Below, one piece after another: positions 1 through 32,000 of a stretch of DNA of 32,000 bases; positions within the stretch are counted from its first letter, which is position 1; each line of letters begins with the position of its first letter. This stretch comes from Candidatus Thorarchaeota archaeon. GTDB taxonomy: Archaea > Asgardarchaeota > Thorarchaeia > Thorarchaeales > Thorarchaeaceae. A program made the translations under genes and the position numbers. The notes below the pieces were generated by a model. That model was not told the origin of the DNA, did not search any database, and was given only the letters and a program-made list of their open reading frames with translations. Location of the stretch: contig PRDJ01000036.1 in assembly GCA_003345555.1 (NCBI GenBank), forward strand, positions 60,001-92,000, read 5' to 3'.

Positions 1-165
1 TTCCTTGTCATCACAGGGACTCACAAAACCGCATATCTGAAACTGACCAAACTGACTGGGCAAGTCAGCAACTGCAACAAGCCGAACGCAACATTCAATG
101 GGATCGCACGTATGCCCGACACTTTCTTTTATTAGAGATGCAATCTTCTCTTTTGACAGCTTCAT
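1..165 (-). CDS. ribA: GTP cyclohydrolase II (RibA)-like protein, N-terminal 55 codons only; runs off the window start
   Basis: Not in the ORF track. Manual minus-strand translation from ATG at 165 (GAGG just upstream) gives MKLSKEKIASLIKESVGHTCDPIECCVRLVAVADLPSQFGQFQICGFVSPCDDKE, open to base 1. 'VAVADLPSQFGQF..GF....D.KE' matches the recalled RibA N-terminal pattern (VAEAxLPTxxGxFxxxGF...D.KEH). Catalytic residues lie outside the window. Confidence 0.7.
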   Translation of the reverse strand, partial: MKLSKEKIASLIKESVGHTCDPIECCVRLVAVADLPSQFGQFQICGFVSPCDDKE

Positions 166-280
166 CCTCGACACCCTATGCATCCAAACGCATGTGATTG
201 GCCCGGGATTGAGGTCGGTCTCTTCCCAGACCTACCTCGAACTTCGCGCTGGAACGAATCGCATTGTCCTTTCCTTCGCT

Positions 281-288
281 CTTTATAC
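281..288. promoter_or_regulatory. Candidate TATA box in the divergent ribA / F420-beta intergenic region
   Basis: CTTTATAC reads as TTTATA on + and TATAAAG on -, between two divergent starts (165 and 384). Motif match only. Confidence 0.3.
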
Positions 289-383
289 CTTTGTGTCCGT
301 TAGCGTCAGTGCTATATGGTCATCAGCTACGCGGTTGCCAAGCACATTCGAATGAGAGACGGTGCACGAATTTGACCGACTTC

Positions 384-1445
384 ATGGAAGAGAACCTTGT
401 CAAGGCCCAAGCTTGGTTGAAACAGAATACTAAGAGGTATGCCTTCAAGAAACTCGAGAAGGAGATCGTTAGAACAGAAGTATGTACTGAGTGCGGCAGC
501 TGTGTCTCCTTCTGCCCCGTGAATGCACTGACGGGAGACTACTCTTCTGGAAAGTATGTTCCGACGCTAACGGGCAATTGCATAAGTTGTGGAATATGCT
601 ACACTTTGTGCCCGCGAACTGTTGTTCTTTCCCGGGATTTGATTGGTGATTTCAAGAGTGCTTGGAGGATTAGGTCAAAGATAGAGAACCAGACACGGCA
701 AGATGGGGGCGCAGTAACAGCAGTCTTGGCATTCATGCTTGAAAAGCACATGATAGACGGCGCAATCGTTACAAAGCAGGACTCCAGCAAGCCATGGATG
801 CCAGTTCCGTTCTTGGCGAGGAAGAGACAAGATGTGCTTTCCTCCGCTGGCACGATCTACACTCACTCTCCCATTGTGACTGAGATGATGAAAGCTCTCA
901 GAAGTGGCCTTCACAATCTGGCCATTGTAGGAACATCGTGTCATATCGATTCTATCCAGAAAATGGAGCGCCACCCGGCGGGATTCTTTGCAGGCGCAAG
1001 CGTGTTCAAGGTAGGCTTGTTCTGTACGGAGTCATTTGGCTACCAAGGGTTGGTGGGCTTCTTTCAAAACGCGGGCTTGGACATTAAGAGCATCGGTCGA
1101 ATGACAATATCATCTGGCGTCTTCAGCGCTACGACACCCACTGGAAAGCAAGAGTGGCCTGTGAAGGTATTGGGCGGGGTTGCGGCCAAGTCGTGCTCAT
1201 ACTGTCGTGACTTCACGTGCAAGAATGCAGACATATCATGCGGCAATGTGGGCTCGGATCCCGGCTGGACAATGGTCCTTGCTAGGAGCGAGCAAGGCGA
1301 GAAGGTGCTTCAAGACGCTATAACCAAGGGTGTCATAGAAGGCGAACGGGTAGATGTCAAGTTGCTGGAAGCAATCGAGAAATCCGCGCGTTCAAAGGCG
1401 ATGCGATATTACTCTTTGAAGCCCGGACAAGGAACAGACGAATGA
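384..1445 (+). CDS. F420 hydrogenase/dehydrogenase beta-subunit family protein with N-terminal 2x[4Fe-4S] ferredoxin (FpoF/FrhB-like)
   Basis: Two ferredoxin motifs (CTECGSCVSFCP, CISCGICYTLCP), then FrhB hallmarks QDGGAVTA, SSAGTIYT, AIVGTSCHI, VGLFCTESF, CSYCRDFT..ADISCGNVGS..GWT. Start moved from 264 to the in-frame ATG at 384 (MEENLVK) because the first 40 codons do not look protein-like. Confidence 0.88.
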   Translation: MEENLVKAQAWLKQNTKRYAFKKLEKEIVRTEVCTECGSCVSFCPVNALTGDYSSGKYVPTLTGNCISCGICYTLCPRTVVLSRDLIGDFKSAWRIRSKIENQTRQDGGAVTAVLAFMLEKHMIDGAIVTKQDSSKPWMPVPFLARKRQDVLSSAGTIYTHSPIVTEMMKALRSGLHNLAIVGTSCHIDSIQKMERHPAGFFAGASVFKVGLFCTESFGYQGLVGFFQNAGLDIKSIGRMTISSGVFSATTPTGKQEWPVKVLGGVAAKSCSYCRDFTCKNADISCGNVGSDPGWTMVLARSEQGEKVLQDAITKGVIEGERVDVKLLEAIEKSARSKAMRYYSLKPGQGTDE

Positions 1446-1574
1446 GTACTCTTCGGCAAGAGCCTCCTGCACGAGACCGCATTAAGGGAGTACGAACAGC
1501 CAGCCCGATGAGACCACCAATGCGAGAAGGAACTTGAGTCTCATTCATAAGGTCGTCCTGCAAAAAGATTGGTG

Positions 1575-2093
1575 ATGCGTCGTAACATACTGCTGACCGG
1601 AAGACCAGGCATAGGCAAGAGCACAGTTATCAGGAAGGTCATTGGCGTACTCGGAGAGACACAATTTGAAGGGTTCTGGACGAGCGAAGTTCGCCTCGGG
1701 ACTGAGAGGGTAGGATTCAGCATAAGCACCATTGATGGCCAACAGGGCATGCTTGCAGGAATGGACTCCTATTCGGGACCGCGGATAGGCCGATACATTG
1801 TAAATGTACCTGACATCGATCGCATCATAGTACCCACTCTTAGGCGTGCGAGAGAAACCGGCAAGACAATCGTCATAGATGAGATTGCCAGTATGGAGCT
1901 GACATCCCCCGGTTTTGCTCCCGAAGTCAGGAAGTGTCTCGATACAAGGAGGGTTCTTGGCACGCTCCAGCAAAAGGGAGGAAGCTTCGTCCAAGAGGTG
2001 AAGGAACGTCTTGATGTCGTAGTCCTAGAACTCACAATCTTGAACAGAGACCTAATCCATCGAGACATTCTATCAATGCTACGGCAACAGTGA
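1575..2093 (+). CDS. NTPase_1 / THEP1-family nucleoside triphosphatase
   Basis: Walker A GRPGIGKST, then GFWTSEVR...RVGF, a G(R/K)Y.V motif and Walker B IVIDEIASMEL. In-frame TTG (1569), GTG (1572) and ATG (1575) are adjacent, so the exact start is uncertain by two codons. Confidence 0.9.
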   Translation: MRRNILLTGRPGIGKSTVIRKVIGVLGETQFEGFWTSEVRLGTERVGFSISTIDGQQGMLAGMDSYSGPRIGRYIVNVPDIDRIIVPTLRRARETGKTIVIDEIASMELTSPGFAPEVRKCLDTRRVLGTLQQKGGSFVQEVKERLDVVVLELTILNRDLIHRDILSMLRQQ

Positions 2094-2095
2094 TT

Positions 2096-3856
2096 CTACC
2101 TAGACTTTGTCCTGAAGTACAGCATTGCTATAATTAGCGACGACAGCAGGCCTAGAGCTAGCAATAAGCCCCAAAGATAACCAGGGCTCTCCTCCTGTAA
2201 CATAGACGTGACGACGACTGTCATCCATGGAGTTGTATGGACATTCTTCATGGAAGAATTATCGACCGCGATAACCCTGTAGACGACAATAGATCCTACA
2301 GCATATTCACCCAGTGAGGCCGAGTACAAATCTCTCCCTTGAGACTGCATCGTTGCGTTCACTGTATGGTTTGTGTCGAGTCCCCATTCGACTCTTATGC
2401 TGCTTATGTTATTGATGTCCCAGCAGTAGACTTGGACGGTCAAGTTGTTGGCGTAGCCTGTGGTGAATGACTGGATGACTGCGAAGCCACTAACCGTCGG
2501 GATATGCGCGTCGGCGGTCACGTTAACGGTCGTGACTGTTACAGCACTCTGGTTGAAGAAATCAGTCAACGTCATGTTGTAAACATGAATACCTACTGAG
2601 AGTCGATCTACGTTAACACTCAGGTTCTCGCCTCGCCACGTACCGTTCATTAGCACAGCACCGTCGCGAGTGAGGTTGTACGACCGCGGGTTGCTCTCAT
2701 CTGCACTCCAGTTCAGATAGTTGCCCTTGTAGCCTTCTTCATAACCAAGATAGGCCTTTCCTGTTACAACGGGAGCCCGAATGTCTTTGTAGATTGTGAC
2801 ATTCAATGAGTCAGTGTTGTTGCGTCCGTACTTATCAAAAAGCAGTATTGTGAATGTGTAGTTACCCAAGAAGATCGAATCCAAGCTTGTTGTGACGTCG
2901 TTACCTTCAGGATCGATGAAAGTCCATGAAGCCATAGTGATGTTTGTGGGGCTATGAAAAGCAGAGACATTACCGTAGCTACTGTTGGTATAGAGTGTTG
3001 TCACTCTGACTGTGTAGTTCTTGGGATTGCTGTCATACACATGCCAGACTATCTTGTGTCCCCTTGAGCCAAACTCGAAAGTGAGATCATCGGGCTGGGT
3101 AACGGTCGGAGGAGTCACGTCCAGATAGACAGTGACGTTCACCGAGCTGGTGGCATTGTGTTTGAGAGTGTCGTTGACAAACAGGGTATAGACATACCAG
3201 TGAGTTGCATTCAAGCCGTCCACGTTTATTGATATGTTCGCACCATAGAACTGTCCAGACTTTACAACCGTACGATTACTGGTGGTTTCGTTAGACGTTC
3301 TGGTTACATTGTAGAAATCGGGGTTGCTCTCCGTGATATTCCATGTCACAGTATGTCCGAAGCTACCCTCTTCGTAGCTGAAGTTGGCAGGGGCACTTAT
3401 GATGGGCGATGTTGTATCGGCAATCAGTGTTACAAGAACCTCATCCGACACGGACTCATTGCTGGTGTTGAACACCTTGCAGACAAAGACGAATAGTGCG
3501 GGCAAAGTACTCACTAGCTTCTCAGTGTAGAGGTGGTTCAGAAGCACTTCAATGGCTCCACCTGACCAGGAGCCCGATTTGTGAATCGTACCGTTTCTCG
3601 TTACAGTGTAGTTCTTTGGCGATGGGTCCGTAGAATTCCACACGATTTTCTTGTTTACTGTACCATTCTCGTAAGTCATATCAGAAGGACTGCTGATGCT
3701 GGGAGCCGCTGGAGCGAATTGACCCTCTGGCTTCAGATTGCTAACTAGAGAACTGAAGGACGATGAGACACAGGGTGACAGAACCAACCAAAACACTGTC
3801 ATGACCATGATGAATCTGCTGTGATGGCTCGAAAGCATTGGTGCACCATCCGCCAT
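2096..3856 (-). CDS. Membrane-anchored cell-surface glycoprotein with about five Ig-like beta-sandwich repeats
   Basis: N-terminal hydrophobic signal segment. Four ~95-110 aa repeats of consensus P.i..p.d.tyE.G..g..i.W...dsnP..Y.vtr.g, plus a fifth divergent domain. C-terminal TM helix (YLWGLLLALGLLSSLIIAMLYF) with a basic tail RTKSR. More than 30 N-x-S/T sequons by manual count. Confidence 0.85.
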   Translation of the reverse strand: MADGAPMLSSHHSRFIMVMTVFWLVLSPCVSSSFSSLVSNLKPEGQFAPAAPSISSPSDMTYENGTVNKKIVWNSTDPSPKNYTVTRNGTIHKSGSWSGGAIEVLLNHLYTEKLVSTLPALFVFVCKVFNTSNESVSDEVLVTLIADTTSPIISAPANFSYEEGSFGHTVTWNITESNPDFYNVTRTSNETTSNRTVVKSGQFYGANISINVDGLNATHWYVYTLFVNDTLKHNATSSVNVTVYLDVTPPTVTQPDDLTFEFGSRGHKIVWHVYDSNPKNYTVRVTTLYTNSSYGNVSAFHSPTNITMASWTFIDPEGNDVTTSLDSIFLGNYTFTILLFDKYGRNNTDSLNVTIYKDIRAPVVTGKAYLGYEEGYKGNYLNWSADESNPRSYNLTRDGAVLMNGTWRGENLSVNVDRLSVGIHVYNMTLTDFFNQSAVTVTTVNVTADAHIPTVSGFAVIQSFTTGYANNLTVQVYCWDINNISSIRVEWGLDTNHTVNATMQSQGRDLYSASLGEYAVGSIVVYRVIAVDNSSMKNVHTTPWMTVVVTSMLQEESPGYLWGLLLALGLLSSLIIAMLYFRTKSR

Positions 3857-3898
3857 TGGTCTTGATTGCGGCTAGCGCCCGCTCGAACAGGGGGCCCG

Positions 3899-3964
3899 TT
3901 TTATACTCTTCGGTGGCCGCGTCTCTTCTCTCAGAGAAAGGTCTGTATGGTGAATACTATTAAG
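3899..3964. promoter_or_regulatory. Divergent promoter region with two candidate TATA boxes
   Basis: TTTTATAC at 3899-3906 (TATAAAA on -, about 45 nt before start 3856) and TATTAAG at 3958-3964 (+). AAGGAG RBS at 4011-4016 precedes the gene at 4022. Confidence 0.4.
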
Positions 3965-4021
3965 ACCCTGCGTTGCTACTGACACTGGGACCTATCGGAC
4001 TCATACTGTCAAGGAGAATCG

Positions 4022-4936
4022 TTGATGCCCAAGGCCATCTATGCAATATGGTGGGACCCCAACCTCGGTCCTTTTCTCGGCCGGTCATACCCAGAGAATG
4101 ATCCGCTGACGTCCGAAGAAGCTGTAGTCATCTTCATGGGGCATGGACTGCAACAAGAAGCGAAGGTCGGCTACACAAAGTTGGCAAAGGGGTTGGTGGT
4201 ATCTTATCTTGACAGCCCAAACTGTATCGCGGTACTACTGGATGAGAACGATGATCCCTCAGTTGTCGAAAGGAATCTGCTTAGACTCGTCGGCCGTATC
4301 AATTTCAACAGCAGCAAATGGGATGCGGAGATAACGCGTGCCTTTCTTCTGTTGCAGGAACTCATCGCAGAGACATCTGGCCAAGAGCTGCTTTCCAATC
4401 CCCACGTTACCAGACTTGTCGAAGACATGGCTACGGGTAGAGTGTCAGCCCTGGTTCCTAGGCACGTGCTAAGGGCAACTGCAAAATACCCAAAGGCTTC
4501 GGACTACTTGGGACCCGATGAGGAAGAGGTCTCAAGACTGCTTAAGGATCTAGAACGTGCAGGCCACTTGGTTCCGAAGACATATGGAAGAAGAGTTGAA
4601 TGCAGACAGTGTGGAGGCACCGAAGTCACTCTCGAACTCGCGTGCCCTTCGTGTGGGAGTAATGACATCTACAAAGTCTATCTGGTGTTCTGCCCCAAGT
4701 GCGGTAATAGGACTCAGACAGTACTCGTAGATGACTTGACCGAGGTACGGTGCCAACAATGCAAGCAGCCTGCAAAGGTGTCAGAACTGTCTGTCATAGA
4801 CGTGGAGCTGCTCTGCAAAGGGTGTGGGCAGGCGACAAACGATCCCAAAATTGTACTGTCTTGTGCGAATTGTGGAAAGCACATGACAAACACTGATCTT
4901 TTAGGCGGGACAGGGTTGGCATACTATCCGGCGTAG
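4022..4936 (+). CDS. uDENN/longin-like N-terminal domain + winged-helix-like segment + triple Zn-ribbon (TackOD1-like) protein
   Basis: N-terminus AIYAIWWDPNLGPFLGRSYPE fits the uDENN-type longin start (hydrophobic strand, D/H-P-x-x-G-P, Y/V-P). The middle has a helix plus EEEVSRLLKDLERAGHLV. The C-terminus has six CxxC pairs (CRQC, CPSC, CPKC, CQQC, CKGC, CANC) in the arrangement recalled for thaumarchaeal output domain 1. Confidence 0.7.
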   Translation: MMPKAIYAIWWDPNLGPFLGRSYPENDPLTSEEAVVIFMGHGLQQEAKVGYTKLAKGLVVSYLDSPNCIAVLLDENDDPSVVERNLLRLVGRINFNSSKWDAEITRAFLLLQELIAETSGQELLSNPHVTRLVEDMATGRVSALVPRHVLRATAKYPKASDYLGPDEEEVSRLLKDLERAGHLVPKTYGRRVECRQCGGTEVTLELACPSCGSNDIYKVYLVFCPKCGNRTQTVLVDDLTEVRCQQCKQPAKVSELSVIDVELLCKGCGQATNDPKIVLSCANCGKHMTNTDLLGGTGLAYYPA

Positions 4937-4973
4937 CTCAAGAGGTCAAAGCGTCAATAGATTGCCAGGCCAT

Positions 4974-6584
4974 TCATGACCTCTTTCGCTCAGTCCCCTT
5001 TTGGGGTTTTGACTTGATGGCTTTCTTCAGAGCATCACGCACGTTCGCAAGTATCTTCTCCGCCTGCGATACGCTGAGACCTTTCGCCTTTGATGACAAC
5101 CGCTGAGGTGTCTCGCCTGCGAGTTGCTGTGCCGACTCGTACCCCGCCTCTCGAAGTCTCTCCTCCATTCTTGCACCTATTCCGGGAATCTTGCGTAGTG
5201 GAAGTACCTTCTCCATATCCGGGCCAATTATGTCGTGCATGTCCTTATCGCTGAGCTCTTGCATTCCCATGATGTCAAGCTGGCTCTTTATTGACTCGAA
5301 TTCCCCTGACCCAACGTACTGTTCGACTGTCTGCTTCACAAGGCGTTCGTCGAAATCGAGACTCAACTTCTCTATTTCTATCTCCTTTCCGAGAATCTCT
5401 GGGATGGGTGCAGACCTGTACAGAGCAAGCATTGCAAGAAGAATCGCGATCTGCGTTCCGAGAACTCGCAGATCGGCAGGGGGATACCAGTTGATTACAA
5501 AGGAGACCCGAAGCGATACGGCCCAGAAGAGGGCTACATACCCAGCGAAGAAGATCCATACTGCAGCTGTTCTGCGGCTCTTGGTCCTCGGAGAACCGAT
5601 TTCGGGCCATATCAGTAGCAAGATGAGGCCCAGAAAGAAACCTTCGATGAACCTCTCGGAGACCAGCAAAGCCGCAGCATACAATTGTATGGCCTCCACA
5701 GCAATCGGACTCAGTATTGTCAGTAGACCAAACAGGAGTACTCCGGTAGTGAAGGCGCCCTTTCTCCCTCTCCGGTCAGCGATTGTTCCAGCAACAACAA
5801 TCCCTACAATCATCATAATGGGCTCATAGAGCGAAAGACCCGAGTACTGGCCCAACGATTCGTACGTGCTAAACCCGGCATCTTGGAGCACCTTGATTAT
5901 TCCTAGCTGTGTCCCAAAGTACCACAGGATGTGTCCGGCCATGAGGATTGTGACAGGGATAAAGTACGACAATGCGTTCCCTTGGACGGCAAAGCGTTTG
6001 TACTCCATTCTCCAAGGTTTGAATGCGAGACCGAGTAGTACCGCGCCAACTGCCAGAATCTCCATCACTGGGATTCCTGATGCATCCAGGTTTATTCCAT
6101 ATGAGCCAAGAGCTGAGTAGATAGCAAACAGAACCAGTGAGAAGGTCATGAAAGCCGCGATGACCCTTCCCCGATACTTGGCTACCACGGCCTTGCCGAG
6201 TTGCACAACCCAGCTGAGCAGCATAACCGCCATACCGCTGAAGACGGATACTGTGAACAGCATCTCAAGCCCGGGGGAGGATGTGCTTGGAGTTCCTGTT
6301 TGAACGAGATACATGCCAACAAACAGGGGAACAATCGCGGCAAACGTCGTAATGACATAGCCTCGTCCGATATAATCGACAATGAATCCGGCCACAAGCA
6401 AGGTCAATACTGTAGAAAGGAGACCTATCCCCAAGAACTGTAGATTCTGCCCGCCAAATGCCGGAAAGAGGGCTTGGTTGCTCAATTGAGTAATTGCATA
6501 CATGAAATAGGCCATGGTTGGAGATACTAGCGCGAAGTATGCGGCCTTCCTGAAGGGAAACTCCCTGTACTCAAGCATATCCAA
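4974..6584 (-). CDS. MFS-like multipass transporter fused to a C-terminal helix-hairpin-helix domain
   Basis: About 12 hydrophobic segments. MFS motif A appears in both halves (GFIVDYIGRG; GTIADRRGRK). The soluble tail has LRKIPGIGARMEERLREAGYESAQQLA...KGLSVSQAEKILANV, a RadA-N/HHH_5-type tandem HhH. Start is TTG 6584 or ATG 6578. Confidence 0.8.
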   Translation of the reverse strand: MDMLEYREFPFRKAAYFALVSPTMAYFMYAITQLSNQALFPAFGGQNLQFLGIGLLSTVLTLLVAGFIVDYIGRGYVITTFAAIVPLFVGMYLVQTGTPSTSSPGLEMLFTVSVFSGMAVMLLSWVVQLGKAVVAKYRGRVIAAFMTFSLVLFAIYSALGSYGINLDASGIPVMEILAVGAVLLGLAFKPWRMEYKRFAVQGNALSYFIPVTILMAGHILWYFGTQLGIIKVLQDAGFSTYESLGQYSGLSLYEPIMMIVGIVVAGTIADRRGRKGAFTTGVLLFGLLTILSPIAVEAIQLYAAALLVSERFIEGFFLGLILLLIWPEIGSPRTKSRRTAAVWIFFAGYVALFWAVSLRVSFVINWYPPADLRVLGTQIAILLAMLALYRSAPIPEILGKEIEIEKLSLDFDERLVKQTVEQYVGSGEFESIKSQLDIMGMQELSDKDMHDIIGPDMEKVLPLRKIPGIGARMEERLREAGYESAQQLAGETPQRLSSKAKGLSVSQAEKILANVRDALKKAIKSKPQKGTERKRS

Positions 6585-6737
6585 TCAGTCAATCTGCATC
6601 ATGAGCACGATATTTACGTTTCGTCAGCAGACAGAGATAGAGAGTCACTATCAGTATCCCTTCCGAAGGCACAGAAAATGCAAAACCACTACAATGCTTA
6701 AATCACCGCGAAAGCGAGGGTACAGCTGGCAGAGTCT

Positions 6738-7631
6738 ATGACAGGACCGTTGAAAGTGCAGGAGTTCATGGTTCTGACGGTAGGAGGAATACCCCTCTTC
6801 CATTATTCACCCAATGATTCGAGAAAACTCGATACTCTGCTGTCCGGATTCCTTAGTGCCGTCTCAAGCTTCGCGGCCGAGTTTGGAGAGCGTTCAATCC
6901 AGAGCCTATCCTTTGAAGGCTCGGAGATTCTCTATCAGACAGAAGCAGATGTTCTGTTCGTATTCGTAGTTGGATCTGGTGCAGAGAAGCGCGTCTTGAG
7001 GGCTGTGCTCAGAGACCTTAGTCGCAAGTTCCTCAGTAGCTACCAAGAGGAAATCAAGGCAGACGTTCTCATCGAGGATGCATTCAAGGGCTTTGCCGAC
7101 GAGGTCAAGAGATCCTTCTCGTTCTACGAAGGCGTTCTTGCAGTGGCAGCAAGTCTTAGCTCGTTTGTTGTTCCAAAGATAAACCAGGCAACATTCGATG
7201 CGGCTGTGAGCTTGATGGGGCTTTTGGATGAGCTGCATCGTGATTTTGGTATTGGTGGCAGCAGGATTGTGGATGCAATTGATGGAAAGGCCTCCATCTA
7301 CGATGTAAGTCGAATAACCGGAATTGAGATTGATCAAGTAACAGAGGTTGTCGAGTATCTCGTCATATGGGGTGTAGTCAGGGTGTTTAAGATGTGTCCA
7401 GCAATTCAGGCAAGCGACGCCAGGTTCGACATCTACCTCGATATCGTTGGTCTTCCCAAACGAGACAATCAGATTCTAATTCGAGCAAGACCTTTCTGTA
7501 AAGGCGAGAAGTCACTGGTTGAAATAAGCGAGAAAATAGGAGTCACAGCTGAAAAGCTACACGAGATACTAGGTAAGCTTGGCAATGCCGTAAGCTGGAA
7601 CTACATTGAAGTTACAAGCCTGTCACACTGA
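6738..7631 (+). CDS. Longin domain + two winged-helix domains (NPRL2/NPR2-like C-terminal half)
   Basis: The N-terminal ~115 aa show the Asgard-type longin pattern (FMVLTVGGIPLFHY...LLSGFLSAVSSFAAEF...IQSLSFEGSEILY...LFVFVV...LRDLSRKFL). wHTH1: IVDAIDGKASIYDVSRITGIEIDQVTEVVEYLVIWGVV. wHTH2: ARPFCKGEKSLVEISEKIGVTAEKLHEIL. Confidence 0.8.
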   Translation: MTGPLKVQEFMVLTVGGIPLFHYSPNDSRKLDTLLSGFLSAVSSFAAEFGERSIQSLSFEGSEILYQTEADVLFVFVVGSGAEKRVLRAVLRDLSRKFLSSYQEEIKADVLIEDAFKGFADEVKRSFSFYEGVLAVAASLSSFVVPKINQATFDAAVSLMGLLDELHRDFGIGGSRIVDAIDGKASIYDVSRITGIEIDQVTEVVEYLVIWGVVRVFKMCPAIQASDARFDIYLDIVGLPKRDNQILIRARPFCKGEKSLVEISEKIGVTAEKLHEILGKLGNAVSWNYIEVTSLSH

Positions 7632-7684
7632 ATTGCCTGACCGGATCTACAGGACTCTCGACGACGGATATGGGTCTGGTAAGG

Positions 7685-7730
7685 TATAATAGCAGTGGCA
7701 CCCAGTCACAGGACACGGCTCACCGGGGGT
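7685..7730 (+). promoter_or_regulatory. Candidate TATA box (TATAAT, 7685-7690) and RBS (GGGGGT, 7725-7730) for the gene starting at CTG 7738
   Basis: Both motifs are read directly. The RBS lies 7 nt upstream of CTG 7738. Confidence 0.45.
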
Positions 7731-7737
7731 CACATCG

Positions 7738-9033
7738 CTGGTCAAAGAAGTCCTCATCCTACGTGAAGGCGGAATTCCACTCTTTCATTACAGTGTTGGC
7801 GGCACAAAGAAGCTAGACGAACTCGTTGCAGCCTTCTTATCGGTCATGGGGTCTCTTGCAGAACGAGTAAGTGAACAGCAAATCAAAGTCGTATCGTTCG
7901 CCTCGAACAAGTTCGTCTGGCAACAAAAAGGCGACCTTCTATTCATAGCCCTGGTGTCGCAGGAAGACAGTGTAGAGATATACCGTGTGTTACTCCGGGA
8001 CCTTGCAGATCAGTTCGTAAGCACGTTCTACTCGGAACTGAAAAGTGGAACGAGTCAGTTCACTGTATTCAAAAGGTTCGCAGACACCGTTGAAGCTACA
8101 CTTCAAAGGTTCGATGGTATTCCGGGTCTGGCCCGACGCTACAAGATAGGCCTCCTGCCTGCTGACGATCTGAAGCGGCTAAGGATTGTCATGGCGCAAG
8201 CGGAGAGGCGTCCTGGCGTGATGAGAGGAGCAGTAATCACGCGTGACGGCTTTGTGCTTGCCTCCAACCTTAGGTCATACGAGATGGAAGCCTTGCTGGA
8301 TCTTCTGGATAGTCTGAGTTCCGCTCCTAAGTTAGCTGAAAGGAGCCTGACTCTTTCCCATACGAGCTTGGACCCGTTGACGCGCTTTTTCGTCACTAGG
8401 GCGGAGAATAACGTGTATTGTATATTCATCGTGAGTGCAGAGAAACCTGACAGCCAGCTCTTGAAGGGAGTTGAGCCTGTGCTCGCCGCTGTCGCTTCTC
8501 TTGACCAAACAAGCCTGAAAAGAGTTCTCCCCACATATCTAGCCGAGTCGACCGGATTCTACGAATATGATTTGGTCATACCGTTGATCCCTGTTGCAGA
8601 GGCGCTAGACAGCTCTAGCAGGTTTCTCGGCGGAATCGAGGACACCCTTCGAGCTAATGCTGTTACCGTCCTCAATATTGTAGACCAGAGGAACACAATC
8701 ACTGACATAGAAAGGAAGACGGGGTTTACGGCTGAGGAAACAACTGAAGTACTAGCCCATCTCGTCTCGAATGGCATTGTCAAAATAGCAAAGCTCTATC
8801 CCGTCATGGCTGAAAGGGACAGACGATTTGCGGCATTTCTTGAAGTCGCAGGAATGAATAATAGGGACTATCGCATAGTCGATGCCATCTGGCAGTATTG
8901 TACAGGAGCGTATTCGCTCAAGGAAGTGTCTGACGAAACAGAAATCCCCGCAGCTCGAATACTTGAGGTGCTCAAGTCGTTAGGCAAATACGTCAGATAT
9001 GAGACAGAAAGGGTGATGCAACACGTGCGCTGA
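7738..9033 (+). CDS. Longin + roadblock/LC7 + two winged-helix domain protein (paralog of 6738..7631), probable CTG start
   Basis: The frame is open upstream of the tracked ATG 7846 and encodes VKEVLILREGGIPLFHYSVGGTKKLDELVAAFLSV, clearly homologous to the paralog N-terminus. No in-frame ATG/GTG/TTG lies between the stops at 7687-7692 and 7846. Central roadblock motif: RPGVMRGAVITRDGFVLASN. C-terminal wHTH pair: VLNIVDQRNTITDIERKTG...LAHLVSNGIV and YCTGAYSLKEVSDETEI. Confidence 0.8.
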   Translation: MVKEVLILREGGIPLFHYSVGGTKKLDELVAAFLSVMGSLAERVSEQQIKVVSFASNKFVWQQKGDLLFIALVSQEDSVEIYRVLLRDLADQFVSTFYSELKSGTSQFTVFKRFADTVEATLQRFDGIPGLARRYKIGLLPADDLKRLRIVMAQAERRPGVMRGAVITRDGFVLASNLRSYEMEALLDLLDSLSSAPKLAERSLTLSHTSLDPLTRFFVTRAENNVYCIFIVSAEKPDSQLLKGVEPVLAAVASLDQTSLKRVLPTYLAESTGFYEYDLVIPLIPVAEALDSSSRFLGGIEDTLRANAVTVLNIVDQRNTITDIERKTGFTAEETTEVLAHLVSNGIVKIAKLYPVMAERDRRFAAFLEVAGMNNRDYRIVDAIWQYCTGAYSLKEVSDETEIPAARILEVLKSLGKYVRYETERVMQHVR

Positions 9034-9037
9034 CATA

Positions 9038-9787
9038 ACGTCGAAGATAGTGTGTATCCATAGCTTCAGGGGTGGAACTGGGAAGTCCAATATAGCAGCC
9101 AATCTTGCTGCAGTCGCTGCCCTCGATGGAAAGAGAGTTGCTGTCATAGACACCGATGTGGCGTCACCGGGAATACATGTAATCTTTGGACTAGGCAGGC
9201 AAAAACTGAAACACACACTTAATGACTACCTACGCGGAGAGTGTGATATCAAAGACGCCTGTATGGATATGACGAGCGAACTTGGTATCAGGCGAGGACA
9301 ACTGTTCTTGATTCCCAGTTCGATGAGCGCCACCGACATTACGCGTATTCTAAGAGAAGGTTTTGAGGTCAGCGATCTCAAGAACGGATTCACTGAAGTG
9401 ATCAAGGCAAAGAACCTCGATTACCTCATTATTGATACGCATCCGGGTCTTGACCGCGAGACTCTGCTGTCGATGGCCACGACAGACTTCCTGTTCGTGG
9501 TAGCCAGAATCGATGAGCAGGACCTACTCGGCACGGCAGCAACATTGAGCGTCGCCAGTAAATTGCAGGTGCCCGATACTCGAATTATCATCAACAAGAA
9601 GCCGAGCATCTACGAAGACAAGGCGATAATCGAGGAAGTTGAGCGGAAGTTCAAGACGAAGGTCGTTACAATCATCCCGATGCTGCAGATTCTCACCGAG
9701 GTTGGTAGTAGGTACATCGTCTGTTTGAAACATCCAGAGAGTGAATTCACTCAGCGGATGCAGGAGATCTACTCAGTCATCAAATAG
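9038..9787 (+). CDS. MinD/ParA-family (SIMIBI) ATPase
   Basis: Deviant Walker A SFRGGTGKS, VIDTDVASPGIH, and IIDTHPG Walker B/switch II. The track start is GTG 9050; in-frame ACG 9038 would restore the recalled family N-terminus MSKIV(S/C)IHSFRGGTGKSN. Confidence 0.92.
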   Translation, partial: TSKIVCIHSFRGGTGKSNIAANLAAVAALDGKRVAVIDTDVASPGIHVIFGLGRQKLKHTLNDYLRGECDIKDACMDMTSELGIRRGQLFLIPSSMSATDITRILREGFEVSDLKNGFTEVIKAKNLDYLIIDTHPGLDRETLLSMATTDFLFVVARIDEQDLLGTAATLSVASKLQVPDTRIIINKKPSIYEDKAIIEEVERKFKTKVVTIIPMLQILTEVGSRYIVCLKHPESEFTQRMQEIYSVIK

Positions 9788-10138
9788 CTCTGCATGCATT
9801 TCGTTTCAAGGCGAAAGCCAATCCCAACGTGGGACAAATATCAGTGCGAGAGCAGAGAGCAGAATAACCAACGATATGAGCAACACTATACACAGAAGAT
9901 TCCCATCCGGTTTCCGGTCTAGATGCTGAAAGCGATGATGACGAAAACGATGGATACGAATCACTATCGGCTCACGGTTGGGCGGGCTTGCTCGCATATT
10001 AAGTTGGTGCAGCACTGCCCCTGTTGAAATCCTGTCACGATTCCTGCCTGTCCTCCGAACTCTGATGCGACCACTCGATAACTACTGCTCGTCGCCGCAT
10101 TCTGGTGGCGTGACAAACTCTGTGGCCAGAAAGCAGGT

Positions 10139-10285
10139 CTATGTTACTTCAACCTTGGTGATTCGATCTAGGCTTACATCTTTCAGATTTGAAAGTACGG
10201 CCATGAAGACATCTTTGACAATCTTACCAGCAAACTGATTCATCACGATTTTCTTTCCTTTCACATAGAGTTCGATTTCGGTCAT
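10139..10285 (-). CDS. Small 48-aa protein resembling the MobB C-terminal-type small domain
   Basis: Below the ORF-track cutoff. Manual translation MTEIELYVKGKKIVMNQFAGKIVKDVFMAVLSNLKDVSLDRITKVEVT, with GTGAGG RBS upstream. Matches a recalled pattern (l.VnGk.i.lN.Fv..ii...i.a.v..LK.v..i..vei) of small archaeal proteins and MobB tails. Confidence 0.6.
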   Translation of the reverse strand: MTEIELYVKGKKIVMNQFAGKIVKDVFMAVLSNLKDVSLDRITKVEVT

Positions 10286-10457
10286 TTCGTTAACCTCACA
10301 ACGTTGATGATGAATTCCGGCTTTTATGCTTTGGAATATAGCATGAGCCGCTTCGTGGTTTTCAGCATGACCTTCGCTCGCTTAGTCCGATACGCATTTA
10401 TACCACCAGAAGCGGTCGTTGTCGCGTTACATGGACCATCGCCCTGAGGACTGACGG

Positions 10458-12395
10458 ATGGTACAATCGATTTCTTCTGAAACAGCCGCCTCAGAATCTG
10501 AGGCAACTAAAGCTGTAGATAAGCTCGCAGGAATTGGTGGTCTTGTCGGAGCTGCAGCTGCTGTAATTGGGCTTGCATCATTAGCTTTAGCTGGCATGGT
10601 TCCCGCTGGTACGGTTCTTGAAATCCCTTCACTAGGGCTTGAGCTGACCCAGAACCACACGAATATCGTTATTTCAGCAGTCTTCGTTGCCATTCTGGCT
10701 CTCGGGTTGTTCCTCCAGTACAGGGGAGCAAGAGTGATTGGTTCGCTTACAGAATCAAGGGTATCAATGTTGACACTCATCACGGGAATCGTTGCCCTTG
10801 GCACGACCTCCATAATCTTGGGTGGCCTTGGTGTTCCTGCGATTGAATCTACTCCTGTCAATACCTACAGATCGTCGGTCGCATTGGGTGGTGCGGTTTT
10901 CATTATCATGTGGCAGTTCGTTTCCATTACATACGTTGACTCAAGCAAGTCTTACAGGGGTATGGCAGCCGGCATGATGAACGGATTCTTTTTCCCTGCC
11001 CTAGCCATCAATGCTGCGGCAGGTTATGCACTATTACTTGGCGGCCAGCTTGCCATGATGGTTTTCTGGTGGGGTCCAAGATCCCAGATAAGGGAGTTCG
11101 CCCGAAGCACCGATACTGCCAAGTTCGCTTTTGGTTTGTCAGGATTCCTCACGTTCCTTATTGGCGGCTTTGCGGCCTTCGGGAGTGCACTCCAGTCTGT
11201 TGAAGGTGTTGGAGTCTGGCTGCCTTGGTCGAGCGCCACTGTTGTTGGATCAAAGGTAGTATACACAACTCCGCCTTGGTTTGTTCAGGCCCTTCTCTCA
11301 TCCATGTTGTTCTGGTCATTATTAGGACCCAGATTGGGCGCACGAGAGCTGCGCGAGTCCCAGATTTCTGAAGATATTGTCAAGGGCGCTTCGAAGTACT
11401 TGATGATATTCATGGCAATCCTGGGCATCATCGCCGCCGGTCAATGCGGCACAGGCGTTGCAACACCACGAGATTCGGATTTTCTTGTTCCGGCGTGGAG
11501 CATGTTCCAGTCATTGTGTCCCGCGGCTATTATGTTCCTCATGGGATCTAGCTATATGCGTTCGACTGATGTCGTGACGGGTCTGCCTTTGGTGTTGGCT
11601 TCTGTCTATGCCTTGATAGGACCCTATGTTCTATCCAGCGTTGCTATCTTCACATGGGCACTCTTGATACTCACCCAAGGAATACTCACGATTGAGACGA
11701 AGTTCCGCAAGTTCACTCACTTCTCACAGAAGTTCCTAACCGTCATCGTGACCGTAGTACCTTCTGTACTCTTTGTCCTTTTCATGTTGGGCGCCTTTGG
11801 AAGCGGTCCTCCTGCCTTATGGCCTGCCAACAGATGGTTCAACGTCGCACTGCTTGCAGGAATTCCACCTGATGTTCAAGGACCCACGATTATAGCCACG
11901 GTTTTGAGCTGTCTGCTTGTCCGGAACGTAGCATTGTCCGGATATGCTTTCGGTCGTGGCTACAGCCGCACAGGAGTGATTGGTGGCGTCAGTTTCCTTT
12001 TTGCGTTGATGATCATAACAATCTCCGGGAATGCGGGCGTCGTTCATCAGGCCCTGACAGCTGCGGCACTTTCCTTCGGCCTGTATGCCGTAAGCTATGT
12101 GCTTGTTCTTTCACTTAACCTGAACTTGGGCGCTGATATCCTGAAAGCGGGGCATCAGTTGGAAGGTCAGTTTGTAAGAGTAGCAGCTACTGCGGGCCTC
12201 GCGGCAGGAATACTAGTTGCCGTGTTCTTGTTCTTGGTATTCTCCGGAGCCCCTTTGGCTTCGGACATATCGATTGCCATCACTCTACTCGTCATGTTGA
12301 TAGCAGGTATCGAGATCACCTGTGTGATTACTTGGATCTCTGCCGGAATCAGACTCAAGATGTTAACAGAGGGTCTCAGACTCAAGATGCCGTGA
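10458..12395 (+). CDS. Large polytopic membrane protein of unknown function (about 17-19 TM segments)
   Basis: 645-aa ORF with GAGGA RBS, almost entirely Gly/Ala/Leu-rich hydrophobic helices with short loops. No family motif recognised. Confidence 0.8.
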   Translation: MVQSISSETAASESEATKAVDKLAGIGGLVGAAAAVIGLASLALAGMVPAGTVLEIPSLGLELTQNHTNIVISAVFVAILALGLFLQYRGARVIGSLTESRVSMLTLITGIVALGTTSIILGGLGVPAIESTPVNTYRSSVALGGAVFIIMWQFVSITYVDSSKSYRGMAAGMMNGFFFPALAINAAAGYALLLGGQLAMMVFWWGPRSQIREFARSTDTAKFAFGLSGFLTFLIGGFAAFGSALQSVEGVGVWLPWSSATVVGSKVVYTTPPWFVQALLSSMLFWSLLGPRLGARELRESQISEDIVKGASKYLMIFMAILGIIAAGQCGTGVATPRDSDFLVPAWSMFQSLCPAAIMFLMGSSYMRSTDVVTGLPLVLASVYALIGPYVLSSVAIFTWALLILTQGILTIETKFRKFTHFSQKFLTVIVTVVPSVLFVLFMLGAFGSGPPALWPANRWFNVALLAGIPPDVQGPTIIATVLSCLLVRNVALSGYAFGRGYSRTGVIGGVSFLFALMIITISGNAGVVHQALTAAALSFGLYAVSYVLVLSLNLNLGADILKAGHQLEGQFVRVAATAGLAAGILVAVFLFLVFSGAPLASDISIAITLLVMLIAGIEITCVITWISAGIRLKMLTEGLRLKMP

Positions 12396-12472
12396 TGATA
12401 GCGTTTCCATCACAAGCATTAGGCTCGATTGCTGATAGAGCTTGAAGGAGTCTCGGCTCTCATTGCGTGCAG

Positions 12473-13177
12473 TTACGCAGATGCAAGGTACGAACTCACG
12501 ATTTTCCTTCCGATATCGGGGTAATCAGTAATAATGCCATCCACCCCCAATGACAGAAGCTCATTCATTATGCGGGCATCGTTCACTGTCCAGGGGAAGA
12601 TCAGCAGACCTGATTCATGAGCCAAGTTGGCATGCTCCGGAGTCAAGAGAAAGGCCAGTGGGTTGATTGCGTTTGCCCCAAAGTCCAAAGCATACTTGAC
12701 CGGGTCGTCCATATATTCATCGTATAGAATCGCTGTCCCAACTTCTGAACTCATAGCCTTTAGATTCCTCAGAGTCGAATGCAGAAACGATGAGAAGAGG
12801 ACCGAGCATATCATGTTTCGCTCGGATACAATTCTAAACAGGACGTCCTCTATGCCTTTGACTTTGATTTCAATATCAACTCCGATTCTGCCGCGGGCGA
12901 AATCGAGCGCCTCTGTAAGAAGTGGTATCCTCTGGCCTTTGCCAACATCGAGACGCCTAATCTCCTCTAGTGTCATCTTAGCGACCAAGCCGCCGGTTTC
13001 CGAAACCTTTGAAACGTCACTGTCATGAATGCAGACTAGTTGACCGTCTGACGTGGCGCGAACATCTAGCTCTATCATATCCGCTTTCATTTTGTAAGCG
13101 GTCTCAAACGACAGCATTGTGTTTCCAGGCGCATAACCGTAGGCGCCTCGATGACCTATGACAATCACTTTCTGCAA
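12473..13177 (-). CDS. glpQ: Glycerophosphodiester phosphodiesterase (GDPD family)
   Basis: IGHRGAYGYAPGNT, IELDV..TSDG.LVCIHD, IEIK, SSF, FPWTVND and GVDGIITDYP motifs. TTG start with GGAGG RBS. Confidence 0.93.
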   Translation of the reverse strand: MQKVIVIGHRGAYGYAPGNTMLSFETAYKMKADMIELDVRATSDGQLVCIHDSDVSKVSETGGLVAKMTLEEIRRLDVGKGQRIPLLTEALDFARGRIGVDIEIKVKGIEDVLFRIVSERNMICSVLFSSFLHSTLRNLKAMSSEVGTAILYDEYMDDPVKYALDFGANAINPLAFLLTPEHANLAHESGLLIFPWTVNDARIMNELLSLGVDGIITDYPDIGRKIVSSYLASA

Positions 13178-13228
13178 GAACTACTCCTCCATCAAGAACC
13201 TAGCAACGGTTTCCTTCCGAATATCTCT

Positions 13229-13525
13229 TCAATCGTCCGATCTTCCCTTGCCGGTTCCCCCGCACCGAGGACATGTCTCTGGTCCCTTGACGCCGGGCAC
13301 CTTCCCGGTACCCTTGCAGAAGTAGCACTCAATTGCTGATGTATCAAGAGACCTGTCGATGCCTTTTGCCATTGCGCCGCCAACGCCCACTAGTACTACC
13401 CCTCCAAACATCGCAACTAAAGAGACAATGTACAATTCCTGAATGGGCAGGAGGACAAAGAACGAGATGATGAATACTATGACACCCGCAACTAGTAGGC
13501 CAGCACCCTTTGCCTTTCTACTCAT
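13229..13525 (-). CDS. Small two-TM membrane protein with a C-terminal DnaJ-type Zn finger (two CxxCxGxG motifs)
   Basis: From ATG 13525 (MSRKAKGAG): two hydrophobic helices, then CYFCKGTG and CPRCGGTG. The 40 extra upstream codons in the track look spurious. Confidence 0.75.
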   Translation of the reverse strand: MSRKAKGAGLLVAGVIVFIISFFVLLPIQELYIVSLVAMFGGVVLVGVGGAMAKGIDRSLDTSAIECYFCKGTGKVPGVKGPETCPRCGGTGKGRSDD

Positions 13526-13696
13526 CAGCCTGCACCCTGATATGTCTGCTATTCGCCAGATATGGTAAATCTGGTGGGTAACGTGCTTTTTCCGTCTTGC
13601 TGTGGGTCTATTTATACATCGTGCCTTCTCAATCCACGGTAGCAATCTACGACAAAGATAATAGCGCCCAGTCCAATCTCACGTAAAGGGAGTTCA

Positions 13697-14617
13697 ATGT
13701 CTCGGAGCGACATCTTCAGCAAATACGCACAAATGTACCAGAAAACGAGGTCACGTGAGATTGTTCCTGAAGGAGCCTTTGTCAGGCAGCTCACCGAGAT
13801 TCCCCGCGTGGGTCTTGATATCGGTCTTTTTTTCAAGACTCAAAAGGCCGAACAACCTGCACAGGTCTACATAGGCGAACCTCTGCCGCGAGAGTTAGCC
13901 CGCAATGAGGGCTTCTTGGAATCAGAAAGAAGCACCTACTTCAGCAAGACACTCCTCTCCGGGTTTCGATCGCTCGAGTATCTCAAGATAGCCCTTTCCG
14001 CCCGACGTGTCTTGCACAAGAAAGACGAGCGAGTTGAGTTCTTGAAGAAGTGTCAGAGCATCATTGACCTTCTCGTTAGAAAAGCGAGAAACGTTATACT
14101 TGCCGGCGACTTCTCACCATTCACTTTCGACACAAAAGTGAAGACTCTGGATTACTTCCTGTCAACCGACCTCGGGATGGATGAGGTTTCGGTCGAAGCC
14201 GCGGCGATACCTTTCACTATCGCTAGCCCGCAGTACCTCATGCTTACGAACAGCGAAATAATAGTGGTTGGAGAAGAGGCCCAAGTTCCTCACGGGGTGT
14301 TCTATTTCGTGGGCGGCATAGGCTACACTTTCGACAAGAAGGTGGGAGCCGTAAGCAAGGAACGGTTGTTCAAGCCGACCGGTGATCTCTCCGCTCAAGG
14401 AATAGACAATGCGTACGTTGAGAGAATGATATCTCGGGTAACAGAGGATTTCCAGACGCAGATTCACTCCATCATCTTCTCAGACATCTGGAAGAAAAGC
14501 AGTGCGAAGCCTGTCGGGGTGAACTTCGACGGAGACATGTTGGTCAAGGCAGAACAAAGCAGTGATTTGTGGACGGGTGTTTTCGAGGTGTATCTAAGGC
14601 CGCCAAGGATATCATGA
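13697..14617 (+). CDS. Hypothetical soluble protein (306 aa)
   Basis: Long ORF with GGGAG RBS and normal composition; no competing long ORF. No family recognised. Confidence 0.75.
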   Translation: MSRSDIFSKYAQMYQKTRSREIVPEGAFVRQLTEIPRVGLDIGLFFKTQKAEQPAQVYIGEPLPRELARNEGFLESERSTYFSKTLLSGFRSLEYLKIALSARRVLHKKDERVEFLKKCQSIIDLLVRKARNVILAGDFSPFTFDTKVKTLDYFLSTDLGMDEVSVEAAAIPFTIASPQYLMLTNSEIIVVGEEAQVPHGVFYFVGGIGYTFDKKVGAVSKERLFKPTGDLSAQGIDNAYVERMISRVTEDFQTQIHSIIFSDIWKKSSAKPVGVNFDGDMLVKAEQSSDLWTGVFEVYLRPPRIS

Positions 14618-14788
14618 AGGCCCAAGGGGTAGGAGCATAGCCAAGCAGACCAAGCGTTTGAAGCCTATCCTCGAAGGAGAAACCAGTTTGCCGAGCGTGG
14701 CAGGGCAATCAAGGGATGAGAGGGGTTGCGTTTCGTACAAGTATAAGATAAATGGCAGTTCTGCAACCTATAGGACCGGCAGATACAG

Positions 14789-15058
14789 ATGTTGCAGGGC
14801 CTTCCTCCAGCGGTATACGAGATTCTTGCTATCTTCATAATCATCATCGCGCTTGTTTTCTGTTGCAGTTGTTGCTGTCGAAGAAGACAGAAGGTCGTGA
14901 AGGAAGTACACTATGTGGAAAGGCCTTCTGAAACTCCAGGCACGAGGGTCGTAGAAACCCAGAGGGTCATAGAGAAGGTCTTGGTAGTGTGTCCGTTCTG
15001 TGGTGCCAAGAACGAACAGGGGATGACCATCTGCAAGAATTGCGGCGCTAAAATCTGA
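14789..15058 (+). CDS. Small single-TM protein with juxtamembrane Cys string and C-terminal double Zn ribbon
   Basis: ILAIFIIIIALVF-CCSCCC-RRRQK, a charged linker, then CPFCGAKNEQGMTICKNCGAKI (zinc_ribbon_2-type). Confidence 0.8.
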   Translation: MLQGLPPAVYEILAIFIIIIALVFCCSCCCRRRQKVVKEVHYVERPSETPGTRVVETQRVIEKVLVVCPFCGAKNEQGMTICKNCGAKI

Positions 15059-15203
15059 GAAGAAGAGAGTATGTCTCGTTCTTCGTCTCACGTTGTGCGA
15101 CCCCACTCAATGCGATGCTCATGAAATAGCCATCAAGTGACAAAGCGGCCATCCGTCCTCCGCAACCAGCAAGCAGAATACGTGGAACTCGCCACTGTCC
15201 AGA

Positions 15204-16406
15204 TTGAACACGATGTACGATGTTGCCATAGTAGGCGCAGGACCCGCCGGATCAACAGCTGCAAGGTACCTGGCCAAGCTGGGCTTCAGTACTTGTCTCA
15301 TTGACAAGTGTGGATTTCCCAGAGACAAACCGTGCGGCGGGGGCTTCTCTCCTCAGCTGCTCGAAGAATTCAGCTACCTGAAAGCTAGAGAAGACAGCTT
15401 TGCTGTGAGTATCTCGAAGACAGGCGTCCTTCATCCCAGGGGTCGGCTGGTCGCTCTCAGAGGTCGAGCAGATATGATGATGACACTGAGAGAGCAATTC
15501 GATAACGCGTTGCTCAATGAAGCCATCGATTGTGGGGCCCAGCCACTGACTTCCTGTAGGGTCAAGTCTGTTCAAGCCAGCAAAGAGAAGGTACTAGTTC
15601 ATACTTCTGAGGGAAAGGTTGTCGAGACAAAGGCCATTGTCGGCGCCGACGGAGTCAACAGCACCGTTGCCCGGGAGACAGGTCTCAACGTACGATGGCC
15701 CGCGGGATCGTTGACCGCGTGCAAAGTCATGGAGATTCCTGTCAATGAGTCGCGCATTACAGACTACTATGGCGAGGACAGGGAGTATCATTTCTTTGCG
15801 AACTTCGGAGGTCGTCCCGGCTATGGCTGGCTGTTTCCAAAAATCAATACTGTCAATGTGGGACTAGGTATTGTGACTAATGCCGGCGGAAGTCTGGTAG
15901 AACAGTTCTCTCTGTTTGTCAAGATGCTTCAGCATGAAGGACTTCTCATTCCTAGCGCCGAACCAGACTGTGCAAGGGGAGCTCTGGTTCCTACTGCGGG
16001 TCCAGTACCATGCACGATAGTAGACCGCGCACTTCTGGTAGGTGACTCTGCAGGCATGGTTAGTCCTTTGACTGGTGGAGGGATAGCCTATGCCATGCGT
16101 GCAGGCAAGTTTGCTGCCATTGCCCTCGCAGGGGCCCTAGAGCGGGAAGATCTCCGCGCCAAGTCACTTCTAACATATCAGAGAGCTTGGCAGCACAGCT
16201 TTGGACGTGATATGAAGCGTCAGCTGATTGCCCAGAAGCTTTTCACGAGCTCGATTGCCAATACCCTGTTTGAGATAGGCCATCGCGATTTGAAACTACA
16301 AGATATGGTAGCGCATCTGATGGCATCTGGCTCGACCAGCGCGGCCACTGCGGCAAGGATCGTTGGCAGGGTAGTATGGGTTTGTCTTAGGGAAGTTCTT
16401 CACTAG
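15204..16406 (+). CDS. Geranylgeranyl reductase family FAD-dependent oxidoreductase (DGGR-like)
   Basis: DVAIVGAGPAGSTAA, FPRDKPCGGG, REQFDNALLNEA, IVGADGVNS.VAR, GYGWLFPK...VNVGLG, LLVGDSAGMVSPLTGGGIAYAMRAG. Confidence 0.92.
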   Translation: MNTMYDVAIVGAGPAGSTAARYLAKLGFSTCLIDKCGFPRDKPCGGGFSPQLLEEFSYLKAREDSFAVSISKTGVLHPRGRLVALRGRADMMMTLREQFDNALLNEAIDCGAQPLTSCRVKSVQASKEKVLVHTSEGKVVETKAIVGADGVNSTVARETGLNVRWPAGSLTACKVMEIPVNESRITDYYGEDREYHFFANFGGRPGYGWLFPKINTVNVGLGIVTNAGGSLVEQFSLFVKMLQHEGLLIPSAEPDCARGALVPTAGPVPCTIVDRALLVGDSAGMVSPLTGGGIAYAMRAGKFAAIALAGALEREDLRAKSLLTYQRAWQHSFGRDMKRQLIAQKLFTSSIANTLFEIGHRDLKLQDMVAHLMASGSTSAATAARIVGRVVWVCLREVLH

Positions 16407-16575
16407 TGCGGCAGGGCGCAACAAAACCAAGAACCGCCCAGAGGCATATCACTGGCCTGCCGGCCGGGTCATCGTAAAAGGCCATTTACATAGACGAACG
16501 AGGGTCCCAAAGGGATAAATGGAGCATAACAATCGCTCCGCATACTTCCCTTTGTCATAACAGAGGAGAGAGATA

Positions 16576-18429
16576 ATGGCTAAGAAAGAAGGGAAACCCA
16601 AGAAGGAAGTGAAGAAGCCTGCTCCAGCTCCGGCAGAGGAACCGAAGCCCGCTGCTCCAGCTCCACCCAAACCGGCTCCTGCAGCTCCAGCTCCTGCTCC
16701 GAAACCAGCTCCTGCACCCGCTCCACCGAAACCAGCTGCCGCTCCGCCTAAGGAGGAGAGGCCTTGGCTCAAGAGCTATGTTGGAAAGACTCCACCGGAC
16801 ATCAAGATTCCAGATGGACCACTATACGCCGAACTTGACAAGGCTGTAGCGGAGTTTCCAAACAACGTTGCCCTCTACTACGAAGGAATCAAGATCACAT
16901 ACAAGCAACTTGGCACGTTCGTAGACAAGGCGGCGAATGGATTCGCATCAATTGGAGTCAAGAAAGGTGATACAGTCGCTATAATGCTTCCAAACTGCCC
17001 TCAGTTCGTGATATCCTACTTCGGCGCGCTCAAGTGTGGTGCCACAGTCACGCCAATCAACCCACTAAGTGTCGCAAAAGAGCTTAGGATATACTTGCAG
17101 GACACGAAAGCAAAGACAATCGTCGTTCTCAACTTCTTCTATCGTCTTGTCGAAGAAGTTCGCAAGGAATCCGACCTTGAAAACGTCATAGTCACAGCCG
17201 GTTGGGATCATCTGGGCTCAGCAAAGAGAGCTCTTGCTCCGAAAACCGTTTACAAGAAGGAAATGAAGGAAGTCCCGCCTCTTCGCAAGGGCGACCGCAA
17301 CTGGCTCGATTTTCTAGCGGCCGCCAAGCCCGAAGCACCGAAAGTCACCGTCGACCCTGCTAGGGATATCGCTGTCTACCAGTTCACAGGCGGAACCACC
17401 GGAACTCCCAAAGCAGCAATGCTGACACACAACAACCTGAAGGCGAATTGCTGCCAATGCAGTGCCTGGATGGATTGGATTGCCACAAGAGGCAAAGAAA
17501 TCATGGTCGCGGCACTTCCCTTGCAGCATATCTTCGGACAGACCGTGTCCATGAACCTTGCCATAGCATGGGCGAGCGGGATAATCCTGATACCCAATCC
17601 GCGTGACGTCAAGCATCTGCTATCTGAGATTGACAGCATCAAGCCAACCTTCTTCCCCATAGTGGCTACTATGGCAATTTCGGTCTATAGTCATCCTGAG
17701 GTGAAGAAGTACAAGCTGACCTCATTGAAGCTGGCAATCGCAGGTGCCATGGCGTTACCTGCCGAAGTCACTAAGCGGTTCGAGGATGCAACCAACGCTA
17801 TTATCATCGAAGGGTATGGTCTCACTGAGGCTTCGCCAGTTACTCATGCGAACCCCTTGGACAAGAGTCTCAGGAAGATTGGCTCGATTGGACTGCCGTT
17901 CCCAAGCACCTACAGCAGGATAGTGGACCTTGAGAACTCATCCAAGGTTCTAGGACCTGACGAAATCGGTGAACTCTCCGTCAAGGGTCCTCAAGTCATG
18001 CTTGGCTATCACAACCGACCCGATGAGACCTCAGCCGTATTGTCTAGAGACGGTTGGCTGCTCACAGGTGACATAGCTAAGATGGACAAGGACGGATGGA
18101 CATACATAGTCGACCGCAAGAAGGATTTGATCAATGCCGCTGGCTACAAGGTCTGGCCAAGGGATGTAGAAGAAATCCTATTCGAGCATCCCGCGGTCAA
18201 GGAGGCTGCTGTCATTGGCGTTCCTGACAAGGTTCGCGGCGAGACTGTGAAGGCGTTCATCATTCTCCAACCCGGCAAGACTGCGACGGAGGAAGACATC
18301 CGCAAGTTCTGCAAAGAGAAGATGGCCATCTACAAGGTTCCAACAACAGTTGAATTCGTCGATTCCTTGCCAAAGACCATGGTAGGAAAGGTCTTGCGCA
18401 GAGAACTGCGAGAGAAGACTCAGACATAG
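16576..18429 (+). CDS. fadD: Long-chain fatty acid--CoA ligase (LcfA/FadD-like) with Lys/Pro/Ala-rich N-terminal extension
   Basis: ANL motifs YQFTGGTTGTPKAAMLTH, EGYGLTEASPVTH, GELSVKGPQVMLGY, WLLTGDIA, DRKKDLI...GYKVWPRDVEE, LPKTMVGKVLRRELR. The substrate range is inferred from the family. Confidence 0.9.
   Translation: MAKKEGKPKKEVKKPAPAPAEEPKPAAPAPPKPAPAAPAPAPKPAPAPAPPKPAAAPPKEERPWLKSYVGKTPPDIKIPDGPLYAELDKAVAEFPNNVALYYEGIKITYKQLGTFVDKAANGFASIGVKKGDTVAIMLPNCPQFVISYFGALKCGATVTPINPLSVAKELRIYLQDTKAKTIVVLNFFYRLVEEVRKESDLENVIVTAGWDHLGSAKRALAPKTVYKKEMKEVPPLRKGDRNWLDFLAAAKPEAPKVTVDPARDIAVYQFTGGTTGTPKAAMLTHNNLKANCCQCSAWMDWIATRGKEIMVAALPLQHIFGQTVSMNLAIAWASGIILIPNPRDVKHLLSEIDSIKPTFFPIVATMAISVYSHPEVKKYKLTSLKLAIAGAMALPAEVTKRFEDATNAIIIEGYGLTEASPVTHANPLDKSLRKIGSIGLPFPSTYSRIVDLENSSKVLGPDEIGELSVKGPQVMLGYHNRPDETSAVLSRDGWLLTGDIAKMDKDGWTYIVDRKKDLINAAGYKVWPRDVEEILFEHPAVKEAAVIGVPDKVRGETVKAFIILQPGKTATEEDIRKFCKEKMAIYKVPTTVEFVDSLPKTMVGKVLRRELREKTQT
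16615..16749 (+). repeat. Imperfect in-frame low-complexity repeat (GCTCCA/GCTCCT units) encoding (K)PAPAP/PAAPAP
   Basis: Repeated gctccagctcc, aaaccggctcct and aaaccagctcct units at 16615-16749. Confidence 0.85.
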
Positions 18430-18438
18430 TCGACAACG

Positions 18439-18483
18439 GCGCTGCGGGTAACTATTCTAACCCACAGCGCTTCTGGCTTTTTT
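18439..18483 (+). terminator. Hairpin plus U-tract terminator candidate after the acyl-CoA ligase
   Basis: GCGCTG-C-GGGT ... ACCC-A-CAGCGC stem (18439-18470) followed by TTCTGGCTTTTTT, starting 10 nt after the stop. It lies between convergent genes. Confidence 0.6.
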
Positions 18484-18657
18484 GCAGGGCTTGACGCAAG
18501 TACTTCCTCCACGGTCCCGGGTTCAATCTGCACGTCGCACACGTGGTTTCTCAAAAGCCTTCTCGGTTTGGTTGTCGAGTCTTACAAACAGGTCAAGAAA
18601 GAATCTCAGATATTCTAACCACGTTTCTGACTCTCACAATGCTAGTGAGATCATGGG

Positions 18658-19218
18658 CTATCTGTCAGGATGGAGGATATCAGTTCGGAGGTTCCGTATC
18701 AGGCAGTGTATCTCAGGTCGGCCCAGCATCTTACGGCGTGCTTCAGACATATTGTTAATGACACACGCAACCCCCACTACGCTAGCGCCGAGCTTCTGCA
18801 CGACCCTCGCAACAGCAAATACAGTCGTCCCCTGAATAAGCCAATCATCTACGATAGCAACTCTGTCCCCGGGTGAGATGGAGTCTGAGACCAGCGCGAG
18901 TCTTCTGTCAGCGAATCTATCTGAAGGTAGAAATTCCACAGGTCTACTATAATCATCAGGTAGGTAAGCAATCGAACGAGCTGGAACGATTCCGCAGCCA
19001 AGGTAGTAAGCAATTGCACTTCCCAAGGCCAATCCTCTTTGTTCAATACCGATTATCTTGTTTGGTTTGAGCTCCACGATTGGTTTGGCTAGGGCCATGA
19101 CAGCTTCGTGGAAGATTCTTGGATTCTCTAGCAGCCTGCTTATGTCACAGACAGCTTTGCCGGGTGATGGCCAGTCCTTGATTACCTCGACGTAGTCTCT
19201 GAAATCAATCTCTGCCAA
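18658..19218 (-). CDS. apt: Adenine phosphoribosyltransferase-like type I PRTase
   Basis: IKDWPSPGKAVCDISRLL (cf. IPDFPKPGILFxDITxLL), IIGIEQRGLALG, PRPP loop RVAIVDDWLIQGTT, GASVVGVACVI. The PRPP loop is divergent. Confidence 0.75.
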   Translation of the reverse strand: MAEIDFRDYVEVIKDWPSPGKAVCDISRLLENPRIFHEAVMALAKPIVELKPNKIIGIEQRGLALGSAIAYYLGCGIVPARSIAYLPDDYSRPVEFLPSDRFADRRLALVSDSISPGDRVAIVDDWLIQGTTVFAVARVVQKLGASVVGVACVINNMSEARRKMLGRPEIHCLIRNLRTDILHPDR

Positions 19219-19403
19219 ATCGCCAACCTCTCACTCTATCTTCGAAAGTAAGCCGGCTCCTGAGATACGATACGGGTACAAAAACGTTCGCAACGTCCTT
19301 TGGGAGCTCAGCGAAATGGTTATCACACGTCACCGGTATTCTTCGATTGAAACTAGTTCAGTAAGAGGCGGCAAACCTGATAGTACCTGGGACAACTGTT
19401 GCA

Positions 19404-20636
19404 GTGACTCTCTTGCCGGGTTACGTCGAGGTCCGTGATAAGGGCATTCTAAGAAAGAAGATACCGACAAGCAACAGATCATTTGAAAACGTGTGCTCCG
19501 ATCTTGAGCGCTTCTTCAAGGACGCAGGAAAGAAGCTGCCGCCCGGCGTTGTAAGAGAAGCTCTACAGAGAATAGGTGTTCCTCAGGTTAAGATGATAAT
19601 CTCACAGGCGGAGCCACTAGAAGAATCACAAGCAAAGGTTGTCAAGGAGATTTCAGCCTCGGTTGAGGCTAGGAAGAAATCAAAGAGAAAGCCGAAGGTA
19701 GCCAAGAGTACAAGTAAGACAGAGGAAGTTCCTGAAGCGGCCAAGAAAGAACCAGCAGGTGACATATCTGGCATTGAGTATCACGACGTTGAAGAAGCTT
19801 TGAGCGTAGTGGAATCCCTGAGTGATTCGTTTCTCTCATCCAAGTCCAAGGATGCATCCCGTGCAACTCCTGACAAGGGTAAAATCAGTATCGAAGTCGA
19901 GGGAACCGAAGAGATAGTCGGTGCTCCCCGCTTGCGGGCGGCCATGCCAGAACAAGTGCCGCATGCGATCAAGGCCACTGCTGAACAGTTTCCGCCCTCA
20001 CCGACGGAGTCCGGCAGACCCAAGGAGGCGGCTCAGTCTCCCACACGCATACCCAAGACGCAGGTGATTGCAAAGGCCCTGATTCTGGGGGAAGAAGGCG
20101 TAGGCAAGTCATCATTGATAGCAAAGGGAGGCCTCAAGCCGCTCGAGTCAAGCCCTGAGGCAGAGAAGAGACCGTATGTCACGGAGAAAGTGATTGAGGT
20201 TGACAACTACAGAGTCAGGCTGCAGGCATGGCTATTTGACGCAGCTTCGGCCTCAAGAGTGACAAGAAAGGCGTTCTATGAAGATACTGGTCTCGTCATC
20301 ATTGTGTATAGCACATCAGACCGTTGGTCATTCGAGAGCATTGATTTCTGGCTCAAGGAGAGCATATCGGCCTCTGGGATACGACCTCCTGTGGTTATCG
20401 TCGGGAACAAGACCGACGTTCGAGCCAACTCACCCCTCGTGGACAGGGAGCCTCCGGTATCACCAGAAGAGGGATTGAAGTTGGCACATGAAATAGCCTC
20501 GAAGCTCGCATCGGGGCAGAAGACTCATCCAGTAGCCTTCATTGAGACCTCGTGCCTCACTGGCCAAGGTGTTGAGGACCTGTTTAGGATGGCTGCAGAG
20601 CTTTTCGTCAAGTCAATCAATCGACCGAAAGCATAG
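19404..20636 (+). CDS. Rab/Ras-like small GTPase domain with degenerate switch motifs and ~215-aa N-terminal extension
   Basis: G1 GEEGVGKS, G4 VIVGNKTD and G5 FIETSCLTG are present. G3 reads AWLFDAAS instead of WDTAG. Rab-like spacing includes IIVYSTSDRWSFESIDFWLKE. The N-terminal half is mostly K/E/S/P/A-rich. Confidence 0.85.
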   Translation: MTLLPGYVEVRDKGILRKKIPTSNRSFENVCSDLERFFKDAGKKLPPGVVREALQRIGVPQVKMIISQAEPLEESQAKVVKEISASVEARKKSKRKPKVAKSTSKTEEVPEAAKKEPAGDISGIEYHDVEEALSVVESLSDSFLSSKSKDASRATPDKGKISIEVEGTEEIVGAPRLRAAMPEQVPHAIKATAEQFPPSPTESGRPKEAAQSPTRIPKTQVIAKALILGEEGVGKSSLIAKGGLKPLESSPEAEKRPYVTEKVIEVDNYRVRLQAWLFDAASASRVTRKAFYEDTGLVIIVYSTSDRWSFESIDFWLKESISASGIRPPVVIVGNKTDVRANSPLVDREPPVSPEEGLKLAHEIASKLASGQKTHPVAFIETSCLTGQGVEDLFRMAAELFVKSINRPKA

Positions 20637-20771
20637 ACTACTACTTGCGCTGTACCGCATTGTGTGTTCGACTCGTCACATGAAGTGCTTGTTCACTGAA
20701 CCATGTGCCAACGAAAAACCGACGGATTCCATCGTCAGCAAATCCAAGCTCATCCTCAAACAAAACCCTAA

Positions 20772-21161
20772 TTGACTGGGAAGAGTAAAATAGGCGCTGG
20801 TCTCTCACCCGAATTGGCGGGCATAGCATATACGAGTGGAATGGTGATTACGACGCCGGACTTGTGCGAGAGTTGCGGACAAGAGATAGCACCATTCAAA
20901 CCAGCCAAGACTCTCGATGAGAGTTACTCGAATGACGAACAAAAGAGACTGAGCATATGTGAGGATTGCTTCAAGAAGCGGTTCAAAGTGACGACCAAGA
21001 GGAGTAGTGGCTATGGAGGCACAATCTATGACCTGGAAGAAAGACCTGCCCCCCGTTTTGGCATCGGCAGCAAGAAGCTCAGTTGCCTGAAATGCACGTG
21101 GGTTGCATGGACTGAGGAGGGCCTTGCCGTTCACATGAACAGGAGACATAAACCACAGTGA
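20772..21161 (+). CDS. Zn-binding protein with a CxxC...CxxC pair and a C-terminal C2H2 finger
   Basis: CESC-x27-CEDC, then CLKC-x12-H-x4-H (CLKCTWVAWTEEGLAVHMNRRH). Start is TTG 20772 or ATG 20840. Confidence 0.75.
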   Translation: MTGKSKIGAGLSPELAGIAYTSGMVITTPDLCESCGQEIAPFKPAKTLDESYSNDEQKRLSICEDCFKKRFKVTTKRSSGYGGTIYDLEERPAPRFGIGSKKLSCLKCTWVAWTEEGLAVHMNRRHKPQ

Positions 21162-21173
21162 TGGAGTCCTTGC

Positions 21174-21818
21174 TCAACTGCCTACGGCTGCCTGACTCTT
21201 CTCTTTGACAATTTCATGACCCGATAGGCCCACTCCTCTGACTCTGGAAGCCGCGGTCTCAAGCATGCCAATCCTGTAGGTTGTCGTCCGTGGACCGAGA
21301 CCCTGAAGCCATTCAAGCCCGGCCAGATCCAAACGGTTGTTGTGCAGAAAGTAAACCTTCAAGTCAGAGACCAAAGCCGCGCGCCTGTCAAAGAAACCGA
21401 CAATGATTCCAATAGTTGGTGCTGCGAAGGCAACCATCACCCATATGGCGGCCAACGGGTCGCTATTGAAGTACTCGTAGAAGAACAAGTACCCTGAGAT
21501 GACGGGCTGTACAAGAGCTAGCAGGACCAAGAGCAGAGCCACGTGTTGGGTCGCATCGTCGCTCCCGAGCCCCGACAGCCCGATTACATCTTGATTTGGC
21601 GTAACAAGATACACGAGCACTGCTCCAGAGGAGATACCCACCACGAGCGCCGAGGCAGCAATCAACATGAGATATGTAATCGGTGACTCAGTCCACACAT
21701 CGGGAAATCCTATGGAGGCCTGGATCAACAGTGACACACCGATAATTGCAGCACCAACGGCAAACCCTCTCCAACTGAAGAACTCGTATCGTTCCCCATG
21801 GAGAACTCCCTCAGACAT
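21174..21818 (-). CDS. Hypothetical membrane protein (four TM segments plus soluble C-terminal domain)
   Basis: Four hydrophobic helices and a ~75-aa hydrophilic tail. ATG start with GGAAGG RBS. Confidence 0.75.
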   Translation of the reverse strand: MSEGVLHGERYEFFSWRGFAVGAAIIGVSLLIQASIGFPDVWTESPITYLMLIAASALVVGISSGAVLVYLVTPNQDVIGLSGLGSDDATQHVALLLVLLALVQPVISGYLFFYEYFNSDPLAAIWVMVAFAAPTIGIIVGFFDRRAALVSDLKVYFLHNNRLDLAGLEWLQGLGPRTTTYRIGMLETAASRVRGVGLSGHEIVKEKSQAAVGS

Positions 21819-22088
21819 TCCTTCCGATTCTCTCTGACTATTCTATGGCCAAATATGTCCAATAATGAGATAAAGGTTCTGTTTACTGCTTCAACGCCGG
21901 CTCAAAGCTGCGCTCATCATCTCGAAGACTGCACAGGAACACGGGAAGCTCAAGATGCATGTGCCATTTGTTCCTCTAAGGCCGATTCACGAGGAGGGGA
22001 TTCCTGTGCTGGGAGGACCTTCTTTATTAGCAGACGACGCTCAGTAGGAGCGACTTCTCCGCAGAGGCCAGCGGTGGGGAGGAATCAG

Positions 22089-22784
22089 ATGAGTTCCGAG
22101 AATGTCATCGACCTAGACTCTGTTTCGAAGATATACAGGATGGGTGAGATTAAGGTTCCAGCCCTAAGGGGCGTGTCGCTGAGGGTAAAGAGAGGCGCAG
22201 CAATTGGAATCATGGGCCCGTCTGGCTCGGGCAAGACGACTCTTCTCAATCTTATCGGCGCGCTCGACCGACCAACGGATGGACGGGTCACTATAGACGG
22301 CGTGGACATTACACACATGAGCGAGAGCGAGCTAACACTCGTTAGAAGGAACAAGATATCGTTCGTGTTCCAATTCTTCAACCTGCTTCCGGTCTTGACA
22401 GCATACGAGAATGTCGAACTACCGCTGCTCATCAGTGGAGTCCCCGAAGTGGAGAGAAAGGAAAAGGTCGACCATCTGCTCGGACTGGTCGGTCTCACAG
22501 AGAGAGCAGACCATAGGCCGGACGAACTATCTGGCGGCGAACAGCAGCGAGTGGCCATTGCTCGCGCTCTGGCGAAACCAAAAGGCACGACGAGTTCCGT
22601 TATCGTCTTGGCCGATGAACCAACAGGGGACTTAGACACGCTTACTGGCTCAGATGTCATGAAGGTACTAATCGATCTCACCAAAGGAGAAGGAGGAACT
22701 CTTATCGTGGTCACGCATGACCCTGATGTTGGGAAACAGATGGATAAAGTCTACAACATGAGGGATGGCCGCATCGTCGATTAG
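22089..22784 (+). CDS. ABC transporter ATP-binding protein, LolD/MacB/SalX type
   Basis: Walker A GPSGSGKT, FVFQFFNLL, signature LSGGEQQRVAIARAL, LADEPTGDLD, VVTHD. The true start is taken as ATG 22089 (GGGGAGG RBS); the 97 upstream codons in the track look non-coding. Confidence 0.95.
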   Translation: MSSENVIDLDSVSKIYRMGEIKVPALRGVSLRVKRGAAIGIMGPSGSGKTTLLNLIGALDRPTDGRVTIDGVDITHMSESELTLVRRNKISFVFQFFNLLPVLTAYENVELPLLISGVPEVERKEKVDHLLGLVGLTERADHRPDELSGGEQQRVAIARALAKPKGTTSSVIVLADEPTGDLDTLTGSDVMKVLIDLTKGEGGTLIVVTHDPDVGKQMDKVYNMRDGRIVD

Positions 22785-22792
22785 CTTTCGGG

Positions 22793-25618
22793 GTGAGCAC
22801 GACGACCGCAGCTCCAGCCGATTACGGGTTTGTGCACGATCTGAGAAGGAAAGCTATCACACTCGTGTGCTTTGTTCTCGCATCGACAATCGTAATGGGA
22901 ATAGGTACCTACATAGATTCGACATCCGTACATGAATGGGACAAGACTACGGACATCGGGCCTTTTGCCATGTCAGTCAGCGTATACGACCCATACGCCG
23001 GACCTAGTCTCCTAGAGACTCTTGGCACCATCAGAGGCCTGCCGGGGGTAGAAAGAGCGGCCTATCTCGAAAGGTCATGGGGAAGCTTGAGCATTGTCAA
23101 TGAGACCTACTATACAGGATACTACGGAGAGATGGTTGGTCTGGATTCCGACTTTCTCACCGTCTTTCCGAATTCATACGTCCTGACCAAGGGTCGACTG
23201 CCAACGAATGTTTCGGAAATCGCGCTCTTTGTAGACGCCTCTCAAGCGCTTCACCTAAGTGTCGGGGACAAGGTGAACTGCACACTTCCTGACTCGTGGT
23301 CAACTCTCAGTGTCGTAGGGGTCTTCTCCGTTCCAAAGGAGCTTTACAGCAGCTGGAGTTACTATTCGGAAGTAGCAATACTCGACAGAGGGCTTTTGCA
23401 GCAGGGCAGCATCGTGCCCATCGTCCTCCTCGATGTCAATAGAACACTTCTGAGCCCGTTTGACGCTAATGGCGCTTGGAACTATCTGTCTGGAATAGAG
23501 AAGAGCATTCGGACTCTTGATCCAAGCTACAATCCTCCCTCATCCTACTTCTCACGGTTCGTGGTGAACGACCCGCTAGCGAATGCGATTGCCTCTTTCA
23601 TGGGTTGGAGGACGGGAATGCGGTTCACTGAACTGATAAGAGGAGGAGCAGTCGTGCTGCTTGTCGTTCTCACGATGTTCTTGGCCATTCGTTTCAACAT
23701 GAATGACCGACGATACGAAAGAAGCGTCCTGACATCAAGAGGAGCTTCGAAGTCTGACTTGAATCGCATGGTCATCAGAGAACTTGCAGGACTTGCGTTC
23801 ACGGGGTTAATCATTGGTCTTCTCTCTGGTGTGCTAATCAGCAGGGTGGCTAGTACAGCCACGGGCTTCTTTGAATTTGACCAAGCACGGCTGTGGAGTG
23901 AGCCATTCCTAGTGACCATAGAATCGATTGCGACTTCAGTTGTCTTGGGATTGGTGCTGCCTGCAGCGAGCTTTGTAGTCTACACCGCACTCTACTCAAC
24001 GAAATTAACTGGCGAAGTGCAGAGAGGAAGGCTTGCCAAGATGGTAAGAGTGTTTGTTCTTCTCCGTTGGGATTTCGCTATTCTCGTACTTACCGGGTTA
24101 GTCATGTTTCTCACTTACACCGCAGGGAGTGCGGTGAAGACGAACCCGGTGCTAACAATCATGGGGCTCTTGTCACCTGTCATTCTGTTCATAGGACTCT
24201 CCAGTCTTACTGTCAAGGGGTTCAGGCGCGGCGCGAACTGGCTGTCACGCAGGATATCCAGGATTACGGGCGACTTACCCGCTTACGGTGTCAGGAGAAT
24301 CGGCAAGGAAGCATCGTCAGCAGGAGTCATCGCGGTCATAATTGTGCTAAGTCTGACCATTGCCTGGGGTTACGCATTTGTTGGTACCTCGATACCGATG
24401 ACAAAGATCAACCAAGCAAGGCTTGCTTTCGGGGCCGACGTAACCTTCCACATCGACAAACTGTCGGCCGAAGAAAGAGGCGACTTCGTTAGTAACGCAT
24501 CACTCAATTCAGGGGTGGAGGCCGGAGCAAGTCTTTCTGTACTCAGTATGATGCTGTCGGCAAGTAGTTATGACTACGCAACTGCTGTGGCGATGAACCC
24601 TTCGGAATACTTGAAGGTAGGCTATGACTATGAGGGGACTCCGCTCGAATCCTCAGAGCTCAGACAGGCTATCGTCAGTCTCGAGTCGACTCCGAATGGG
24701 ATAATCATTAGTTCTGATATCGCCACCGAATATGAGCTGAATGTTGGAGACACACTTCGAACATCTTACGAAAGCACAAATGGCTCCAAGGTAATCATCT
24801 TCATTATACTCGCAGTTACGCCTGCACTCAGTGACGCGCTTCTGCTTGACACTGGTTATGAGCAACCGTACTCAGGACCGATATACTACGGAGCGAACCC
24901 GCCCCCGTACGATTCATCGCCATACTACTACTGGCCATTCTATCAAGTCGGCAAGAACACAATGTGGACAAACGGACAGTATCTCTCAGAACAACTCAAC
25001 CTCACGGAGGTTGGAGTTCACCTTTATTGTGTGCGGACCACGCCAGATGCAAATGCCACAGCAGTTGCCCAGGAGATTATCGGTTCTGCCTGGAACGATA
25101 CAATCGGCGATGATGATTGGGCCTCGGTCACAAGAGATCTGACCGGATACATGAATCAAGCTGAATACAGGATAGACCGCTCCATCGACACAATGTTCAC
25201 CGTGTGCATGATTCTATCCATGTTTGCGGCTCTCATTGTTTATGCCGGAGAGGATGTTCAGGCACGCCGTCGGGAAGTAGCCCTGCTCAGGGCGATGGGG
25301 TCTGACAGTCGTCTGGTGGCCAAGGTGCAGGGAGCGGAAATGCTTGTACTCGCGTTTTCAGGCATCCTGTTGACCCTCATCTTCGCACCCATTCTCATAT
25401 TCAATTGGCTTATGTTGTATAGTACCAGTTTCTATGTCTTCCCTGTCATTGTAACGCTCATCGTTCCTTGGTTACAGCTCACTATCATTCTTCTTTTGTT
25501 CGTAACTTCGATTACCGCTTTCATTGTGCTGGTGGCCATCTTCAGCCCAAGAATCAACTTGGCAGTATCGCTCAATGCGGCTTGGGCAGAAGCTAGCCCC
25601 TACGGAGGTGAACTCTGA
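22793..25618 (+). CDS. FtsX/MacB-type ABC permease with two extracytoplasmic domain + FtsX modules
   Basis: TM1, large extracellular domain, FtsX helices with RRYERSVLTSRGAS; second module ends with RRREVALLRAMGS. GTG start with GGG RBS. Confidence 0.88.
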   Translation: MSTTTAAPADYGFVHDLRRKAITLVCFVLASTIVMGIGTYIDSTSVHEWDKTTDIGPFAMSVSVYDPYAGPSLLETLGTIRGLPGVERAAYLERSWGSLSIVNETYYTGYYGEMVGLDSDFLTVFPNSYVLTKGRLPTNVSEIALFVDASQALHLSVGDKVNCTLPDSWSTLSVVGVFSVPKELYSSWSYYSEVAILDRGLLQQGSIVPIVLLDVNRTLLSPFDANGAWNYLSGIEKSIRTLDPSYNPPSSYFSRFVVNDPLANAIASFMGWRTGMRFTELIRGGAVVLLVVLTMFLAIRFNMNDRRYERSVLTSRGASKSDLNRMVIRELAGLAFTGLIIGLLSGVLISRVASTATGFFEFDQARLWSEPFLVTIESIATSVVLGLVLPAASFVVYTALYSTKLTGEVQRGRLAKMVRVFVLLRWDFAILVLTGLVMFLTYTAGSAVKTNPVLTIMGLLSPVILFIGLSSLTVKGFRRGANWLSRRISRITGDLPAYGVRRIGKEASSAGVIAVIIVLSLTIAWGYAFVGTSIPMTKINQARLAFGADVTFHIDKLSAEERGDFVSNASLNSGVEAGASLSVLSMMLSASSYDYATAVAMNPSEYLKVGYDYEGTPLESSELRQAIVSLESTPNGIIISSDIATEYELNVGDTLRTSYESTNGSKVIIFIILAVTPALSDALLLDTGYEQPYSGPIYYGANPPPYDSSPYYYWPFYQVGKNTMWTNGQYLSEQLNLTEVGVHLYCVRTTPDANATAVAQEIIGSAWNDTIGDDDWASVTRDLTGYMNQAEYRIDRSIDTMFTVCMILSMFAALIVYAGEDVQARRREVALLRAMGSDSRLVAKVQGAEMLVLAFSGILLTLIFAPILIFNWLMLYSTSFYVFPVIVTLIVPWLQLTIILLLFVTSITAFIVLVAIFSPRINLAVSLNAAWAEASPYGGEL

Positions 25619-28444
25619 ATGTTCATACCCTCGTCCCTAGCCACGTATGGCCGACGGCTGGTCGTTTCCTTCTTCATATTCGCACTTTCCTCGGGAGTTG
25701 TCGGTGGCGTCTTCTTTTACCTGGACTGGACCGGACCCGAAGTGTTCGAGACGGGAGTCCAGCAGGTTCCAGTTGACATGCAGCTGGGTCTCACTTGGCC
25801 CTTCTATCAGCAAAACGAAACAACGCTGGAGAACATCACAGGGATGGTAAGAGAACAAGAAGATGTAGCAGGAACAGAAATCGTATCGTTCCTTCAGACT
25901 TGGGAATACTCCGCTGAACAGTACGAATATACGTCATTGACATACCTCGGGATAGAGCCTTCGTTCTTTGATACGTTCCCGAACGCCATCCTTCTGAATC
26001 CGGGCAGCCCCCCACTGAACAACAGTACATGTTACGTTCAGGAGGAAATGATGGGCCATTGGGGAGTTGATATCGGCCAGAACCTCACGATCCACGTCTT
26101 CAAGTACAACCAGTCCGGTTACGAGATAGAACTCAATGTGACACTGTTGGTCGTAGGAACATTCACATCACAGCTGTTCATGGAACAACAGTACTGGTCG
26201 GGACCTCAGCTGTCAACTCTAAGGGTAGTTACAACGAGAGACTCACTGACCTTGGCCTTTGGCAATGCAAGCGCGTACGAGTATGGCGTTCCTCAGGAGC
26301 AGGTGTGGATTGCCTTTGACAGGGCCGCCGTTATAAGAGGAGGCGCTGCGGTCGCCACAGATGAGCTAACCAACATCAGAAGGCGAATTGAACAGAGAGC
26401 ACTACCATATGTGAGCGTCCCATACGATGGATTCAAGCTGCTGGATGCAGTAACCGAGTTTTCTGCATGGTCTTCCGATATGAGAGCCATCTCTGTATGT
26501 GCATCCCTGCCCACAATTATCATGGGCGCAATGCTGGTTCACTACGAATCCACACTCACTGCGGACCAAAGAAGAAGAGACACGGGTACCCTCAGAACAA
26601 GAGGAGCATCGGGCATGCAGGCATTCATGTGGACAATGACTGCCGCTCTCTTCATGGGACTAGTTGGTAGTATCGGAGCAGTGATTATCGGCTACTTCGC
26701 TGCATCGCTCTCTGGTACTGTGCGGACCCTGCTCGAGTTTCAGTGGTCTCAATTTCAGTTGTTCGCTTTCGTTCCGCAGCCGAGCTCAGTTGTCTTTGTA
26801 TTCATGTTCTCATTCATACTGGGACTGTTTGTGGCACTACCAGGCGCTGTCCGAGCTATGATAATGTCCGCATCCGAGGCCCGTGCTGCAGTTGCCAGAG
26901 AAGACCTGCCGACACCTGAGAAAGCCCAAACACCATGGGCGAATATCATTGGTCTGGGACTCAGTGCTTACGCTCTTTCGGGAATTCTGTCGTCACTCAG
27001 CTATATCTCTGACGCAGGAATCCAGGCTTCACTGTTGATCACGGCACTTCCTTTTCTGGCCATCTTCATGTTCACTTTTGCACGACTCCTCTCTAGCCCC
27101 GCGGCCACAGTAAAGGCCAAAGTGCTGAGTTGGTTCAGGAGACCTTCGCTGTCAGCTGGAGCAACGGTTGTGGGCCGGAACCTAGTCCTATACCACAAGA
27201 CTCAGTCGTTGGGAGTCATGTTTGTCGCTATGGTCTTTACAGCCGGCGTGTTCTCAGCGCTCTCCGCTACGACAGGCTACTACCACATGAGAGACCTTCT
27301 GATGTTCCAAGCCGGCGCTGACATCAGAGTTGATGTGAGCTCCGGGGAAGAAAACATCACTCTGAGTATCATGGGTAATCTGACAACTATCGAAGGCATA
27401 GAGTCAGCCGCCGCCATGCTCTCAACAAATGCCTATGTCAGGTATACAGAATGGACGGATTACTACGGCTACTATACTCAGAATAGATCGATTCGCATGT
27501 TTGCTGTCCAACCTTCCGAGTGGTATCAGGCAGGCTTCTGGCAGCCTTATTTCGCATTAAGCGGCAATCCGCAAGCTTCTCTTCAACGTCTTGTGGAGAG
27601 CAATTCAACCGTAATTACTTCATTCAAACCAATCCTCTCGCGTTCGTACACTCCTTTTGGCCAGACAGTCACTTACGGAGACACTCTCACTCTGACAGTT
27701 GTGGGTACAGGCTGGAAGAACCAAAGCGTTTGTACTATTGTTGATGTTCTCGGTGACGACCCGGCAGGGCAGGGAAGAGCTTACTTCCCTGGACAACCAG
27801 ACCTCACTGATTTCCTGATAATCAATCTGCGCTACGTTCATGCTTGTCTCAGGACTACCAAGATTGACAGTCTGTACATCCGTCTGCGACAGGATGCTAA
27901 CTTCTCCCAAGTAATCGAAAAAGTCCACGATGTTGCGCCAGGCAGCTTCAAGACAATCGATTCGGGTCTCAAGAGGATCGATGACGCCCTTGCTTTGAGA
28001 TCAGGAAGATCCATATTCGGAGTGTACACTTTGAATCTTGCGTTTTCGATAACATACCTGACAATCGGAATCGCTATCGTGTCCATAGAGAGGATAGGTA
28101 AGCTGAGAAGGCAGCTCTCTGTCTTCAGGGCACTGGGGGGAGAACCAAAGTCTATCGCCATGTCAATCATGGTCGAGACAGCAGTGGGGCTTCTGATCGC
28201 TGCGGCAATAGGCAGTCTCCTAAGTCTGCTTCTCACTTACCTTATCATGAAGGTCCCGTTAATGTTCTTCGGATCTCTCACTGCTACTCTCTGGTCGCGT
28301 CTGCCGATCGAGCTCGTTATTCCGACAGAGCTGCTTCTTTCGATTGTCGGGTTCACTTTCCTTTGTTCTTTGTGCTCAACCTTCATTGTTACGAAGAGAG
28401 GCCTTAGCGTCGGCATAGCCGAAGATATTCAGGTCGAGGAATGA
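25619..28444 (+). CDS. Second FtsX/MacB-type double-module ABC permease
   Basis: Same architecture; motifs RRRDTGTLRTRGAS and RRQLSVFRALGG. Starts immediately after the previous stop (TGA-ATG). Confidence 0.88.
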   Translation: MFIPSSLATYGRRLVVSFFIFALSSGVVGGVFFYLDWTGPEVFETGVQQVPVDMQLGLTWPFYQQNETTLENITGMVREQEDVAGTEIVSFLQTWEYSAEQYEYTSLTYLGIEPSFFDTFPNAILLNPGSPPLNNSTCYVQEEMMGHWGVDIGQNLTIHVFKYNQSGYEIELNVTLLVVGTFTSQLFMEQQYWSGPQLSTLRVVTTRDSLTLAFGNASAYEYGVPQEQVWIAFDRAAVIRGGAAVATDELTNIRRRIEQRALPYVSVPYDGFKLLDAVTEFSAWSSDMRAISVCASLPTIIMGAMLVHYESTLTADQRRRDTGTLRTRGASGMQAFMWTMTAALFMGLVGSIGAVIIGYFAASLSGTVRTLLEFQWSQFQLFAFVPQPSSVVFVFMFSFILGLFVALPGAVRAMIMSASEARAAVAREDLPTPEKAQTPWANIIGLGLSAYALSGILSSLSYISDAGIQASLLITALPFLAIFMFTFARLLSSPAATVKAKVLSWFRRPSLSAGATVVGRNLVLYHKTQSLGVMFVAMVFTAGVFSALSATTGYYHMRDLLMFQAGADIRVDVSSGEENITLSIMGNLTTIEGIESAAAMLSTNAYVRYTEWTDYYGYYTQNRSIRMFAVQPSEWYQAGFWQPYFALSGNPQASLQRLVESNSTVITSFKPILSRSYTPFGQTVTYGDTLTLTVVGTGWKNQSVCTIVDVLGDDPAGQGRAYFPGQPDLTDFLIINLRYVHACLRTTKIDSLYIRLRQDANFSQVIEKVHDVAPGSFKTIDSGLKRIDDALALRSGRSIFGVYTLNLAFSITYLTIGIAIVSIERIGKLRRQLSVFRALGGEPKSIAMSIMVETAVGLLIAAAIGSLLSLLLTYLIMKVPLMFFGSLTATLWSRLPIELVIPTELLLSIVGFTFLCSLCSTFIVTKRGLSVGIAEDIQVEE

Positions 28445-29352
28445 ACAACATGTCTGAAAATCTAGAACAGATCGCAAAGGAGAACAAAATCGTCGTAAGA
28501 GACCTGATGAAAGTCTATCGTCGAGGTACGAAAGAGGTAATCGCACTGAGAGGGATTGACTTCGAGGTGAAACCTAGGGAGTTCCTCTCCATTGTGGGTC
28601 CCTCGGGCTCCGGCAAATCCACGTTACTCAAGCTGCTTGGAGCCCTAGACAAACCAACTGCAGGAGTGGTTCTCTACGACGGCCACAATGTCACGCTCTT
28701 GGACGATTTTAGGTCAATCATATACAGAAGACGTCAGGTCGGATTCGTCTGGCAGACGGGCAATCTCGTTCCCGGCCTCTCAGCTCTCAAGAACGTGAAG
28801 TTACCAATGAAGCTCGCAGGGACTTCAGGACAAGCTGCAGATGAGAGAGCACGTACGTTGCTTGAGACAATGGGCCTTGAGAATAGAATCCAACACAAGC
28901 CACACCAGCTCTCAGGGGGTGAGAACCAGAGAGTGGCAATCTGCGTTGCATTGGCCAACAAACCGGAACTGCTTCTTGCAGATGAAGTAACTGGTGAGCT
29001 AGATACGGAGACGACCGAAATGGTGATGGAGGCTCTGAAGAGAATAAACACAGATTTTGAAACCACAATCATAAACGTGACCCATAACCCGAGAGTTGCC
29101 CAATATGCCAGTCGTGTACTTCGTATCAGAGACGGGCTGATTGAGGGACAGAGGCACGTGCTGTATGGGGACATAACCGAAATCGACGCAAAGGGCAGAA
29201 TGGTCATTCCAGAGACGGTGAGGCGACTTGCAGGCATCGAGAAGAGAGTTGTTCTGAAGGTCACAGCTCAAGGACTTCTTGTAGGCCCGCTAGAATATGA
29301 AGAGCAGGAGCAGCATTCACGGTCGCAGGACGACCAAGACACGGAGACATAG
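28441..29352 (+). CDS. LolD/MacB-type ABC ATPase with C-terminal AbrB/MraZ-like swapped-hairpin domain
   Basis: GPSGSGKS, LSGGENQRVAI, LLADEVTGELD, VTHN, then EIDAKGRMVIPETVRRLAGIEKRVVLKVTAQGLLVGP. ATGA overlap with the upstream stop. Confidence 0.92.
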   Translation: MNNMSENLEQIAKENKIVVRDLMKVYRRGTKEVIALRGIDFEVKPREFLSIVGPSGSGKSTLLKLLGALDKPTAGVVLYDGHNVTLLDDFRSIIYRRRQVGFVWQTGNLVPGLSALKNVKLPMKLAGTSGQAADERARTLLETMGLENRIQHKPHQLSGGENQRVAICVALANKPELLLADEVTGELDTETTEMVMEALKRINTDFETTIINVTHNPRVAQYASRVLRIRDGLIEGQRHVLYGDITEIDAKGRMVIPETVRRLAGIEKRVVLKVTAQGLLVGPLEYEEQEQHSRSQDDQDTET

Positions 29353-29472
29353 TTGGGTCGTATGGAGACATACCGAGATTGCCGGCGATGAGACCGTGCT
29401 GTGCGAAGTGGAAAAGCTCTATATGCGCACTCGTCCCGACGCGACTCGGTGTCTTCATTGAGTAAGGTCAGG

Positions 29473-29685
29473 ATGCCATGGTCATTCTATTCGGTCATCT
29501 TGACATTCGGGGTATTCTTCTTCAGCCTCAATGTATACCTGTTCACAAGGTGGTTGCGGCACCCTTTGGCGAGCGATCTGTGGCTTGTCGGAGTTATTAT
29601 CGGACTCGTGGGCTTGGTATTCTCGGTCCATATGGTACGAGTTCATCAGCGTGAGCTGATAAGAATGAAACTGAACCGAGAATAG
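29473..29685 (+). CDS. Small two-TM membrane protein
   Basis: MPWSFYSVILTFGVFFFSLNVYLF...LWLVGVIIGLVGLVFSVHMV followed by a charged tail. The start is taken as ATG 29473 (AGG upstream); the track start at 29401 is also possible. Confidence 0.6.
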   Translation: MPWSFYSVILTFGVFFFSLNVYLFTRWLRHPLASDLWLVGVIIGLVGLVFSVHMVRVHQRELIRMKLNRE

Positions 29686-29739
29686 GTATCATTCATATGA
29701 TGCTTCTAACCAGCATGATTCCAACTAGTGGCAGACAAC

Positions 29740-31047
29740 TTACGGATACAGTCGCCTGACATCGCGTGGGAACGGTACGCATTCTCGAATGTGCTCTAGA
29801 TTGAGCATCCAGGTAATCAGTCTGTCAATTCCAACGCCAAAGCCGGAGTGCTCGACACTGCCGTATTTTCTGAGCTCGATATACCATTTGTACTTCGCCG
29901 GGTCGTCACCTATTCGTTGTAGGTTCTCTATGATTCGTGACTCCTCGTCTTCGCGTTGGCTGCCACCGATGATTTCACCAAAGCCCCTAGGTGCAAGAAG
30001 GTCATCGTTCCTGTATGTTCGCGGGTCGGCTTCATTGTGCTTCATGTAGAAGGACTTGATTTCCTTCGGGTAGAACTGAACAAAGAGGAACTTATCGCTG
30101 TCCCTTGTGAGAATCTCCTCTGCTTCAGTTCGAATATCCTCGCCCCACTTGATATCCAGACCCGCTTTGCTGCAGATTTCAACAGCTTCGCCATACGTGA
30201 TTCTATCAAAGGGTGGCTTGACTTGTTCAAGCTTCGCGTAGTCGACTCCCAACTCCTTCAGTTCCTCTCGCCGGTTCTTTGCCACAGACTGGCAAATGTA
30301 GCTAATCAATTCCTCCTGTCGCTTCAAGTTGGCTTCATGATCGCACCAAGCTTCTTCAACCTCTAGATGCCAGTACTCAGTCAGATGCTTTCTAGTTCGT
30401 GACTTCTCAGCTCTAAAAGATGGGGCCAGCGTGAACACTCTTTCGAGCGCAACAATCTGAGGTTCGAGGTGCATCTGTGATGTCTGCGTGAGGTAGGCCT
30501 TCCTTCCGAAATAATCAACCTCAAACATTTCGGCTCCCTCCTCACCCATCGTAGCCACGAACATCGGGGAAGTGGTCTCATAGAAACCATTCTTGCGGAG
30601 GTACTCCCTTGAAGAGTAGAAGACTTCGTCCCTCACCTTCAGGATGTTTGTTATCTTTCGGGACCTTAGCCACAAGTGTCTGTAGTCGTTCAGGAACTCA
30701 ACGCTCTGGTCTTCTGTAATCGGGAACTCCTCTGCAAACTGAAGCACCTGCAGCTTGTCAACTTGAACTTCGTATCCACCTTCGGCTCTTGGATCAGCCT
30801 TTGCCACGCCCTCCAGTGTGATAAGCGACTCGACAAGCATTCTGTCTGCGTCCGCATATGTCTGATTACTGACAGATCCCTGTTTGATGACCGTCTGGAC
30901 AACTCCTGAATGATCACGGAGAAGGGCGAAGACCATTGTCTTTTGCTTTCTTATTCTGTGAACCCAACCTCGGAGAGCAACTTTCTTTCCATCATATTTG
31001 CCCTCGAGCACATCCCTGACATGAACGTACTTCATGTATTTCACCAT
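29740..31047 (-). CDS. asnS: Asparaginyl-tRNA synthetase (class IIb, archaeal type)
   Basis: OB-fold RGWVHRIR...LRDHSG, motif 2 FRAEKSRTRKHLTEYWHLE, GEIIGGSQRE (Asn-type rather than Asp-type), motif 3 HSGFGVGIDRL, PFPRD. Confidence 0.93.
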   Translation of the reverse strand: MVKYMKYVHVRDVLEGKYDGKKVALRGWVHRIRKQKTMVFALLRDHSGVVQTVIKQGSVSNQTYADADRMLVESLITLEGVAKADPRAEGGYEVQVDKLQVLQFAEEFPITEDQSVEFLNDYRHLWLRSRKITNILKVRDEVFYSSREYLRKNGFYETTSPMFVATMGEEGAEMFEVDYFGRKAYLTQTSQMHLEPQIVALERVFTLAPSFRAEKSRTRKHLTEYWHLEVEEAWCDHEANLKRQEELISYICQSVAKNRREELKELGVDYAKLEQVKPPFDRITYGEAVEICSKAGLDIKWGEDIRTEAEEILTRDSDKFLFVQFYPKEIKSFYMKHNEADPRTYRNDDLLAPRGFGEIIGGSQREDEESRIIENLQRIGDDPAKYKWYIELRKYGSVEHSGFGVGIDRLITWMLNLEHIRECVPFPRDVRRLYP

Positions 31048-31129
31048 GAAATCGTCTAACTAGTGGTCGGTTTGTGGTTTGCAGTCTACAGACAATAAAA
31101 GGATGACGACCTGCCTCGTCTACCCACCA

Positions 31130-32000
31130 CTATCTATACTTCACGAACCAAAGGACGAGTCCTAGGACGATAACTCCTCCGGTAGCTACTGCAGCCACAA
31201 TCATTGCATTCACGATGAGAGCGGCAGAGACTATGACCACAACCTCTGAAGCCACAGCGTTTCCTCCTAGGTCAACGACCGTAAGAACAACCGAGTACCG
31301 TCCCTCCGGCAGACCCGAGAAGTCAAAGCTGATACTTTCAGAAGTCCATTTCTCTGAGACTATGAGAACACCGTCAATGGTTATGTTGTATGTGAACTTG
31401 AATTGATCAGTCGCGGTCCAATTCCGTACGATGTTGATGTCGCCAACAGAATAGTAAATCGTAGGTGGACTGTAGACGAAGACAGGAGGCACATCATCTC
31501 TCTTGACTTGGACGGTCACATTGTCGATGGCAGAGTTGCCACTCGTATCGTTAACCCAGCACGAGTAGACATAGGTGCCTATGCTCAGACCATCCACACT
31601 CACGTGCACATAAGGTTGGTCGGCAGTTAGAGAACCGTTGGCCACGCTTGTGCCGTCTCTAGAGACCATGTACTTGTCCATGTGAGATTCTGTGATATTC
31701 CAGCGTATGCTGTGTCCTGTCTCATTAAAGACGTACTCAATGTCACTCGGACCTACTATGACCGGTGTTACATTCTCGTAGATTCTCAGATTGATAGTGT
31801 CTCGCGCCTCATTGCTGTTCTTGTCGATAGCTACCAACTGCACTGAGTACCTACCAAGCGCGTAGCCCGTGACATTGAGCGTACAGTTGTACGGGCTTGT
31901 GCTCCATGTTATAGTCTTGTTAAGAACACTGTCAACGTAGATTTTCAGTGTCTGAGGGTTCTCATCAGCAACCGTCCAAGTAATAGTTACATTCTCCGTT
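31130..32000 (-). CDS. Membrane-anchored Ig-repeat surface glycoprotein, 5' end outside the window (family relative of 2096..3856)
   Basis: The frame stays open from 31843 to the window end (TENVTITWTVADENPQTLKIYVD...). Repeat consensus P.ivgPsDieY...etGhsI.WniTesh.d.Y.vsrDGt is shared with 2096..3856. C-terminal TM helix plus VKYR. Confidence 0.85.
   Translation of the reverse strand, partial: TENVTITWTVADENPQTLKIYVDSVLNKTITWSTSPYNCTLNVTGYALGRYSVQLVAIDKNSNEARDTINLRIYENVTPVIVGPSDIEYVFNETGHSIRWNITESHMDKYMVSRDGTSVANGSLTADQPYVHVSVDGLSIGTYVYSCWVNDTSGNSAIDNVTVQVKRDDVPPVFVYSPPTIYYSVGDINIVRNWTATDQFKFTYNITIDGVLIVSEKWTSESISFDFSGLPEGRYSVVLTVVDLGGNAVASEVVVIVSAALIVNAMIVAAVATGGVIVLGLVLWFVKYR

Follow-up and report, generated by a model that had tools for sequence, protein, structure and literature searches.

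To our knowledge, every partner so far described for longin and roadblock platform proteins is a Ras-like small GTPase. In the MglB-MglA systems and the actinobacterial conservons (CvnA-D), a membrane sensor is combined with a roadblock protein, a helix-turn-helix-like protein and a P-loop NTPase switch. In NPRL2 and NPRL3, tandem winged helices come after a longin at the N-terminus (PMC3747258), and the GAP-type longins (NPRL2, FLCN, SMCR8 and C9orf72) are marked by a catalytic Arg finger and by a GP motif that precedes the second strand (PMC12290439). Liu et al. (bioRxiv 10.1101/2020.10.19.343400) described an 'NPRL2-like' family, with a longin and an NPRL2-type C-terminal domain, 'in most Thor MAGs'; NPRL2-like longins fused to two-component-type domains are also mentioned there, and a MinD or transporter neighbourhood is not (0 occurrences). 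Partners are hard to assign to the longin and roadblock proteins of Asgard archaea, since their genes seldom lie beside that of an NTPase, at least in the cultured Asgard archaeon MK-D1 (PMC10933270).

The window analysed here, a 32,000-nt stretch of a Candidatus Thorarchaeota genome, contains a locus in which such proteins adjoin a MinD/ParA-type ATPase and a membrane protein (Table 1). The original prediction described five contiguous genes, A to E, with three longin-type domains and one roadblock. All five ORFs are present at the predicted positions and nearly all domain calls hold, which confirms the observation as such: the longins lie in A, C and D, the roadblock lies in D, and the gene orientations and the divergent B/C region are as described. 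The count of winged helices has to be raised from four to five (two in C, two in D and one in A). The interpretation of the locus is supported in part. We propose that the functional unit comprises three genes, B, D and E, rather than five, with D as the dedicated partner of the ATPase E, B as a membrane anchor or sensor, and physical contacts predicted among them; we place this reading a little short of an even chance. More tentatively, the longin/roadblock platform proteins may here regulate a MinD/ParA ATPase of the SIMIBI class and connect it with a membrane protein resembling transporters, which we regard as possible but on the doubtful side. A literature search found no published description of the B-D-E set.

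Table 1 Features of the A-E locus, in window positions.
Feature	Position	Strand	Description
Gene A	4025..4936	+	GP-motif longin (residues 1-118), winged helix (~157-207), three zinc ribbons (TackOD1)
Gene B	4974..6578	-	12-helix MFS-like protein, acidic linker, basic C-terminal HhH tail (residues 459-520)
Divergent promoter region (putative)	6579..6737	.	between B and C, 159 nt
BRE/TATA-like element for B	6610-6623		minus strand reads CGAAACGTAAATAT; putative promoter function
TATA-like element for C	6696-6704		GCTTAAATC; putative promoter function
Gene C	6738..7631	+	longin and two winged helices; Thorarchaeota-specific D paralogue without roadblock
Gene D	7738..9033	+	longin (1-128), roadblock (136-260), two winged helices (~295-425)
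Gene E	9035..9787	+	divergent MinD/ParA-type ATPase; begins 1-16 nt past the D stop codon

The domain make-up of D was analysed on an AlphaFold2 model (pLDDT 77). In this predicted model, residues 1-128 superimpose on the VAMP7 longin with a Z-score of 15.1, and residues 136-260 match MglB (Z 12.5, rmsd 3.0, 121 residues aligned) and Roadblock3 of the Asgard archaeon Prometheoarchaeum (Z 12.3). The model also contains two helix-helix-helix-strand-strand units, and the winged helices of both C and D were assigned from secondary structure and weak Pfam matches to TrmB and HTH_47 (TrmB 2.9e-5). The only Pfam longin model touching C and D is Fuz_longin_1, which matches C weakly (9.5e-5). When C and D are aligned with each other by hhalign, the probability is 100% (E 1.4e-59), and a gap of some 140 residues interrupts the alignment. 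C was found in 23 of the 24 other genomes searched in the Thorarchaeota family f1 and is absent from the Hermodarchaeota loci. C is a lineage-specific, Thorarchaeota-only duplicate of D that lacks the roadblock.

D has fold matches in three groups of known proteins. A Foldseek search of the PDB retrieved Fuzzy/Inturned, Mon1/Ccz1 and NPRL3 at 6e-9 to 7e-8, and a search of Swiss-Prot models retrieved MON1 at 1.3e-10. For the longin and roadblock half of D, the best matches are the tri-longin Rab GEF subunits (Mon1-Ccz1, Fuzzy-Inturned and HPS1-HPS4; PDB, 6e-9 to 2e-8). These work as paralogue heterodimers, and C and D are likewise paralogues. However, tri-longin subunits have three longin-type domains, whereas D has two, the third place being taken by the two winged helices, and they partner Rab, whereas no Rab-like gene belongs to the conserved set here. 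MglB-MglA and the conservons represent the same kind of prokaryotic module, but their switch is a Ras-like GTPase rather than a SIMIBI-class MinD/ParA ATPase. At the present locus a single fusion protein carries the roadblock, the longin and the winged helices, and the membrane partner is MFS-like, unlike the histidine-kinase-like sensor of conservons.

The third group, NPRL2 and NPRL3, underlies the predicted NPRL2-like paralog pair. C and D have the same longin-then-tandem-winged-helix layout, NPRL2 aligns along the entire length of D by Foldseek (1.9e-7), and both pairs arose by duplication. At the sequence level the match disappears: a scan of the whole genome with Pfam NPR2 (PF06218) retrieves nothing at E<=1, NPRL2 reaches only E 0.31 with the C profile, and NPRL2/NPRL3 reach E 1.5 with the winged-helix profile, none of which is significant. 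Moreover, D differs from NPRL2 and NPRL3 in its inserted roadblock, and the longins of C and D carry G-(I/V/L)-P instead of GP and no invariant Arg. The NPRL2 kinship of C and D is architectural only. The neighbourhood differs as well: GATOR1 has a Rag GTPase and DEPDC5, whereas here the neighbour is a MinD-type ATPase, and no Rag-type GTPase, DEPDC5 or Ragulator-like partner was found in the conserved gene set. NPRL2-like Thorarchaeota proteins are already published, as the original prediction suspected for Asgard archaea, and C and/or D probably belong to the family that Liu et al. described.

Gene A probably starts at ATG 4025. It matches Pfam TackOD1 at 6.9e-18 (65.3 bits, above the cut-off of 32), and its 12 invariant Cys residues form six invariant CxxC pairs arranged as three CxxC...CxxC sets, in agreement with the predicted triple zinc ribbon. 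Its longin contains the invariant motifs W-W-D...L-G-P...G-R and W-D-x3-G-P; R21, R84 and R88 are candidates for the Arg finger position. In the AlphaFold2 model (pLDDT 87), NPRL2 ranks first among the fold matches of this longin (Z 10.7, rmsd 2.9, 116 residues aligned), and NPRL2, Npr2 and FNIP2 score Z 9.7-10.7, level with generic longins. The DENND1 uDENN domain scores lower (Z 8.4-8.6); the domain of A, originally termed uDENN, is better called an NPRL2/FLCN-type GP-motif longin. The winged helix-TackOD1 output half and the multi-CxxC pattern are shared with the REC-wHTH-TackOD1 response regulators (Galperin et al. 2018, PMC5847659), in which a receiver domain occupies the place of the GP-motif longin. 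TackOD1 itself is already published, and the longin-TackOD1 architecture of A has probably been catalogued too, because Liu et al. note NPRL2-like longins joined to domains of the two-component type.

E matches Pfam AAA_31, CbiA and ParA, all above cut-off, and is thus the SIMIBI ATPase that had been predicted. It scores 83.1 bits against the archaeal MinD model of NCBIfam (minD_arch, TIGR01969) and 52 bits against the bacterial one (TIGR01968), below the respective cut-offs of 201.75 and 212.9. The P-loop Lys, switch I Asp and Walker B Asp are present in the invariant motifs GKS, DTD and DTHPG. The Walker A motif is HSFRGGTGKS, in which an invariant Arg (F-R-G-G-T-G-K-S in 25 of 25 sequences) replaces the signature Lys of xKGGxGK[ST]; in MinD/ParA ATPases this Lys normally reaches across the dimer. 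The nearest solved structure is A. fulgidus MinD-1 (1.3e-16), with the alignment ending at chain residue 230 of 263, and the nearest solved relatives overall are archaeal and bacterial MinD, Mrp/Nbp35-type proteins and FleN (8e-10). The sequence of E stops at the last helix of the fold and has no C-terminal membrane-targeting extension. Like the ATPases of MinD/MinE, ParA/ParB and FleN/FleQ, E is encoded beside a candidate dedicated partner. It differs from them in the Arg substitution, the missing membrane-targeting helix and the score far below the MinD cut-off, and D, a longin/roadblock protein, is unlike MinE, ParB or FleQ.

Gene B, which probably starts at ATG 6578, was originally described as an MFS transporter with a DNA-binding-type tail. 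The tail matches HHH_5 at 5e-8 (1.4e-9 in the Hermodarchaeota homologue), and hydropathy indicates about 12 hydrophobic segments, but the sequence support for MFS is weak: there is no Pfam MFS match, and the NCBIfam MFS match reaches 1.6e-5 (24 bits). The nearest neighbours by language-model features are MFS proteins. MFS proteins have twelve helices in two halves and carry motif A in the 2-3 and 8-9 loops. In B, a motif-A-like GTIADRRGRK with invariant D270 and R274 is found in the C-terminal half, its N-terminal counterpart is degenerate, and E310, R311 and E314 are also invariant. The last 60 residues carry a net charge of +1 to +11, and the helix-hairpin-helix, which resembles the N-terminus of RadA, is basic and lies on the predicted cytoplasmic side. 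Such a tail would also suit positioning or tethering of the ParA type, in which E would sit on the nucleoid, D would be a stimulating adaptor, and the tail of B would tie DNA or cargo to the membrane. The membership of E in the MinD/ParA family without a membrane-targeting helix, and the lack of MinC/MinE or ParB genes among the window genes scanned, are in line with this scheme. Nevertheless, we consider it quite unlikely: no centromere-like repeats or ParB-type partner were seen, the winged helices of D are not basic, the Arg at the signature Lys is unusual among ParA-type ATPases, and the locus is a single chromosomal copy amid housekeeping genes rather than part of a mobile element.

The grouping of B, D and E is based on gene order and distribution. 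Across the Thorarchaeota family the order of all five genes is kept, but inside a larger block that also holds unrelated housekeeping genes (an F420 dehydrogenase subunit, a THEP1-type NTPase, GDPD and a geranylgeranyl reductase-like gene), and synteny at the family level is uninformative for this reason. D and E are adjacent in about 40 Thorarchaeota genomes of 14 genera, nearly all of those examined, with gaps from overlap to about 110 nt, and the divergent orientation of B is shared by both lineages. In Hermodarchaeota, where D and B are about 29% and 25% identical to their Thorarchaeota counterparts, B, D and E alone of the window genes stay together: of the 13 loci fetched, 12 have D next to E, and in each of these B points away from D. 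Twelve other window genes were tested and none occurs at these loci, and the flanking genes are unrelated (a restriction-modification methylase, TFB and URO-D). We also searched 250 other Asgard genomes from 28 families, of which f1 and f2 are Thorarchaeota and f12 is Hermodarchaeota. B was found in 53 of 59, 1 of 1 and 16 of 19 genomes of f1, f2 and f12, respectively, with 0 in the other 25 families; D in 44 of 59, 1 of 1 and 17 of 19, and nowhere else; E in 50 of 59, 1 of 1 and 17 of 19, plus 1 of 1 in f28, and nowhere else. The three genes thus share the same 3 of 28 families, with one extra for E. Independent lineages number only two or three (Thorarchaeota f1/f2 and Hermodarchaeota f12), and co-occurrence statistics are weak for this reason. 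In 12 other Asgard genomes, no MinD-like gene was found within about 6 kb of the best longin relatives.

These data bear on two alternatives. In the originally proposed five-gene nutrient sensor of the proto-GATOR/Ragulator type, C and D would form an NPRL2-like heterodimer acting on E, with B as the sensor and A as the output. The NPRL2/NPRL3-like layout of C and D, the full-length NPRL2 match of D, the first rank of NPRL2 and the GP motif in A, and the family-wide synteny all speak for it. On the other hand, the synteny of A is confined to the Thorarchaeota family, with close relatives in f1 only and distant ones on other contigs away from D-E, and A is often separated from B by other DNA. 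The longin-roadblock half of D resembles MON1/Fuzzy at least equally well, the sequence tests and the motifs of C and D are unfavourable, and the ancestral state has a single D, so that no heterodimer is required. Nothing in the analysis points to nutrient sensing, and we find this scheme very improbable. We propose that A is a separate longin/TackOD1 signalling protein and merely a neighbour of B-D-E.

The second alternative is that B, D and E are neighbours by descent, each acting alone. Thorarchaeota and Hermodarchaeota are related Asgard lineages, so that the order could be a remnant, and adjacency has exceptions (G017, G018, G022, f2 and f28): D and E are 1.2 kb or 3.3 kb apart or on different contigs in three Thorarchaeota genomes, the f2 homologue of B lies on a separate contig, and the f28 orthologue of E is preceded not by D but by a TPR protein and a 137-aa ORF of no relation. 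Yet every other tested neighbour has been replaced while the order and orientation of B-D-E are kept in all 12 D-holding Hermodarchaeota loci, the D stop and E start abut or overlap in many Thorarchaeota loci, and the distributions of the three genes coincide. The absence of a functional link is distinctly improbable on these grounds, and a longin/roadblock-ATPase linkage beyond inherited gene order is supported. Most genomes of genus g3 yielded no D, and C directly precedes E in the one locus read (L015); the longin and winged-helix core would therefore be the constant partner.

For the B-D-E unit we infer contacts of D with E and with B, control of ATP hydrolysis and a cellular output, along the following lines. 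E would be an ATP-dependent dimerisation switch without a membrane-targeting helix of its own. D would serve it as a dimeric platform, much as longin and roadblock domains serve small GTPases, and would either control the nucleotide cycle of E or keep E in a single state; the winged-helix pair of D, which is acidic to neutral, would make protein contacts rather than bind DNA. B would be the membrane anchor or sensor, and its basic tail would bring in nucleic acid or the D-E complex. In Thorarchaeota, the roadblock-less duplicate C has been inserted between B and D and probably pairs with D or replaces it. We know of no longin or roadblock protein that regulates a SIMIBI-class ATPase, and a literature search likewise found none.

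The conserved adjacency ties one longin-roadblock protein to a specific NTPase and a membrane protein, providing a defined trio to test, and its occurrence in Thorarchaeota and Hermodarchaeota suggests an ATPase as the partner of "GTPase-platform" domains here. Control of E by D would extend the range of partners of such platforms to a different NTPase class. The logic of platform and NTPase switch seen in Ragulator, GATOR, Mon1-Ccz1 and MglB would then not be tied to small GTPases, and would have been recombined with other switches in Asgard archaea, which would bear on the assembly of the eukaryotic Rag and Rab regulatory complexes out of archaeal components. Should D have no control over E, the locus would still be a clean example of family-level synteny that makes unrelated neighbours seem one module.

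Neither D nor E has a canonical start codon at the conserved position in the genome studied, and their expression here is uncertain for that reason. D has CTG at the start position shared by its homologues (7738), 7 nt after GGGGGT, and its first canonical start, at 7846, would remove two longin strands. E has ATA/ACG where its homologues have Met, with GTG only at 9050.

A further alternative is local transcriptional control, in which C and D would be winged-helix regulators of B, their longin and roadblock domains would sense a ligand or partner, and E would be an ATP-dependent co-regulator. The MinD-like FleN is such a co-regulator of FleQ, and FleN is among the solved relatives of E. We rate this explanation as unlikely. 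The winged helices best match TrmB, MarR and Lrp-type archaeal regulators (PDB profile E 0.01-0.05, in addition to the Pfam TrmB match), but the regulator matches are not significant. The winged-helix pairs are acidic or neutral (mean net charge -7.5 in C and -1.2 in D), and conservation is highest in the linker that joins the two winged helices rather than in a recognition helix. Apart from the promoter-like elements, the intergenic alignment shows no conspicuous conserved palindrome. The divergent regulator/transporter layout around a common promoter region does fit such control, as do the conserved BRE/TATA-like elements: in the alignment of 17 Thorarchaeota loci, ATA(T/A)G-5 nt-TTTCG is kept in at least 80%, and a CTTAAA-type box lies about 35-40 nt before C in most.

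All five neighbouring genes that the original prediction had joined into a proto-GATOR/Ragulator nutrient-sensing module were confirmed as substantial ORFs. The domain calls also held for A (longin/TackOD1), B (MFS-like), C (longin-winged-helix), D (longin-roadblock-winged-helix) and E (MinD-like ATPase), except that the winged helices number five rather than four. The order A-B-C-D-E is kept in nearly every genus of the window's Thorarchaeota family (f1), and so are the genes flanking the block on either side, out to those at 264 and 13697, among them an F420 dehydrogenase subunit, a THEP1-type NTPase, an Ig-like protein, a glycerophosphodiester phosphodiesterase and a geranylgeranyl reductase-like protein. 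Synteny at the family level thus reflects inheritance of gene order and is no basis for defining a module. Two large flanking genes move with the block in this family, one encoding an Ig/PKD-like 586-aa protein (2096-3856) and the other a 645-aa protein without Pfam matches (10458-12395); no orthologue of either was found in a 97%-complete f1 genome that also lacks A-E, a joint loss that speaks neither way on whether A belongs to the set.

Positions of genes A-E and of promoter-like elements in the window
Feature	Position	Strand	Basis or placement
Gene A	4022/4025-4936	+	ORF call
Gene B	4974-6578/6584	-	ORF call
Gene C	6738-7631	+	ORF call
Gene D	ends 9033; frame open from 7693	+	ORF call
Gene E	ends 9787	+	ORF call
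BRE-plus-TATA-like element for B, CGAAACGTAAATAT	6610-6623	-	32-45 nt before B ATG
CTTAAA-type box for C	6696-6704		~35 nt before C

The five-gene order did not extend to Hermodarchaeota (f12; 13 loci from two genera), where only B-D-E was found. In 12 of the 13 loci, B is divergent from D and E directly follows D, with identities to the window genes of ~52% for E, ~29% for D and ~25% for B. None of 12 other window genes tested is present in these 12 loci, and their flanks are unrelated to those of the window. Gene C is absent from all 13 loci and is therefore a Thorarchaeota-specific duplicate. Among 250 other Asgard genomes, the distributions of B, D and E are nearly identical: B occurs in 53/59 genomes of f1, the single genome of a second Thorarchaeota family (f2) and 16/19 of f12, D in 44/59, 1/1 and 17/19, and E in 50/59, 1/1 and 17/19, with one further E in the only genome of another Asgard family (f28); no other family has any of the three. 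That the genes are neighbours without a functional link is a less likely reading; the Hermodarchaeota loci, with their unrelated flanks, point instead to D, E and B, rather than all five genes, as the unit worth pursuing in the two lineages.

Adjacency has exceptions. D and E lie on different contigs in one Thorarchaeota genome and are separated by insertions of 1.2-3.3 kb in two others, and the B homologue of f2 is on another contig. Searches of the Thorarchaeota genus g3 found no D in the majority of its genomes; at the one g3 locus read (L015, 8022-9773) D is missing and E follows C after 120 nt, and several other g3 genomes keep B and E with no D found. A general longin-MinD link was also considered and rejected, as the longins most similar to C and D in 12 other Asgard genomes are not accompanied by a [KR]GGxGK[ST] gene within ~6 kb.

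The structure of D predicted by AF2 (pLDDT 77) comprises a longin domain (residues 1-128), a roadblock domain (136-260) and two winged helices. The longin domain matches VAMP7 (Z 15.1), and the roadblock domain matches MglB and Asgard Roadblock3 (Z 12.5 and 12.3). C and D align as profiles with 100% probability except for a ~140-residue gap at the roadblock position. The D family forms 186 protein clusters in a collection of 5.8 billion, and the named matches listed for it are all "hypothetical protein". The frame of D in the window contains no ATG, GTG or TTG before 7846, and the translation of 7741-7845 corresponds to longin strands 1 and 2 of C. In ~20 homologues the start codon directly precedes a conserved VKE(I/V) motif; the corresponding window codon is CTG (7738), 7 nt after GGGGGT, and the ORF is otherwise intact and well conserved. 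The adjacent gene E likewise lacks a canonical start at the homologue position (D, 7681-7848; E, 9031-9052): the homologue Met positions are ATA (9035) and ACG (9038), with GTG only at 9050, in an ORF that is again otherwise intact and well conserved.

E is a P-loop protein of the MinD/ParA family by Pfam, scoring 83 bits with the archaeal MinD model against a cut-off of 201.75, and among solved structures A. fulgidus MinD-1 comes closest to it (1.3e-16). The F-R-G-G-T-G-K-S, DTD and DTHPG motifs are present in 25 of 25 aligned orthologues, which end at the last helix of the fold. Anti-phage defence models gave only a weak P-loop match to E. In f28 (L046, 2411-5260), where the orthologue is 48% identical, a TPR protein and a 137-aa ORF come before it in place of a D-like gene; the 137-aa ORF was rejected as a counterpart of D, having no likeness to the D profile and no family match.

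B has ~12 hydrophobic segments. Its C-terminal half carries a motif-A-like GTIADRRGRK with invariant D270 and R274, and the intramembrane residues E310, R311 and E314 are conserved. Profile evidence for the MFS assignment is weak, and the neighbours of B in language-model feature space are MFS proteins. The tail is a basic HHH_5 domain (5e-8) resembling the RadA N-terminus, and is retained in Hermodarchaeota (1.4e-9). Copies 35-45% identical to it end other Thorarchaeota ORFs of ~290 aa and ~770-860 aa (for example G205:C47:20098-20349 and G012:C4:69550-69768, given as genome, contig and positions), which marks this tail as a mobile module in the lineage. The winged-helix pairs are acidic in C (mean charge -7.5) and neutral in D (-1.2), which favours protein contacts for both, whereas the basic tail of B may bind nucleic acid or an acidic partner. 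A less likely alternative takes the divergent genes for a regulator/transporter pair, E serving as a co-regulator in the manner of FleN; it would fit the gene layout, and less readily the charges of C and D.

Longin and roadblock folds are dimeric platforms for NTPase switches, as in MglB, Ragulator, the Rag C-terminal domains, Mon1-Ccz1 and NPRL2/3. In MinD-type ATPases, the signature Lys normally reaches across the dimer. E keeps all catalytic motifs of an ATP-dependent dimerising switch, with an Arg at the cross-dimer residue and no membrane anchor of its own. From the observed domain content, adjacency and distribution we infer the following contacts and output. D is proposed as the partner of E because it is E's one constant neighbour and its first half is built from NTPase-platform folds. 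D, acting as a homodimer or paired with C in Thorarchaeota, would bind E and either set its nucleotide state or hold it in a given state, and the cytoplasmic tail of B would link the D-E complex to the membrane. Complex prediction with D and E both entered as alignments gave no verdict, with a score of 0.01 against a mark of 0.32, and speaks for binding no more than against it. A less likely alternative, which the family membership of E would also suit, is a positioning or tethering system of the ParA type. In the proposed B-D-E set, a protein of longin, roadblock and winged helices is paired with a MinD-like ATPase of the Arg-variant kind and with an MFS-like protein bearing a helix-hairpin-helix tail, a variant of the platform-plus-NTPase-switch theme. 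Among prokaryotic systems it is closest in logic to MglA-MglB or the actinobacterial conservon, a MinD-type ATPase taking the place of their small GTPase.

The original interpretation is partly supported, in its linking of D with E and B; its GATOR-like reading of all five genes, with an NPRL2-like pair acting on E, is unlikely. By architecture C is NPRL2-like, as NPRL2/3 combine a longin domain with at least two winged helices (PMC3747258). NPRL2 aligns co-linearly along the whole of D (1.9e-7, Foldseek) and NPRL3 is among its top PDB matches; the best fold matches of its longin-roadblock half are MON1, Fuzzy/Inturned and Ccz1. Kinship by sequence did not stand: the Pfam NPR2 model has no match in the whole genome, and profiles of C and of the pooled winged-helix pair, searched against the PDB, returned NPRL2/NPRL3 only in non-significant rows (E 0.3-1.5). 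Membership of C and D in the NPRL2 family is thus unsupported by sequence.

A contains TackOD1 above the Pfam cut-off (6.9e-18). Across 18 aligned orthologues, three CxxC...CxxC sets (12 cysteines) and an N-terminal W-W-D-x-x-L-G-P-x-x-G-R are invariant. Its AF2 model (pLDDT 87) shows a longin fold (residues 1-118), a winged helix and beta-rich zinc ribbons. Foldseek found no PDB match at E<=0.001, and the longin likeness came from a second-look aligner, which put human NPRL2 at the top (Z 10.7, rmsd 2.9, 116 residues). Next come FNIP2, yeast Npr2 and a longin of Lokiarchaeota (Z 9.8-10.0); adaptin and SNARE longins of the generic kind are within 1 Z unit, and the DENND1 uDENN scores 8.4-8.6. 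The invariant W-D-x3-G-P of the first hairpin (4025-4100, residues 10-21) has the same spacing as W33-D34 and G38-P39 of human C9orf72, which are essential there, and the GP motif is given as specific to GAP-type longins (PMC12290439). A and B are ~1 kb apart in many Thorarchaeota loci. Outside f1, A has no close relatives, and relatives of 20-25% identity in other families lie on other contigs.

The individual proteins are not new, since their families have been described. Liu et al. report a family that joins a longin to an NPRL2-type C-terminal domain and occurs "in most Thor MAGs", as well as NPRL2-like longins fused with domains of the two-component type (bioRxiv 10.1101/2020.10.19.343400), and Galperin et al. 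described TackOD1 and REC-wHTH-TackOD1 (PMC5847659). Neither these nor the other papers searched mention MinD-like or transporter neighbours. A search of an incomplete literature collection on MinD with roadblock or longin in archaea found no description of the B-D-E trio.

The 159-nt B/C spacer holds two conserved elements, TATAAT lies ~50 nt before the CTG of D, and E starts 1-16 nt after the D stop codon. These promoter-like elements and the tight D/E junction fit predicted separate promoters for B, C and D-E, with D and E probably expressed from one message.

A gene at 19404-20636 encodes a Ras/Roc-type small GTPase domain (residues 224-399) after a ~220-residue N-terminal extension without a Pfam match; in Hermodarchaeota it is no neighbour of B-D-E. 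In the closest relative (locus L013, genome G003, same genus), the homologue of E, like those of the genes at 10458, 1569 and 264, falls into two tblastn pieces that lie in different frames (6599-7332, 4093-6028, 14291-14808 and 14938-16117), which look like assembly indel errors rather than biology.

Follow-up and report, generated by a model that had tools for sequence, protein, structure and literature searches.

Asgard genomes encode dozens of Ras-superfamily GTPases as well as longin and roadblock proteins, few of which have been assigned partners or outputs. The locus described here raises this question in a compact form: what does a longin domain do when it is fused to a TackOD1 domain, and does such a fusion take part in GTPase signaling? 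It lies in a 32,000-nucleotide stretch of Thorarchaeal DNA (hereafter the window), in which an ORF at 4022..4936 (+) had initially been annotated as a uDENN-type longin joined to a TackOD1-like zinc-ribbon output domain. Both the ORF and the N-terminal string quoted for it are present in the window. We place the longin-TackOD1 gene at 4025..4936 (+), with 303 amino acids counted from ATG 4025 and a TTG codon (4022) one codon upstream. The ATG is most likely the true start, because all homologs begin with MPKA and a GGAG motif is found 9 nt 5' of it. Residues are numbered throughout by the 304-codon frame that opens at 4022.

The longin-TackOD1 gene is present in one copy in the Thorarchaeal assembly. 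Of 76 genomes sampled from its GTDB family, 63 contained a full-length version, nearly always a single one each, and more than 140 full-length homologs with 55-91% identity, nearly all from Thorarchaeota, indicate that this is a conserved gene. Some of these homologs carry the NCBI name "TackOD1 domain-containing metal-binding protein". Longin-TackOD1 fusions also occur in three further Asgard families, namely f2 (from the same order), f12 and f19. When the longin was used as a phmmer query against 1.8 billion representatives, seven matches were obtained, which corresponded to its own family, the distant fusion P0125 and the longin-winged-helix protein P0126. In one library of a wetland metatranscriptome, contigs mapped to the window only at 3044-3510, inside the adjacent surface-protein gene, and none covered longin-TackOD1; this library is uninformative on its expression.

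The N-terminal domain (approximately residues 2-122; 4025..4387, +) is a longin, as the initial annotation had it. Its AF2 model (pLDDT 86.5) has a beta-beta-alpha-beta-beta-beta-alpha-alpha topology, with the DSSP elements E5-12, E16-23, H31-39, E49-54, E57-64, E67-72, H79-90 and H100-118, and both this topology and the structural matches agree with the five-stranded antiparallel longin fold. With VIA-align, residues 1-120 matched more than 25 solved longins at Z 8-10.5. The best match was 8fw5_B from GATOR1 (Z 10.5, rmsd 2.9, 118 aligned residues), next to 8adl_S from the SEA complex (Z 10.2) and 8yqg_B, a Lokiarchaeal Roadblock-Longin protein (Z 10.1). AP-3, VAMP7, FNIP2/FLCN and DENND1A matched at Z 8.7-9.9, and roadblocks at Z of about 7-8. 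Judged by chain length, only the entry titles being given, the 8fw5_B and 8adl_S chains are probably NPRL2 and Npr2, respectively.

Since Z gaps under one unit are ties, and GAP-type, uDENN, adaptor and SNARE longins are all tied on this scale, the fold alone supports the term "longin" and not "NPRL2-type". The same holds for the uDENN part of the original label, which is not provable: DENND1A, the uDENN representative, scored Z 9.1, level with adaptor and SNARE longins, and the uDENN profile PF03456 had no Pfam match on the protein or on 25 family members. The profiles NPR2 (PF06218), C9orf72-like (PF15019) and Folliculin (PF11704) gave no match at E values up to 10 in the protein, in the 25 members or in the six-frame translated genome, and Pfam scans of the 25 members returned no longin, NPR2 or DENN family. 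Response_reg had no Pfam match either, the N-terminal domain being a longin and not a receiver (REC). Searching PDB sequences with profiles and peptides of the longin produced chance matches only, and Foldseek against the PDB returned nothing at E ≤ 0.001 for the full-length or the 141-304 model. The ESM Atlas feature search offered weak leads (score 0.77), including one Asgard cluster with NPR2 in 19% of its members.

A more specific signature was found in the turn between beta1 and beta2, where a WWD-x3-GP...P hairpin (W10 to P24; 4049..4093, +) forms a candidate GTPase-facing pocket. Nine of its residues (W10, W11, D12, L15, G16, P17, G20, R21 and P24) do not vary among 36 homologs sharing 55-91% identity, so the N-terminal string is not a chance resemblance. 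Its initially noted likeness to the start of NPRL2 corresponds to this WD-x3-GP motif, invariant in the family. When the four fusion lineages were aligned (16-27% identity), D12, G16, P17 and P24 were the only invariant longin residues. A 2025 study reports that a GP motif in the loop ahead of strand 2, or where this strand begins, is specific to FLCN, NPRL2, SMCR8 and C9orf72, whereas adaptins, TRAPP and DENND proteins lack it (PMC12290439); in our model, G16-P17 open strand 2, as in these GAP-type longins. C9orf72 has an essential W33-D34 shortly before G38-P39 (PMC12290439), and the WD-x3-GP spacing of longin-TackOD1 is the same. Among Asgard longins, a GP motif was noted in 2025 for Heimdall proteins.

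The arginines refine this assignment. NPRL2, FLCN and SMCR8 carry a catalytic arginine finger near the GP motif, which is absent from the WD-bearing C9orf72 (PMC12290439). In the alignment of the four lineages, no invariant arginine was observed in the longin, and R21, R84 and R88 are invariant within the Thorarchaeal family only. Because no arginine is invariant across the lineages, an autonomous GAP is unlikely, and a longin that has WD and GP without such an arginine resembles the arginine-less partner C9orf72 and not a finger-bearing subunit. The best-supported account is that this longin groups with the GAP-type longins (NPRL2, FLCN, SMCR8 and C9orf72) by its fold and its WD-x3-GP hairpin, and that it is closest to C9orf72.

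The Cys-rich C-terminal half, described at the outset as TackOD1-like with six CxxC pairs, was confirmed as TackOD1. Residues 151-294 (4472..4903, +) match Pfam PF18551 from profile positions 34 to 179 of 188, with an E value of 6.9e-18 and 65.3 bits against a gathering threshold of 32, and distant fusion relatives score 88-111 bits. The ESM Atlas also returned structure matches to TackOD1 clusters. In the model of residues 141-304 (pLDDT 91.3), two helices and a beta wing are followed by CxxC-bearing beta-hairpins and then by strand 296-303, which runs back to the start of the domain. The six CxxC knuckles (C194 to C284; 4601..4876, +) each sit at the turn of a beta-hairpin, and all 12 cysteines (pairs 194/197, 208/211, 224/227, 244/247, 265/268 and 281/284) are invariant. 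These six pairs would form three Cys4 zinc ribbons, with the assignment of pairs to metals taken from pair order. The published description of TackOD1 holds approximately 11 conserved cysteines in five CxxC and one HxxC (Galperin et al., 2018, PMC5847659); presumably the HxxC is replaced by a CxxC here, giving one more cysteine. No solved structure resembling the zinc-ribbon array was found, the best match (Z 5.3) falling on the winged-helix part. Galperin et al. (2018, PMC5847659) reported TackOD1, as a domain of unknown function, both by itself and in the architectures REC-TackOD1 and REC-wHTH-TackOD1, and its arCOG06883 has been tied to thaumarchaeal type IV pilus loci (PMC4858521).

Structure prediction also points to a homodimer. 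The predicted pair scored 0.73 against 0.00 for the best control, a mark that was reached by 20 of 30 one-chain-pair structures and by 1 of 23 single-chain structures, counts that are rough as our own alignment was used. Contact agreement between the dimer runs was at least 85% and partner pLDDT at least 79. The predicted interface falls entirely within residues 128-303, and the longins do not touch. It involves strand 146-156 against itself, residue 277 against residue 277, the wing strands and the C-terminal strand. The linker helix (127-137) is followed by strand 146-156 (4400..4489, +, for both), which pairs with its twin in the predicted dimer, the lowest-error contacts being 150:150, 151:151 and 147:155, and P146 and Y156 are invariant in the homologs. 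The C-terminal strand (residues 293-303; 4898..4930, +; 296-303 in the model) lies in the predicted interface and packs on it and on the winged-helix unit; its T297, G298, L299 and A300 are invariant. The prediction supports, rather than shows, that TackOD1 is a two-fold dimerization module. If TackOD1 does dimerize, this would help to explain why it occurs in fusions with GGDEF, receiver, Lrp/AsnC and Mrr-type nuclease domains.

To survey the GTPase neighborhoods of TackOD1 genes, we fetched 16 further TackOD1 loci. In families f3, f6 and f13, Rab-like genes (Pfam Ras, E 1e-45 to 1e-58) were found that overlap the 5' end of a TackOD1 gene or directly adjoin it, and in f19 a longin-Arf GTPase gene is found upstream of a TackOD1-Lrp/AsnC fusion. 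The f19 longin-TackOD1 gene itself lies beside a Rab-like gene, a Roadblock gene and two KaiC-like genes; the f2 fusion and a roadblock-like-TackOD1 gene of f6 are likewise flanked by KaiC-like genes. With 16-25 Ras-family matches per genome in the surveyed genomes, a GTPase gene directly upstream would be expected for well under 1% of genes. These pairs are not universal. No GTPase gene was found within 5 kb of the f12 TackOD1 genes (the fusion and others), the f18 TackOD1 genes, the f2 fusion or the further f2 TackOD1 genes. Nor is a GTPase gene adjacent to longin-TackOD1 in the Thorarchaeal genome or in its family; this genome has 16 Ras-family GTPases, and the nearest Ras-family match is located approximately 5.7 kb upstream. 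Elsewhere in the same genome, a longin-winged-helix paralog of the longin overlaps a longin-Arf GTPase gene. The early proposal that a longin stands in the place of the receiver, tying GTPase-type signaling to TackOD1, gains support from the Rab-TackOD1 and longin-Arf/TackOD1 gene pairs.

The immediate neighborhood suggests a possible target. Four Thorarchaeal loci share the order FrhB-like, NTPase_1, a surface protein (-), longin-TackOD1 (+), a membrane protein with a HhH tail (-), two longin-winged-helix genes and a MinD/ParA gene; an mtd gene lies 3' of the fusion in the three other loci and is missing in the window. The surface protein (586 aa; 2096..3856, -) has PKD/Ig-like repeats, hydrophobic segments at its N and C termini and many N-x-S/T sites. 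Its gene is adjacent to the fusion and divergent in three of the four loci (the window, L001 and L003) and is approximately 2.4 kb away in L002. It also adjoins the fusion in a second family of the order, where the surface proteins share 38% identity versus 23-25% for the longin-TackOD1 proteins. Indeed, it is the sole neighbor of the fusion to persist beyond the family.

Domain assignments, conserved residues, the hairpin motif and the neighboring genes are observed, the homodimer is predicted, and together they lead to the reading that we prefer and to which we give an even chance, namely that longin-TackOD1 is a cytoplasmic, zinc-stabilized homodimer displaying GAP-type longins that engage a Ras-superfamily GTPase, with the surface glycoprotein as target. 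Two TackOD1 domains, each composed of the winged-helix-like unit and three Cys4 ribbons, would form a symmetric dimer that leaves each N-terminal longin free. We infer that the longin binds a GTPase, and it would dock on one encoded elsewhere in the genome, either to assist GTP hydrolysis as its partner or co-factor, or else to read its nucleotide state. That state would then pass on to the TackOD1 dimer, whose putative output could be protein or nucleic-acid binding. In Thorarchaeales, the likely downstream target would be the divergently encoded surface glycoprotein, as its conserved position suggests.

The rival that survives best, which we nevertheless regard as unlikely, is a one-component transcription factor in which the TackOD1 dimer binds an operator in the spacer between the divergent genes through its winged-helix-like unit and basic wing, the longin being only a sensor or oligomerization input. 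The shared intergenic region (168 bp; 3857..4024, no strand) contains two putative divergent promoters and conserved blocks: CCGCTCGAAC...GGTTTTATAC(C/T)CTTCGGT and CTGATAAGA/CTATTAAGA are kept among loci whose proteins are approximately 60% identical. These blocks may be TATA boxes or an operator, and promoters can explain them without a regulator bound there. A divergent gene pair kept across two families and a predicted two-fold dimer that fits a palindromic site are both in line with a transcription factor, as is the recurrence of TackOD1 with Lrp/AsnC and Mrr_cat and in REC-wHTH-TackOD1 (PMC5847659); however, the TackOD1-Lrp/AsnC fusion already has a dedicated DNA-binding domain.

The winged-helix-like unit itself weighs on both sides. 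It comprises helices 157-163 and 167-179 and strands 183-191 and 201-207 (4490..4642, +), and it resembles TFE-alpha (Z 5.3) and MarR/ArsR-type proteins (Z 4-4.6), matches that speak for DNA binding but are weak and short (42-50 residues). Pfam HTH_Crp_2 fell under its cut-off (E 0.064), and the model has only two helices ahead of the wing. The motif LKDLERAGHLV, initially called wHTH-like, does sit in a helix-strand-strand unit, and what is less secure is the winged-helix match (Z 4-5.3 over some 45 residues). The candidate recognition helix has an acidic start, its residues 173, 174 and 177 are buried inside the predicted dimer interface, and most homologs have a net negative charge (-3 to -11) in the C-terminal half. 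Canonical DNA reading by this unit is therefore disfavored, and an output role for TackOD1, DNA binding in particular, is weakly supported at best. "wHTH-like plus three zinc ribbons" remains a fair and acceptable description of the C-terminal half, in which the winged-helix part is weak.

Still less probable is that the longin is a generic scaffold or dimerization fold with no GTPase role, in a protein whose structural or chaperone-like function depends on zinc or redox state. Source labels on some homologs (HypA/HybF, ribosomal protein S27E, rubrerythrin and FwdE) are compatible with such a role, and longin and roadblock folds often merely dimerize (8yqg title). The Pfam HypA match (E 5.5e-5) can also be cited for it, but at 23.6 bits it is under the cut-off of 28.9 and covers one ribbon. 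Moreover, a single hairpin in which D/GP/P are strictly conserved points to a specific binding site, the longins are outside the predicted dimer interface, and the recurrent GTPase neighborhoods of TackOD1 genes would be left unexplained.

The initial annotation had also assigned NPRL2-like C-terminal halves to genes 2-4 kb away, as if an NPRL2 had been split across neighbors. We rejected this "split NPRL2" since the two longin-winged-helix genes (6738-7631 and 7846-9033) carry longin domains of their own, these longins are unrelated to that of longin-TackOD1 at the profile level (hhalign probability 0.8%), and their linkage to longin-TackOD1 is confined to one family. Least probable of all the readings is a 'proto-GATOR' in which the fusion supplies the GP-bearing longin to the two longin-winged-helix proteins and the MinD/ParA ATPase (9050-9787): the four genes cluster within 6 kb, both in the window and in three further Thorarchaeal genomes, the neighbors are without the GP hairpin and eukaryotic GAP longins act as heterodimers (PMC12290439), yet besides the unrelated longins and the single-family linkage, the f2, f12 and f19 fusions are without these neighbors, and an opposite-strand membrane-protein gene intervenes, as does the mtd gene in other genomes.

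The preferred reading of a longin-displaying homodimer can be extended, although we consider this extension doubtful, a little more so than the transcription factor. TackOD1 could be an effector module of Asgard Rab- and Arf-like GTPases, reached through operon pairs or through a fused C9orf72-like longin, in which a zinc-ribbon dimer would control gene expression or surface-glycoprotein assembly. If true, it would represent a prokaryotic pathway from GTPases to the cell surface or to transcription, with components that eukaryotes later put to use at the lysosome. The family offers a compact and conserved longin with the WD/GP hairpin characteristic of eukaryotic longin GAPs, a C-terminal module with relatives in Rab-like GTPase operons of other Asgard families, and a conserved candidate target gene in the surface glycoprotein. 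It bears on the question of whether longin-GTPase regulation is older than eukaryotes.

Fusions of this class have precedents. Liu et al. (bioRxiv 10.1101/2020.10.19.343400; Nature 2021) described NPRL2-like longins fused to two-component-type domains in Asgard, and presented Thorarchaeota as rich in NPRL2-like proteins. As in those fusions, the Thorarchaeal protein combines an Asgard longin nearest to NPRL2 by fold with a domain originally known from response regulators of archaea; unlike here, TackOD1 is not named in the text, Fig. 5c apart. New here are the cross-lineage motif, the predicted TackOD1 dimer, the surface-protein linkage and the GTPase gene neighborhoods of TackOD1. Their value is limited by the earlier publication of this fusion class and by evidence that is computational throughout.

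Three other systems can be compared with longin-TackOD1. It shares with the REC-TackOD1 and REC-wHTH-TackOD1 proteins of Thaumarchaeota/TACK a C-terminal, Cys-rich TackOD1 above threshold with predicted zinc binding, and both are associated with cell-surface loci, pili there and a PKD surface protein here. In contrast, a longin is found here instead of the receiver, and six CxxC instead of five CxxC and one HxxC. The Rab-TackOD1 and longin-Arf/TackOD1 pairs (L030, L031, L038, L040 and L041) also come from Asgard genomes and contain TackOD1 (E 1e-31 to 1e-38). Those TackOD1 proteins have coiled-coil, Lrp/AsnC or nuclease-like parts and share an operon with the GTPase, whereas the Thorarchaeal protein has its own longin and no adjacent GTPase gene. 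From the eukaryotic longin GAPs it differs in being without their DENN or NPRL2-type C-terminal domains, a profile match, an arginine invariant across the lineages and a known heterodimer partner, and any GAP activity is putative. Nevertheless, longin-TackOD1 has in common with C9orf72-SMCR8, NPRL2-NPRL3 and FLCN-FNIP2 the longin fold and the GP motif at the start of strand 2, preceded by WD at a distance of three residues, as in C9orf72.

The intergenic region before the longin-TackOD1 gene (window 3857-4024) contains sequence blocks that are kept in the Thorarchaeal loci carrying this gene, namely CCGCTCGAAC...GGTTTTATAC(C/T)CTTCGGT and CTGATAAGA, the latter followed by a likewise conserved GGGAC..CAAGAC located 5' of the ribosome-binding site. 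These blocks probably correspond to two divergent TATA promoters together with leader or operator elements. The divergent gene (2096-3856, minus strand) encodes a predicted surface protein of 586 aa. It has a hydrophobic segment at each terminus and repeats in between, contains dozens of N-x-S/T sites, and matches PKD and Big_3 weakly. Across families, this surface protein is better conserved (38%) than the adjoining longin-TackOD1 protein. Contigs of one wetland RNA library matched positions 3044-3510 of its gene with at least 99% identity, possibly through DNA carry-over.

On the other side, the mtd gene (PF01993) lies immediately 3' of the longin-TackOD1 gene in the other Thorarchaeal genomes (L001, 11033-11896; L002, 11002-11844; L003, 11361-12212), where the window has a gap of just 37 bp between the flanking genes (4937-4973). 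No MTD match was found in the whole assembly of this genome (93% complete). The gene that follows (4974-6584, minus strand) encodes a multi-pass membrane protein of 536 aa with a C-terminal helix-hairpin-helix domain (HHH_5, E 5e-8), and its position is kept in all four Thorarchaeal loci. Further along the plus strand are a 410-aa Ras-family protein (19404-20636), with its GTPase domain at residues 224-399 and an N-terminal extension (~215 aa) without a family match, and a cluster (21798-29352) of an ABC ATPase, two tandem FtsX-type permeases (941 aa) and a second ABC ATPase, the C-terminus of which weakly resembles the MraZ/AbrB-like PF02381, slightly under the cut-off.

Elsewhere in the same genome, two paralogues of ~375 aa each have the longin type of the fusion protein ahead of winged helices (L020, 1480-2598, minus strand; L021, 1501-2640, plus strand; contigs C39 and C77), and the hairpin of both longins is a degenerate D...G. 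One paralogue overlaps a longin-Arf-like GTPase gene (L020, 626-1498, minus strand), suggesting an operon.

GTPase genes also accompany TackOD1 in other Asgard families. In three of them, a Rab-like GTPase gene overlaps the TackOD1 gene start or ends at most 7 bp from it (pairs at L030, 4456-6290, minus strand; L031, 4437-6043, plus strand; L038, 4204-6093, plus strand), which suggests translational coupling. These TackOD1 proteins have 366-423 aa, two of the three (L030, L038) with a coiled-coil N-terminus. Longer longin-TackOD1 proteins of about 470-510 aa (L026, 5705-7141; L027, 4568-6103; both plus strand) show a weak resemblance to Mrr_cat in their C-terminal region (E 0.08), and their genes adjoin two KaiC-like genes and a Rab-like GTPase gene, as well as a Roadblock gene in L027. 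At two other loci (L040, 2340-3467, plus strand; L041, 4447-5565, minus strand), the gene downstream of a longin-Arf GTPase gene encodes a fusion of TackOD1 with an entire Lrp/AsnC regulator, comprising HTH_AsnC-type and ligand-binding domains.

Follow-up and report, generated by a model that had tools for sequence, protein, structure and literature searches.

The window analysed here, a stretch of 32,000 nucleotides from a Candidatus Thorarchaeota archaeon (contig PRDJ01000036.1), carries two adjacent paralogous genes on its forward strand. The long paralog (P0001; 7738–9033, +) is an open frame of 431 amino acids that encodes a longin domain, a roadblock domain and two winged helices. The motifs quoted for it in a first-pass annotation of the window (GGIPLFHYS, RPGVMRGAVITRDGFVLASNL, EYDLVIP, KLYPVM and YCTGAYSLKEVSDET) all fall within this frame. 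Directly upstream lies the short paralog (P0002; 6738–7631, +; 297 amino acids), which has a longin domain and two winged helices and is without a roadblock. Downstream follows a MinD/ParA-type ATPase (9035–9787, +; Pfam AAA_31, CbiA and ParA) with an invariant SFRGGTGKS motif. On the other side are a divergent gene for a multi-pass membrane protein that ends in a helix-hairpin-helix tail (MFS-HhH; 4974–6584, −; Pfam HHH_5), which is syntenic in family f1, and a second syntenic neighbour whose product combines an N-terminal domain with a TackOD1 zinc-ribbon output domain (4022–4936, +; Pfam TackOD1, E 7e-18). The window also encodes a Ras-like GTPase, 10 kb away.

The family occurs in 75 of the 87 Thorarchaeia genomes and is represented in every one of the 17 genera. 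It comprises about 150 clusters, every one named 'hypothetical protein', and NCBIfam holds no model for either paralog. An NPRL2-like family that occurs in most Thor genomes has already been published (2020/21; bioRxiv 10.1101/2020.10.19.343400).

The long gene starts with a CTG codon at 7738. Its first in-frame ATG, GTG or TTG lies at 7846, with none earlier, and the database gene call uses this ATG, giving a protein of 395 amino acids. The initiator methionine of the orthologs falls exactly on the CTG codon at 7738, alignments begin at residue 1, and two relatives of the same genus have TTG at this position. Because the start is non-canonical, this copy of the long gene could suffer from poor translation or lack part of its N-terminus. 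A TATA-box-like element, AAGGTATAATA (7681–7691, +), was found by alignment of the intergenic region and is conserved among three genomes of the genus; located about 47 nucleotides 5′ of the CTG codon, it may act as a promoter. Three contigs in a wetland RNA library match positions 7734–7884, 8029–8264 and 8574–8724 with full identity, a hint that the long gene is expressed which DNA carry-over may also explain. Of two other sequencing runs, X4 yielded no contig and X6 one at the far end of the stretch only, which is neutral as to expression.

A four-domain protein with an inserted roadblock

Aligned by BLASTP, the long and short paralogs match over residues 2–132 (36% identity, E 4e-26), as the first-pass annotation had noted for their N-termini, and again over residues 279–421 (29% identity, E 3e-20). 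Since residues ~133–278 (~145 residues) have no counterpart in the short paralog, the roadblock region is a true insertion relative to it. The long member of the pair consists of four domains, namely a longin, a roadblock of the MglB/LAMTOR type and two successive winged helices. This is the architecture that had been proposed from the first reading, including the shorter paralog beside it, and it is borne out both by the alignment gap and by the model of the insert.

The N-terminal longin domain (residues 1–125; 7738–8112, +) has the topology β-β-α-β-β-β-α-α in its AlphaFold2 secondary structure, and VIA-align superposes it on the longins of VAMP7 (Z 14.6) and Sec22b (Z 14.0) and on σ-adaptins and SRX (Z 12–13). 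Its nearest Pfam family is Fuz_longin_1 (PF19036), which scores 26.1 bits in P0001, equal to the cut-off of that family. Nine of ten orthologs scanned match PF19036, all below the cut-off, and 42 of 45 members of the long family match it at E values up to 10. A GP motif is described for longin GAPs (PMC12290439). The β1–β2 loop here reads G-[IV]-P instead, and no column of residues 1–125 holds arginine at 90% or more in the long family. The designation 'GAP-like' in the first-pass annotation is therefore not backed, the finger position having been compared by sequence columns only. The best Robl_LC7 match in a tally of full-length family members (E 2.9e-5) was set aside, as it sits on the N-terminal longin of P0011 and not on the insert.

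A nearly invariant linker of the GIPGLARRY type (residues 126–135; 8113–8142, +) joins the longin to the insert. Conservation is 90% or higher in its columns G127, P129, G130, A132, R133, R134 and Y135; the linker is poorly modelled, with pLDDT below 50 for residues 126–132.

The inserted roadblock/LC7 (MglB-like) domain spans residues 136–258 (8143–8511, +), as delimited by the gap in the paralog alignment, the model and the structure matches. When the insert alone was modelled with AlphaFold2, the prediction reached a pLDDT of 90.7 with the topology α-β-β-α-β-β-β-α, and the α-β-β-α-β-β-β fold of this predicted model superposes on solved roadblock proteins. Its Foldseek matches are almost all roadblocks, the best being a Thor Roadblock (7f8m, E 9e-7), followed by MglB (E 1e-5, TM ~0.7) and including LAMTOR2 and the C-terminal domain of Rag. 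With VIA-align, MglB (1j3w_C) aligns over 118 residues (Z 12.8, rmsd 2.7 Å). A fold test of the middle domain had been named beforehand in the first-pass annotation, and in these matches to 7f8m, MglB and LAMTOR2 it models as a roadblock. No NPRL chain appears among the best 50 matches of the insert model, which is no proof of difference.

MglB, LAMTOR2 of Ragulator, the Rag C-terminal domains and the Asgard Roadblocks (7f8m, 9jue) share with the insert the α-β-β-α-β-β-β fold and a C-terminal helix, and superpose on it over ~118 residues with TM 0.64–0.71 and Z 12–13. These known roadblocks exist on their own or as C-terminal extensions of GTPases and pair with a second roadblock, whereas the long protein carries a single copy embedded between longin and winged helices. 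Unlike theirs, the sequence of the insert is too diverged to pass Robl_LC7. The roadblock signal in the sequence itself is only marginal: the match to Pfam Robl_LC7 (PF03259) covers residues 155–193 and reaches 13.5 bits (E 0.062) against a curated cut-off of 23, and when 45 inserts were scanned with Pfam in isolation, none matched Robl_LC7. A profile search of PDB sequences returned 7f8m as the sole match (E 0.36), and hhalign against the roadblocks of the same genome gave E 0.023 over 53 columns. That genome holds 12 other roadblock-domain matches, all to PF03259, and the insert is not among them.

Within the long family, residues E156, R163, D170, S176 and E182 of the insert are invariant, and apart from R363 all fully invariant residues lie in the insert. 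The roadblock was ruled out as the best-conserved domain, with a mean pairwise identity of 0.40 against 0.60 in the longin.

Alignment with the short paralog resumes in a second linker, which bears a FYEYD-type motif (residues 259–285; 8512–8592, +) and in which P265, F274 and D278 are at least 90% conserved. The first winged helix (residues 286–358; 8593–8811, +) is the least conserved domain, with a mean pairwise identity of 0.32. It is delimited by AlphaFold2 elements (helices within 302–344, strands within 348–357) and by matches to Pfam HTH_47, TrmB and MarR-type families in family members. The second winged helix (residues 359–425; 8812–9012, +), seen in the AlphaFold2 model and matched by Pfam TrmB at residues 390–417, carries the invariant R363 and a C388/G390 motif and has a mean pairwise identity of 0.55.

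Relation to NPRL2/NPRL3 and to tri-longin proteins

Longin and roadblock domains are recurring eukaryotic platforms for the GEFs and GAPs of Rab, Rag and Arf GTPases, and the long protein resembles two groups of such platforms. The first is formed by NPRL2 and NPRL3 (yeast Npr2 and Npr3), the core of GATOR1/SEACIT, in which an N-terminal longin is followed by C-terminal tandem winged helices (PMC3747258, PMC3521125). The Thor pair shares this arrangement; in both cases the two paralogs are of unequal length, and the longer partner has extra material between the longin and the winged helices. NPRL3 (9o5d_C) aligns by VIA-align with residues 1–427 of the long model, over 257 residues and with Z 12.1. 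In contrast to NPRL2/NPRL3, the inserted element of the Thor protein is a complete roadblock domain, its longin has neither a conserved arginine finger nor a strict GP motif, and its operon is linked to a MinD-type NTPase and has no gene for a Rag GTPase or a DEPDC5-like protein.

The likeness to NPRL2 claimed in the first-pass annotation holds at the level of the fold. Kinship with NPRL2 is suggested by the structural models at that level only, together with sub-threshold matches to Pfam HTH_NPRL3, which in orthologs fall on the second winged helix; these stay at 18–22 bits, short of the cut-off of 27.2, and occur in 12 of the 45 long and 5 of the 40 short members. In the sequence profiles the claim found no echo. 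Neither Pfam NPR2 nor NPR3 appears in the tables for P0001 and P0002, or among the 25 most-matched families listed for the long and for the short family. Against PDB sequences, a profile of the whole family (A2) found nothing significant (best match a MarR winged helix, E 0.07), and a C-terminal profile of both paralog families (A5) found generic winged-helix regulators at E values of at least 0.025 and no NPRL2/3.

The second group comprises the tri-longin RabGEF subunits Mon1/Ccz1, Fuzzy/Inturned and HPS1/HPS4, which act in eukaryotes as paralog heterodimers and in which, as in the long protein, a first longin is followed by a roadblock-type domain. In whole-chain Foldseek searches Inturned, Mon1, Ccz1, Fuzzy and HPS1/4 led the list with E values between 9e-9 and 2e-7, and NPRL2/3 came after them. 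Fuzzy aligns over longin and roadblock (232–245 residues, Z 12.4–13.0), and clusters of MON1 and HPS4 in the ESM Atlas align over 281–286 residues with TM 0.43–0.45. In whole-chain fold, the long protein is about as close to tri-longin GEF subunits such as Mon1, Fuzzy and HPS4 as to NPRL3, the scores of the tri-longin subunits equalling or exceeding those of NPRL2/3. Two winged helices stand in place of the third longin/roadblock, so that the long protein has two such domains and not three in succession, and Fuz_longin_2 and Fuz_longin_3 are not among the Pfam matches listed. The shared arrangement superposes poorly (rmsd ~8 Å and TM below 0.5 for two-domain alignments). The short partner, unlike tri-longin subunits, is without a second domain, and no linkage to a Rab-like GTPase was found.

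Gene linkage and pairing

In 27 of 29 loci from relatives the genes follow the order MFS-HhH (divergent), short paralog, long paralog and MinD-like ATPase, with the short gene immediately 5′ of the long gene in all of the 27. The start of the ATPase gene overlaps the stop of the long gene, or lies within 12 nucleotides of it, in 25 of 26 loci measured; in the window itself this start is uncertain, as ATA at 9035 aligns with the orthologs' methionine and the first canonical start is GTG at 9050. The two paralogs and the ATPase gene are most likely co-transcribed. In genus g12 (five sampled genomes) only the short gene precedes MinD, and in the sister family f2 a single long-type gene does so; the f2 loci keep MinD and not the transporter neighbour. 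The MinD-type ATPase is the most constant partner of the paralogs, and across genera and relatives it is 75–95% identical, against 44–76% for the long protein. It has arginine at the position of the signature lysine and matches NCBIfam minD_arch below the cut-off of that model. None of the loci examined has a GTPase gene linked to the operon. The first-pass annotation did not weigh this tightly coupled ATPase.

An asymmetric heterodimer of the two paralogs had also been proposed from the first reading. The idea is plausible. Complex prediction for the long and short proteins gave ipSAE values of 0.48, 0.48 and 0.46 in three runs and 0.00 for the best of three controls; the runs share at least 91% of contacts, and partner pLDDT is at least 79. 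These values lie in a weak band. Among 80 solved complexes 58 attain the ipSAE mark, as do 2 among 110 mismatched pairs, with passes at or below 0.60 made up of just 7 of the 80 solved complexes and both passing mismatches, counts that are only rough here because custom alignments were used. Since similar solved complexes exist, the pass may reflect likeness and not binding. As some lineages (g12, f2) have just one of the two forms beside MinD, the pair is not obligatory and homodimers must also work.

A proposed platform and its alternatives

The reading that we tentatively prefer, and which could well be correct, is that the long and short proteins form a longin/winged-helix platform with an unpaired roadblock and have the MinD-type ATPase as client. 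The two would pair via their longin domains and winged-helix ends, as in NPRL2/NPRL3 and Mon1/Ccz1, giving an asymmetric platform on which the unpaired roadblock would offer a further docking surface. The client would most likely be the downstream MinD-type ATPase and not a Ras-superfamily GTPase. The pair may govern either the nucleotide cycle of the ATPase or where in the cell it is placed, which could be at the membrane, next to the syntenic transporter-like proteins. For the winged helices, protein–protein contact rather than DNA binding would be the role. Gene linkage by itself is no proof of physical interaction between the pair and the ATPase.

To our knowledge, longin/roadblock platforms have so far not been associated with MinD/ParA ATPases. 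They are known to work with TRAFAC small GTPases and SRβ (PMC3747258). In this old operon with the MinD-type ATPase, components of eukaryotic small-GTPase control are linked to a different kind of NTPase. An extension of this reading is improbable in its full form: the pair would be dedicated to regulating a MinD/ParA ATPase of the SIMIBI class with an invariant signature arginine, a longin/roadblock-plus-NTPase switch of an undescribed kind, and the long subunit would be an archaeal mosaic that combines the longin-then-roadblock layout of tri-longin GEFs with the tandem winged helices of NPRL proteins and stands near the shared ancestry of these two eukaryotic regulator families.

Asgard archaea are where pre-eukaryotic forms of longin and roadblock proteins can be studied, and a Thorarchaeia-wide operon in which an NPRL2/3-like pair, one member with a built-in roadblock, is tied to a MinD-type ATPase provides a small, expressible three-protein system for this. 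Such a system bears on the roles of these platforms before GATOR, Ragulator and Mon1–Ccz1, and on whether a different class of NTPase was served first.

The paralogs may instead not pair with each other and form separate homodimers, in the long protein also through roadblock–roadblock contact, with separate or redundant roles at the ATPase. We consider this unlikely. Roadblocks typically homodimerise, as in MglB and the Loki Roadblock3 homodimer (9jue); the short-only and long-type-only lineages indicate that each form can work alone, and the heterodimer score is in the weak band. Against this, adjacency of the two genes is kept across most genera, the heterocomplex is predicted at 0.48 with controls at 0.00 (a pass that may reflect likeness), and eukaryotic paralogous longin pairs are heterodimers (PMC8534245). 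The natural variants, with the short form only, a long-type form only or both, are ready comparison sets.

It is similarly doubtful that the long protein represents the tri-longin RabGEF subunits in archaea and, with its partner, acts as exchange factor or platform for a Rab/Rag/Arf-like GTPase encoded elsewhere, with MinD a mere neighbour. Fuz_longin_1 at its cut-off as the best N-terminal Pfam family, the leading whole-chain Foldseek matches, the alignment of Fuzzy over longin and roadblock and the Atlas clusters all speak for it, and a GTPase client encoded elsewhere is possible because the genome has the 12 other roadblock matches and the window a Ras-like GTPase. The replacement of the third longin by two winged helices, the lack of Fuz_longin_2/3 among the listed matches and the poor two-domain superposition argue against it, as does the linkage, which is to MinD almost always and to a GTPase gene in no locus examined.

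With the MinD-linked platform still preferred, it is quite improbable that both paralogs are transcription regulators whose winged helices bind DNA, with longin and roadblock as sensor or partner modules and the divergent transporter-like gene and/or their own operon as target: TrmB matches (44 of the 45 long members, best E 4.8e-10) alongside HTH_24, IclR, MarR and ArsR, the name 'DNA-binding Lrp family transcriptional regulator' given by one source to a homolog of the short paralog and the divergent layout with MFS-HhH kept in family f1 are in its favour, but Pfam winged-helix matches denote a fold and not DNA binding, the whole-chain matches are to NPRL3 and to tri-longin proteins, which use their C-terminal parts for protein contacts (PMC8534245), charge analysis finds the winged helices net acidic to neutral with a clearly acidic presumed recognition helix in the first (charge −3 in the long and −4 in the short protein), and the f2 gene retains MinD and not the transporter neighbour.

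A long and a short longin paralog

The window lies at C36:60001-92000 of a 2.28-Mb Thorarchaeia genome bin and carries two adjacent longin genes on the forward strand. The shorter one (P0002, 297 aa; 6738-7631) is found just upstream of the longer one (P0001; 7738-9033). BLASTP aligns P0001 residues 2-132 with P0002 residues 7-137 (36% identity, E 4e-26), and residues 279-421 with residues 143-287 (29% identity, E 3e-20). The two proteins are therefore true paralogs. The intervening segment of P0001 (133-278, ~145 residues) has no counterpart in P0002 in this comparison.

An AlphaFold2 model of full-length P0001, built from 45 family sequences (mean pLDDT 78), shows a longin fold at residues 1-124 (b-b-a-b-b-b-a-a), an a-b-b-a-b-b-b-a domain at 142-253, and two helix-turn-helix and hairpin units at 286-422. 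Structural alignment with VIA-align places residues 1-127 among classical longins, including VAMP7 (Z 14.6), Sec22b (Z 14.0), sigma-adaptins and SRX. Residues 138-259 align with MglB (1j3w_C, Z 12.8, rmsd 2.7 A over 118 residues), Loki Roadblock3 (9jue, Z 12.3) and the RagA C-terminal domain (Z 11.8). When residues 134-264 were modelled separately (pLDDT 90.7, pTM 0.85), Foldseek matches in the PDB were almost purely roadblock proteins. The best was the Roadblock of Thorarchaeota SMTZ1-45 (7f8m, E 9e-7, TM 0.64/0.69), with Thermus and Myxococcus MglB (E 1e-5 to 4e-4, TM 0.66-0.72) and further matches to LAMTOR2, Rag C-terminal domains, MglC and Dynein LC7. As modelled, the middle domain is predicted to be a roadblock, and not a fold outside the roadblock and longin classes. 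The first-pass annotation, whose quoted sequence strings are all found in the P0001 translation, was right about the architecture: a longin, an inserted roadblock, two winged helices and an adjacent paralog.

At the level of sequence, the insert lies below the Pfam cut-off (Robl_LC7 on residues 155-193, E 0.062) and does not come up when the genome that encodes it is scanned with PF03259. A PDB search with the roadblock-domain profile returned 7f8m as the sole match (E 0.36), and hhalign against nine roadblock proteins from the same genome gave E 0.023, with helix 1, strand 1, strand 2 and helix 2 in register. These weak signals agree in direction with the fold.

The long-gene frame, which stops at 9033, is open from a double stop at 7687-7692, and holds no ATG, GTG or TTG before 7846. 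Read from CTG 7738, it encodes 431 aa. This CTG occupies the position of the first codon of full-length orthologs (about 425-433 aa, beginning M-VKE...), where two congeneric genomes carry TTG, one of them also with GTG one codon earlier. The public gene call for the same DNA starts at ATG 7846 (395 aa), which would cost the longin domain its two first strands and part of its first helix. An 11-nt TATA-like element (AAGGTATAATA, 7681-7691), ~47 nt upstream of the CTG, is conserved in three genomes of the genus. The letters of the CTG are matched in a DNA contig of a wetland run from 2018, which may be the source of the window DNA, and in a 151-nt contig (7734-7884) assembled from another study's RNA library. 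The C is therefore not an assembly slip; CUG is a putative initiation codon.

The next gene of the operon, encoding a MinD-type ATPase (9035-9787, forward strand), has ATA at 9035-9037 where 26 orthologs have ATG, GTG or TTG; around this position (9031-9052), GTG 9050 is the earliest canonical initiation codon, five codons further in. The operon thus has two genes in a row with near-cognate codons where their relatives use standard starts.

Conserved association with a MinD-type ATPase

The long form comprises about 150 clusters at 90% identity; among the clusters listed, source-given names are all "hypothetical protein" and the organisms named are all Thorarchaeota archaeon. A HMMER search of the whole library returned only 14 long-form cluster representatives below 1e-30. 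The spread of the short form is similar. Matches are present in 75 of 87 Thorarchaeia species genomes and in all 17 genera.

Gene order is the same at 27 of 29 relatives' loci: a divergent gene for a membrane protein with a helix-hairpin-helix tail comes first, followed by the short paralog, the long paralog and finally a MinD/ParA-type ATPase. At 25 of the 26 loci measured, the ATPase start either overlaps the long-gene stop or is no more than 12 nt away. The ATPase is far more conserved than either paralog (75-95% identity across genera, against 44-76% for the long one), and its P-loop (9062-9088 in the window) reads SFRGGTGKS in 26/26 orthologs (loci L007-L034), with arginine replacing the signature lysine of the MinD/ParA deviant Walker A motif.

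Natural variants have the short gene only or a long-type gene only. Most genomes of genus g12 lack the long gene, and the short gene is directly followed by the ATPase at all five loci fetched. In a 96%-complete genome of the sister family f2, a single long-type gene with a roadblock precedes the ATPase, and both the short paralog and the transporter neighbour are absent. The constant association is therefore that of a longin/winged-helix protein with a MinD-type ATPase, and the form with the roadblock dates back at least to the divergence of the two families. The ATPase is the likely client, overlooked by the first-pass annotation. The locus is valuable mainly for this conserved linkage of a MinD-type ATPase to a longin/roadblock platform, and for the natural variants. 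The published main texts consulted yielded no mention of the roadblock insertion or of the MinD link.

Two loci deviate locally. In the closest relative (L005 7289-8052; a 916-kb contig), gene calling splits the MinD-type gene into two overlapping pieces of 95 and 175 aa, and the tblastn alignment in one frame takes in no more than the C-terminal part, which suggests a frameshift or assembly error. In genus g2 (G003:C6, locus L054), the long gene lies ~3.3 kb from the MinD gene, and a fragment resembling the last winged helix of the long protein (16614-16745; 38% over 44 aa) is found directly upstream of MinD, suggesting local rearrangement.

Relationship to known longin proteins and possible modes of action

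NPR2 and NPR3 have been described as a longin domain plus tandem winged helices (PMC3747258, PMC3521125), and heterodimerise via both ends (PMC8534245). The short paralog fits this plan, whereas the long paralog adds a roadblock to it. With the whole P0001 chain, the best Foldseek matches in the PDB are tri-longin GEF subunits (Inturned, Mon1, Ccz1, Fuzzy, HPS1/4; E 9e-9 to 2e-7), followed by NPRL2/3 (from E 3.5e-7). In VIA-align, Fuzzy covers the longin and roadblock (232-245 residues, Z 12.4-13.0, rmsd ~8 A) and NPRL3 the longin and C-terminal part (257 residues, Z 12.1, rmsd 12.6 A); MON1 and HPS4 clusters of the ESM Atlas align over 281-286 residues (TM 0.43-0.45). These alignments make P0001, as modelled, a mosaic, its first two domains resembling a tri-longin subunit and its tail NPRL2/3. 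By sequence, P0001 falls below the cut-offs of both groups of families, except for Fuz_longin_1, where it is exactly at threshold.

An NPRL2-NPRL3-like asymmetric heterodimer had been proposed for the two paralogs. The one complex prediction, of full-length P0001 and P0002 with separate alignments, gave ipSAE values of 0.48, 0.48 and 0.46 in three runs, against 0.00 for the highest-scoring of three controls; the runs share at least 91% of contacts, and partner pLDDT is at least 79. The mark applied is passed by 58 of 80 solved complexes and two of 110 mismatched pairs, and at 0.60 or under by only seven of the solved complexes and both passing mismatches, counts that are only rough here because self-made alignments were used. 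The pass may reflect likeness to solved complexes of similar build. Pairing of the long and short proteins is weakly favoured by the prediction and plausible. The single-gene lineages imply that either form can also function alone.

A GAP-like module had also been proposed. In a recent survey (PMC12290439), the defining features of longin GAPs (FLCN, NPRL2, SMCR8, C9orf72) are an arginine finger and, at the start of strand 2, a GP motif. Within residues 1-125, no column has arginine in at least 90% of long-family sequences, and both paralog families read G-[IV]-P at the strand-2 motif; the label is therefore unsupported. Fully invariant in the long family are R363 and five residues in the first half of the roadblock (E156, R163, D170, S176, E182). 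The preceding linker (GIPGLARRY) is nearly invariant and poorly modelled, and could be a docking motif.

The winged helices have Pfam matches among DNA-binding regulators, and a transporter-like gene is transcribed divergently from the pair, so that a role of the paralogs as transcription factors has to be considered. Speaking against this role, the charge of the winged-helix domains ranges from acidic to neutral, with a net charge of -3 (long) or -4 (short) on the presumed recognition helix of the first one, and the transporter neighbour is missing in family f2.

Other genes in the window

Upstream of the operon, and syntenic with it in family f1 (genus g12 included), a gene at 4022-4936 (+) encodes a zinc-ribbon output domain, TackOD1 (Pfam E 7e-18), behind an N-terminal part with an LGP motif in its first residues. 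A multi-pass membrane protein of 645 aa without a Pfam family (10458-12395, +) is also encoded close to the operon in several relatives (L005, L049, L050 and L054). About 10 kb downstream of the operon, a 410-aa protein (19404-20636, +) has a Ras/Roc/Arf-like GTPase domain at residues 224-399 and is without Pfam matches over its N-terminal 220 residues. Finally, an ABC ATPase, two tandem 941-aa FtsX-type permease paralogs and a second ABC ATPase with an MraZ-like tail (21798-29352, +) look like an ordinary MacB/FtsX-type transporter cluster.

Follow-up and report, generated by a model that had tools for sequence, protein, structure and literature searches.

The window, a stretch of 32,000 nucleotides of genomic DNA from a Thorarchaeote (Candidatus Thorarchaeota archaeon), encodes a Rab-like domain that has lost its switch residues and is conserved under selection across the class Thorarchaeia. 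We judge it fairly likely that this protein is a Thorarchaeia-specific pseudo-GTPase that serves as a non-hydrolysing and non-switching adaptor, with two binding modules on a tether, and that it probably still holds guanine nucleotide. The family is apparently an undescribed archaeal pseudo-GTPase family with an architecture of its own, confined to one class. Pseudo-GTPases have been described almost wholly from eukaryotes (PMC5593906). No paper was found when the literature was searched for pseudo-GTPases together with Asgard archaea, and no description of this family or of any Asgard pseudo-GTPase was found in the literature searched, a body of work outside which most subscription papers fall.

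The open reading frame at 19404-20636 (+), of 410 amino acids from a GTG at 19404, was present as originally reported, and the residue numbers used here (E254, D279, W308 etc.) are positions on this frame. The conserved first strand of the homologues is encoded in the window upstream of this GTG, and the codon homologous to the start was found to be of start type in 29 of 29 loci (CTG 11, TTG 9, ATG 6, GTG 3), in two of them directly after a stop codon. Based on the first strand and the start-type codons, the true start is probably the CTG at 19377, where the profile match also begins, which gives a whole gene at 19377-20636 (+) and a protein of 419 amino acids. A Shine-Dalgarno-like AGAGG (19364-19368, +), 8 nt before the CTG, may function as such, and GGAG-like motifs are found at similar spacing before the start in most orthologues. 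No other codon serves as the start of this gene as often as CTG (11 of 29 loci), with the result that standard gene calls cut it short, and Thorarchaeia may use CTG starts frequently. Three short contigs of one wetland metatranscriptome (99% identical) fall inside the gene, although such contigs cannot show transcription, and independent DNA contigs displayed no differences from it.

The G domain, with a conserved lead-in motif, occupies 20037-20621 (+) and is predicted to adopt a Rab/Ras fold. Residues 224-399 match the Pfam models Ras (PF00071; E 9e-18, 64.8 bits compared to a cut-off of 21.6) and Roc, and the best PDB sequence matches are Rabs (E about 1e-11). By structure comparison, the modelled domain aligned with Thor-Rab (7EZB) at Z 21.9 and an rmsd of 2.1 Å over 160 residues with 25% identity, tied with Rab, Rho and Ras structures (Z about 21-22). 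A Roco (Roc-COR) identity was rejected despite the Roc match, as the protein ends after the G domain with no COR, and a DLIC identity was rejected at a Pfam E of 0.068, below the cut-off.

The register of the G motifs was taken from alignments in which the protein was compared to Ypt6, Rab14 and 15 canonical Thorarchaeal Rabs; these required no gaps, including over the stretch from the G3 Trp to the switch II Tyr. Motif statistics were derived from the 120 best of 198 homologues (E 0.001 or better), these 120 being full-length or nearly so. By the alignments, the G2 Thr site is occupied by Glu254, and the Asp, Gly and catalytic Gln of G3 are replaced by Leu277, Ala280 and Ala281, respectively, consistent with the original prediction of WLFDAASA in place of WDTAGQE and of no switch I Thr at the usual site. 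The Asp of WLFD lies two residues out of register with the canonical G3 Asp, and the Thr of PYVTEK is a β2 residue, not G2. The original prediction was to be abandoned if orthologues kept WDTAG; DxxG was found in 0 of the 120 best homologues, which also have no conserved G2 Thr, and the degeneracy is thus conserved. Instead, the rebuilt G3 (WLFDAAS, 20229-20249, +) retains its Trp in register, has the Asp, Gly and Gln replaced and gains invariant F278, D279 and A281, following the pattern W-[S/C/L]-F-D-x-A throughout the 120 sequences; residues 278-283 are modelled as a helix (pLDDT about 97).

The P-loop GEEGVGKS (20088-20111, +) was correctly described as intact for the present copy; in this it is an exception within the family, where the Mg-binding Ser/Thr of G1 is lost in 110 of the 120 best homologues and the P-loop Lys is followed by R in 34, E in 23, G in 15, H in 12, K in 12, S in 10, Q in 10 and A in 4. 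The switch I region (20130-20174, +) varies in length and has no conserved residue, both the G2 Thr and the guanine-stacking Phe being lost, whereas the switch I Thr, Gly and Phe are each present in 15 of 15 canonical Thorarchaeal Rabs. Altogether, the family lost residues from G1 (Ser/Thr), switch I (Phe), G2 (Thr and the Gly after it), the interswitch (Phe) and G3 (Asp/Gly/Gln), each of which is found in 14-15 of the 15 canonical Rabs. It retained the Gly and Lys of the P-loop, two hydrophobic-triad residues (Trp and Tyr), NKxD and G5; the main clade shows no variation in G1 Gly/Val/Gly/Lys, G4 or G5. G4 (NKTD, 20406-20417, +) was intact as reported, with N in 100%, K in 99% and D in 100% of the 120 best homologues, as was G5 (ETSC, 20544-20555), which closes a segment that begins with a family-specific HPVAF strand (20526-20555, +) and in which the G5 Ala is replaced by Cys in 84% of the family. 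Helix α3 (20319-20360, +) carries W308, S312 and F315 on one face, each at 100% in the family compared to under 30% in canonical Rabs. Helix α3 borders switch II in the Ras fold. This position, the invariant face and the predicted G3 helix suggest, by analogy with other Ras-fold proteins, that these residues pack on switch II and fix it against α3. Family proteins end within about 5-10 residues after the last helix; the present protein has no C-terminal Cys, and a Cys within the last five residues was detected in 1 of the 120 best homologues.

The family was found to be nearly universal in its class and restricted to it. Among the 120 best homologues, those named are almost all from Thorarchaeota. 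With a G-domain profile, 79 of 87 Thorarchaeia genomes were found to have members (E 1e-54 or better), compared to none of 313 other Asgard genomes, the latter scoring no better than 5.6e-33; the next hits, from 1e-35, were ordinary Rabs where examined. Five genomes apparently devoid of the gene were checked, including the 97%-complete G025, and since the flanking zinc-finger and APRT-like genes were missing from these as well, such cases probably reflect assembly gaps and the absence is uninformative. Besides its one copy, the source genome encodes about ten further small GTPases, the majority of which have intact motifs. Open frames of about 400-500 amino acids are maintained throughout the family, and the same replacement G3 motif is found in all genera. 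Median Nei-Gojobori dN/dS, from 19 within-genus pairs that are not mutually independent, was 0.075 in the N-terminal domain and 0.081 in the G domain, with the linker at 0.26. These values bear out the description of a conserved, non-decaying Rab-like domain devoid of switch residues. In a phylogenetic tree, clades A and B and the sequence from G001 (the sole genome of a second Thorarchaeia family) were separated from canonical Rabs by a branch with 100/99 support; the tree is midpoint-rooted with a long branch for G001 and does not fix the order of motif losses or the parent Rab group.

The N-terminus is formed by a basic domain of three strands and two helices (19377-19586, +), modelled with a pLDDT of 92.8 and found only in Thorarchaeia. 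This agrees with the earlier description of a folded start, although the domain spans about 70 residues rather than about 55; its net charge is +6. Its profile matched 77 of 87 class genomes compared to 0 of 313 other Asgard genomes, and against 1.84 billion representatives it retrieved 49 proteins, 44 of which match along the domain and five of which are weak, multi-stretch and spurious-looking. No named family was found in Pfam or NCBIfam, and the suggested fold search, by Foldseek against the PDB, gave no match at E 0.001. In a wider structure comparison, several eukaryotic ribosomal chains of eL28-like size (the family name being our reading) ranked high, the best at Z 5.3 and an rmsd of 3.3 Å over 69 aligned residues, which is under the usual chance best Z of 7-8. 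An Atlas shape search gave a best TM of 0.67, to bacterial proteins without a name, and an Atlas feature search was blank. The missing matches are no proof of a new fold. An eL28/Mak16 identity found no support in sequence: no aligned member matches PF01778, and none of the class genomes scores above its cut-off. A stand-alone protein of 76 amino acids, present in 20 class genomes including the source genome (contig C41, 18606-18833), is homologous to the domain (HHalign probability 97%, E 8e-11). The stand-alone protein is basic, is usually encoded between a universal-stress-like gene and a convergent glycyl-tRNA-synthetase-like gene, and was not found in the large genera g9, g11, g12 and g16.

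Between the two domains, the Lys/Glu/Ser/Pro-rich linker had been described as disordered, and this was found to be true of most of its length: it is 46% K/E/S/P and mostly modelled at low confidence, and its first part (19587-19778, +) is of low complexity, poorly conserved and variable in length, with pLDDT under 50. The linker also includes two conserved elements that the description had passed over. An acidic amphipathic helix at residues 126-144 (19779-19835, +; predicted helix 129-144, pLDDT 71-79) has A132, L133, V136, E137, S140, D141 and F143 invariant in 120 sequences and is also present in paralogues and in proteins devoid of a G domain. A second short motif follows at residues 161-173 (19884-19922, +), with I163 at 94%, G167 at 99% and A173 at 90%.

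Relatives of the main clade carry the losses further. The paralogous clade B has the same architecture, sometimes in tandem pairs, and its members have lost the P-loop Lys in 11 of 15 rows, with G3 drifted further, and retained NKxD in 12 of 13 aligned rows. G001 has likewise lost the P-loop Lys, and D279 is kept neither in clade B nor in G001. Because Lys-less clade B and G001 proteins keep the fold and mostly NKxD, their sequences indicate that the function would need no phosphate chemistry. In genus g12, proteins of 130-215 amino acids consist of the N-terminal domain, the helix and the linker motifs with no G domain (L062:3471-4118, L063:1152-1631, L065:3353-3826, L066:2100-2579 and L067:3776-4270); thus, the N-terminal module can exist alone. 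These genes adjoin a gene for a membrane-like protein of 190 amino acids. Tandem clade-B pairs devoid of the P-loop Lys (L021:4211-6881, L022:3583-6261 and L031:4233-6875) are possible heterodimers by analogy to Rag pairs. Clade-B genes face a divergent LRR gene in 9 loci, coding for 207-216 amino acids (L021:3369-4001, L022, L024, L029, L030, L034, L035, L061 and L068) and often followed by a gene for a 700-1070-aa protein with a signal-like N-terminus; an LRR beside a Roc-like domain recalls Roco proteins.

We also examined the neighbours of the gene. The next gene on the same strand, in 31 of 31 loci, encodes a double zinc-finger protein (20841-21161, +; 106 amino acids from ATG), which we consider a candidate partner. 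This gene, the tightest of the neighbours, is single-copy and adjacent in 69 of 70 genomes and confined to family f1; no other Asgard genome has it. It does not flank clade B, and it went undetected in G001, a 96%-complete genome in which the pseudo-GTPase family is present. A complex prediction for the G domain and the zinc-finger protein, with the N-terminal module left out, scored 0.01 compared to a mark of 0.32 and speaks neither for nor against binding. As regards co-transcription of the two genes, the gap to the first Cys codon of the zinc-finger gene is 22-347 nt, and by an uncontrolled count just 2 of 31 loci have a run of at least five T there. A convergent membrane-protein gene (21174-21818, -) is conserved in 31 of 31 loci, and a divergent APRT-like phosphoribosyltransferase gene (18658-19218, -; Pfam PF00156, E 8e-13) in 30 of 31. 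Clade B and G001 have neighbours different from those of the main clade. Gene order is conserved across the whole region, which weakens any argument from neighbours.

A partnership with the longin/roadblock proteins encoded upstream, which the original prediction had offered as possible, found no support. Of 20 regions fetched, 13 have longin genes in the 20 kb upstream, no more than have the unrelated intervening metabolic genes (11-15 of 20). This interval has no longin genes in G010, G058, G073, G074 and G001, and the longin/roadblock genes are missing from it in both single-contig genomes. Within the window, three longin/roadblock-like genes and a MinD/ParA-type ATPase gene are found at 4022-4936, 6738-7631, 7846-9033 and 9050-9787; two of the three carry winged-helix or zinc-ribbon parts, and the cluster stays together in 13 of the regions fetched. 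Just left of the window on the source contig (C36, 57708-59072), a canonical Rab-like GTPase gene is followed by a longin-like gene, and this Rab is a more obvious client of the longin proteins than is the pseudo-GTPase.

One of the nearest comparisons among known systems is an active archaeal Rab. Thor-Rab (KXH73347.1; PDB 7EZB, 7EZD, 7EZE) binds GDP/Mg2+ and hydrolyses GTP, with no C-terminal CaaX/Cys (PMC10933270). The family resembles Thor-Rab and Asgard RasL in fold, G1 Gly-Lys, G4, G5, the hydrophobic-triad Trp and Tyr and the missing C-terminal Cys; unlike Thor-Rab, it has no G2, no G3 Asp/Gly/Gln, no Phe in switch I and, in most members, no G1 Ser/Thr, and its N-terminus is extended by 220 amino acids. 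By motif content it is not a canonical Rab/RasL, as the G2 Thr and the G3 DxxG and Gln are missing and G4 and G5 are present. The prenylated C-terminal Cys of eukaryotic Rabs is also missing, and the earlier report of no CaaX/CC motif was accurate but uninformative, since Thor-Rab has none either. The α3 and pre-G4 signature residues are shared with one canonical Thorarchaeal Rab group. Loci L025, L026 and L036-L040 encode a canonical-motif Thorarchaeal Rab group that has the shared α3 signature and a C-terminal extension of 160-220 amino acids.

Pseudo-GTPases are defined by loss of G motifs and are thought to be scaffolds (PMC5593906), and the family fits the sequence definition through motif loss combined with conservation under selection. 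It is like known pseudo-GTPases in having a GTPase fold with G motifs missing, in being conserved and in probably providing a binding platform; one of these, AAGAB, binds its partner away from the switches (PMC12490416). In known non-binding pseudo-GTPases both G4 and G5 are degraded (PMC5593906, PMC12490416), and this degradation in class i contrasts with the invariant G4/G5 of the Thorarchaeal family. For the present copy, class ii is favoured by the sequence, and for clade B either class i or class ii. Mg-GTP stays bound in Rnd proteins, something that most family members, judged by their residues, should not manage. The likeness to RGK proteins noted in the original prediction stands as an analogy. 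The family and RGK (Rem, Rem2, Rad, Gem) share a missing G2 Thr, an altered G3, intact G4/G5 and a long N-terminal extension, and REM2 and REM1 tie with the best structural matches of the G domain (Z about 21). In RGK proteins, the Asp of G3 (DxWE-type) and the Ser/Thr of G1 are still present, and a basic calmodulin-binding extension follows at the C-terminus. By contrast, the Thorarchaeal family has Leu/Ser/Cys at the G3 Asp site and no basic C-terminal extension, and by its sequence is not RGK. There is no sign of orthology with known pseudo-GTPases, and the origin from archaeal RasL is independent. Divergent taxon-specific Asgard Ras-superfamily groups are left undefined in the portion consulted of Vargova et al. 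(10.1101/2024.02.28.582541), where no such group is defined or called a pseudo-GTPase and Rup3 is Heimdallarchaeia-specific; the family accessions were not found in the part of its supplement that was covered.

We propose that the family arose when a canonical RasL (Rab-like) gene of Asgard archaea was duplicated and its copy placed behind a small basic domain, at a time when the sampled Thorarchaeia had not yet diverged, and that the copy then lost its Mg2+ and γ-phosphate machinery, i.e., the G2 Thr, the G3 Asp/Gly/Gln and in most members the G1 Ser/Thr. Because these residues are lost, the protein would neither hydrolyse GTP nor change shape with its nucleotide: switch I would become a free loop and switch II a helix whose surface is fixed by the new invariant α3 residues. 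With the guanine pocket (G4, G5) preserved, the domain probably still carries a guanine nucleotide as a structural cofactor, GDP being more likely than Mg-GTP. The N-terminal domain and the acidic helix may act as a second binding module on a flexible tether, and with two such modules the protein would bridge two partners. Against the adaptor reading, the present copy keeps GKS, and the invariant D279, two residues past the canonical G3 Asp, could be a migrated ligand for Mg2+ or catalysis; migrated residues are known in pseudoenzymes (PMC10211241). The zinc-finger protein as its partner is further questioned by the missing gene in G001 and the different flanks of clade B.

The protein might instead be an atypical GTPase that is still active or still switching, like the RGK proteins, which show slow hydrolysis despite degraded motifs (class iii; PMC5593906). 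Phosphate binding and slow turnover would be restored by D279 and E230, together with the basic residue that often takes the place of the G1 Ser/Thr, or by a partner in trans. The invariance of G1 Gly/Val/Gly/Lys, G4, G5, D279 and E230 in the main clade is consistent with this, as is the Arg or Lys that follows the P-loop Lys in 46 of the 120 best homologues, but that position tolerates eight different residues, switch I is variable in length and without conserved residues, clade B and G001 do not keep D279, and most of clade B has no P-loop Lys; we regard such activity as quite unlikely. A Mg2+-independent sensor, in which partner binding is controlled by whether GDP, GMP or a guanine-based signal occupies the pocket, would explain why NKxD survives (12 of 13 clade-B rows) where phosphate ligands are gone, fits with the degraded G4/G5 of known non-binding pseudo-GTPases, and could link the APRT-like neighbour (30 of 31 loci) to purine status. 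G4 and G5 residues also have structural roles. Their retention could be explained by these roles, the guanine-stacking switch I Phe is lost, and the APRT link is unspecific because gene order is conserved over the whole region, with other neighbours at clade B and G001; a sensor thus appears unlikely.

Loss of the G1 Ser/Thr or the G3 Asp produces Ras mutants that trap GEFs. The protein might, by mimicking such mutants (Ras S17N or D57), be a natural dominant-negative Rab that titrates longin/roadblock exchange factors, longin genes being present within 20 kb upstream in 13 of 20 regions. This reading, which is the partner idea of the original prediction in its strongest version, is very unlikely, as the GEF-contacted switch I and the interswitch Phe are not conserved, the longin linkage is no commoner than that of the intervening metabolic genes and is missing in the five genomes named above, and the canonical Rab just left of the window has a longin-like neighbour of its own. 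Motif loss is all that would suggest a decaying copy or a sequencing artefact, an explanation that is scarcely credible in light of the long open frames and the identical independent DNA contigs, and decay is excluded by a dN/dS of about 0.08 and the same replacement motif across homologues. The non-switching adaptor is the reading we retain. We extend it only tentatively, and with more doubt than conviction, to an archaeal pseudo-GTPase system in which a Rab-like switch was independently made into a tethered, Mg2+-independent scaffold that holds or senses nucleotide, built on a new small domain that also exists alone, with stepwise diversification (through the loss of G2/G3, the G1 Ser/Thr, the P-loop Lys and in the end the whole G domain) and with different partners (zinc-finger in the main clade, LRR in clade B).

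Asgard archaea are the closest microbial relatives of eukaryotes. A near-universal and strongly conserved Thorarchaeal family of this kind suggests that Rab-like domains were reused as non-switching platforms in Asgard archaea too and, if true, would represent a eukaryote-style recycling of GTPases into scaffolds in a prokaryote. Confinement to one class points to parallel invention, not to an ancestor of eukaryotic pseudo-GTPases. The family also offers a natural series of motif losses for asking which G motifs nucleotide binding needs. Members are labelled 'Rab family GTPase' in databases, which somewhat inflates the number of Rab switches counted in Asgard archaea.

Three further observations were made in the source genome. 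A 780-aa open frame (C68:9983-12322) ends in a canonical Rab domain. A small GTPase at C12:2787-3404, in which no W/F/Y/L-DxxG was matched, lies on a long branch. Within the window, an acyl-CoA ligase has a Pro/Ala/Lys-rich N-terminal extension of 60 amino acids (16576-16770) that is not present in the orthologues listed (about 556 aa).
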